In this document: piece by piece, positions 1 through 32,000 of the stretch | Position numbering within the stretch: position 1 is the stretch's first letter | How the letters are laid out: each line of letters begins with the position of its first letter | Assembly: GCF_000012805.1 (NCBI RefSeq) | Contig: NC_007484.1 | Location: 2,250,001 to 2,282,000, forward strand | DNA length: 32,000 nucleotides | DNA from: Nitrosococcus oceani ATCC 19707 | GTDB lineage: Bacteria > Pseudomonadota > Gammaproteobacteria > Nitrosococcales > Nitrosococcaceae | Direction: 5' to 3' | Position numbers and translations under genes: made by a program | Notes under the pieces: generated by a model | Told to the model about the DNA's origin: nothing | The model's database searches: none | Seen by the model: the letters and a program-made list of their open reading frames with translations, nothing else

Positions 1-444
1 CATAAAATGATCCGGCACGAAAAGCCTTGACCTGAGGTACGCCTGCTGCGTGCAGATGTTTGAGTCCCCACTGGATCAACTTGCTCTGCTCATTCAGGGA
101 AAAATTGCGCATTAAATAACCTCGCCGTTTCGGGAACAAAGACTGCTCAAGCTTATCGATCCACTCGGGGTGAAGATGAAGGTGGATTTCAGGGCCTGCT
201 TCCTGAATAAGTCCCACAATCTCCGCGAGCGGCTGCACACCAAAACGGAGCACAAACAACGATTCGACAAAGAAATACCCCTTGAAGCCCATAATCATTG
301 AGGATCTGAAGGGTCATAGGAAGGCCATAATCGCCCGCCTTGCCGGATCGTAGATATAGCGGCGGAAAGCTCCTGGGATCGCTCATCCAGCCGGTTCCAG
401 CTATCTGGCCAAATCTCAACGTCAACAGTGGAAAAAATGTTCAA
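1..444 (-). pseudogene. NodB-fold polysaccharide deacetylase-like gene; 3' end cut by the window edge and reading frame apparently broken twice
   Basis: Hand translation of the minus strand. TTG at 444-442 follows AAGGAG plus a 5-nt spacer and opens MNIFSTVDVEIWPDSWNRLDERSQ... A second frame (track ORF 189..425) carries ...YLRSGKAGDYGLPMTLQILNDYGLQG. A third frame, from about 283 down to base 1, reads YFFVESLFVLRFGVQPLAEIVGLIQEAGPEIHLHLHPEWIDKLE...KAFRAGSFY. In order, these are the DVE motif, the ILxxYGxxG-FFV helix-strand and the HxHxHP metal motif of one deacetylase domain. Compare MTVDVEDYF...ATFF...SHGFSH in the intact paralog at 25700..26551. Confidence 0.55.
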
Positions 445-489
445 TGACACTCCTTGGAACGCCCAGCTTTTCCAAAATTACCCTTTATT

Positions 490-2313
490 TCAGTGCCCAT
501 GGGCCTGGAGCCAAAGCTCCAACATCATCAATATCCACACTAATTCGCCATAATAGGCGGTATGTCCAGTTCGGTGAAGCCTAATGGCCCGATCAAGAAA
601 CTCAGGGCGGAAATAGGGACGCTTTTTGAGAGAAAGAAGGCTTTCATAGGCAAGCTCCTGGAGCGGCACATGCTCCACCATCCATAAGCCAAAGGGCAGT
701 CCAAACCCATGCTTTTCCTTCCTAATAGTTTCCAGGGGAAGGAAATCCCGCATGGCTTCCTTATAAAAATAGCGAAGGCGCTGTCCCTTGAGCTTCAGCG
801 CCGACGGCACCTGGCAGGAGAATTCAATAAGGGGGTCATCCAGCAACGGATAAACCACCTCTACCCCGGCAAGGGCACACATCCGTCCCACCTTGCGAAG
901 ATCATTATCCGCAAGGGTCTGCTGCCAATCCAAGTACATCATACGATTAAGGGTTGAAGCATTTTGGGGTGTCGAATATCGCTTACGTTGCAGGAATAGG
1001 GGCTCTTCAGGCGCTAGGGTCGCCAAAAAGTCTGCTTGAAACACCTCTTCGGCGCCTTCCCGCTGAAGGAAGTTATAAGCTTCTAAGCGATCCGGTAACG
1101 GCGTCATTGCCTGGCGCACGTAGCTTAGCGCCTTCCGCACTACGCCCATGGACTCTGGTAAACGGAATAAAAGCGGCTCTAATACCCTTTTGCGCAGAAT
1201 AAGTGGTATCATTCCATAATATTCGAAAATCTGCTGTTTAGCATAACGCACATTGCCCGCAAAGAGCTCATCACCCCCATCCCCCGCAAGCAGATACTCC
1301 ATTCCATCGTTAGCGGCAAGTTTAGCGCAATAGTAAGCTCCTACCGCCGAAGAATTGCCAAAGGGTTCATCATAAACCCGAGCGATTTCCGGCACTATCG
1401 CACAAACATCTTTAGGCGTGACATAGTATTCATGCTGCTTTGTGCCGAAGTGCTGAGCTGCGGTACGCGCATACCCCATCTCGTCATACCCGCTTGCCGA
1501 AAAACCGATGGAATAGGTATTGGCATTGCCCGACTGCAATTTGGCAAGCATACCTGCTAGGGTCGAGCTGTCTAGGCCACCGCTCAGAAAAGCACCGATT
1601 CTCCGCCCCTTGCTAAGGCGTTCAACCGATTCGAAAATAAGAGCATGCATCTGCTCCCCTAACACCTCGAGACTGGCGCTATTAGTTTCATCGAAAAGAG
1701 GCTCCCAATAGCTTCCCACGTAGGTTTGATTGCCATCATATTCTACATAATGCCCCCCTGGCAGCTTGCACAAGGCTGAGTAAATGGTACCAGGACTCGG
1801 GACCATATGGGAATGGACATAATTGTAAATCCCTTGGGGCGAGAGCGAAGAGTCGGCGCTTGGATGGACCCGTACACTATCGGCACTTGAGCCAAAAACG
1901 AATCCACCGCCGGCCACCGTGTAGTAGAGAGATTCCTGCCCGATGCGATCCACGGCCGCAAATGCCCGGCCAGAACGGTCATCCAATACAGCAATGGTGA
2001 AGGCACCATGAAGGTATTGCAAAAGCCCAGTTCCGTAATGTCGATAAGCTTCGCCGAGGGCATCTCCCTCCCCTCGTTCACGGGCAATGCGTTCAAGCTT
2101 CGGATCTGACCACCACGGCTGGCCTATAACAGCAGCGACTAAGCCATCTGGGAGTATGCCTAATTTCCGCTCAGGCGCCGCACAAGCCACTCGCTCCATC
2201 AAAACCCTATCTAATTTCCCTGAAAGCTGTAGGCCCTTACTCATCTCATGGAGCAACTTCTCATCCCTTAGTTCTCTAGCAGAGAAATTAGTTAACCCAC
2301 AAAGTCCCATCAT
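490..2313 (-). CDS. Asparagine synthase (AsnB) family amidotransferase paralog with a divergent N-terminal glutaminase domain
   Basis: 607-aa ORF. It has the PP-loop SGGLDSS and AsnB-type synthetase domain motifs (LLAGDGGDELFAG). The N-terminus is MMGLCGL, so Cys is residue 5 rather than 2. The position of the NGEIYN box reads IGQPWW. No clear Shine-Dalgarno sequence precedes the ATGATG. Confidence 0.8.
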   Translation of the reverse strand: MMGLCGLTNFSARELRDEKLLHEMSKGLQLSGKLDRVLMERVACAAPERKLGILPDGLVAAVIGQPWWSDPKLERIARERGEGDALGEAYRHYGTGLLQYLHGAFTIAVLDDRSGRAFAAVDRIGQESLYYTVAGGGFVFGSSADSVRVHPSADSSLSPQGIYNYVHSHMVPSPGTIYSALCKLPGGHYVEYDGNQTYVGSYWEPLFDETNSASLEVLGEQMHALIFESVERLSKGRRIGAFLSGGLDSSTLAGMLAKLQSGNANTYSIGFSASGYDEMGYARTAAQHFGTKQHEYYVTPKDVCAIVPEIARVYDEPFGNSSAVGAYYCAKLAANDGMEYLLAGDGGDELFAGNVRYAKQQIFEYYGMIPLILRKRVLEPLLFRLPESMGVVRKALSYVRQAMTPLPDRLEAYNFLQREGAEEVFQADFLATLAPEEPLFLQRKRYSTPQNASTLNRMMYLDWQQTLADNDLRKVGRMCALAGVEVVYPLLDDPLIEFSCQVPSALKLKGQRLRYFYKEAMRDFLPLETIRKEKHGFGLPFGLWMVEHVPLQELAYESLLSLKKRPYFRPEFLDRAIRLHRTGHTAYYGELVWILMMLELWLQAHGH

Positions 2314-2364
2314 AATTCAAATATTATCCCATTACTTTAAACGGCTTTCCTTTACCCCAAATAA

Positions 2365-2386
2365 TTTACTGTCCGAATACAGTAAA
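2365..2386. repeat. Inverted repeat TTTACTGT-ccgaat-ACAGTAAA (8-bp AT-rich stem, 6-nt loop), about 52 nt upstream of the AsnB-like start
   Basis: Read directly: 2365-2372 is the reverse complement of 2379-2386. It could be an operator or a weak hairpin. It is not a convincing intrinsic terminator, having only 2 GC pairs and only a modest T-run after it on the minus strand. Confidence 0.3.
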
Positions 2387-2535
2387 ACTTAGCGCGCTAT
2401 AACCTCAGAAACAGCGTAAAACTGATCTGGGAGTGATGGTTTCAAAAAAACAAAGGAGAAGTGTTAAAAAGGAACTTAAAGATGCGAAGACATAATTCTA
2501 TTAACGCTTATACTCAACTGGTCCACTACTACTAA

Positions 2536-3192
2536 TTAAGGCCAATATCCCTCTTTCTCTAAAAGTTTCTTTAAACCCGGCAAAGGATATCCTAGCTCAT
2601 AAGCCGTGGCAGCATATTTTTTAGCAAGCTGATACTTTTTAAGCTCAAAATAGAGCAGCCCAAGATTATAATTCAACTCTGAGGAGTCGGGGATTAAATC
2701 CAGTCCAATCTCATATTGTTCTAGAGCTTGCTCCATCTCTCCACTTTTATGCAGATGTATGCCATACAGCATTCTCACAACGCCATCTTTAGGGCGAAAA
2801 CGTATAGCGCGAACGAAGTAGCATTCTGCTGATCGGCGCCATGTCCATGTTATCTTCTGGGGCAAAGTACCCCTCTGCCGGCGTTCGAACCGAGAAATGG
2901 TATACAATGCATCATGGTGGTTGGGAAAATGCACAAGCGTATAGTTTAAATTCTCCATAATATGCATGGGATATGAATCGAACTGACGAATCTCGAAAAA
3001 GAAATGAGCACGATTGACTAGTTTTAAGTGACGCCGCGCGGCAGGATGCGGGTCTAGATAATCATCCTGGCGATCTTGGTAACGGACTGTCTCGGGCAGC
3101 AAACTACCACAACGCTGCTGAGCCTGAGTCACCATCGGAGTTATTGCAGCTAATATCAGGAAAAGAAAACTGAGCTTTAACCAGCTTCGCAT
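2536..3192 (-). CDS. Secreted TPR-repeat protein
   Basis: 218-aa ORF. ATG follows GAAGGTGAGG plus a 5-nt spacer. The N-terminal signal peptide is MRSWLKLSFLFLILAAITPMVTQA|QQ. The C-terminal third has TPR-like helices (ALEQYEIGLDLIPDSSELNYNLGLLYFELKKYQLAKKYAATAYELG). Sampled 60-nt lines are about 38-40% GC, against 55-60% in neighbouring genes. Confidence 0.75.
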   Translation of the reverse strand: MRSWLKLSFLFLILAAITPMVTQAQQRCGSLLPETVRYQDRQDDYLDPHPAARRHLKLVNRAHFFFEIRQFDSYPMHIMENLNYTLVHFPNHHDALYTISRFERRQRGTLPQKITWTWRRSAECYFVRAIRFRPKDGVVRMLYGIHLHKSGEMEQALEQYEIGLDLIPDSSELNYNLGLLYFELKKYQLAKKYAATAYELGYPLPGLKKLLEKEGYWP

Positions 3193-3827
3193 ACTAACCT
3201 CACCTTCACCACCGAGATCTAAGTATCATTTCGCCCTATTAGTAGTCCTACCGACTTCTAATCCCAAGTTTGGTAACAATTCTCTGAAAAAATTACGCCT
3301 CTCCCACCACCTCAATTATAAGCTAAGCTGCCAAAGATAAAAGATGAGAAACCTATAGCCCAATTTAGCAGGACCTTAACATGTGCGCTCTCATTTGAAT
3401 AAAACCGCAAGCAAAAAAATTCGTCTCGACCTCTCGCGATACTTCCCCTTTCTCATGGAGCGTTACGGTCCATCTGGCAAAGATTGACTCACAATTGCTA
3501 TACATCACTTCCAGAACACCGCTTAACCAAGGAATCAAAAAATGCTTGCTCGATAAACTTTCCCTAAATCCGACATAGCAACATAAAATCTTAAATTTCT
3601 ATCATCTTAGTACCTTGCCGTACGATACAAAAACCGACCGTACCGTAGGAATTAAACTTGACTTGACACTTAAGCACTCATTTCTCACGTCCAATATCAT
3701 TAAGGATAGCCTGAATTTGACTCTGGTCGTATTTACGGCCAGAAAATTAGGAGATAAAACGGGTATTTGGATTAGCTTCGATAAATTCCTGCACTGCCTG
3801 CGTTCCCCTGAATTTGAGAGTTCTTCA

Positions 3828-4871
3828 TCATTCCGCTTCGGAATAAGCAAACGGCGTACCAGCACTGCGGTAGTTCCACAAGAGACGCAACATAAATCGG
3901 CTTGGGGTGCGATCCCAAGGCGTGAAGCGTGGTAATTGCCAAATATCACTTTGAGCCGAAGCAACGCCCCAGGCGGTAGAAACCGCAGCTTCAAAATTTA
4001 GATTTTGAGCAATATCCGCATGTTCCTGAAGGTAGTCTTTTCCAGGTTTACCGTTAGGATAGGCAAATAAACGCACCGATTCGCCCAGCAGATCTTCTAG
4101 TCGAGCCTTGCTTGTCGCCATTTCTTGTTCTGCGGATGCCCGTCCCAGTGATGCTAAAATAGGATGGGTATGAGTGTGGGCTCCAATCTCCATCCCTGCC
4201 TGGTGAAGCTGGCGCACTTGGATAGAAGTCATCATCAAGCTATGGGAAAGTGATTTTTGGCAACGCTGAGTGAGCGCTTGAACCTGCTCCTCCCGCTCCT
4301 CGCTGGGAAGATATTTTAGTCGGACAAGGATTTGTTCAATCGCCGCCAAACGATCTACAGTACTTACTAAAGGGTAGATGTCTAGCCCCATATCTGTTAG
4401 ATCAAAATCTCCATTAGGCATATGGCGCAGCGTTTCAATGACCTTATCGTTCCACATCCACCCGCCATCTAAATAGCCGGTAGCGATAAAAAATGTTGCT
4501 GGCACCTTCACTTGCTGCAAAATAGGCAATGCAACCTCCACGTTATCCGCGTAACCATCATCAAAAGTTACGCTAACTGCCCGCGGAGGTAGAGTTTCTT
4601 CCCGTAAGCGCCTAACGGCTTCTGATAGAGGGAGTGGATTGAAATAACGCGCCAAGAGTTCCATCTGCCAACGAAATTGCACGGCATCTGGCTCACCCGG
4701 AAGCAGGGCGTCTGGCGCCGCTAGCACACGATGATAAATCAGCACCGAAAGGCGTGCCCGTTTGCCGCTGGAGGCAAGTAATGAAGCTAAGGGACGTAGT
4801 CCACCCAATACCACCTTGTCAAAACCAGATAGAATTTCTTCTGGCACCTTCTGCTCCAAAGCTATTCCCAA
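3828..4871 (-). CDS. Polysaccharide deacetylase (NodB homology domain)
   Basis: 347-aa ORF with TTG start after AGGAtaaaggt. Motifs are VSVTFDDGYADN (Asp-Asp motif), GAHTHTHPIL (His-His metal motif) and LFAYPNG. Confidence 0.85.
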   Translation of the reverse strand: MGIALEQKVPEEILSGFDKVVLGGLRPLASLLASSGKRARLSVLIYHRVLAAPDALLPGEPDAVQFRWQMELLARYFNPLPLSEAVRRLREETLPPRAVSVTFDDGYADNVEVALPILQQVKVPATFFIATGYLDGGWMWNDKVIETLRHMPNGDFDLTDMGLDIYPLVSTVDRLAAIEQILVRLKYLPSEEREEQVQALTQRCQKSLSHSLMMTSIQVRQLHQAGMEIGAHTHTHPILASLGRASAEQEMATSKARLEDLLGESVRLFAYPNGKPGKDYLQEHADIAQNLNFEAAVSTAWGVASAQSDIWQLPRFTPWDRTPSRFMLRLLWNYRSAGTPFAYSEAE

Positions 4872-4921
4872 CCTTTATCCTATGGCCTACTACAAAACCG
4901 GCCTAAAAGACATTCCTTTTT

Positions 4922-7018
4922 TTACGAGTCTGATCGACTATGAGACTTCAATAGCCCTTTGAGCACTGCCGTTACCCGCTCTTCAAGGGCAGGGGCATTA
5001 TAGATAAGCCCTTCATCCAGTTGCTGGGCCACATGCCGCAACCAGTAGAGAGAGACAAAAGCGGCATGGTGGTTGGAATCGATACCACAACGATTATAGC
5101 TTTCCTCAAGAAATTGCTGCTCTTTCTCATTGAGCTGATCCTTATCCGCAAGCAATGGTATTGTCTGTGCAAGGCTCATATCAGCGTTCAAATAGCGATG
5201 GGCGCTTTCCAGATAGTTAAGCGCATCCAATATCGGTATCCCTAAAAGATCAGAATTATCCCAATCAATCACCCCGCTTATTTCGGAGCCTCGAACGAAA
5301 ATATTACTCGTGCTAAAATCGCCATGCGCTCGTCCACGGCGTACGCGCAGACCATATAGCTGATCTCGTAAATAGGATTTCGCCTCCTCTATAAGGGCTG
5401 GATCCTCTAAAGCGTCAGCTACTTGCTCTAGAGGTAAGCTCACTTGGTGCCGATAGAACTCGCCTGACAGTTCCTCTGGCGCCCGCTCATGGAAATCGGA
5501 ATTAAATATTTGTAAAAAACCCGCTACGGCCTTGAGAAAATCCAACTGGTTCTGTCTTCCCAACTCTGCTCGTAATAGCCGACCTTCCACCCGACTCTCG
5601 ACATAATAGGGCACCCCTTGAATTTTGCCTGCTGCGAGCGCTCGCGGAAGCAATTCCCGAACCTTCCCCATGGACGCCACCTGCTGAAGGAATTGATGGT
5701 TGCGCTCGGCGCCTGCTATAGCAGAATTATTAAAGGGTAATTTTACAATTATTGGACCATGCTTGGTATGACCACTGATGACTCCCTTGCCTTTGCCGGT
5801 CGTGTGGAAATGGGCGAAGGATACAGAATTCCCATCGAGGCTGAGCTGAGATTCAATCGCCGCCGCTATCTTCTCCGCTAACGACAAACCGGTAGGCACC
5901 CGTGGTGAAGCAATAATTCCGTAGGCGGGAACAAAATTCCGGCTGCGCCGGATATGATCAAAACCCTGAGAGCCAGGAGGCTGCCAAAGATGCTTATCCG
6001 TCTGGAGTGGGAGGAGTTCAGCCAGGTGAGTATAACCCGGGGCGAGCCCGTAAACTTCCTGGTGTGAGAATCCAGCGGCGTTAAGGAGCCGTCGGTAACC
6101 ATTGATGGAATAAGTATAAGTCCGGTAAGGACGACGAGCCACAGCGGTAGAGTAAATATTTGCTAAAAAACGGGGCAACAACGAAGCAAACCACAGACCC
6201 GAGTGGTGATCACGACGACCACCAAAATAGCGATAACTCAAACGGTTTTCAATAGCGATAAAAAGCTGACCTTTTGGCTTTAACACCCGCCGTATCTCGT
6301 TCAGGAAACGGAGCTGGATTTTACGCGGATTAGCAGCGCCAAAGAAACTTAAAAACGCCCCTGTTGCTTTTTCCAGCCGAGAACCCCCTCGATCCCAAAC
6401 GCTTTGATCATCGGCTACCCACTCTAATACGCCCGAAAGCGTTACACAATCCAAACTGCCATCCGGAAATGGCAGAGAGGCTCCATCGCCCCCAGCAAGC
6501 AATACGATATCGTCATTTGGATTGAAGCGATCAAAGCGTACCCGAGCCAGCTTAAGTCGTTCGAAAGTTAAGTCCAAAGCATACACGCGGCCTGCGCTTG
6601 GTGCGATATTTTTAGTCAAATTCCCTAGCCCGCAACCTAAATCAAGAACGTGGGCATTTGGCGGCAACCGTAACAGCAGCTTCCAGGCATAGCGACCGTC
6701 AGCAACCAGATTATCGAGCCAGTCGGGGTTTTGTCTCACCCCCCTAAGGAAACGCCGTACAGTATTCGCCCATGGTACGTGGTGCGCCTCACGGGTGAGC
6801 TCTCCCATTGCCTCCCGGGAGAGGGGATTAAAATAATAATCATGACGATGGCAACGAAAATCTATAATGCCATCACGAATGGGATAACTGGCGCCACAGG
6901 CAACACACCCAAGCTCTGTATCATTGGCCACAATGGCGCCAGCACAACGAGGACAAGCCAGGTCCTCTCGCTGGGTGCGATGCTCATGTGCCATGGTAGA
7001 GGCATCCAGCGAGCTCAT
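4922..7018 (-). CDS. Three-domain fusion: Trm112-like zinc ribbon, class I SAM methyltransferase and APH/choline-kinase-like phosphotransferase
   Basis: The track ORF is 4922..7030 with a TTG start. The first ATG, at 7018, follows GGGGAttaag. The zinc ribbon is CPRC...CVACGASYPIRDGIIDF (aa 26-58). SAM motif I is VLDLGCGLGNLT (aa 128-139), followed by RVLKPKGQLFI. Kinase motifs are IIVKLP, HGDFSTSNIFV and VIDWDNS (aa 569-593). Confidence 0.85.
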   Translation of the reverse strand: MSSLDASTMAHEHRTQREDLACPRCAGAIVANDTELGCVACGASYPIRDGIIDFRCHRHDYYFNPLSREAMGELTREAHHVPWANTVRRFLRGVRQNPDWLDNLVADGRYAWKLLLRLPPNAHVLDLGCGLGNLTKNIAPSAGRVYALDLTFERLKLARVRFDRFNPNDDIVLLAGGDGASLPFPDGSLDCVTLSGVLEWVADDQSVWDRGGSRLEKATGAFLSFFGAANPRKIQLRFLNEIRRVLKPKGQLFIAIENRLSYRYFGGRRDHHSGLWFASLLPRFLANIYSTAVARRPYRTYTYSINGYRRLLNAAGFSHQEVYGLAPGYTHLAELLPLQTDKHLWQPPGSQGFDHIRRSRNFVPAYGIIASPRVPTGLSLAEKIAAAIESQLSLDGNSVSFAHFHTTGKGKGVISGHTKHGPIIVKLPFNNSAIAGAERNHQFLQQVASMGKVRELLPRALAAGKIQGVPYYVESRVEGRLLRAELGRQNQLDFLKAVAGFLQIFNSDFHERAPEELSGEFYRHQVSLPLEQVADALEDPALIEEAKSYLRDQLYGLRVRRGRAHGDFSTSNIFVRGSEISGVIDWDNSDLLGIPILDALNYLESAHRYLNADMSLAQTIPLLADKDQLNEKEQQFLEESYNRCGIDSNHHAAFVSLYWLRHVAQQLDEGLIYNAPALEERVTAVLKGLLKSHSRSDS

Positions 7019-7131
7019 CTTAATCCCCAAAAAATACGTAACATTTTATTCTTCATAACTTATCCTAATTTAATAACCCTTTGGGGGAGTATCGGCAAGT
7101 TAGATGCGCCCAGGAGCCTTTGAGAAAGGGC

Positions 7132-9414
7132 TCAACTGCCCGGCCAGCAGAGAGAGAGCCCATCCAAGGTACCATGGGGATTCTCCAGAACCGCACCTGA
7201 ATGCCGGAGCTCAAGGACCGGTGTCCTTGCTGGGGCTCGCAAGGACAAGCCCATTGCCTCACCCTGCAATGACTGGCCTTCGAGCCAGCGCAGTATCGTC
7301 GGCACTCCAGCGATGGTCCGTAACCATAGCCAGACACCCTCAAAGCGAATGCCCCACGCCTCTATCCCCGGTGACGCTTCTTGCGGTCCTAGAAAAAGGT
7401 AATCCATCCGTTCGCCACAGGTAATTCGGAAAGCCAACCCGCCCTGGTGGCCCTGCATTCTCTGGAGCGAAACGGTCTCTGTTGGTTTTCTACCTGCTGC
7501 CAGCAAAAAGGCCGTTAATTCACGGTTTCCCTCACATTTTGTTCTTATCTGAGGGGCCGCCTCTAAGTGGCCATAGTGAGGTGATACCCACCCTCCCAAA
7601 GGAGCCAAACTGCCTTCAAGAACCTGGGGGGGGGTTAAACCCTCGCTAAAAGTGATGCCCAGCGACTCTTCATTCGTAACCACACAAATCTCATGGGGCG
7701 ATCTCCTTTCGACCTTTGCTCCCGGCACCCATTGTAGCCCGAAACTCGCCGCATCGGAGGAGATACCTTCCGGCAATTGGTCATAAACGAGCCAATATTC
7801 GCCGAGTACGTGGACTACCCCTCGGCAATAACTATCATAGGCGTTCTGGCTTTCGATTCTTCCCTCAACCCAAGCTCCTACAGCACCCGCAGTTAGGCGT
7901 GTCGTGGCTACCCGAGCGGCCACTTCCCGATCTCGGAAATCCCGCTTAAGAGAACCCAGCGGGTCGACACCCCGAATAGATAAACCGTTATGGGCTTCAG
8001 GTCCGGCAAAGTAAGCGCGCCACCGGGGAGAATCGGGCGGCCATCGTTCCGCCTGTGTCCGATAAGTATAAGTTCCTCCATCAACTACCATGGGATTTCC
8101 AGCCACACTAACATAGATGCCTAACAGATCTGCATGCATATGCCCCCCCATAAGCAACTTGCCAGTTGCTGGTCCGGTACGAAAAACTAGGCGAGTACCC
8201 TCATCAGGCTCAGAGAAAACAAAAAACCCGCCTACGGGGTAAGACTTAAAGCGCGGAGATCTTTTCAGTTCTACAGGCGAAGAAGCAAGCTCGCCGCCTA
8301 GCAGCCAAAACGCACGCTCAGCCGCTGAATCTTCATAAGGCGAGGGAGAAAGGCTAGAGTCAAAAAGCGCTCGATATAGCTCTCGAATAGCCGCACATCC
8401 CCACCCCTCTCCAATATCTAAGGGAAAAAGAGGGTCCTCCGTTCCATTGCCAATCGCTAACGGCGTTGTTTTTGGCCCGCTTAAATCTATCTGGAATGCC
8501 AACATCCGTTTCAATCGCTCCAGTATCCAATCTGGTACGGGGCGGTTATTCCGCCGACTCAAGATTACATAGGCGGCGGTCATTTCACAGGTATATTCTT
8601 GATAGTGAGTCGAATGCTCAAAACCCGTCCCGTCCTCATAAATCTGCCGGGCCAGTTCACGCAACCATAAGGACTCATAGCGTTCTAGCCATCCCCGCTC
8701 TTCGATAAATTCTGGAAACAAAAGCCCTATATACCAGCCCGCAAAGTTATCCAAAAGAAGATGGTTATTGGGGTAAGAATTTCCGAGACGGGGCGCTAAA
8801 AACCGCGCATCCGCATACAAAATCTTTAGCACGGCATGCTCCACAGCAGAGCAGCGACCCGAGTAGCTCGCATCGCCTCGCTTCGCAATCAGGAAAGCCA
8901 ACGCCCAGGAAAGAGCAATGAAGCGCTGAATAACGACAAGGTTACTGAGATAGGGGAGTTTTGAGCATCCAGCGCTAGCTACCTGCATCCAGCCCTCAAG
9001 GGTTGCAGCCAGTATAAATTCTAGCGGCGCACCATAAAGAATGGCTAAAGCCAAGCGTGGCGCAAAGGCAAAACGATGGGGCCGCGCGGCATAAAGCGCA
9101 TCCTCCCCTGGCCCATTGGTAAGCGAGTTCCATGGAAATGCTTTTCCAAGAAGATCCCCGCGTCGGCCATACGTTATAAGACCAGTGCTGCAATCCGAAT
9201 AGGCACGTTCAAGAAGCCGTCCCCGCCACTGGGGCCGCTCAGCCGCCACTTGCTCCGCAGCCGCCCTGAGTGAAACTGGATCTGCAAAAAACGCGGGCTC
9301 AGCGTCTATCCCTACCTTCCTCTCAATGACCCTAGAAGCGCTGAAGGTTGGGCAATAAGGAACGGCAGATTCTCGCCCAAACCAACTGCGAAAACGTGAC
9401 GAAACTGATTTCAT
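7132..9414 (-). CDS. Heparinase II/III-like (alginate-lyase-like N-domain plus Hepar_II_III C-domain) protein without a signal peptide
   Basis: 760-aa ORF with ATG start. Motifs are RPHRFAFAPRLALA, SYPNNHLLLDNFAGW, GGHMHADLLGIYV and GPEAHNGLSI. The N-terminus MKSVSSRFRSWFGRESAV has no hydrophobic h-region. Confidence 0.75.
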   Translation of the reverse strand: MKSVSSRFRSWFGRESAVPYCPTFSASRVIERKVGIDAEPAFFADPVSLRAAAEQVAAERPQWRGRLLERAYSDCSTGLITYGRRGDLLGKAFPWNSLTNGPGEDALYAARPHRFAFAPRLALAILYGAPLEFILAATLEGWMQVASAGCSKLPYLSNLVVIQRFIALSWALAFLIAKRGDASYSGRCSAVEHAVLKILYADARFLAPRLGNSYPNNHLLLDNFAGWYIGLLFPEFIEERGWLERYESLWLRELARQIYEDGTGFEHSTHYQEYTCEMTAAYVILSRRNNRPVPDWILERLKRMLAFQIDLSGPKTTPLAIGNGTEDPLFPLDIGEGWGCAAIRELYRALFDSSLSPSPYEDSAAERAFWLLGGELASSPVELKRSPRFKSYPVGGFFVFSEPDEGTRLVFRTGPATGKLLMGGHMHADLLGIYVSVAGNPMVVDGGTYTYRTQAERWPPDSPRWRAYFAGPEAHNGLSIRGVDPLGSLKRDFRDREVAARVATTRLTAGAVGAWVEGRIESQNAYDSYCRGVVHVLGEYWLVYDQLPEGISSDAASFGLQWVPGAKVERRSPHEICVVTNEESLGITFSEGLTPPQVLEGSLAPLGGWVSPHYGHLEAAPQIRTKCEGNRELTAFLLAAGRKPTETVSLQRMQGHQGGLAFRITCGERMDYLFLGPQEASPGIEAWGIRFEGVWLWLRTIAGVPTILRWLEGQSLQGEAMGLSLRAPARTPVLELRHSGAVLENPHGTLDGLSLCWPGS

Positions 9415-9501
9415 TAGGCAAAAATCTTAAAACTTCAATGGGAGCTATTAAGGAGAAATGCCACTCTCCCTTGATCGGATAAATCGTCCACCAAGGTTTC
9501 T

Positions 9502-10626
9502 CTATTTGCTAGGGCGAGCGTTCTTACGCGCTTCAGCGGAAAGCGGCTGCCGATCAGGCTGATAAAGCCATACATTGTCATCCACATTGTTAATGGCAAC
9601 GAACACATCGTTCTTTGGAGCATAGCGCCAACGCCCAAAAGTGCCGGCAGAACTCTTATTAGGGGTTGGCCCCTCGCCACTAGGTATATCAACCCTCCAG
9701 GTAAGTTTAGCAGGATCAAGGATATAGACCTCATTTGTCTGAGCACCGCGACACTTAGGGGCTCTGCCACACCAGGCGACGATTTGATCCCCGACGGGAT
9801 CATAGGCGACACCAGGAGAACGGGTGTTGACAATTGCATCACCCCCCTTAGTGGGAATAGCCGCCAGCGTAAAAGGAGGGTGAAGGAGAAGTGTATTGAC
9901 GGTTCCATCACCCACAAACCAAATCTGGTGGCGCTTAGTATCCAACGTGCCAGTTCTAAAGAGCATATCTAAGTCGATCCCCGAAATTTTTTTCGTCCAC
10001 TTGTTAGTAAAAAAATTAAAACTGAATAATGCCTGTTGTACTCTTGAACTATTTTTAGCATAAACCTCTCGACTTTCTGGGTCATAAATAATCTGCACAT
10101 AATTATCTCCCACCGGGCTAGTACGCTTTTTTAACTTCCAGCTTCTAGTAATAGGATTAAAGGTCCAACTATCCTGAAGAGTGCCCCCATTCCAACAAGA
10201 AGTTCCTCCCCCAAATAAGAAGAGCTCACTAAGATGGTCAATCCAAGCCAAATGGTTATAGGTATGCCTAGCGGTCGGTGTAAGTCCTCCGTCCCAAGTA
10301 CTGTAGCAAACGGTCTTGGCATCAGCTGTGGGTATGGTTGGGTCCGTCAAGCGAGTCCACTTTTCAGTATCAAGGTCGAACGCATAGAGCTCATTACCAT
10401 AATACCCGCCATGGCCACCTCCCATAAGAAGCATCCGGTTGCCCACCGGATCGAAGGCTCCTCCAGACCAACTTTCAATAACTGCTGCGCAGTCTTTCGT
10501 CGAAGGCTTAACCAACTCACTTGGGCAAACCTGCCGCATATGGCTATCGGGGATCTCTATCCAAGTTCCTGCCTGCGTGGCAAAACCCATCAACATCAAA
10601 GTAGCATAGATGGAAAGGCGGTACAT
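9502..10626 (-). CDS. Secreted Kelch-like beta-propeller protein
   Basis: 374-aa ORF. ATG follows AGGGAG plus a 5-nt spacer. The signal peptide is MYRLSIYATLMLMGFATQA|G. Kelch-type blades recur: LLMGGGHGGYYGNELYAFDLDTEKWTRL and LFLFGGGTSCWNGGTLQDSWTFNPITRSWKL. Confidence 0.7.
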   Translation of the reverse strand: MYRLSIYATLMLMGFATQAGTWIEIPDSHMRQVCPSELVKPSTKDCAAVIESWSGGAFDPVGNRMLLMGGGHGGYYGNELYAFDLDTEKWTRLTDPTIPTADAKTVCYSTWDGGLTPTARHTYNHLAWIDHLSELFLFGGGTSCWNGGTLQDSWTFNPITRSWKLKKRTSPVGDNYVQIIYDPESREVYAKNSSRVQQALFSFNFFTNKWTKKISGIDLDMLFRTGTLDTKRHQIWFVGDGTVNTLLLHPPFTLAAIPTKGGDAIVNTRSPGVAYDPVGDQIVAWCGRAPKCRGAQTNEVYILDPAKLTWRVDIPSGEGPTPNKSSAGTFGRWRYAPKNDVFVAINNVDDNVWLYQPDRQPLSAEARKNARPSK

Positions 10627-10813
10627 ATTGTCTCCCTAATTAATAAGGACAATGATAAGATATTAAATGACTATGCATTCGCCTAAACTATGAGTGAATA
10701 GACTCCTAAATGTTACTCGCCAACCTGCCAAACCTATGAACATAACCTACTGGCAAATCCAGAAAAACCCACAAATTGCGAATACAACTAACCCAAGCTT
10801 AGATTTGCCATAA

Positions 10814-12175
10814 TTATGAATGTAAAGTCACATGGCTGACCACATAACGAAATTTCCCTGATCGTTCAGGCGGTATCTCTGCAACTGGTTCAACATTCAC
10901 ACGGACTCCCTTCCCCAGCCGATCTTGAAAATCCCGCCGAATGCCATCTTCAACGGCACGGCTATACCCACCATTAACAGGCACCAACAATACCCGCATT
11001 TCGGTCTTACTTTCTTGGATGATCTTGAACGATTCGATTCCCGGCAAATCGCGCAAGACATAAATCAGCGCAAGCCCATGCATTACCGTGCCATCCGCTG
11101 CTACGATAAAGTCTGTCGTTCGTCCCTGGATTTCTTTAAGTACTGGTAGGGAGCGCCCACAACCACACAACTGGTCGTCAAAAACCGCTACATCACCAGT
11201 GCGATAGCGAATAAAGGGAAATTCTTTAGTAGCAAGATGAGTAATCACTACCTCACCGGGCTCCCCTGCCGCTACCAATTTCCCCGCTTGATCAACCAAT
11301 TCCACCACAATGTCCTCTGCCGTAATGTGTAAGCTGCCCTCCGGGCACTGATGGGCAACAAAACCTGCATCACGCCCGCCATAGCCGTTAGCGACTCGAC
11401 ATCCAAAGGTAGACTCGATATCACTATATTGATCCTCATAGAGGCGTTCCGCAGTAACAAAGGCAACCTGTACCCCAAGATCGTTCATGGACCCGCCCCG
11501 CTTTTGCACATGACGTGCAATGTGAGCAATGGCACTTGGATAGCCAAATAACATCTTTGGGCGCAAGCGCCGGATCTCAGCGATAAAATAGTCGAGGTTG
11601 CGCTCGGACATATCAAATGCTGACAATAGACGAGTCCGCAAAAGATGATCACGCCACTCTCGCAAACGGTTCTGAGCCCCAAGCTCTACCGGCGACCCCC
11701 ACACCACTACCTCAGGATCGCCGATATCGACTCCCCACCAGCGGGTTGCCCGCCATTTAGCAGCCACATCGTGACCTACCCGCTCTTTACCTAAATAGAA
11801 AATCAAAGGCTCACCTGTAGAACCACCCGTATTAAAGCGTACAAGAGAGCTAGCATTGTCCGCTTTGAGAACATCCATATTCGCCCGTATTAGATCCTTA
11901 GTAAGAAACGGCAGCTTTGGCAAATCCTCTGGAGAACGAATGTCATTGGGACCGATCCCCGCTTCTGCAAACAGTTTCCGATAGTAAGGCACTTGTTGAG
12001 AAGCAAACTTAATTAATCTTCGCAGGCGTGCTGCCTGAAATTCCGCCAGGCGATCTGCCGACCACCACTGGCTGGTTTCAAGTTGACGTAAAATCCGAAC
12101 CGTCCCATGCCCCTTAATGTACTCGTGGAGTGGAAAAATAAATCTTGAAATAAAATGGGTGGCAAGAGTCGTCAC
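10814..12175 (-). CDS. PaaK/CapK-like adenylate-forming enzyme (phenylacetate-CoA ligase / F390 synthetase family)
   Basis: 453-aa ORF. The GTG start overlaps the upstream TGA as GTGA at 12172-12175. Motifs are FNTGGSTGEPLIFY, FIRYRTGDV and the C-terminal ERSGKFRYV catalytic-Lys box. Confidence 0.8.
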   Translation of the reverse strand: MTTLATHFISRFIFPLHEYIKGHGTVRILRQLETSQWWSADRLAEFQAARLRRLIKFASQQVPYYRKLFAEAGIGPNDIRSPEDLPKLPFLTKDLIRANMDVLKADNASSLVRFNTGGSTGEPLIFYLGKERVGHDVAAKWRATRWWGVDIGDPEVVVWGSPVELGAQNRLREWRDHLLRTRLLSAFDMSERNLDYFIAEIRRLRPKMLFGYPSAIAHIARHVQKRGGSMNDLGVQVAFVTAERLYEDQYSDIESTFGCRVANGYGGRDAGFVAHQCPEGSLHITAEDIVVELVDQAGKLVAAGEPGEVVITHLATKEFPFIRYRTGDVAVFDDQLCGCGRSLPVLKEIQGRTTDFIVAADGTVMHGLALIYVLRDLPGIESFKIIQESKTEMRVLLVPVNGGYSRAVEDGIRRDFQDRLGKGVRVNVEPVAEIPPERSGKFRYVVSHVTLHS

Positions 12176-13428
12176 GAACGAAACTCCTTGGACACCGGCT
12201 TTACCCTTGTTCCTATCTTGTTCCCATCAACAAGTGCCTCAAATTCCTGAACCAATACTTCAACCCGGTAATCCCAATGGTTCTCACAGGCATGCTTCCG
12301 TATTGCCGCCCGATCCCAAGAATGAGAAAGCGCCTCGCGCAAAGCCGCTTCTAAAGCTTTTGGATCACCAAAAGGTACCACTGTACCCAGCTGGATATCG
12401 GAAACAACCTCGCGGTTTCCACCCACCTCAGTGGTAATTACCGGAAGCCCGCATGCCATTGCTTCTAGAAATACATTGGCCCAGCCTTCGTTACGGGTCG
12501 CTAGTACAAAAACATCCGCAGCTGAAAGAGGCCACTTAAGCTGCTGGGAAGGCAAAGCCCCAAGAAAATGCACGGATTCCCCCAACCCAAGGCTCTGAAC
12601 CTGACGCCGAAGCTGTTCACTCATATCTCCCTCGGGCCCAGATCCACCAATAATGAGATAATGCAGATCCGGAAATTGCTCTCTAAGCGCTGGTAATACC
12701 TCAATAACTCGATGGAAACCTTTGCGCTCAACAAGTCCACCCACAGAAATAAGAACCGGTCCCTCTGAAGGTAATTTAAAACGGCGGCGAGCTTCTACTC
12801 TGGATACAGGGGTAAATTTTTCTGTATCTACTCCATTACCCACAACCCGTATTTTTTGAGAATCGGCCCCTAAGCCGATCACATGGCACTTCAAAGAAGC
12901 AGCGACAGCAAATACGCGTGTCGCGCCTGCAAGTCCTTTGAGCATCAAACGGCGACGAAAAGGGAATCGGGCAATGGGTACCTCCGTGCCCCGGAGAGTG
13001 ATAGTCACTGGCACCCCAAACCAGCGTCCAAGGAGTGTCGCAGCGTACCCCTCAGGGTAGGCAAAATGGGCATCAATGAGACTGAAACGATGACGCAATT
13101 GCCATAAAGTGGGGACGACAGCAAACGCTAGGGACCATCCGTCGAGCCATTTAAAAAAACCAGGAACCGAAAGAAACCGGGGCCGGTAAATTTCTACTCC
13201 GTCCTGAATTTCTCGCCGCGGTGCTGGCGGGCGGAAGTGGGGTCGCAGGCGACGTAAAAAACTCTGACCAGGAAACCACGGGGTGGGCGCGACCACGACC
13301 AAAGGTAAGTGCCTTCCTACCCGGAACATCCTCTCGCGGATAAAAAGCCCAGCACTTGGCTGTCCCTCATGAGGGAAGAGAGTGCTAATAACGAGTAATT
13401 GGGGCTGGTTTTTTTTCACTATCTGCAT
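12172..13428 (-). CDS. GT4-family glycosyltransferase
   Basis: The track ORF extends to 13635, but that would overlap the upstream gene by 250 nt. The ATG at 13428 (MQIVKKNQPQLLVISTLFP...) is the more plausible start, and it remains uncertain. The EX7E region is EGWANVFLEAMACGLPVITTEVGGNREVV. Confidence 0.8.
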   Translation of the reverse strand: MQIVKKNQPQLLVISTLFPHEGQPSAGLFIRERMFRVGRHLPLVVVAPTPWFPGQSFLRRLRPHFRPPAPRREIQDGVEIYRPRFLSVPGFFKWLDGWSLAFAVVPTLWQLRHRFSLIDAHFAYPEGYAATLLGRWFGVPVTITLRGTEVPIARFPFRRRLMLKGLAGATRVFAVAASLKCHVIGLGADSQKIRVVGNGVDTEKFTPVSRVEARRRFKLPSEGPVLISVGGLVERKGFHRVIEVLPALREQFPDLHYLIIGGSGPEGDMSEQLRRQVQSLGLGESVHFLGALPSQQLKWPLSAADVFVLATRNEGWANVFLEAMACGLPVITTEVGGNREVVSDIQLGTVVPFGDPKALEAALREALSHSWDRAAIRKHACENHWDYRVEVLVQEFEALVDGNKIGTRVKPVSKEFRS

Positions 13429-14635
13429 GCCCGTCGATGACGGTGTCATAAACTTGCTGATAACCACTAACGCTCCGTGCCCAGGTGCGCTCTTGCTCGA
13501 CAAACCGGCGGGCGGCCTTACGTATCTCCGACCAATCATTGCGGCGCTGAATAATACTGAGAAGAGATCCCGCCAAAATTTCTGGATTCCCTGGTGAAAA
13601 TAGAAATCCTGTTTTCCCTTCCTGGATAAGTTCACAATGGCCGCCCACCTTAGAGGCTGCTACTATCCGCCCTCGGGCCATGGCTTCTAGGGGTTTAAGG
13701 GGAGTCACCAACTCGGTGAGCCGCATCGGTAATCGCGGATAGACGAATATATCTACCAAATCATAGTAACGTGTCACTTCTTCATGGGAAACCCGGCCTG
13801 TAAATACTATCTGGCGAGTTATTCCCAATTCTTGAGCTAACGCCCGCAGATCCTCCGCCTCCGGACCCCCACCCACCAAGAGCAAACGCGCCTCGGGCGC
13901 TGCGCGCAGCAGCGCCGGCATCGCTCGAACTAAAAGGCTTAAACCTTCGTAGGCATAAAAAGATCCTATGAAACCCAATACGGGCCCCTTCCCCAATCCC
14001 AAGGAATGGGCAAATACTGGATCGGGACGGCTTGCTCCCACTGAAAAGCGTTCAATATCAACGCCGTTCGGGATAATAGTCACCTTATCCGCCGGGACGC
14101 CGCGAGCAAGAATGTCACGGCGTAACCCTCCGCACAACACTGTAATGGCATCAGCGCGCTGAAATACATACGTTTCTAGCCCACGACTCAAACGGTAACG
14201 AATTCCTCCCCGGGTACTCGTTCCATGATCCACTGCGGCATCCTCCCAAAAAGCCCGGCACTCATAGACCACAGGTAAACCAGCGCACCGTCCAGCGCGC
14301 AGCGCGGCTAAGCCATTTAGGGCAGGAGAGTGAGCATGCAAGATATCAGGTTGCTCACGTTGAATTACTTCTGCAAGCCGGCGCTCAAGACTGCGAACCA
14401 CAGCTAATTGGCTGAATGCTGAAAGCTGTCCAGCGAGTTCTCCCCCAGGCAAGGTTCTATGGAAGCGGAATTCTTCTAGGATCTCTTCTTTAGCAGGGGC
14501 TTTGCCATGCTTGGCGCCCGTTACTTGGGCAGTTTCCCAGCCGAAAGCTCGTTGCTGCTTGAGGATTGCCCAAGTGCGAAAAGTATAGCCGCTCTGGAGA
14601 GGCAATGAGTGATCGAGCACATGAAGGATTTTCAC
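13385..14635 (-). CDS. GT4 glycosyltransferase of the exosortase A-associated type (recalled as TIGR04063-like)
   Basis: GTG at 14635-14633 overlaps the TGA of the upstream gene as GTGA, with GGAG 11 nt upstream. The N-terminus is VKILHVLDHSLPLQSGYTFRT, and the sequence contains PLKPLEAMARGRIVAASKVGGHCELI. Confidence 0.8.
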   Translation of the reverse strand: MKILHVLDHSLPLQSGYTFRTWAILKQQRAFGWETAQVTGAKHGKAPAKEEILEEFRFHRTLPGGELAGQLSAFSQLAVVRSLERRLAEVIQREQPDILHAHSPALNGLAALRAGRCAGLPVVYECRAFWEDAAVDHGTSTRGGIRYRLSRGLETYVFQRADAITVLCGGLRRDILARGVPADKVTIIPNGVDIERFSVGASRPDPVFAHSLGLGKGPVLGFIGSFYAYEGLSLLVRAMPALLRAAPEARLLLVGGGPEAEDLRALAQELGITRQIVFTGRVSHEEVTRYYDLVDIFVYPRLPMRLTELVTPLKPLEAMARGRIVAASKVGGHCELIQEGKTGFLFSPGNPEILAGSLLSIIQRRNDWSEIRKAARRFVEQERTWARSVSGYQQVYDTVIDGHADSEKKPAPITRY

Positions 14636-17322
14636 TCTGCATACACTCCGCTTTCTATCCAATCGGCTAATATTTCTAGCTCCGCCTCATTTAAGGTCCA
14701 GGGATGATCAGGGCCAAAATCGATATCATTGGAGCGATCCTCATCGGCGCGGCCATCTAGCCGTTGGCCGGCGGCTTTCCAATACAATAAACTCTCCCGC
14801 GCAAAAAGCATATGGACGTACTTGCTAAGCCAGGGGCGATCCATCCGGCCTGGCGGCGAGGCGCCCTTAATATCTACCGGAGGGGGCTCAAACAGGTGCT
14901 GGGCGTTAATATTATTGGCAAGTTGCCAATAGGTACTTCCTTTATCTGTACCTGGCCGATCCAGGGTTAAGCCGTCAGGAGCTTCATCCCCACTATGACA
15001 GGAAGCGCAGTTTTTCTGAAGCAAGGGGAAGACATCCTGCGCCCATGTCCATTCAGGAACCGAAGACTGCTTTAAAATTACTGGTGGATTTTGAGCCGCA
15101 AGGCTTTCTTCGAATTTCGGAGTCTGATTGGTGCTATGAAGGTGACACCCACCGCAAGTATGGAGTTCTCCTGGCCGCAGGGATTGCACTACTTGATCCC
15201 GAGCAATGGCGCGGCCCTTGCTATCCACTCCCGCCATTAAGTAGGGCATATCGCAAGGGAGTGAGGCAAGAAAAGAACCATCTTCCTCTAGCGGTACATC
15301 CCCCAAGATTCGGGTCCGGATGCCTTGGGAACCATTGAAATCAGAAGTTCGCATCCTGTGCTTAAAAGGGATTACCTCCCAAAACCGTATTTTTACCATT
15401 TCTGACAAATCTATTCCGTGGGTAGAGCAGCCCTGAAGAGCACAGGGGGTCCGGTCTGGAAATTGCCCTTCTCCACCATAATTTCTCACCTCTGCCTTCA
15501 TGGACGCCGCCCCTAGCAAGCATTGTCCAGAATCCGTCGTTTTAATAGGAGGAGTCGCCACCTGGCGCGAGCGCACTAGCCGCGGCATAAACTCTTGCCA
15601 ATCGGGACTATCTACCACCACTAAGGTATTTGTTTCGGCGGCAGGATTTGCCGGAATTCGTGTAGTACGGTAAATACCTGCGTCACAACCCAATTTACGC
15701 TTTTGCACGTCACCTTTGAAATGATTGAAATTAGCAGTATGGCAATACCCCTGTAACCAGGTAAATAATAAATTACCATCTGGAAGTCCCTCAGGATCGC
15801 GCGCGCGCCCCCGCTCATCCGCTGGTATATCGTTACTCCCACCCGCAATTGCTAAATATAAGCCACGGGGCTCAAATGTCGCCTTTTGGGAAAGAGCGCT
15901 CACCGGACTTTCTCCCTCTACATTTCCCGGCTCTACGGGCCAACATAGAATAGTGCCTCCCCCCGAGTTGTTTCCCCGATAATAGTTAGCAGTGCACATA
16001 TCGCCGTTTGCCCGCTCGCCAAGGAAATGGAGTGCCTTGAGAGTATGTAAACCTCGATCAATGGACGCTTGCCTGGTATGCGCGCCCAATTCCGCTTCTA
16101 GACTACCTCCTCGCTGGTCGACCGACATCACCCACCAGAGATTATCCTTGGTACCAAATAAAACCTGCAGCCCCCCTCTGCCGCGGTAAGGCAACATATT
16201 TACTATCTGCCAGGAACTATACATAATCCGACCCGTCTTGCTATGAAGCCACGGGTGCATGGCATTATCTCGCTCATGGGGTCCCACCCGAACTGCCTTG
16301 CTCCCATCTGCTTCCGCCATCCAAAGTTGAAGTGTAGGATGCCATCCTGACGAACCAAGCACACTGGGCCAGTCTCCTGCTCGAGTCGAGGTAAACATAA
16401 TACGATCATCTGGAAGCCACACGGGCCCAGTATCCCAGCTTCCAGGCATATGCGGCCAAGCAACCAATTTGCCGGTCGTAAGATCTAACGTGAAAATTTG
16501 CGCCTCTGCTCCCTTCCGAGCCAACGCTTTATTCGGGATCTCTACTGGAAAACCTCTCGGTTGCCGGTTATATAAGTGGGCGGCACGATAAACGCTAAAA
16601 GCTATCCGAGTGCCATCTAGGCTAACAGCAATATCCATAGGAACACATGGACGGGGCTCCGGAAAAACACAATCATAGAGAATTTCCTCACGTCCATCGG
16701 CACTCCGGTACACCAGCTGACCAGGGCCTGAAAATCTCCAAAGCCGCGCAGTGACATCAGGGAGTTCATCATAGATTCCAAGGTTTCCAAAAATCTTCCC
16801 ATTGATTTCAATTGTAGAGGTAGTGCGAGGAATACGCGTATAAACTATTCCCTCATCCATGTTCCACACATCTTCGGGCTTAGGCTGGGGAATTTCATCC
16901 TTGGGGGAATCACTGGCTACGCCCTCCCACTTTTGATACCTCTCACTACTACCGTTAGTTTTTTCAGTTTCTGGTAGCCTGCGGACAGTTCTGCCCCCTT
17001 CACCTTCTGGCTCAAACTGTAGGCGTCCGTCCCTGACTAGCTCGTCACTATCGCTGGCGTTTTCACTTCCCGGCAATCTTCGGAAAGTTCCGCTCCCTTG
17101 GGCTCCGAAAAGCCGCTGGCGGGCCTCTGGAAGCCACTCGCCACTGCCTTGAAGAGAAATATTGCTTGCAGCAACTCTGAGAGGAGAAACCTTCTGACTA
17201 TCCTTATCGCCACTGGCAGCAGTGGGGACAGCTCCTTGCAACATCCCAAGCAAAACGCAAGCCATAATCCGATGATTAAATACCAACATAACCAAAACTC
17301 TCAAAGATTTTGAGTTAAGCAA
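14632..17322 (-). CDS. Secreted PD40/TolB-like beta-propeller protein with two CXXCH heme-binding motifs and a C-terminal Planctomycete-cytochrome-c-like (PSCyt1-like) domain
   Basis: 896-aa ORF with TTG at 17322; the first ATG is at 17289. The hydrophobic leader is IMACVLLGMLQGAVPTAAS|G. PD40-like blades include IAFSVYRA and GPVWLPDDRIMFTSTRAG. CGGCH is at 15156-15142 (aa 723-727) and CASCH at 15009-14995 (aa 772-776). The context DVFPLLQKNCASCHSG...LNEAELEILADWIESG is typical of PSCyt1 domains. Confidence 0.75.
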   Translation of the reverse strand: MLNSKSLRVLVMLVFNHRIMACVLLGMLQGAVPTAASGDKDSQKVSPLRVAASNISLQGSGEWLPEARQRLFGAQGSGTFRRLPGSENASDSDELVRDGRLQFEPEGEGGRTVRRLPETEKTNGSSERYQKWEGVASDSPKDEIPQPKPEDVWNMDEGIVYTRIPRTTSTIEINGKIFGNLGIYDELPDVTARLWRFSGPGQLVYRSADGREEILYDCVFPEPRPCVPMDIAVSLDGTRIAFSVYRAAHLYNRQPRGFPVEIPNKALARKGAEAQIFTLDLTTGKLVAWPHMPGSWDTGPVWLPDDRIMFTSTRAGDWPSVLGSSGWHPTLQLWMAEADGSKAVRVGPHERDNAMHPWLHSKTGRIMYSSWQIVNMLPYRGRGGLQVLFGTKDNLWWVMSVDQRGGSLEAELGAHTRQASIDRGLHTLKALHFLGERANGDMCTANYYRGNNSGGGTILCWPVEPGNVEGESPVSALSQKATFEPRGLYLAIAGGSNDIPADERGRARDPEGLPDGNLLFTWLQGYCHTANFNHFKGDVQKRKLGCDAGIYRTTRIPANPAAETNTLVVVDSPDWQEFMPRLVRSRQVATPPIKTTDSGQCLLGAASMKAEVRNYGGEGQFPDRTPCALQGCSTHGIDLSEMVKIRFWEVIPFKHRMRTSDFNGSQGIRTRILGDVPLEEDGSFLASLPCDMPYLMAGVDSKGRAIARDQVVQSLRPGELHTCGGCHLHSTNQTPKFEESLAAQNPPVILKQSSVPEWTWAQDVFPLLQKNCASCHSGDEAPDGLTLDRPGTDKGSTYWQLANNINAQHLFEPPPVDIKGASPPGRMDRPWLSKYVHMLFARESLLYWKAAGQRLDGRADEDRSNDIDFGPDHPWTLNEAELEILADWIESGVYAE

Positions 17323-17358
17323 ACATCCCTATGGGAATCTCGCTGTAGTCGTTAGTTA

Positions 17359-19290
17359 TCAAGCCGAGATGCTGCTAGAAGCATTCCGGTCATAGGATTC
17401 TCCCTCCATAGCCTGACGCAAGAAGGCATCAAACATCAAGAGGGACCAAATGGACGCACTGTAATCACGTAGTCCTGATAGGTGCTGGTCGACCAGATGC
17501 CGCAAGATTGGCATCTCGAAAAGCCCAGTTTCTGCTAGTATTTGTCCGGTCACTGCAGTGCGGACTCGTTCCCGGAGCGGGCCTCGAAACCAGGCGGCTA
17601 ACGGTACCGCAAAACCCATTTTCCGCCGATATAAAATCTCATCTGAAAGGTAGGGGCGCAGAGCCCGCTTAAATACGTACTTTCCCTCCCTACTTCGGTA
17701 CTTAAAATGGGGAGATAAGCCGCCAGCCCACTCGACAAACGGATGGTCCAGCAACGGTACCCGCACTTCAAGGCCATGGGCCATGCTAGCGCGATCTACT
17801 TTAGTAAGAATGTCGCCGGGTAAATAGGTTTTTAGGTCTAAGTACTGGACCTGAAGCAGTGGATGATCGGGTGCCTGTCGGGCATGGTTTCGCAATACCT
17901 GCGATGCCTCATAACCCTGAAGCTCTTGGCGCATCCTTTGGCTGAAAAGGCGATGGCGTAATTCATTCGGAATCACCGCCACACTGTGAAAGTAGCCTTC
18001 CAGGGGATCGCGAGCCAATGCTTGGAAGGTTGTCTTAGCGCGAAAGATGCGCGGCGCCCAATCAAGTTTAGGATAGTAATGCCCCAAGATACCAAACAGA
18101 GGCTGCCGCATGCTCAGTGGCAAGATTCCCCGCACCCGCTGCTCATGCAAGTGCCAACGGTAACGACGGTAACCCGCAAAGAGTTCATCGCCTCCATCAC
18201 CAGAGAGAACAACCTTTACCCGCTGGCGCGCCAGTTCGCACACTCTATAGGTAGGCATAGCGGACGAGTCAGCGTAGGGCTCGTCATAAACCCCTGCCAG
18301 CCGGTTAATTAGCTCGAAATCATCCTGATCGACTTGAGCAGAATGATGATTAGTGCCATAACGATGGGCGACCTGCTCGGCGTAGCGGGCTTCATCAAAT
18401 GCTGGATCAGAAAAACCAATCGAGCAGGTACGTACTGGATCATTAGACAATTGGGCCATGGCCGCCACCACGGCGCTGGAGTCTACACCACCGGAAAGGA
18501 ATGCCCCAAGAGGGACATCCGCAACCAATCTAATATTGACCGCTTCTCGGAATTTTTCAATAAGGGTTTCTTCTATGGCTGACTCAGAACCTAACGCTTG
18601 TGGCTCTAAAGTAACATCCCAGTACTGCCGTGGCTCCAATTTTGACGCCCCACAACGGAGCGTAAGTGTGTGGCCCGGCGCAAGCTTATTAGCATAACGG
18701 AAAATAGTGCGAGGATCGGGAATATAACCGAAAGCAAAATAATCTTCTACCGCCAAAGAATCGAGCTGGCGCGGCAAATGAGGATGGGTAATAAGCGCCT
18801 TGAGTTCAGAACCAAAAATGAGCTGCCCATTGGGCAGCAATGCATAATACAGCGGCTTAATGCCTAATCTATCGCGGGCCAGAAAAAGCGTTTCCTGCTT
18901 GCGATCCCAAATAGCAAAAGCAAACATACCCCGAAAATGATGCACGCACTTCTCACCCCATTCCTCCCAAGCATGGACGATGACCTCCGTATCGCACTGG
19001 GTGCGAAAAACATGGCCGCGGTGGCTAAGCTCAGCCATAAGTTCCTTAAAATTGTAAATCTCGCCGTTATAGGTCACCCAAACCGTACCATCTTCGTTAC
19101 TGAGGGGCTGACGGCCTAAGGACAAATCGATGATAGAAAGACGGCGATGAGCAAGACCGATGCCAGGTTCCACATGGATGCCACCACCATCCGGACCCCG
19201 GTGGCGCTGAATATCATTCATACGCGAGAGAATTTCCCGGTCGATGGGGCGGCGCTCATGGAGGTCAAAAATACCTGTTATACCGCACAC
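17359..19290 (-). CDS. Glutamine-hydrolysing asparagine synthase family; exosortase A system-associated amidotransferase type (recalled as TIGR03108-like)
   Basis: 643-aa ORF. GTG sits immediately before TGC, giving the N-terminus MCGITGIF with the Ntn Cys at residue 2, and GGGGG lies 7 nt upstream. Motifs are HRRLSIIDL, YNGEIYNF, FLSGGVDSS and LSGDGGDELFAGY. Confidence 0.9.
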   Translation of the reverse strand: MCGITGIFDLHERRPIDREILSRMNDIQRHRGPDGGGIHVEPGIGLAHRRLSIIDLSLGRQPLSNEDGTVWVTYNGEIYNFKELMAELSHRGHVFRTQCDTEVIVHAWEEWGEKCVHHFRGMFAFAIWDRKQETLFLARDRLGIKPLYYALLPNGQLIFGSELKALITHPHLPRQLDSLAVEDYFAFGYIPDPRTIFRYANKLAPGHTLTLRCGASKLEPRQYWDVTLEPQALGSESAIEETLIEKFREAVNIRLVADVPLGAFLSGGVDSSAVVAAMAQLSNDPVRTCSIGFSDPAFDEARYAEQVAHRYGTNHHSAQVDQDDFELINRLAGVYDEPYADSSAMPTYRVCELARQRVKVVLSGDGGDELFAGYRRYRWHLHEQRVRGILPLSMRQPLFGILGHYYPKLDWAPRIFRAKTTFQALARDPLEGYFHSVAVIPNELRHRLFSQRMRQELQGYEASQVLRNHARQAPDHPLLQVQYLDLKTYLPGDILTKVDRASMAHGLEVRVPLLDHPFVEWAGGLSPHFKYRSREGKYVFKRALRPYLSDEILYRRKMGFAVPLAAWFRGPLRERVRTAVTGQILAETGLFEMPILRHLVDQHLSGLRDYSASIWSLLMFDAFLRQAMEGESYDRNASSSISA

Positions 19291-19376
19291 AGAAAACCCC
19301 CATAAAAATTTTTCGGAAATACTCTCATTAAATTTTTATCCAACACTAGTTTACTTTTCTCCCTACCTCTTGAAGC

Positions 19377-20519
19377 TTAGCGAATCCAGTCCCCTAGGAC
19401 TTCCTTGATCCTAAGAGAAGCCCTGCCGTCCCAAAGTTCAGGAATACGCCCAGCCTTGCCTCCGGTAGCCAGGATATCGTCCAAAACAGCAAGCACCCGC
19501 TCCGGCGCAACCCCCGTTACCGTATTGGTTCCTTCCTCTACTGTAATAGGGCGCTCCGTGTTATCCCGTAGAGTTATACAAGGAATCCCCAGCGCAGTAG
19601 TCTCTTCTTGCATACCCCCGGAGTCGGTGAGTACCAGCCGAGCCTTATTCATTAGTCCCAGCATCTCCAGGTAACCCACTGGTGGCATGCAAAACACTCC
19701 CGACATTTGCTCTAATGCTTGATGCAATCCGCTCCGTTCAAGGGCCGCCGCCGTACGTGGATGTACCGGAAAAATAACCGGAATGCGTTCGCTAACCTCC
19801 TGGAGCAACGAGAGAATACCCCTCAAAGTCGGCGTATCATCCACATTAGCGGGCCGATGCAGCGTTAACACGGCATAGCCGCTCGCGCAAGCATCTACTC
19901 CTACATCTCCTTTGCTCCGCAATAATATCTCCCGCGGGGCAACTGCTTTCGAGCGGTGCTTGAGCAAACTGTCAATCATCACATTGCCCACAAAATGGAT
20001 ACGGTGCTCTTCCACGCCCTCCCGCAACAAATTATCCCTGGCGGTACGCTCAGTTGTGAATAATAATCGGGCAAGTTGATCTGTTAGCACCCGGTTGATT
20101 TCTTCCGGCATGCTGCGATCAAAGCTGCGCAGTCCTGCTTCTACATGAATCACCGGAATCTGTTCTTTGGCAGCTACTAGTGCGCAAGCAATGGTCGAAT
20201 TAACATCCCCAACGACCAGCACCGCAGCAGGAGTCGCCGCCTCCACTACTGGCTCGAAACGCTGCATGATCTCAGCCGTTTGCCAACTATGGCTGCCACT
20301 GCCCACTTCAAGATTAATATCAGGCTCGGGAATACCCAGTTGCTGAAAGAATAACGTCTGCATGCGCGTATCGTAATGTTGTCCGGTATGCACTAGGCTC
20401 AACGGCACCGAACCTTCGAGCGCCGCCATAATCGGCGCTATTTTCATAAAATTAGGCCGTGCACCCACAACACACATCAGCGTTCCTTTTGGCAAATTCA
20501 TAGCCCGCTTAATTTCCAT
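19377..20519 (-). CDS. wecB: UDP-N-acetylglucosamine 2-epimerase (non-hydrolysing)
   Basis: The track ORF starts at TTG 20531. ATG 20519 follows GAGGttGGGGGcaaaa. Motifs are GARPNFMKIAPIM, HTGQHYD, HVEAGLRSFDRSMPEEINR and DSGGMQEE. Confidence 0.9.
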   Translation of the reverse strand: MEIKRAMNLPKGTLMCVVGARPNFMKIAPIMAALEGSVPLSLVHTGQHYDTRMQTLFFQQLGIPEPDINLEVGSGSHSWQTAEIMQRFEPVVEAATPAAVLVVGDVNSTIACALVAAKEQIPVIHVEAGLRSFDRSMPEEINRVLTDQLARLLFTTERTARDNLLREGVEEHRIHFVGNVMIDSLLKHRSKAVAPREILLRSKGDVGVDACASGYAVLTLHRPANVDDTPTLRGILSLLQEVSERIPVIFPVHPRTAAALERSGLHQALEQMSGVFCMPPVGYLEMLGLMNKARLVLTDSGGMQEETTALGIPCITLRDNTERPITVEEGTNTVTGVAPERVLAVLDDILATGGKAGRIPELWDGRASLRIKEVLGDWIR

Positions 20520-20568
20520 TTTTGCCCCCAACCTCTTTTAGAAACGCCAACATCACATCTGCTTACCC

Positions 20569-21780
20569 TTATTTGAAACTCTCTTTTCCAAATCGGACGG
20601 CTAGCAAAGTATCATATAGAACCGCATATTGCTCCACCATAGCGTTAATTCCAAATCTTTCTTCAATGCATCGTCGAGCCTCACAGCCCTGTTCTACAGC
20701 CAATTTCCTATTCTTAGCATAGCGCTCTAAAGCTTTAGCCATAGCTTCAGAATCAGATGAAGGAACCAGGTATCCCGTTACTGTATCTATAACTAATTCT
20801 GGATTACCACCCACCCGGGTAGCGACTACCGGCAGCCCTGTTGCCATGGCTTCTAGTATGGTATTGGAGATCCCTTCGGCCAAAGACGGCAGGACAAATA
20901 GATCCATAGCTTGTAATAACGCGGGCACATCCGCTCGTTCGCCTGCAAACCAAACAAGGTGAGCCATGCCCGCTTCTGCGACGAGAACCTCCAACCGAGG
21001 CCGCAGGGAACCCTCTCCAACAATAACCAAGCGTAGATTGTTTTCATCTTTGGGCAAACGGCGCACTAAATTTATAAAAGCCTGGACTAATGTAAGTTGG
21101 TCTTTAATCATTTCAAGGCGCCCCACCGTACCGATGATTAAACTACTTTCGCCAGTGAAATCCGCCGGTAATACCGAAGAACGATCCCGCTGAGGATGAA
21201 AACGTCTGGTGTCAACTCCATTATAGATATGCTTGATGCGCGCAGGAGAAATACCTACCTTCTCACGAAGATAGCTCACGATAGGCTGTGATAAAGCAAT
21301 ATACTGGTGTATCAATGGCTGATACAACCGGCGAAGCCAACGGTAACGCCAATTTTTTCCTTCCGGATCGTGTATATCCCAACCATGTTCCCCATGGATA
21401 CGTATCGGTACCCCTGCTAGAGCCGCAGGTCCCTGCATTTCTAAGGCAGCAAGATTACGGGTATGCACAATGTGAGGTTTAAGGCTACGCAGCAGGCGCC
21501 AAAGCCGGAAATAAAGCGCTACATCCTTGCCCTCCCGCTTGTGCAAAGCGTAAATAGCGAGTCCAGGCTGCCGGATACGCCGCGCAAATTCAGTTGAATC
21601 CCGCAAGCAGATAATGACATGCCGATACCGATCAGCAGTATGGTTGATTAGATTTACTAGTCCATTTTCTAAACCACCCGTCTGCAACCGGAAAATCACA
21701 TGAACAATGACCGGCCGGCTCGTATCATCACAAAAAACGTTAGAAGACGTATCGCTTTCGCTTGGGAAAGATACAGTCAT
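20569..21780 (-). CDS. GT4 sugar transferase, PEP-CTERM/EpsH1 system-associated type ('stp2', recalled as TIGR03088-like)
   Basis: The track ORF starts at 21813 and would overlap the exosortase gene by 28 nt. ATG 21780 lies 5 nt after the upstream stop. Motifs are VIVHVIFRLQTGGLENGLVNLINH and LAEGISNTILEAMATGLPVVATRVGGNPELV. Confidence 0.85.
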   Translation of the reverse strand: MTVSFPSESDTSSNVFCDDTSRPVIVHVIFRLQTGGLENGLVNLINHTADRYRHVIICLRDSTEFARRIRQPGLAIYALHKREGKDVALYFRLWRLLRSLKPHIVHTRNLAALEMQGPAALAGVPIRIHGEHGWDIHDPEGKNWRYRWLRRLYQPLIHQYIALSQPIVSYLREKVGISPARIKHIYNGVDTRRFHPQRDRSSVLPADFTGESSLIIGTVGRLEMIKDQLTLVQAFINLVRRLPKDENNLRLVIVGEGSLRPRLEVLVAEAGMAHLVWFAGERADVPALLQAMDLFVLPSLAEGISNTILEAMATGLPVVATRVGGNPELVIDTVTGYLVPSSDSEAMAKALERYAKNRKLAVEQGCEARRCIEERFGINAMVEQYAVLYDTLLAVRFGKESFK

Positions 21781-21785
21781 CCGCT

Positions 21786-23372
21786 TTATGTTCTCTCTGA
21801 TACTGACTGGCAAGCTAGCATTGCGCCTGAGGTAGAGACTGCCGGCATCTCATTCAAAAATTTTAGCAGGAGCGCACGGGCTTGCTCCGGCTTACCGCTA
21901 TCCGCAGCTACAGCGATGAGCGTGGAGCCGCTTGGCTGCTTGGTAAGATGAGCCCAGGCTTCAAGAAATTTAGCTTTTATCGGACTAGCCGTTCGCTGGC
22001 CAGCAATATCATACCAGTGCCAAATGACGCGCAGCGTATTAGGGGAACGGATAACAGTTTCATGCACTTGGAGATGATCATCACCAAGGGAGAGGCTTCG
22101 GCGATTATCTTCCATCCAACGCCAAATTTGATCATCATAGAGGCGATTTTGAGAACTAATAAGTTCAGCTCCTTGATGCTCTTGCTGATAATAGATAATT
22201 AAAAGCTGTACCGCACTATCATCTGGGAATGAATAGAGACGGCGCACGATTTGATCTGCTTGGGAATAATCTGGCTCCCACATACTGGTCGGGACGGAAG
22301 AACCACTCCAGACCGGCTGCTCCTTAGGCATAGACACCGAACAGTCGGTTTTCGATGCTTGGCCTTTAAACCAAATTCCACTCGCGGGACCGGCACCGGC
22401 CACCAGGATCAGTATAATAGTAGTTACACCCAGTTTTTTTGCACGGGGGGCCTGCTGGGCGACAATCCCTCCAGATTGCCGAGACAACGAGGCCCTGTTG
22501 CCGGGGCACTTATCCTCGCGCCAGAACGATCCCAGCCAAAAGAGTAACGACATGACTACGCCAAAGAAAATCCACCCGTAAACAACATGGTCCACGCCGG
22601 TCGCCAACTTCATATTACTGAGGTAAGCCAGCATAATAACGCCGTAGGCCCGGATACCATTAGCAATAATAGGTACGATAACCGAAGCCACAATAAATGC
22701 CGCGCGGCGCCCATAACTAGAATAAGTAAGATAAGCGTAGAGGGTGCCAAGAACAACCGAAGTAATAAGGTAACGCAGCCCGCTACAAGCTTCCGCAACC
22801 AGAAAATCCCCCGAGGGAATACTAATATAACGCCCTTCCCAGTAAACCGGCACTCCACCGAATTGCAGGCTTTTGACAGCAAAAGCGGCTGTAAAATCTT
22901 GCAGCGGCGGAATTAAAAATTCACCAAACGGTACCGCAAAAACCAAGTAGACAAGTGGAAACGCCAACGCGCGAACGACCCTCTTTCCCAATAACCCCCA
23001 CACCACTACCGGAATCATGGCCACCAATAACAATTGTTCGACAAATAGCACGTCCGCAATCCTAGCCAGTAACCATCCCCCGGATAATAGCAGAATAAAG
23101 AATGCGGCTAGTGGCCGAGGATGGGGTTGAAGCTGCTGGAGCTGCCACCGTCGCGCCCAGATCATATAACCGCTAACCGGAAAAATGAGCATACCATGGG
23201 CAAAGGTCGCAGAACGCCACCAAATAGCCGCCATGGATACTGCGGTTTCCAGATAAAACAGGAATAGGGCAAGCAACACCACAGCTATTGCCACCGTTGC
23301 CAGAGGCCAACTTAGCACCCAATGGGCCTGTTGCCTATCTAGGTACCGCTGTTCGGTCGGGTTCATCTGCAT
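21786..23372 (-). CDS. xrtA: Exosortase A (XrtA/EpsH) fused to a C-terminal EpsI-family domain
   Basis: ATG 23372 follows GGAG plus aaaaaa; the track ORF starts at GTG 23405. The N-terminal half is polytopic and carries the exosortase catalytic signature FLVAEACSGLRYL (Cys at 22787-22785), NGIRAY and DHVVYGWIFFG. An extra TM helix (LGVTTIILILVAGAG) is followed by a soluble domain of about 190 aa (LLIIYYQQEH...IWHWYDIAG) of EpsI type. Confidence 0.9.
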   Translation of the reverse strand: MQMNPTEQRYLDRQQAHWVLSWPLATVAIAVVLLALFLFYLETAVSMAAIWWRSATFAHGMLIFPVSGYMIWARRWQLQQLQPHPRPLAAFFILLLSGGWLLARIADVLFVEQLLLVAMIPVVVWGLLGKRVVRALAFPLVYLVFAVPFGEFLIPPLQDFTAAFAVKSLQFGGVPVYWEGRYISIPSGDFLVAEACSGLRYLITSVVLGTLYAYLTYSSYGRRAAFIVASVIVPIIANGIRAYGVIMLAYLSNMKLATGVDHVVYGWIFFGVVMSLLFWLGSFWREDKCPGNRASLSRQSGGIVAQQAPRAKKLGVTTIILILVAGAGPASGIWFKGQASKTDCSVSMPKEQPVWSGSSVPTSMWEPDYSQADQIVRRLYSFPDDSAVQLLIIYYQQEHQGAELISSQNRLYDDQIWRWMEDNRRSLSLGDDHLQVHETVIRSPNTLRVIWHWYDIAGQRTASPIKAKFLEAWAHLTKQPSGSTLIAVAADSGKPEQARALLLKFLNEMPAVSTSGAMLACQSVSERT

Positions 23373-24624
23373 TTTTTTCTCCACCAGTGGCCTCTTTTGC
23401 CACACTAATTATAGGCGCGAGGGAGGGATGAGTAAGCAACTCCGAGAAACGTTCTAGGTGATTATCCCAATGGTAATTTTGTAAGACATGCTCCCGGCCC
23501 TTCCTACCTGCCTCCTTTCCCTTTCCCTGCAGCAATACGGCAATAGTTTTTGCTGCAAATTGATTCGGCGTTGCACTCACTAGATTCTCACATACCGGAG
23601 GCAAAACAATACCCTCGGCGGCCTCTGGAGTAGCTATCACAGGCCGGGCCATGGCCATCGCCTCCAACAACTTGTTTTGAACTCCACGGGCAATCCTCAG
23701 AGGCGCTACCGCAGCTCGGGCATGGGCTAAATAAGGACGCATATCCGCCACAGTACCTGTCACATATACTTGCCGCTCTGCCGAGAGACGCCGTACAGCT
23801 TCAGCCGGTTGCGTACCCACAATATAGAAACAGGCCGCAGGAACCACCGCTAGAATCTTCGGAAAAATAGTTTTAGTAAACCAAATTACCGCATCTATAT
23901 TAGGACGGTAATTCATGGCACCAGTAAAAACCAACACCCGCTGCTCCGGAGGATACGGAGAAGGATAATGCCGATCCGGGGAGAAAAAATCCGTATCGAC
24001 CCCATTAGGCGCAGCAAATACTTGTTTCGCCACTTCTGGAGCTAAACGGCGGAATAACTCAGCCTCCACCGAGGAAACAAATGTTGCAGCTTTTGCTTGC
24101 GCAGCTATTTTTCGCTCGAAGGCCAAAAGAGTACGGGCTTCACGCTGATAAACCCAAGACAAAGGAGGACTCGATGTCTGACTATAAGCATGCCATTTCT
24201 CTGAATCCACATCCACAAAATCGACAATAGCTGGCACTTGCCGGGGAAGCATAGTTATATACTGAGCCATCACAGAGGAAAACACCACAACGCCTTCCAA
24301 GGAAGGCCGAGCAGCGATGTCTTGCACCCAGCGGCTCATGCAACGATCTTTATAGTAAGCTAAACCAAGCGGCTTACCGGCTACCAACGCTGTCAGGGAT
24401 CGGGCCAATGCGAGAGCCCGCGGTAGCGGCCGCAGGCAAAGCTCATCTACCCCTAACCGATGAAGGTCTGAAGCATATTTCCAGTCTACTGGATCGTCCA
24501 CGAAAGCGCCTACATGGACACGATAACGGCTGGCAAGAAAGCGCAACAAATGATAAGAACGTATTTTATCGCCTTTATTGGGGGGAAAAGGTATCCGGTG
24601 CGCAAGGAATAGAAGATCACCCAT
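23335..24624 (-). CDS. Sugar transferase, PEP-CTERM/EpsH1 system-associated type ('stp1', recalled as TIGR03087-like)
   Basis: ATG 24624 lies 10 nt after the upstream TAA; the track ORF starts at 24654. The N-terminus is MGDLLFLAHRIPFPPNKGDKIRSYHLLRFLA, and the sequence contains GVQNKLLEAMAMARPVIATPEAAEGI. The 3' end overlaps the xrtA start by 38 nt. Confidence 0.85.
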   Translation of the reverse strand: MGDLLFLAHRIPFPPNKGDKIRSYHLLRFLASRYRVHVGAFVDDPVDWKYASDLHRLGVDELCLRPLPRALALARSLTALVAGKPLGLAYYKDRCMSRWVQDIAARPSLEGVVVFSSVMAQYITMLPRQVPAIVDFVDVDSEKWHAYSQTSSPPLSWVYQREARTLLAFERKIAAQAKAATFVSSVEAELFRRLAPEVAKQVFAAPNGVDTDFFSPDRHYPSPYPPEQRVLVFTGAMNYRPNIDAVIWFTKTIFPKILAVVPAACFYIVGTQPAEAVRRLSAERQVYVTGTVADMRPYLAHARAAVAPLRIARGVQNKLLEAMAMARPVIATPEAAEGIVLPPVCENLVSATPNQFAAKTIAVLLQGKGKEAGRKGREHVLQNYHWDNHLERFSELLTHPSLAPIISVAKEATGGEKNADEPDRTAVPR

Positions 24625-24634
24625 CTTTCCGCCC

Positions 24635-25693
24635 TTACCCAAGATCCCGGGCAATCCAGGGTCCCACTAACCGGGTGAGAGGCATGGGCAACCGTTTCCA
24701 TCCTTCCACAAAGAGACGATAACGGGGGTTGAGAGGATTCTTCTCAGGAACTTTATTTGCCTTAATTAATTTATACTCGTAATGCAAGGGCTGAGGTTTA
24801 AACCCCCAGTGGGTCTTAAAACGATAGGAACCTGCATCCAACTTGCTTCGCCCATAATCAAAAACACGCACACTCTGCTCCGAGGCCCGGCGCATTAATT
24901 CCCAATACATAAAATCATTGGCCTTAAATTCCCGAGCCCCTGCAAGCCCTCCTCCATAGTAGGGAAGTACTTCATCGCGGAAATAAAAGCTCATGACACT
25001 GCTTATTGGAGTCCCTTCATGAAAGATGGTCAGCACTTCGCAGCGATCTCCAAATACGGTCTTAAGGATTTCAAAATAGCGCTTTGGGAAAACTGGAGTC
25101 CCTAAATTACGGACGCTCTCAGAATAGATCAGAAAGAAACGTTCTATATCCGAGTCTGTGCTGCTGGTTAATCCCGCTTTGATCCCTTTACGTACCATCG
25201 CTCGTTGCTTGCGAGGAATAGCTGCAAGATTCTTTTCTGGATCAGGATCAATATTCTTGCGAAATGTCACGTAAAGTTCAGAGCAGGGCCAATCGGAGTG
25301 ACGAAGTTGAAGGTTACGTAGTTCAAGATAATCCACCCCTAGATCCCAGGCTACCCGATAGGCGGCGGCTTCCAGTGCATCGCATGCCTCCCGTGATCCC
25401 ACCGCGCCACCATAGACACAAAAAGGCGTTGAGATAAGTGCATCACCAAATAGTCGACTGCGAATACGCGCCAAGGGGAGCAGGCCCACAATTTTGCCAT
25501 CCTGCTCAGCATAGAAATAATGGGTTGCATGTCCATAAGCTCGTTCCAGCACCTCCCGCCAGCCCGCCAGATGGAAAAAGGTTGCTTCAGGATGGGCTTC
25601 CACAAACTCATCCCAGCGATTTTCTTCTTTTTTGGTTAAAACGCAGACCGTCAGAGGACGCGCATCACTAAGGCACAATGCTTCATTTTTCAT
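24635..25693 (-). CDS. FemAB-family protein, PEP-CTERM system-associated type (recalled as TIGR03019-like)
   Basis: 352-aa ORF with ATG start. It contains WDEFVEAHPEATFFHLAGWREVLERAYGH and a GNAT-like Fem fold signature (DYGRSKLDAGSYRFKTHWGF). It occupies the conserved position between the deacetylase and stp1. Confidence 0.8.
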   Translation of the reverse strand: MKNEALCLSDARPLTVCVLTKKEENRWDEFVEAHPEATFFHLAGWREVLERAYGHATHYFYAEQDGKIVGLLPLARIRSRLFGDALISTPFCVYGGAVGSREACDALEAAAYRVAWDLGVDYLELRNLQLRHSDWPCSELYVTFRKNIDPDPEKNLAAIPRKQRAMVRKGIKAGLTSSTDSDIERFFLIYSESVRNLGTPVFPKRYFEILKTVFGDRCEVLTIFHEGTPISSVMSFYFRDEVLPYYGGGLAGAREFKANDFMYWELMRRASEQSVRVFDYGRSKLDAGSYRFKTHWGFKPQPLHYEYKLIKANKVPEKNPLNPRYRLFVEGWKRLPMPLTRLVGPWIARDLG

Positions 25694-25699
25694 TATTCG

Positions 25700-26551
25700 T
25701 TAATCTTGCTGCAAAAAAACGCGATCCATGCGATCCCAACGGAAATCGCCTATTAGCCATAATAATCGTTGCTCCATATGTTGGAGATTAAGATAGTGAC
25801 GAACACGTGTTTTCATGCTGATCCCCCGCTGGCGCGGCTGTTCAGGATCTATCTCCCAAGGATGGAAATAAAAAATGCAGGGCTGGCCATCAAGCTGGTT
25901 AACCCGGCGTACTGCCCAGCGAAATAAACCATAAGGAAAAAGGCGAAAATACCCACCACCGCCGCAGGGGAATTTGTGCCCCGATAACTCGACGGTGCTT
26001 ACCGGAATTTCGAGAAGAGAGGGGGCTGCTGGAGGATAAAACGCAAAGCGGGGCGCTTCGGGCATGCCGTATAGATCGTGATGTATCGGATAAATGCTCG
26101 AACTATAAAGATAACCTGTTTCAGCAAGCACCTCATGCGCCCACAGGTTGCTTCTGCCGATGGAATAACTTGCCGCCCGATAACCCCTCACAGCGGTGCC
26201 TGAGAGATCTTCTAGTAATTTACGGGTACGGGATACATCCTCACGAAAGTCGTCTCTATTTTGTTGTGTTACTCGTATGTGAGAGAAACCATGGGAAGCA
26301 AGCTCATGGCCCGCTTCCACGATACGCTGTATAAGGGTTGGGTAGCGCTCTGCCACCCAACCTAGCATAAAAAAAGTAGCAGATATCTCCCGATCAGCAA
26401 AAAGCTGCAGTATCCGATCAGTATTTTGCTCAACCCGGCAAGGCAACTTATCCCAACCGCCTCGTGCAATAATATTTTCAAAGGCGGATACCTGGAAATA
26501 ATCTTCCACATCCACAGTCATGGCATTAGTGATTGGCTCTGGCTGCTTCAA
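25700..26551 (-). CDS. Polysaccharide deacetylase, PEP-CTERM locus subfamily (recalled as TIGR03006-like)
   Basis: TTG 26551 follows AAGGAG plus a 7-nt spacer; an alternative ATG is at 26521. Motifs are MTVDVEDYFQVSAFE, ATFFMLGW, ASHGFSH and FYFHPWEIDPEQP. Confidence 0.9.
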   Translation of the reverse strand: MKQPEPITNAMTVDVEDYFQVSAFENIIARGGWDKLPCRVEQNTDRILQLFADREISATFFMLGWVAERYPTLIQRIVEAGHELASHGFSHIRVTQQNRDDFREDVSRTRKLLEDLSGTAVRGYRAASYSIGRSNLWAHEVLAETGYLYSSSIYPIHHDLYGMPEAPRFAFYPPAAPSLLEIPVSTVELSGHKFPCGGGGYFRLFPYGLFRWAVRRVNQLDGQPCIFYFHPWEIDPEQPRQRGISMKTRVRHYLNLQHMEQRLLWLIGDFRWDRMDRVFLQQD

Positions 26552-26766
26552 AGAAAAGCTCCTTTATTTAGAAACGCTACCGCCCTCCTTCGCAAGAAGG
26601 CCAGAAACAAGCTTAACCACTCGTCTTTAAAAAAGGCTAGGGTAGATCACCGCAAAAGTCGCGAAACGGCTTCTTAATCTTCTCTTCCCCAAGAAAAAAA
26701 GCGTAAGAAATACTCACCGGCTATACCAAAAACAGAGCAAGAATTACGTTTTCTGTTCTTGAAAGC

Positions 26767-26796
26767 TATATAACGGCTTAAATTAAATTAACACAA
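26767..26796 (-). promoter_or_regulatory. Candidate sigma70-like promoter for the deacetylase-to-xrtA block
   Basis: On the minus strand: TTGTGT (26796-26791), an 18-nt spacer, then TATATA (26772-26767). It lies in a 268-bp AT-rich gap. This rests on pattern match only. Confidence 0.2.
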
Positions 26797-26819
26797 GTTT
26801 CTAAAATATCTTTTAGCTA

Positions 26820-27062
26820 TCAAAAACGCATGAATACTGTTGCAGACGCCATATTCATGCCAAAATCATTCTCAGAATCCGTAGAATTTCGCTGACCATG
26901 AACATAACGCAAGGATAACCCCGATTTTGGGCTAAACCTGTGCCTTATACCAAGAGAAACATTCCAGAGATTATCCGAGCGGGAAGGATCCAGAGAAGTA
27001 CTCGGAAAAGAACGATGCATCCACATGCCACCCGCCAAGATATTCGTCCGCGAGGAAAAATT
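26820..27062 (-). other. In-frame continuation of the outer-membrane barrel gene downstream of its TAG; encodes the terminal beta-strands and the C-terminal Phe
   Basis: It is in the same frame as 27063..28571 (27063-26820 = 243 = 81x3). Read through, the sequence is ...NLFWI*NFSSRTNILAGGMWMHRSF...LSLRYVHGQRNSTDSENDFGMNMASATVFMRF-stop. It shows the alternating hydrophobic pattern and terminal F typical of beta-barrel OMPs. Confidence 0.6.
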
Positions 27063-28568
27063 CTAGATCCAAAATAGGTTCCCCCCCTTCAGATCCTCTT
27101 CTTCACCGCTCTCCTGGAACTCCCGATTTACTTGAAAACCGCGCACTAACAATCGGGTTTTCTCGGTCATCAGGTGAGTCCAGGACAACATGGTACGCGT
27201 GCTCAGGAAAGTCTCCGTCGTAACCGTCGGTAAAGTATTTATCGGGCCATCGGTAAAATCCGGTTGTTGAAATAACAATTGATCGAAGGTAAAAAATCGC
27301 TGACTATAAGAAGCATTAAAAATGTTACGTTTGGTTCCGTAGGTTGCCCTTACAAAGGCAGTAGTACCAAAAAAACGCTGGCCAACCGCCCCTATTATCC
27401 GTGTCCTACGGGAGGGATTATAAGAAAGACCCACGTTCCATCGGATTCCACTGGTGCTTCCATCTCCAAGCCCTCGGCTAAATGCATTATCTTCATAACC
27501 CAATATCCCAAAAGCCGATACCCGACGGAAAAGAGGCATTTGGAGTCTAAAAAGATAGTTGGCAAGTCGAACTGTTGGGGAATCCTCACGATGAGAGTAA
27601 CGCTGGTTCGTAAGAAACGCCCAGCGAAAACGGTCAAACCGGGAGCCACTCCGTAGAACCCCGAATATTCTATCCGCATTTCTTGTCGGCCTCCCTTCAG
27701 GAGCAACTAAAACTTCTTGGCGTTGATAGCGTACCTGGCCCGAAGCGGTATTTCCCCATCGCCAACAGTAGAAAGGCGATGCCTGTAAAGTTGCAACAGT
27801 GCTAATATTACCGGTTGCAAAGGAATTTCCTGCTCCGCCGAAACCACCACCGCCGAAACCACCACCGCCGAAACCACCACCGCCGAAACCACCACCGCCG
27901 AAACCACCACCGCCGAAACCACCACCGCCGAAACCACCACCGCCGAAACCACCACCGCCGAAACCACCACCGCCGAAACCACCACCGCCGAAACCACCAC
28001 CGCCGAAACCACCGCCGCCGAAACCACCACCGCCGCTGCTACAAACTCCGCTTCTACCACCGCCCATGCCACCGCCCATGCCACCGCCCATGCCACCGCC
28101 CATGCCACCGCCCATGCCACCGCCCATGCCACCGCCCATGCCACCGCCCATGCCACCGCCAAAACCGCGAAATGGTGGTGCGGCACCTGTAGGAGAAATC
28201 AGAGCTTGAAAAACAGTAGCTCGCAAATCAAAAAATAGGTGATCTTTAGCTAATTCTGCCCTAGCCAATCCGAGAAACCGGTGAAAGGTCGTATTTCGAT
28301 CGCCGTCCTTGGCAAAAAACAGATTCTGCATGAGGTAGTTGGCTCCTAGCTGGAGCCGGCTACCCCTACCCCGCAGAGAGAAACCTGGAGTAATTTGGGT
28401 AATAAAGTCACTTTCTTCCTCTCCCCTGGGAGCTAAAGTGACATTATCCGTATAAATCTCCCCCCCGGCTAGTAGAGGCGTAAACCTCCATTCTGCCCCA
28501 TTAGCACAGGCTCCAAAAAGTAAAAATACGCCTCCCCCAATAAGGTTAAAGTGCCTCCTTGCGCACAT
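27063..28568 (-). CDS. PEP-CTERM-locus outer-membrane beta-barrel protein (recalled as TIGR03016-like) with a giant Gly-rich repeat insert; ends prematurely at TAG 27063-27065
   Basis: ATG is at 28568; the track starts one codon earlier at TTG. The signal peptide is MCARRHFNLIGGGVFLLFGACANG|AEW, followed by WRFTPLLAGGEIYTDNVTLAP and amphipathic strands. It sits in the conserved position between the tyrosine kinase and the deacetylase. Confidence 0.7.
   Translation of the reverse strand: MCARRHFNLIGGGVFLLFGACANGAEWRFTPLLAGGEIYTDNVTLAPRGEEESDFITQITPGFSLRGRGSRLQLGANYLMQNLFFAKDGDRNTTFHRFLGLARAELAKDHLFFDLRATVFQALISPTGAAPPFRGFGGGMGGGMGGGMGGGMGGGMGGGMGGGMGGGMGGGRSGVCSSGGGGFGGGGFGGGGFGGGGFGGGGFGGGGFGGGGFGGGGFGGGGFGGGGFGGGGFGGGGFGGGGFGGAGNSFATGNISTVATLQASPFYCWRWGNTASGQVRYQRQEVLVAPEGRPTRNADRIFGVLRSGSRFDRFRWAFLTNQRYSHREDSPTVRLANYLFRLQMPLFRRVSAFGILGYEDNAFSRGLGDGSTSGIRWNVGLSYNPSRRTRIIGAVGQRFFGTTAFVRATYGTKRNIFNASYSQRFFTFDQLLFQQPDFTDGPINTLPTVTTETFLSTRTMLSWTHLMTEKTRLLVRGFQVNREFQESGEEEDLKGGNLFWI
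27840..28034 (-). repeat. 13 tandem copies of a 15-bp unit (plus strand GAAACCACCACCGCC), encoding (GGGGF)x13
   Basis: Counted directly. Twelve units are identical. Unit 12 differs by one base (G instead of A at 28014), which is synonymous (GGT to GGC on the coding strand). Confidence 0.97.
28057..28160 (-). repeat. 8 identical tandem copies of a 12-bp unit (plus strand CCACCGCCCATG) plus a partial ninth, encoding (GGGM)x8-GGG
   Basis: Counted directly. The units span 28057-28152, followed by a partial CCACCGCC at 28153-28160. Confidence 0.97.
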
Positions 28569-28613
28569 CAAGAAAAATCCCTGACATATCCGAAATCCCT
28601 AACAAGATAATCA

Positions 28614-29507
28614 TTATTTGCCATTGGAATAGCTGCCGTAGTAATAGCCGCCGTAATAATCCTGGCCTGATGCTTGCCGATTTTTATTCAGCACCAACCA
28701 GATCAATTTATTAGATTGATCTAGCAGGGAAAGCGCTTCCTTGACAGCGGTTTGTGGGGTACGTCCGGTTTCAACTACCAATACAATTTGGCCCATGAGA
28801 TGAGCCAATGCACTGGGCTGGCTAGCTGCAAGCAAAGGCGAGCTATCAATAATAATTATTCGCTCTGGATAGCGCCGGGAAACATCTTCTGCAAACATCG
28901 CCATCTGTTTACTGGCAAGCAACTCCGTTGAACGGGAATAAGGTTTTCCTGCTCCCACAACACGAAGGTTGTCAATATTAGTACGCACCATCACGTCAGC
29001 TAAATCTAGAGTAGGATCCCTCAGCACTTCCACCAAACCGGTCCTTTCCGTAAGGCTAAGAGTGCGGGTTAGCTGCGGTCTCACCACATCTGCATCTATT
29101 AAAAGAACAGTATGGTTATACTCCATCACAATACTCATCGCCAGGTTGATTGAAGTAAAGGTCTTCCCTTCCCCCGAAAGTGCACTCGTCACCATAATCA
29201 CATTGCTGTATTCATCGGAATTAACGCTGCCGTCAAGTGCTCTTTTCAGAATAGGTCTTTTTATCATGCGATACTCTTCCGCAATCCGGCTTTGGGGTTC
29301 AGCCGGTACGATAAAACCTTTTTGGCGCAGCGCCTCTAAATCTAACTGATGCATTTGGGATCTTCTCTCTCCCGGCCTAACCCGTATTTTGGGGGACGCT
29401 GGCTGTTGCTCTAAAGAATTCGAAGAGAGAGGGGTTGCACTTGCAGGAGTCAAAGTTTCTTGACCGATTATGTTTTTACGCTCCATCGCTTTTTCAATGC
29501 TACTCAT
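28614..29507 (-). CDS. BY-type tyrosine autokinase, EPS/PEP-CTERM locus type (EpsG-like; recalled as TIGR03018-like)
   Basis: ATG follows AAGGA plus an 8-nt spacer. Walker A is SALSGEGKTFTS, Walker A' is LLIDADV and Walker B is IIIDSSP. The C-terminal Tyr cluster is QDYYGGYYYGSYSNGK. There is no TM segment, so this would be the soluble kinase partner of the upstream Wzz-like protein. Confidence 0.88.
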   Translation of the reverse strand: MSSIEKAMERKNIIGQETLTPASATPLSSNSLEQQPASPKIRVRPGERRSQMHQLDLEALRQKGFIVPAEPQSRIAEEYRMIKRPILKRALDGSVNSDEYSNVIMVTSALSGEGKTFTSINLAMSIVMEYNHTVLLIDADVVRPQLTRTLSLTERTGLVEVLRDPTLDLADVMVRTNIDNLRVVGAGKPYSRSTELLASKQMAMFAEDVSRRYPERIIIIDSSPLLAASQPSALAHLMGQIVLVVETGRTPQTAVKEALSLLDQSNKLIWLVLNKNRQASGQDYYGGYYYGSYSNGK

Positions 29508-29739
29508 AAAAAATATTCCTTAATTTTTTTCTACCGACAATGTCTCCAGCAATCCTTAGTCAAAATACAATCTACGTTTTGCTCTTCTCGTAATTGTATA
29601 AAGATAAACTTCCTCTCTCTATTAAGATAGGCCGCATTTAATCAGTTAAATTACCCCCGGAAAAACGGGGTCTCACCTTAATTTAGTAAGATATTTATAG
29701 TTTGAATTATTACTCTTAAATTTAGGGAATTTTAGGGCA

Positions 29740-31341
29740 CTAAAAAAGCGAATGCTTAATTGTGTCGAACATTTTGATACCAAAGAGATAATTGGATACC
29801 AATAATCCATATCCAGCGATGAGAAGACCTAGAAAAGTAAGAAGAAACGCCAGATTAAGCCGATGCTTCCATAAAATACGCCCTGATAATATCATTGATA
29901 CCGGGCCTAGGACGGGAAGCCCCGTCGCTTCTTCTAAATCCCGGCGGGTATAAAAAACGGGCCTTAATTGGGAAAGAAAAAATGCCAAAGCCCCTCCGGC
30001 ACCTCCCGCAACCACCAGAACTAACGTTAATAACAAGGGGCGGTCAGGACCAGAAGGGAGGAGCGGCTGTATAGGCGGCTCCACAATTTTAAACTTAACA
30101 TTATCTGGCGACTCTTCCACCCTTTCACCCATTTTCGCTGATTCTAGGCGGGTTAATAGTTGCTGATAGTTGCTTTTATAAACCCCATAGTCACGATTTA
30201 GCTGAGCTAATTCCGCTTCTACCTTAGGAATAGTATCGACGAGCTCATGCAACCGTTCTACATCTTTCTCTAAGGCGCTAACTTCCGCTTCTTGAGAAGC
30301 AATATTGGCTTCCGCTTCTGCCAGAGAAATCTGCATTTGCTGATAATAAAAGTTACCCCCCACTGCATATTCTCCCGCTTCATTAGCTTCTTCTCCTTCA
30401 CCTTGCTGCTTCTGCGGCAAAGAAAATTGCTGCTCTTCTCTTTTTTGTAACATCGCAATAGTTTCTTTAATCGCCGAAACCTTTGGATGTTTATCCGTGT
30501 ACTTGAGCAACACCTCATCTAGTTCCGCTTGCAAGGATTGAATACGCATACCCGCAGGACTACTATCTTTCGACGAGGTTCCTGTTCCACCTGTTCCAAA
30601 TCCAAAAACCGGTTCCTCTCCTCTCAATTGACGTTTAAGTACATCCCGGCGCCCTATCGCCATATTAAGCTCAGTGCGCGCCGTACGTAAATTCTCTACC
30701 GCAGTCTGCAAACGCTGATAATAATCGCCCTTTTCATTGGGCATCATGCCTACATGCTCCCGCTTAAAGTCCATTAACCTTTGTTCAGCAGTACGAAGCA
30801 GTTTTTCATATTCTTTAATTTGTTGGCCAATGAACTGTTGAGCAGTATTACTATCTTTACGGGAGGCACCCATAGTGCTTTCCACAAAAATATTCAATAT
30901 GGCCTGCACCACCCGCTGTGCAAGTTGAGGATCAGTATTTTCATATGCAATTGTATATAGATTATCTCTTCTCGCCCCTTTTATATGGATATTTTTTTCA
31001 AGCTGGTTAAGGAGTTTGATTTCCTGCTCCGGCGTGGTCACGGACAAATCCATATCGGTTTGACGGAGTACCTTTCCTAAATTAGGCCGGCTTAATAAAG
31101 TCTGAGTCATTATTCTAAGCCTTTGGTCTACATTAGGCTGAATAGCCAATCCTTTCAAAAGGGGGCGCAGTAGCGAATCAGTATCGACATAAACTCGTGC
31201 TGAGGATTCATATCTATCAGGCATCTGGATCACATATGTCCAACCCACAATCACCACCACCCATGCCATTAGAACGCCATACCAACGGTAACGCCAAATC
31301 CCGCACCAATAACTATATAGCTGTAACCACAGCTCATGCAT
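29740..31341 (-). CDS. Polysaccharide chain-length determinant (Wzz/PCP domain), PEP-CTERM locus subfamily (EpsF-like; recalled as TIGR03007-like)
   Basis: 533-aa ORF with ATG 14 nt after the upstream stop. The N-terminal TM segment is WYGVLMAWVVVIVGWTYVI, followed by PDRYESSARVYVD. It has a long coiled-coil periplasmic region and C-terminal TM helices. Confidence 0.88.
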   Translation of the reverse strand: MHELWLQLYSYWCGIWRYRWYGVLMAWVVVIVGWTYVIQMPDRYESSARVYVDTDSLLRPLLKGLAIQPNVDQRLRIMTQTLLSRPNLGKVLRQTDMDLSVTTPEQEIKLLNQLEKNIHIKGARRDNLYTIAYENTDPQLAQRVVQAILNIFVESTMGASRKDSNTAQQFIGQQIKEYEKLLRTAEQRLMDFKREHVGMMPNEKGDYYQRLQTAVENLRTARTELNMAIGRRDVLKRQLRGEEPVFGFGTGGTGTSSKDSSPAGMRIQSLQAELDEVLLKYTDKHPKVSAIKETIAMLQKREEQQFSLPQKQQGEGEEANEAGEYAVGGNFYYQQMQISLAEAEANIASQEAEVSALEKDVERLHELVDTIPKVEAELAQLNRDYGVYKSNYQQLLTRLESAKMGERVEESPDNVKFKIVEPPIQPLLPSGPDRPLLLTLVLVVAGGAGGALAFFLSQLRPVFYTRRDLEEATGLPVLGPVSMILSGRILWKHRLNLAFLLTFLGLLIAGYGLLVSNYLFGIKMFDTIKHSLF

Positions 31342-31355
31342 GAGTCTTTATCCTT

Positions 31356-31982
31356 TTAAAACCAAGCCTCGGGAATAATCAGTATATCGCCCGGTAATAT
31401 CTCTACATTAGCGGTAATATCTCCATCTCTAATCAAATCATCCAACCGTACCGAAAACTGCTTTTCGCGGCCATTTGCCGTGCGAACGAGGGTTGCACTG
31501 TTGCCAGCGGCAAATTCCGTGAGTCCTCCTACCTCAATCATCACATCGAGCAAGCTCATATGCTCTTGATAGCTGAGAGCACTAGGATCAGCCGCTTCAC
31601 CTACCACCCGAACCTGTTCGCTAAAGCGTCCAATAAACTCATTTACTATAACGGTAACAATAGGCGCTCTCACATAACGAGACAAGATTTTTTCTATATC
31701 CCGGGCAAGCTCAGTCGGTGTCTTACCACTTGCCTGAAGATCCTCAACCAACGGTGAAGTTAGGCGCCCATCAGGGTGTACAATAATACTGCTTGAAAGT
31801 TCCTCGTTACCCCAGACAAAAATATCTACCTGGTCTCCAGGACCAATAATATAGTAAGGCGTCTGTCCTTCTTGAGCCGCTACAACAGGGGCCGGTGGCT
31901 TATTACTGGCACAGCCAAAGATAGCCGCTGCAATCAAGGATATGAGCAAGCACCCAATAAATTTATGGCTTCTAAGATGCAT
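31356..31982 (-). CDS. Wza-like polysaccharide export lipoprotein, PEP-CTERM system-associated type (EpsE-like; recalled as TIGR03027-like)
   Basis: ATG follows AAGG plus an 8-nt spacer. The lipobox is LIAAAIFG|C. The Poly_export motif is YIIGPGDQVDIFVWGNEELS, and there is an SLBB-like C-terminal part (ILPGDILIIPE). Confidence 0.88.
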   Translation of the reverse strand: MHLRSHKFIGCLLISLIAAAIFGCASNKPPAPVVAAQEGQTPYYIIGPGDQVDIFVWGNEELSSSIIVHPDGRLTSPLVEDLQASGKTPTELARDIEKILSRYVRAPIVTVIVNEFIGRFSEQVRVVGEAADPSALSYQEHMSLLDVMIEVGGLTEFAAGNSATLVRTANGREKQFSVRLDDLIRDGDITANVEILPGDILIIPEAWF

Positions 31983-32000
31983 ATAGTTGACCTTAACTTT

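Follow-up and report, generated by a model that had tools for sequence, protein, structure and literature searches.

A stand-alone homologue of the hydrazine synthase alpha subunit is encoded in an exosortase A exopolysaccharide locus of Nitrosococcus oceani

We analyzed a window of 32,000 nucleotides from Nitrosococcus oceani ATCC 19707 (contig NC_007484.1, positions 2,250,001 to 2,282,000), to which all coordinates below refer. The whole window is a canonical exosortase A (XrtA)/PEP-CTERM exopolysaccharide (EPS) locus on a single strand throughout; all features described here lie on the minus (-) strand. The locus type is defined by a fusion of exosortase A to EpsI (Noc_1978, 21786..23405; TIGR03109 341.9 bits, cut-off 208; TIGR02914), which has an EpsH entry in Haft 2006. 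The gene of interest, Noc_1974, is located between the XrtA/PEP-CTERM system amidotransferase gene upstream (17359..19290; TIGR03108, 1146 bits, cut-off 817) and stp3 downstream (Noc_1973, 13385..14635; TIGR04063, 625.7 bits, cut-off 442), which encodes a PEP-CTERM/XrtA-system glycosyltransferase. The operon also encodes a secreted Kelch beta-propeller protein (9502..10626; Kelch Pfam matches), for which no galactose-oxidase match was obtained. Promoter and terminator signals are not in excess in the operon. The TGA stop codon of Noc_1974 (14632-14634) overlaps the GTG of stp3 in the sequence GTGA (14632..14635), as an earlier note on this DNA had described; the TIGR04063 model begins exactly at this GTG, and the identical 4-bp overlap occurs in N. 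halophilus (L039). Because of this overlap of stop and start, Noc_1974 and stp3 are probably translationally coupled.

The earlier note had placed an open reading frame of 896 aa at 14632-17322. This frame exists, but it starts at an upstream TTG; the annotated ATG at 17289 gives a protein of 885 aa (14632..17289), identical to WP_011330818.1. The orthologues and the RefSeq record begin with MLVFNHRI at this ATG and lack the in-frame extension of 11 codons (17290..17322), which, judged from this comparison, is probably not translated. The predicted domain order is signal peptide, disordered linker, TolB-like propeller, HZS_alpha middle domain and C-terminal cytochrome-c-like domain. The predicted Sec signal peptide (MLVFNHRIMACVLLGMLQGAVPTAAS, 17212..17289) was read from the sequence; hydrophobic N-termini are kept across the homologues, some of which have lipoboxes. 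Attachment of c-type heme requires export, and we infer that Noc_1974 is an exported protein. The charged, S/G/E/R-rich linker of ~120 aa (16858..17211) is predicted to be disordered (pLDDT is below 50 over aa 1-152 of the model) and is restricted to the Nitrosococcus clade. It contains the internal repeat reported previously, TFRRLPGSE (17062-17088) and TVRRLPETE (16963-16989); the accompanying description of the N-terminus as acidic has to be softened, since it is only mildly so (21 D+E vs 17 K+R).

The next region (15403..16857, aa ~156-640 in the 896 numbering) is a TolB/PD40-like beta-propeller. Pfam PD40, with 26.3 bits over aa 293-318 (cut-off 20.9), bears out the PD40 blades proposed earlier. 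The region is confidently all-beta in the predicted structure model, and Foldseek matches it to TolB with E about 1e-9 and to the propeller of the hydrazine synthase alpha subunit (HzsA) within a full-length match. TolB of the Tol-Pal system shares the periplasmic PD40 propeller fold and gives the second-best structural matches. However, the TolB equivalog scores only 16.7 bits on Noc_1974 (cut-off 343), the N-terminal domain of TolB is absent, and TolB itself is heme-free. No carbohydrate-binding module is present in Noc_1974.

Two CXXCH motifs follow the propeller, as had been noticed; 0.006 per protein are expected from composition, and Noc_1974 is alone among the 21 open reading frames of the window in having any. 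The first lies in the predicted HZS_alpha middle domain (15118..15402, aa ~641-735), assigned with PF18582 and with phmmer and profile alignments to HzsA (5c2v_A). PF18582 gives 48.4 bits (cut-off 26.6) over aa 664-727 and finishes at the motif, in agreement with the resemblance to this domain suggested by the earlier note. Heme-1 motif C723-G-G-C726-H727-L-H729 (15136..15156; CxGCHxH) aligns with CSGCH587 of HzsA in both phmmer and profile alignments. Its residues C723, G725, C726, H727 and H729 are invariant in 22 sequences, and CxGCHxH is found in 40 of the 41 locus-derived homologues. The second motif, C772-A-S-C775-H776 (14995..15009), is also invariant and aligns with CAMCH of HzsA. It lies in a C-terminal class-I cytochrome-c-like domain (14635..15060, aa ~755-896), where aa 760-892 match 5c2v_A 646-764 in phmmer and the profile alignment agrees; sub-threshold matches to Cytochrome_CBB3 and PccH occur family-wide, and the predicted model is of low confidence at aa 804-873. 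The proposal that this is a PSCyt1 domain was not supported, as Noc_1974 has no PSCyt1 match and only 2 of 22 homologues match, below threshold; its homologue in HzsA is the domain that carries heme alpha-II. The invariant His873 (14704..14706), the predicted distal ligand of heme 2, aligns with chain residue H745 of 5c2v_A; this residue is alpha-His772 and ligates heme alpha-II on its distal side (residue identity: PMC12758564). Site 2 keeps both ligating residues of the bis-His heme alpha-II, H776 and H873.

On sequence and predicted structure, Noc_1974 is a stand-alone homologue of HzsA. The Kuenenia stuttgartiensis protein (PDB 5C2V chain A) has the same order of propeller, middle domain ending in the CXXCH of heme alpha-I, and cytochrome-c domain with the CXXCH of bis-His heme alpha-II. 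It is the only PDB sequence match, spanning both heme domains (phmmer), and a search with the family profile also reaches it (E=1e-17). It is also the best, and only full-length, structural match (Foldseek E about 1e-20, ~905 aligned columns, TM 0.57), in spite of an identity of about 13%. This modelled similarity of the entire fold, together with the middle domain and both heme sites, is what one would expect of a genuine hydrazine-synthase-type enzyme forming N-N bonds in the nitrifier. Nevertheless Noc_1974 is not a hydrazine synthase, and this explanation is effectively refuted, because Tyr591, the heme-1 ligand of HzsA, and the beta/gamma partners with which HzsA works are missing, and the NCBIfam HzsA equivalog gives 35.6 bits against a cut-off of 800. 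In place of Tyr591, whose position is variable in the family, there is an invariant His two residues past the motif His. The window contains no beta/gamma homologue. HzsA belongs to anammox, whereas the Noc_1974 family occurs mainly in aerobic heterotrophs, in a context of EPS biosynthesis.

Other relatives of HzsA are known outside anammox, namely HzsA-like clades I-IV from Planctomycetota/Desulfobacterota (PMC12758564) and hzs-like genes (PMC10732223); it has been suggested that they make up one broad family whose members use alternative substrates. Like Noc_1974, they conserve the heme alpha-I CXXCH and lack Tyr591. The clades of PMC12758564, however, are defined by a co-located fused beta-gamma homologue, often with an FG-GAP propeller, and most members lack heme alpha-II or its distal His; the Noc_1974 subfamily is stand-alone and has both heme-2 ligands. 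It is gammaproteobacterial and EPS-linked, a linkage mentioned in neither paper.

Noc_1974 is under strong purifying selection. Its reading frame is intact with a dN/dS of about 0.06-0.08 (core about 0.06, linker 0.17), and ~90 columns are invariant across 22 homologues with identities down to 37%. The invariant set includes C723, C726, H727, H729, C772, C775, H776 and H873, as well as G725 and many polar residues of the propeller; both CXXCH motifs are invariant in the homologues.

A survey of synteny revealed that EPS loci of the XrtA or Wzy type in other families repeatedly hold homologues. About 29 of the 40 informative loci lie within such clusters, in Nitrosococcus, Halieaceae, Porticoccaceae, Pseudohongiellaceae and other Gammaproteobacteria, and in ~20 loci TIGR03108, stp3, stp2 and CapK-like genes occur within 10 kb of the homologue. 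The neighbours in L008 and L006 exceed curated cut-offs, including that of TIGR03097, the exosortase-A-associated O-glycosylation ligase, and XrtA itself lies upstream of the homologue in L042. An alternative order is Wzy_C, GT2, HZS-like, flippase and sulfotransferase. About a quarter of the homologues are located outside EPS loci (Dokdonella, Wenzhouxiangella, Bdellovibrio, Myxococcota and orphan contexts), so the chemistry of the family is not strictly EPS-specific. Longer relatives carry fusions to Big, cadherin-like, PKD and TSP3 modules. One distant relative has a discoidin-domain fusion and a sulfatase as neighbour, which hints at glycans.

The Nitrosococcus gene interrupts an amidotransferase-stp3 adjacency known from Cellvibrionales loci, and one homologue (L032) is split over two open reading frames, as might be expected if Noc_1974 had been inserted by chance or were decaying and played no part in the locus. 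This explanation is contradicted by conservation and synteny and has next to no probability. The gene is intact with a dN/dS of 0.08 and has the same position and overlap in N. halophilus; moreover, EPS linkage occurs in at least three gene orders and in two independent tree clades, and therefore does not reflect chance insertion. The evidence supports Noc_1974 as a member of the EPS operon that is intact and under strong constraint. The heme motifs are invariant and co-occurrence with EPS genes recurs, so neither unconserved motifs nor absence from EPS loci, the two objections foreseen in the earlier note, is what the homologues present; its observation of a heme-motif protein inside an EPS operon is confirmed overall. 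That Noc_1974 is both an HzsA relative and linked to EPS loci we hold with high confidence.

The components of XrtA systems in Haft 2006 include no heme or propeller protein, and the canonical loci described in 2006 lack a gene of the Noc_1974 type. The previous statement that redox cofactors are not expected in EPS loci was somewhat too strong as a generalization. In the CslA/GlxA/DtpA system of Streptomyces, a Kelch-type copper oxidase and a heme peroxidase are encoded with, and required for, an extracellular glycan. The likeness lies in redox metalloproteins encoded with glycan genes, and the window operon also has a Kelch propeller gene; however, the heme protein family is unrelated to Noc_1974, and that pathway is synthase-dependent while the window locus is of the Wzx/Wzy-XrtA type.

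Our tentative proposal for the specific role, made with limited confidence, is that Noc_1974 could be a redox tailoring enzyme in the EPS pathway. Once exported by Sec and supplied with heme by Ccm, the protein would function, in the periplasm or on the cell surface, as a redox enzyme with two hemes. Heme 1, at the interface of propeller and middle domain, would be the catalytic site, with a His ligand in place of the Tyr ligand of HzsA. The substrate, tailored by oxidation or reduction, might be the lipid-linked repeat unit after flipping, the growing polymer or a matrix component that is exported alongside. The invariant His729 probably binds a structural or auxiliary metal, a role suggested by the analogous His587-Zn site in HzsA. 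The bis-His heme 2 would pass electrons to and from soluble cytochromes of the periplasm. A relay from heme 2 to heme 1 may not hold, since the distance between heme alpha-II and the remaining hemes of HzsA is too great for electrons to pass efficiently (PMC12607021). As to overall design, Noc_1974 has only a general plan in common with cytochrome cd1 nitrite reductase and quinohemoprotein alcohol dehydrogenases. In those enzymes a catalytic propeller and a c-type heme domain are linked to periplasmic electron carriers. Neither phmmer against the PDB nor Foldseek gave a sequence or top structural match to them, and their cofactors heme d1 and PQQ are unsupported for Noc_1974.

Alternatively, Noc_1974 could be an electron-transfer cytochrome anchored in the matrix or envelope, with a propeller that binds polysaccharide or a partner and hemes that merely shuttle electrons. 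The two His ligands of heme 2 and the surface-type Big, PKD and cadherin-like fusions of relatives fit such a role, and the EPS of Geobacter anchors c-type cytochromes. A partner is also conceivable. Some homologues outside EPS loci form a pair with a Kelch propeller gene; the Kelch homologues of Dokdonella, Wenzhouxiangella and Salinisphaerales directly abut or overlap the HZS-like genes in translational coupling, and Noc_1974 branches with this clade. The Kelch protein of the window is thus a possible lineage-specific partner of Noc_1974, but most EPS-linked loci lack one. Furthermore, ~90 invariant residues, many of them polar and in the propeller, exceed the usual need of a carrier or scaffold, the middle domain corresponds by homology to the catalytic domain of HzsA with heme alpha-I, and extracellular electron transfer is not known from the hosts, most of which are aerobic bacteria. 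We regard this alternative as unlikely; if it were true, the EPS layer would be redox-active, or Noc_1974 would serve an oxidoreductase as its partner, for example the Kelch protein.

Rather more doubtful is a small-molecule redox enzyme, acting on peroxide, NO, hydroxylamine or other reactive species, whose co-expression with the matrix would be protective and which would leave the polysaccharide untouched. The host, an ammonia oxidiser, produces NH2OH and NO; family members exist outside EPS loci, and the homologous site of HzsA handles small N-compounds (PMC12607021). Most EPS-linked homologues, however, belong to non-nitrifying heterotrophs, the Tyr591 ligand behind the special chemistry of heme alpha-I is absent, and co-regulation alone poorly explains the tight placement, in several orders, among glycosyltransferase, Wzy-like and flippase genes. 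Sensors often use heme domains, and a few homologues adjoin two-component systems (L045, L035), yet a periplasmic heme protein that senses redox state or gases and adjusts EPS production accordingly is improbable: Noc_1974 has no transmembrane or output domain, no transducer partner is conserved across the homologous loci, no regulator is adjacent in the window, and we know of no class of covalent c-type di-heme propeller sensors.

Among the papers searched, we found none that ties hydrazine-synthase-like proteins, including the Noc_1974 family, to exosortase systems. The Noc_1974 family is a recurrent accessory gene, rather than a core component, of XrtA/PEP-CTERM and Wzx/Wzy-type EPS loci.

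The heme protein is encoded on the minus strand. The earlier note had described an open reading frame (ORF) of 896 aa at 14632-17322, and this frame exists when it is read from a TTG; however, the length has to be corrected. Orthologues in N. watsonii, N. halophilus and related metagenomic sequences start at an internal MLVFNHRI, and the exact 885-aa product that begins at the corresponding ATG (17289) has a database entry as Noc_1974 (WP_011330818.1) of Nitrosococcus oceani ATCC 19707. The gene thus properly spans 14632-17289. Databases name the protein "hypothetical" or "PD40 domain-containing"; residue numbers used here follow the 896-aa frame.

Both predicted c-type heme attachment motifs are present, CGGCH at 15136-15156 (heme 1) and CASCH at 14995-15009 (heme 2). 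From composition only 0.006 CXXCH motifs are expected per protein, and the other 20 ORFs of the window contain none. The N-terminal region had been called acidic and of low complexity with an internal repeat. The repeat pair TFRRLPGSE / TVRRLPETE is found there, but the acidity is merely mild (21 D+E versus 17 K+R). In the AlphaFold2 model aa 1-152 are predicted to be disordered (pLDDT <50). The repeat-bearing region occurs in the Nitrosococcus clade only and evolves more quickly than the core (dN/dS of 0.17 versus 0.06). We read it as a flexible, lineage-specific linker after the signal peptide. The C-terminus (...LADWIESGVYAE) has neither a PEP motif nor a hydrophobic tail. The idea that Noc_1974 is a PEP-CTERM sorting substrate, which would end in a PEP motif followed by a transmembrane segment and a basic tail, was rejected. 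The TGA of the gene shares the GTGA at 14632-14635 with the GTG start of the downstream glycosyltransferase gene stp3, as had been noticed from the sequence. The stp3 model TIGR04063 starts exactly on this GTG, a GGAG sits 10 nt upstream of it, and the annotation of N. halophilus shows an identical 4-bp overlap.

A comparison with Pfam models bore out two of the three proposed domain affinities. The resemblance of the first heme site to the middle domain of the hydrazine synthase alpha subunit (HzsA) is supported by a match to HZS_alpha (PF18582; 48.4 bits, cut-off 26.6) that ends exactly on motif 1; the same model matches all 22 aligned homologues. The PD40 propeller repeats were recovered with 26.3 bits (cut-off 20.9). 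The suggestion that the second heme site belongs to a PSCyt1 domain (PF07635) did not hold: Noc_1974 has no match at E≤1, and two of the 22 homologues match below threshold, with a best E of 0.0039. The region around motif 2 gave only generic cytochrome c matches in Pfam, all of them sub-threshold, and the PSCyt1 identity was dropped in favour of the C-terminal domain of HzsA. Membership of the TolB family (TIGR02800) was also rejected (16.7 bits, cut-off 343); the two have only the propeller fold in common.

The sole solved structure matched by sequence is HzsA of Kuenenia stuttgartiensis (5c2v_A). The match consists of two stretches, namely query positions 658-730, which cover the middle domain up to the CXXCH of heme alpha-I, and 760-892, which cover the C-terminal heme alpha-II domain. 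With a profile built from 22 family members it improves to E=1e-17. The AlphaFold2 model (pTM 0.71) is confident in the propeller and middle domain and weak at aa 804-873. Its top Foldseek matches are chains D and A of 5c2v (E of about 1e-20, some 905 columns, TM 0.57), followed by TolB propellers (about 1e-9), which match the propeller region only. As judged from this full-length match of the model, Noc_1974 is a full-length structural homologue of HzsA and goes beyond the mere carriage of a middle domain. The three-domain architecture of HzsA, with a propeller, a middle heme domain and a C-terminal heme domain, is found in Noc_1974. The family already bears the names HZS_alpha domain-containing or, in UniRef and NCBI, HzsA-related, and Noc_1974 is annotated in RefSeq.

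Given this homology, one explanation to be weighed is that Noc_1974 is a true hydrazine synthase. The equivalog model NF052339 speaks against it: Noc_1974 reaches 35.6 bits where the cut-off is 800, with a local match limited to aa 657-732. The heme 1 site also differs. The motif His587 of HzsA is bound to Zn, and the iron of heme alpha-I has Tyr591 as its ligand (PMC12758564, PMC12607021). The segment CSGCH-Y-G-S-Y591 of HzsA aligns with CGGCH-L-H-S-T731, so that the Tyr ligand is missing from Noc_1974. Across the Noc_1974 family this position is variable, whereas His729, two residues past the motif His, is invariant. Furthermore, HzsA is encoded together with HzsB and HzsC (a beta propeller and a di-heme gamma subunit), while Noc_1974 stands alone: the 32-kb window has no other CXXCH ORF, and beta or gamma homologues were found neither close to Noc_1974 nor in the homologous loci examined. 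Noc_1974 is not a hydrazine synthase. The heme 2 site is more alike in the two proteins. His772 (chain residue H745), which ligates heme alpha-II on the distal side, aligns with the invariant H873, and from this alignment heme 2 is predicted to be bis-His, as is heme alpha-II in HzsA. In contrast, the beta-gamma-linked clades of HzsA homologues described in 2025 mostly lack the bis-His ligand set that Noc_1974 has kept.

About 90 columns are invariant in the alignment of 22 sequences, in which identity falls to 37%. They include both CXXCH motifs and H729; the heme 2 set C772xxC775H776 plus H873; the polar propeller residues R163, R166, H356, H415, H432, Y447-Y448-R449, N451-N452, E469 and D498; and an ESLLYWKA motif. 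Among the homologues derived from genomic loci, the CxGCHxH motif is found in 40 of 41, and the number of CXXCH motifs is exactly two in almost every one. The overall dN/dS against N. halophilus is 0.08, with dS near saturation, and Noc_1974 is under purifying selection. An exhaustive profile search returned 5,918 representatives at 50% identity with E≤1e-3, 2,186 with E≤1e-10 and 304 with E≤1e-30.

Relatives of greater length additionally contain Big, cadherin-like, PKD and TSP3 modules. Some homologues (P0006 and P0018 in the alignment) have lipobox-type signal sequences (LTAC, LAAC), and the family therefore includes membrane-tethered lipoprotein forms. The Ser/Gly-rich linkers that follow these signals are analogous to the disordered linker of Nitrosococcus. 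The lipoprotein signals and the additional modules fit a family that is exported and located at the envelope or surface. In the Porticoccaceae MAG AC1.2 (locus L032) the HZS-like gene is split into overlapping ORFs (8414-10771 and 10768-12198), of which the database entry P0022 represents a fragment of 729 aa; the split points to a frameshift pseudogene or else to an error of assembly. A distant homologue, P0023, located in a phage-like region and lacking a Pfam match, was set aside as marginal.

All genes of the window lie on the minus strand and together form a textbook XrtA/PEP-CTERM EPS locus. Their order is a Wza-like exporter, a chain-length determinant (TIGR03007), a tyrosine kinase (TIGR03018), an outer-membrane protein (TIGR03016), a deacetylase (TIGR03006), FemAB (TIGR03019), stp1, XrtA-EpsI, stp2, WecB, an amidotransferase (TIGR03108), Noc_1974, stp3 (TIGR04063; 13385-14635), GT4, a CapK/PaaK-like ligase, a secreted Kelch propeller, a heparinase II/III-like protein, a methyltransferase-kinase fusion, a second deacetylase, a TPR protein and a second AsnB-like protein. 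Noc_1974 is thus flanked by the TIGR03108 and TIGR04063 genes, co-oriented with them and four genes away from XrtA-EpsI. A scan of the intergenic regions at 12-20 kb revealed no promoter or terminator signals above shuffled expectation, and the window genes are consistent with one long operon. Small PEP-CTERM ORFs were looked for in the window and none was found. Haft et al. 2006 list Noc_1978 as EpsH and Noc_1971 as CapK; they nowhere mention a heme, cytochrome or propeller component.

Several other genes of the locus deserve comment. The longest GT4 ORF (12172-13635) runs 250 nt into the 3' end of stp3; family alignments begin near its residue 80, the annotated overlap in N. halophilus is 38 nt, and the real start is probably near 13400. 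The heparinase II/III-like protein (7132-9414; 760 aa, Hepar_II_III_N and _C domains) could be a lyase or an epimerase that acts on a polymer with uronic acids; its gene is kept in N. halophilus and was not found among the Cellvibrionales loci. The fusion protein (4922-7030) combines a Trm112-like zinc-ribbon N-terminus with class I SAM methyltransferase and APH-type phosphotransferase domains, which suggests methylation and/or phosphorylation of the polymer. The second AsnB-like amidotransferase (490-2313) matches its model only from about position 99 on, and its glutaminase domain appears to be N-terminally reduced; its homologues directly adjoin the HZS-like gene in several Halieaceae loci (L005, L019, L028, L037). 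The G+C content drops to 0.42-0.45 at 2001-4000, 10001-11000, 26001-27000 and 29001-31000, compared with about 0.50-0.54 elsewhere in the locus, and suggests a mosaic origin of parts of the EPS cluster.

The presence of a heme gene in this locus could reflect a chance insertion, and the genomic distribution of homologues bears on this explanation. A genome scan for homologues returned 38 loci. In about 20 of them, from Halieaceae, Porticoccaceae and Pseudohongiellaceae, close homologues of the amidotransferase, stp3, stp2 and CapK-like genes of the window are found no more than 10 kb away from the homologue. Neighbours of HZS-like genes exceed the curated cut-offs of TIGR03088, TIGR03108, TIGR04063 and TIGR03097. 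This includes Porticoccus (L008) and Haliea salexigens (L006), where TIGR03097, the exosortase-A-associated O-glycosylation ligase, is encoded one to two genes upstream of the heme gene. A second arrangement comprises Wzy_C/DUF5935, GT2, the HZS-like gene, a flippase, a sulfotransferase and a pyruvyl transferase (L009, L042, L047); XrtA-EpsI itself lies upstream of these genes in L042, and in L047 they are accompanied by the exosortase-A-associated ligase, decarboxylase, ACP and hydrolase set. Nitrosococcus represents a third arrangement. Altogether, the synteny survey called for by the earlier note finds EPS contexts, in several gene orders, in about 29 of 40 informative loci (raw tally). By a rough estimate, a random gene would come to lie within 10 kb of an XrtA cluster with a chance of 1-2% per genome.

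In a neighbour-joining tree the Nitrosococcus proteins group with a non-EPS-linked clade of Dokdonella, Wenzhouxiangella and Salinisphaerales, and the Cellvibrionales form a separate, EPS-linked clade; EPS linkage is thus seen in at least two clades. The recurrence across clades and gene orders speaks against chance, or one accident passed on by descent, and in favour of a functional link. The remaining homologues occur in unrelated or uninformative contexts; they come from Bdellovibrio, Myxococcota, one Parahaliea paralogue, Methylomarinum and two orphan metagenomic contigs. Since none of the XrtA-associated NCBIfam models matches Noc_1974, since it is absent from the components of Haft et al. 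and since many homologues lie outside EPS loci, the heme gene is an accessory of XrtA/EPS loci and not a core component.

The Kelch beta-propeller gene (9502-10626) encodes a secreted product in the same operon as Noc_1974. In Dokdonella, Wenzhouxiangella and Salinisphaerales, related Kelch genes overlap HZS-like genes or lie directly next to them (L040, 10229-11284; L046, 4486-6645; L022, 9-1409). In the Salinisphaerales MAG (L022) two HZS-like paralogues, one with a single CXXCH, follow directly downstream of the Kelch gene on the same strand (1376-4582 and 6589-9504, about 2 kb apart). A universal partnership was rejected: jackhmmer matches were limited to the Nitrosococcus, Salinisphaerales and, weakly, Dokdonella loci, and the gene is absent from the EPS-linked loci of Cellvibrionales. 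A galactose-oxidase-type enzyme was also rejected, as the PDB matches are generic Kelch only. The Kelch protein may be a lineage-specific partner of the heme protein.

Covalent attachment of c-type heme needs Sec export and periplasmic maturation, and Noc_1974 would therefore work outside the cytoplasm. We tentatively propose that it serves the EPS pathway as a di-heme redox enzyme, a model to which we give, as a whole, somewhat less than an even chance. The bis-His heme 2 would be the point of electron entry or exit. Noc_1974 could instead be a pure electron carrier or a matrix-anchored cytochrome; heme 1, however, occupies the position of the proposed catalytic heme alpha-I of HzsA. In the di-heme enzyme model, the His-ligated heme 1 at the interface of propeller and middle domain would be the catalytic centre, and His729 may hold a metal in an auxiliary role, as His587 does with Zn in HzsA. 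Its substrate would be the repeat unit after flipping, the growing polymer or some component of the matrix. Not all members of the family act within EPS loci. A small-molecule detoxifying enzyme and a sensor are further, less likely explanations. Sulfotransferases are frequent beside EPS-linked HZS-like genes, a weak hint of glycan chemistry in the wider family. Among distant members, locus L050 has two adjacent HZS_alpha genes (5014-7956 and 8001-11780), with a sulfatase and an AraC regulator as neighbours; one of the two HZS_alpha genes is fused to sequences for HEAT repeats and a discoidin (F5/8 type C) domain. The fusion and the sulfatase hint weakly at a glycan-related role elsewhere in the superfamily.

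A broad HzsA-like family that lacks an assigned function is already recognised in recent papers, and a 2025 survey lists hundreds of such proteins, with a function known for none (PMC12758564). Our literature search found no paper that joins hydrazine synthase with exosortase, and nothing on Noc_1973-1975 or Nwat_1771. Two aspects appear to be new. The first is a distinct stand-alone HzsA-like subfamily that lacks a beta-gamma partner and keeps both heme sites, both ligands of the bis-His heme 2 and, at heme 1, the motif CxGCHxH. The second is its recurrent tie to XrtA/Wzy EPS loci of aerobic Gammaproteobacteria. With this the HzsA-like family gains its first concrete, testable pathway context. 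A subfamily with both hemes that is tied to a defined pathway, XrtA/Wzy EPS assembly, also bears on the origin of hydrazine synthase, and its hosts include cultivable aerobes (Haliea, Parahaliea, Nitrosococcus). A further-reaching reading, which we consider rather doubtful, is that the HzsA fold was not born of nitrogen chemistry and that its ancestral, widespread role is heme redox chemistry on glycans in the periplasm or at the surface; Noc_1974 and its Cellvibrionales relatives would then catalyse a novel step of XrtA/Wzy EPS assembly, in which tailoring or cross-linking proceeds by oxidation or reduction. If true, this would add a class of redox enzymes to bacterial EPS biosynthesis and provide aerobic, cultivable models for the evolutionary precursor of hydrazine synthase.

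The finding overturns nothing established. It places an unexpected, conserved c-type cytochrome gene in EPS loci hitherto regarded as systems of glycosyltransferases, export and sorting alone. This suggests redox modification or a redox-active matrix component, and could be relevant to floc formation by nitrifying and marine particle-associated bacteria.

What the first reader, a model, noticed from the sequence alone, without database searches (positions are those of the whole stretch)
27832..28165. Perfect in-frame minisatellites encode a ~110-residue (GGGM)8-linker-(GGGGF)13 segment inside the locus-specific outer-membrane barrel
Seen directly:
- Two adjacent tandem arrays sit inside the OMP gene: a 12-bp unit x8 and a 15-bp unit x13.
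- They are separated by a 22-bp linker, with junction codons reading GGGRSGVCSS.
- 20 of the 21 units are identical to their own array's consensus. The single difference is synonymous.
- Both unit lengths are multiples of 3, so gain or loss of copies by slippage would change length without breaking the frame.

What this suggests:
- Near-identity at the DNA level implies very recent expansion or ongoing concerted evolution, as in a contingency or VNTR-type locus.
- The product would be a disordered segment of about 80% Gly, with Met and then Phe spaced every 4-5 residues.
- It is inserted after the first predicted strands of a barrel that otherwise looks like an ordinary amphipathic beta-barrel.
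- That composition resembles FG-nucleoporin or glycine-loop (loricrin/keratin, plant GRP) cohesive sequences more than known bacterial OMP loops.
- In a barrel dedicated to an EPS/exosortase system it could be a flexible plug, a gate or a tether to the polymer.
- The coding strand is also G-tract rich (GGG every 12 nt), so secondary DNA structure is conceivable.

I am not aware of such an insert being a described feature of this protein family, but I cannot search.
Basis: partly seen in the sequence, partly recalled or inferred. Interest (0 to 1): 0.8.

Follow-up and report, generated by a model that had tools for sequence, protein, structure and literature searches.

The report
Glycine-repeat loop in truncated EPS barrel
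A Nitrosococcus oceani outer-membrane barrel in a slime-export gene cluster carries a real, fast-evolving ~110-residue glycine-repeat loop that all its close relatives share and that may act as a flexible plug, but in this genome a stop codon cuts the gene short.

Summary
On the minus strand, 8 perfect 12-bp units (28065-28160) encode (GGGM)8. A 30-bp linker encodes GGGRSGVCSS. Then 13 units of 15 bp (27840-28034, one synonymous variant) encode (GGGGF)13. All lie in frame inside a TIGR03016 barrel gene of the XrtA/PEP-CTERM locus of Nitrosococcus oceani.

- **Conserved in the clade, rare in the family.** N. watsonii, N. halophilus and a metagenome relative have a 65-75% Gly insert at the same site. 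Each is built from its own repeat unit. Among the best 150 family representatives, only this clade has it.
- **Position.** Two AlphaFold models give a 22-stranded barrel. The insert sits between strands 5 and 6, inferred to be extracellular loop 3.
- **Cysteine pair.** Insert-bearing orthologs have exactly two mature cysteines: one mid-insert and one lumen-facing on strand 6.
- **Favoured mechanism (inferred, unproven).** A tethered, flexible lumen plug or gate for polysaccharide export alongside the short OPX protein three genes away.
A TGG-to-TAG nonsense codon (27063-27065) removes the last 4-5 strands and the C-terminal β-signal. It is also in strain NS58 and six Logan run assemblies, but not in C-27, AFC27 or a divergent, probably AFC132-type N. 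oceani protein.
- **Not resolved.** Copy-number variation within the species.

The parts
26820..28568 (-). TIGR03016-family PEP-CTERM/XrtA-associated outer-membrane beta-barrel gene. The full reading frame runs from the ATG at 28568 (or the TTG at 28571) to the stop after ...ATVFMRF. In this genome it is interrupted by an in-frame TAG.
   Evidence: The 502-aa ORF scores 166 bits against TIGR03016 (cut-off 90.85). The downstream same-frame 72-codon ORF matches profile positions 418-477. The N. watsonii ortholog is 90% identical and intact, at 600 aa.
28503..28568 (-). Predicted Sec signal peptide (MCARRHFNLIGGGVFLLFGACA, with an A-C-A signal peptidase I-type site). It is not a canonical lipobox.
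   Evidence: Read directly from the sequence. The AlphaFold model shows an N-terminal helix at residues 3-24. The cleavage site is inferred, not tested.
28065..28160 (-). 12-bp minisatellite: 8 identical GGCGGTGGCATG units encoding (GGGM)8.
28035..28064 (-). Non-repeated linker encoding GGGRSGVCSS. It holds the insert's only Cys codon (TGT, 28041-28043).
   Evidence: The linker protein sequence is identical in N. watsonii. A single Cys is also present mid-insert in N. halophilus and in metagenome locus L003.
27840..28034 (-). 15-bp minisatellite: 13 GGCGGTGGTGGTTTC units (unit 2 has a synonymous GGC) encoding (GGGGF)13.
27765..27767 (-). Cys codon in strand 6 (motif SPFYCWRW). It is the only other Cys of the mature protein and the candidate disulfide partner of the linker Cys.
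   Evidence: insert-bearing orthologs have exactly these two mature Cys, while 133 of 159 other family representatives have none after residue 40. Position in strand 6 and lumen-facing parity come. The disulfide itself is inferred.
27063..27065 (-). In-frame TAG nonsense codon (TGG Trp in relatives). It removes the end of strand 18, strands 19-22 and the C-terminal beta-signal.
   Evidence: TAG is also in NS58 and six Logan run assemblies. TGG is in C-27, SRR9429920, AFC27, a divergent N. oceani protein and N. watsonii.
31356..31982 (-). Short (208 aa) class-3/D1D2-type OPX polysaccharide export protein, the presumed periplasmic partner of the barrel.
   Evidence: TIGR03027 at 238 bits; EpsY model at E=6.6e-27. 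Pfam finds Poly_export and SLBB only, with no Wza_C.
29740..31341 (-). XrtA-system polysaccharide chain-length determinant (PCP).
   Evidence: TIGR03007 at 696 bits.
28614..29507 (-). XrtA-associated tyrosine autokinase, immediately upstream of the barrel gene.
   Evidence: TIGR03018 at 291 bits. The protein is identical to ABA58445.1 of N. oceani ATCC 19707.
21786..23405 (-). Exosortase A (XrtA) fused to an EpsI domain. It defines the locus type.
   Evidence: TIGR03109 at 342 bits and TIGR02914 at 170 bits.

Best explanation
**What is shown**
- The segment is a genuine insert of about 108 residues, 75% glycine, with Met or Phe every 4-5 residues.
- It is encoded by two in-frame minisatellites inside the TIGR03016 outer-membrane barrel of the XrtA/PEP-CTERM exopolysaccharide locus of Nitrosococcus oceani.
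- It is conserved at the same site in the Nitrosococcus clade and is rare elsewhere in the family.
- Its repeat units are replaced between species by slippage or unequal exchange, while composition, approximate length and one central Cys are kept.
- This genome carries a recent TGG-to-TAG nonsense allele that deletes the last 4-5 strands and the beta-signal.

**What is inferred from models**
- The barrel has 22 strands.
- The insert replaces the short strand 5-strand 6 connection, which is extracellular loop 3.

**Mechanism I favour (inference only)**
- The barrel is the outer-membrane exit pore that works with the short class-3 OPX protein encoded three genes away.
- The Gly-rich loop folds back into the wide lumen as a flexible, weakly cohesive plug or gate.
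- A disulfide holds the loop there, linking its central Cys to a lumen-facing Cys near the periplasmic end of strand 6.
- The plug keeps the large pore closed, and the emerging polymer pushes it aside.
- Because of the nonsense allele, the barrel, and with it the loop, is probably non-functional in this strain.
For: **Anatomy**
- Perfect in-frame arrays.
- TIGR03016 matches on both sides of the insert.
- The alignment puts the insert at one site, with zero residues there in ten other family members.

**Clade conservation with unit turnover**
- N. watsonii has a 27-bp unit x13.6, N. halophilus a 15-bp unit x14, and L003 two different 15-bp units.
- Flanks are 88% identical at DNA level, with 98 synonymous and 52 non-synonymous codon differences, while units within an array are about 100% identical.
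- Insert lengths are 108, 126, 87 and at least 93 residues, at 65-75% Gly.

**Rarity**
- Only P0001-P0003 among the 150 best representatives (of 2963 with E<=1e-30) have a window above 37% Gly.

**Topology**
- Two AlphaFold models, one with and one without the insert, each give 22 strands.
- Short turns and long loops alternate consistently when counted from both termini.
- Foldseek's best matches are 22- to 26-stranded barrels (BtuB, LptD, FimD, MtrB). All of these are plugged in nature, which is established knowledge.

**Cysteine pair**
- Exactly two mature Cys occur in the three full-length insert-bearing orthologs and in the N-terminally truncated metagenome protein P0003.
- The strand-6 Cys shares parity with Q, S and R, so it faces the lumen. 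In N. halophilus it is shifted by two residues, which keeps it on the same face.
- 133 of 159 other representatives have no Cys after residue 40.

**Export context**
- The OPX protein is 208 aa with Poly_export and SLBB only.
- Short OPX proteins are generally coupled to a barrel within five genes: PMC9601211.
- Class-3 OPX proteins lack their own gate, and a porin loop is proposed to gate instead: PMC12819527.
- In PelB, a short glycine-rich extracellular loop (Plug-S) gates the pore, and deleting it leaves the pore open: PMC12141448.
- The family profile gives a weak hit to the PelB barrel (E=0.02).

**Nonsense allele**
-.
Against: - No coordinates were available. Loop sidedness rests on strand parity from DSSP strings, and the models used shallow alignments (12-14 sequences, mean pLDDT 66-73).
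- AlphaFold gives the insert pLDDT of about 25, so nothing shows that it enters the lumen.
- The disulfide is inferred only from co-occurrence and parity.
- The barrel has 22 strands, unlike the 16-18-stranded characterised EPS porins. No significant sequence link to EpsX/Wzp was seen.
- The barrel's substrate could be PEP-CTERM proteins, or something else.
- More than 98% of sampled family members manage without the insert.
- The hydrophobic residue (M, F or L) is not conserved.
- A distinct lineage (L002) carries a (GGGGF)n array at a different connection, a predicted periplasmic turn. That could instead reflect a mutational propensity.
- Two isolates (this genome and NS58) grow in culture with the truncated gene, so the gene is dispensable under those conditions.
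Confidence: 0.45

Rival explanations
1. The insert is a tolerated by-product of slippage. A permissive surface loop acquired a GGN-rich seed in the Nitrosococcus ancestor. Replication slippage keeps expanding, contracting and homogenising it. The segment is inert, disordered filler with no specific role.
For: - Units turn over completely between species.
- The hydrophobic residue varies between M, F and L.
- AlphaFold treats the insert as disordered.
- More than 98% of sampled family members lack it.
- An unrelated lineage has a (GGGGF)n array at another site, which suggests a mutational tendency.
- The gene is dispensable in culture, given the nonsense allele in two isolates (this genome and NS58).
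Against: - The insert is retained at the same site in lineages whose barrels are only 48-60% identical to the window's outside the insert.
- Gly content is constant at 65-75%, length stays at about 90-126 residues, and a hydrophobic residue recurs every 4-5 positions.
- A central non-repeat linker with one Cys is conserved. A second, lumen-facing Cys is present where most other family members have none.
- Neutral repeats would be expected to be lost in at least some lineages.
Confidence: 0.3
2. The insert is a surface-variation module. It is an exposed loop whose length changes by in-frame slippage, altering accessibility of the barrel or nearby surface to phages, grazers or bacteriocins. This would resemble polymorphic in-frame repeat regions in other surface proteins.
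For: - Units are multiples of 3 and almost perfectly pure.
- The location is predicted to be extracellular.
- Copy number appears to differ: 13 here, 7 in NS58 and 3 in C-27, in genomes otherwise more than 99.99% identical.
- Units turn over between species.
Against: - The 7- and 3-copy arrays come from short-read drafts. Six Logan contigs and the C-27 contig break inside the arrays, so collapse is likely.
- C-27 lacks the variant unit 2, as a collapsed array would.
- Composition is conserved rather than diversified.
- No phage or receptor evidence exists.
Confidence: 0.12
3. The insert is a periplasmic or polymer tether. The Gly-rich segment hangs on the periplasmic side, or extends outward, as an entropic linker that contacts the OPX ring, peptidoglycan or the exported polymer rather than occluding the pore.
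For: - L002 carries its Gly-Phe array at a predicted periplasmic turn.
- The strand-6 Cys lies near the periplasmic rim.
- Sidedness was inferred without coordinates.
Against: - Strand parity counted from both termini, and the short-turn/long-loop alternation in two independent models, place the strand 5-strand 6 connection on the extracellular side.
- The segment has no recognisable binding motif.
Confidence: 0.08
4. The array is an artefact of assembly or sequencing, or the real coding frame is the Pro-rich frame on the opposite strand.
For: - Perfect tandem repeats are prone to misassembly.
- The plus strand has open frames reading (KPPPP)n through the repeat.
Against: - The same arrays and linker appear in the NS58 assembly, and in part in the C-27 assembly.
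- Homologous arrays occur in the N. watsonii and N. halophilus assemblies.
- TIGR03016 homology continues in the same minus-strand frame on both sides of the repeats.
- The plus-strand frames are simply the complement of Gly codons.
Confidence: 0.02
5. The insert is a copper-binding surface loop. The MGGGM / MGGM spacing resembles Met-rich Cu(I) motifs, which would be relevant to a copper-dependent ammonia oxidiser.
For: (GGGM)8 here, and (MGGMG)n in L003, give MX3M and MXXM spacings. The resemblance to Mets motifs rests on my own knowledge and was not tested.
Against: - N. halophilus has only 2 Met in its insert and uses Leu instead. The longer array here uses Phe. Met is therefore not the conserved feature.
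- The gene's context is polysaccharide export, not metal handling.
Confidence: 0.03

Closest known systems
TIGR03016 family PEP-CTERM system-associated outer membrane protein (overlaps Pfam PF10082, BBP2_2)
   Same: The barrel matches the family model well above the cut-off on both sides of the insert. It sits in the canonical XrtA locus between the tyrosine autokinase and the polysaccharide deacetylase. Both the ortholog and an insert-free member model as 22-stranded barrels.
   Different: It carries an insert of about 108 residues, 75% Gly, encoded by minisatellites, in the strand 5-strand 6 loop. Ten aligned members and 147 of the 150 best representatives lack it. It has a Cys pair where most of the family has none. 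In this genome it is truncated by a nonsense codon.
PelB Plug-S, the glycine-rich extracellular gating loop of the Pel exopolysaccharide porin (PMC12141448)
   Same: Both are glycine-rich, flexible extracellular loops of an EPS-pathway outer-membrane barrel. In PelB the loop occludes the exit pore, and deleting it leaves the pore constitutively open. The family profile gives a weak hit to the PelB barrel, E=0.02.
   Different: Plug-S is a short tetra-glycine loop between strands 15 and 16, and it is not repetitive. Here the loop is about 110 residues, between strands 5 and 6 of a 22-stranded barrel, and built from tandem repeats. Gating here is inferred, not shown.
Composite class-3 (D1D2) OPX / beta-barrel translocons: EpsY-EpsX, WzaB-WzpB, VpsN-VpsM (PMC9601211, PMC9603273, PMC12819527)
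   Same: A 208-aa OPX protein with only Poly_export and SLBB domains lies three genes from a dedicated barrel, next to PCP and tyrosine-kinase genes. The model proposes that an extracellular loop of the porin is the gate.
   Different: The characterised partner barrels have 18 strands and resemble AlgE or PgaA, with loop 5 as the restriction point. This barrel models as 22 strands and shows no significant sequence match to them.
Plugged large barrels: TonB-dependent transporters (BtuB), LptD-LptE, FimD usher, MtrB-MtrA
   Same: They are the best structural matches (TM about 0.4-0.5) and have 22-26 strands. All need something to fill the lumen, which is established knowledge.
   Different: In those proteins the plug is a folded domain or a partner protein, not a low-complexity loop. 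There is no sequence homology (7-10% identity).
Polymorphic in-frame repeat regions of surface proteins, for example Bordetella pertactin (GGXXP)n and (PQP)n (own knowledge, not checked here)
   Same: Both have tandem units in multiples of 3 in an exposed segment, so slippage changes length without breaking the frame.
   Different: For those proteins, strain-to-strain copy variation is documented. Here it is unresolved. The composition here is far more extreme, and the host protein is an integral barrel.
FG-nucleoporin repeats and glycine-loop proteins (loricrin, keratins, plant GRPs)
   Same: These are Gly-rich, low-complexity sequences with regularly spaced aromatic or hydrophobic residues that can form cohesive, flexible meshes (own knowledge).
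   Different: The resemblance is in composition only. The spacers here are pure Gly, not hydrophilic, the protein is bacterial and periplasm-assembled, and no cohesion or phase behaviour was tested.

Membership tests
TIGR03016 PEP-CTERM/XrtA-associated outer membrane protein | Whole-protein score above NCBIfam's curated cut-off | tested here: met
   166 bits against a cut-off of 90.85, in two stretches flanking the insert. The C-terminal fragment matches profile positions 418-477.
TIGR03016 PEP-CTERM/XrtA-associated outer membrane protein | Located in an XrtA/PEP-CTERM EPS locus | tested here: met
   XrtA-EpsI, TIGR03087/03088/04063 glycosyltransferases, FemAB, deacetylase, tyrosine kinase, PCP, OPX and amidotransferase genes are all in the window.
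TIGR03016 PEP-CTERM/XrtA-associated outer membrane protein | Complete barrel ending in a C-terminal aromatic beta-signal | tested here: not met
   The TAG at 27063-27065 ends the product at residue 501, before ...ATVFMRF. Intact alleles exist in C-27, AFC27 and N. watsonii.
Composite class-3 OPX / beta-barrel polysaccharide translocon | OPX protein of 280 aa or less with a PES/Poly_export motif and no C-terminal membrane-spanning helix | tested here: met
   208 aa with Poly_export and SLBB only; TIGR03027; EpsY-like at E=6.6e-27. The criteria come from PMC9601211.
Composite class-3 OPX / beta-barrel polysaccharide translocon | Outer-membrane barrel gene within five genes of the OPX gene | tested here: met
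   The barrel is the third gene downstream of the OPX gene on the same strand.
Composite class-3 OPX / beta-barrel polysaccharide translocon | Partner barrel is an 18-stranded AlgE/PgaA-like porin | tested here: not met
   Two models give 22 strands. The best folds are 22-26-stranded barrels. The only sequence link is a weak PelB hit, E=0.02.
Composite class-3 OPX / beta-barrel polysaccharide translocon | Physical and functional coupling of the OPX protein and the barrel in polymer export | not testable with these tools
   This needs pull-downs, mutants or structures.
Contingency / VNTR locus | Highly pure tandem repeat within a gene | tested here: met
   100% and 98% matches over 8 and 13 units.
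Contingency / VNTR locus | Copy number differs among strains or within populations | tested here: inconclusive
   13 copies here, 7 in NS58 and 3 in C-27. The latter two are short-read assemblies, and other contigs break inside the array. Two metagenome scans found nothing.
Contingency / VNTR locus | Slippage switches expression on and off through frameshifts | tested here: not met
   Units are 12 and 15 bp here, and 27 and 15 bp in relatives. All are multiples of 3.
FG-nucleoporin-like cohesive low-complexity domain | Forms a cohesive, selectively permeable phase through spaced Phe residues | not testable with these tools
   Only the composition is known: 13 Phe and 8 Met in 108 residues, 75% Gly. 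A repeat-only protein search gave no significant hits.
G-quadruplex-forming repeat | Four or more G3 tracts with loops of 7 nt or less | tested here: not met
   There are no canonical motifs. Only extended-loop (9-nt) or two-tetrad patterns occur, and an imperfect hairpin is the predicted structure.

The most novel reading that the evidence does not exclude
A bacterial outer-membrane export channel is gated by a disulfide-tethered, cohesive glycine-(Phe/Met/Leu) low-complexity mesh, not by a folded plug domain. This would be a prokaryotic counterpart of the FG-nucleoporin permeability barrier. The mesh would sit inside a 22-stranded polysaccharide or PEP-CTERM-protein export barrel. Its length could be tuned quickly because hypermutable in-frame minisatellites encode it.
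Probability: 0.12. Interest if true: 0.8.

Novelty: new variant of a known kind. Interest (0 to 1): 0.5.

Why it matters
- **A handle on an uncharacterised barrel.** The TIGR03016 barrel is a conserved component of XrtA/PEP-CTERM exopolysaccharide systems, and I found no functional study of it. These systems underlie floc and biofilm formation in many environmental bacteria.
- **An open question in export.** How short class-3 OPX systems close and open their outer-membrane exit is still unsettled. A 22-stranded barrel with no plug domain raises the question of what seals it.
- **A natural experiment.** The Nitrosococcus clade offers a huge, low-complexity, probably disulfide-tethered loop at a defined position. 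Natural alleles exist that differ in repeat architecture, and natural truncated and intact alleles occur within one near-clonal species.
- **A practical caution.** The type-strain lineage of N. oceani probably lacks a functional copy of this barrel, which matters for any EPS or aggregation work with it. The repeat also breaks short-read assemblies and gene models in this locus.

Tried and rejected
- **Genome-collection scan.** It returned only two distant MAG loci and no Nitrosococcus.
- **Homology searches.** They never listed N. oceani's own entries, although exact look-ups proved those entries exist. Absence from these searches is therefore not evidence.
- **Two metagenome scans.** A protein-pattern scan and an exact linker-DNA scan found nothing. 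No population-level copy-number data could be obtained.
- **Exact look-up of the window's ORF.** The 501/502-aa ORF is not on record.
- **Protein search with the repeat alone.** 8000 candidates, none significant. A PDB sequence search gave only a weak low-complexity hit to DotG/IcmE, which I disregarded.
- **Plus-strand frames.** The (KPPPP)n and other open frames were rejected as complements of Gly codons.
- **G-quadruplex idea.** Rejected for lack of canonical motifs.
- **Lipoprotein reading of 'LFGAC'.** Rejected, because it is not a canonical lipobox and the Cys is absent in N. halophilus.
- **Copper-binding Met-motif idea.** Considered unlikely, because Met is replaced by Leu or Phe in relatives.
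- **First attempt at the representative search.** It was redone with permitted ones.
- **Literature searches.** No description of a Gly-rich insert in exosortase-associated barrels was found.
Full report
**1. The observation**

TRF finds a 15-bp array at 27835-28035 (13.4 copies, 98% matches, score 395). It finds a 12-bp array at 28057-28160 (8.7 copies, 100%, score 208). Nothing else in the window exceeds 2.5 copies.

Parsed on the coding (minus) strand:
- 8 identical GGCGGTGGCATG units lie at 28065-28160.
- A 30-bp unique linker encoding GGGRSGVCSS lies at 28035-28064.
- 13 GGCGGTGGTGGTTTC units lie at 27840-28034. Only unit 2 differs, by a synonymous GGT-to-GGC change.

The insert is 108 residues and 75% Gly, with 13 Phe and 8 Met. 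The repeat is 69% G+C in a 50% G+C window. The frame is not in doubt. The ORF matches TIGR03016 at 166 bits (cut-off 90.85) in two stretches on either side of the repeats. The open plus-strand frames reading (KPPPP)n are just the complement of Gly codons.

**2. Organism and locus**

Four neighbouring proteins were looked up first, and all are identical to N. oceani ATCC 19707 entries ABA58442, -445, -446 and -447. The deacetylase matches ABA58443. The window is therefore Nitrosococcus oceani.

The locus is a textbook XrtA/PEP-CTERM exopolysaccharide cluster, all on the minus strand. In order:
- a short OPX protein (208 aa; Poly_export and SLBB only);
- the PCP chain-length determinant;
- the tyrosine autokinase;
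- the barrel;
- a polysaccharide deacetylase;
- a FemAB-family protein;
- glycosyltransferases;
- XrtA-EpsI;
- further glycosyltransferases and the amidotransferase.

**3.

The barrel ORF stops at a TAG (27063-27065). The same frame then continues for about 80 more codons to ...ATVFMRF, a typical C-terminal beta-signal. That tail matches the end of the TIGR03016 profile.

The N. watsonii ortholog has TGG (Trp) at this codon in an otherwise identical context, TTTTGGATCT[G/A]GAATTTTTCC. The SNP is real and polymorphic:
- TAG is in strain NS58 and in six independent Logan run assemblies.
- TGG is in C-27, SRR9429920, AFC27 (EDZ68335.1) and a divergent N. oceani protein (WP_231561782.1).

NS58 differs from ATCC 19707 by only nine SNPs (PMC6715879), so the two share this allele lineage. 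AFC27's annotated 239-residue C-terminal fragment matches the window exactly apart from this codon, so the mutation is recent. Mapped on the model, the truncation removes the end of strand 18 and strands 19-22. A barrel without its beta-signal should not be assembled. This last step is an inference from established BAM biology.

**4. Is the insert strain-specific?**

No. It is specific to the clade. The orthologs compare as follows.

| Ortholog | Length | Identity to window | Insert architecture |
|---|---|---|---|
| N. watsonii | 600 aa | 90% outside the repeats | (GGGGMGGGF)6-GGGRSGVCSS-(GGGGMGGGF)6..., one 27-bp unit x13.6 |
| N. halophilus | 572 aa | 48% | (GGGGF)..GGGGC..(GGGGL)8(GGGGM)2, 15-bp unit x14 |
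| JGI metagenome protein, locus L003 | 447 aa (N-terminally truncated at the contig end) | about 60% | (MGGMG)n..GVCGS..(GGGGL)6, two different 15-bp units |

All three inserts sit at exactly the same alignment position. Ten more distant family members have no residues there.

A profile search of 1.84 billion representatives found 2963 family members at E<=1e-30. Among the best 150, only the Nitrosococcus-clade sequences have any 30-residue window above 37% Gly.

Flanking DNA is 88% identical between this window and N. watsonii, with 98 synonymous and 52 non-synonymous codon differences. That is consistent with purifying selection. Units within each array are about 100% identical. This is concerted evolution with complete unit turnover since speciation.

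Four properties are nevertheless kept:
- Gly content stays at 65-75%.
- Length stays at 87-126 residues.
- A hydrophobic residue recurs every 4-5 positions.
- A central non-repeat segment holds a single Cys.

**5. Where the insert sits**

AlphaFold2 of the intact N. watsonii ortholog gave mean pLDDT 66, with most barrel blocks at 78-95 and the insert at about 25. The insert-free member P0004 gave mean pLDDT 73. Each model has 22 strands.

The insert replaces the 16-residue connection between strands 5 and 6. Counting from either terminus, which are both periplasmic in outer-membrane barrels, this is an extracellular loop, L3. The 2-4-residue turns and the long loops alternate consistently with that parity.

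Foldseek's best matches are 22-26-stranded barrels: BtuB and other TonB-dependent transporters, LptD, FimD and MtrB, at TM about 0.4-0.5. I had no coordinates, so sidedness and any lumen entry are inferred, not observed.

**6. The cysteine pair**

The mature proteins of the three full-length insert-bearing orthologs, and the N-terminally truncated metagenome protein P0003, contain exactly two Cys. One is in the middle of the insert. The other is in strand 6: FYCWRW here and in N. watsonii, SYCWRW in L003, and SPCYRW in N. halophilus.

In strand 6 the Cys shares parity with Q, S and R, the polar lumen face. It lies next to a Y/W/W aromatic girdle near the periplasmic end. The N. halophilus Cys is shifted by two residues, which keeps it on the same face.

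Of 159 other family representatives, 133 have no Cys after residue 40. I read this as a candidate disulfide that pins the centre of the loop inside the lumen. It would divide the loop into a (GGGM)8 arm and a (GGGGF)13 arm. This is inference only.

**7. How it most likely works**

Short class-3 (D1D2) OPX proteins lack a membrane-spanning domain. They are typically coupled to a barrel gene within five genes (PMC9601211). They also lack the Wza tyrosine-ring gate, and an extracellular loop of the porin is proposed to gate instead (PMC12819527). In PelB, a short glycine-rich extracellular loop (Plug-S) occludes the pore, and deleting it gives a constitutively open channel (PMC12141448).

This window has the short OPX protein and the dedicated barrel. 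The family profile gives a weak hit to the PelB barrel, E=0.02. Barrels of this size with solved structures are all plugged, which is established knowledge.

My preferred mechanism is that the Gly-rich L3 loop is a flexible, weakly cohesive plug or gate, probably disulfide-tethered, in the exit barrel of the XrtA EPS pathway. Caveats:
- The barrel has 22 strands, not the 16-18 of characterised EPS porins.
- Its substrate is unproven.
- Most family members lack the insert.
- In this genome the gene is probably dead.

**8. Rival explanations**

- **Neutral slippage filler (0.30).** Unit turnover, predicted disorder, rarity in the family and a second-site array in another lineage support it. Clade-wide retention, constant composition and length, and the Cys pair argue against it.
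- **Surface-variation module (0.12).** It would fit in-frame slippage in an exposed loop. However, the only within-species differences (13, 7 and 3 copies) come from short-read drafts. NS58 is MiSeq/SPAdes. C-27's contig starts inside the 12-bp array and lacks the variant unit 2. Six Logan contigs break in the 15-bp array. This remains unresolved.
- **Periplasmic or polymer tether (0.08).** It would require the strand parity to be wrong.
- **Copper binding by Met motifs (0.03).** Leu and Phe substitution in relatives contradicts it.
- **Artefact or wrong frame (0.02).** Independent assemblies and flanking homology refute it.

**9. DNA structure**

There is no canonical G-quadruplex motif. Only G3 tracts with 9-nt loops, or two-tetrad patterns, occur. 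The G-rich coding strand is predicted to form an imperfect hairpin within the 12-bp array (-53.8 kcal/mol, z = -6.9). The C-rich strand is predicted to be unstructured. A hairpin could favour slippage, but this is a prediction only.

**10. Verdict**

This is a new variant of a known kind: a TIGR03016 barrel with a clade-specific, minisatellite-encoded glycine loop and an associated Cys pair. I found no description of it in the literature searched. Interest is moderate. The feature is unusual and experimentally tractable, and natural allelic contrasts exist. Its function is still inferred, and this genome carries a truncated allele.

Noticed in passing
window 27063-27065 (minus strand): An in-frame TAG interrupts the barrel gene. 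Relatives have TGG (Trp) at this codon. The allele is polymorphic within N. oceani: TAG in this window, NS58 and six Logan run assemblies; TGG in C-27, AFC27, SRR9429920 and a divergent strain.
   Followed up: yes
L002 4563-4640 (MAG contig CAYUWI010000050.1, contig end): A distinct gammaproteobacterial TIGR03016 homolog (38% identical) has no insert at the Nitrosococcus site. It carries a (GGGGF)n-type array about 60 residues further on, at the conserved SGxRFxRxxW connection between strands 8 and 9, a predicted periplasmic turn. Its nearest representatives (P0027, P0031) lack it. The contig ends inside the array.
   Followed up: partly
L006 2481-2711 (NS58); L008 1-90 (C-27); L007 and L009-L014 contig starts: Draft assemblies of near-identical N. 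oceani strains show 7 or 3 copies of the 15-bp unit instead of 13, or break inside the arrays. Deposited gene models for this gene are fragmented: 158, 239 and 324 aa (P0184, P0183, P0185). It is unclear whether this reflects real copy-number change or assembly collapse.
   Followed up: partly
window 27765-27767 and 28041-28043 (minus strand): These two Cys codons are the only ones of the mature protein. They co-occur with the insert across the clade, while most of the family is Cys-free. This suggests a loop-to-strand-6 disulfide.
   Followed up: partly
window 14632-17322 (minus strand): An 896-aa ORF sits inside the XrtA locus. Its only hits are a hydrazine-synthase-alpha middle domain (PF18582, E=1.4e-12) and a PD40 beta-propeller repeat. 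Its function in an EPS locus is unclear.
   Followed up: no
window 490-2313 (minus strand): This is a second, divergent paralog of the XrtA-system amidotransferase / asparagine synthase (279 bits, well below the 817-bit cut-off). The match starts at profile position 99, so the N-terminal glutaminase part may be missing or divergent. The canonical copy is at 17359-19290.
   Followed up: no
window 4922-7030, 7132-9414, 9502-10626, 2536-3192 (minus strand): Four ORFs (702, 760, 374 and 218 aa) downstream in the same cluster have no NCBIfam hit at E<=1e-10.
   Followed up: no
window 27799-28209 and 27815-28192 (plus strand); 27707-28186 (minus strand): Long open frames through the repeat, such as (KPPPP)n, (RRNHH)n and (AVAW)n/(AVVVS)n, are by-products of the repeat. 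They could be mis-called as genes.
   Followed up: yes
family profile A3 against PDB chain 9h80_M (PelB residues 960-1035): A weak sequence-profile hit (E=0.02) links the TIGR03016 family to the PelB exopolysaccharide porin barrel. It hints at distant homology despite the different strand number.
   Followed up: no
tool behaviour: Homology and locus searches did not return any N. oceani entries, although exact look-ups show these entries are in the collections. Absence of same-species hits in those searches should not be read as biological absence.
   Followed up: partly
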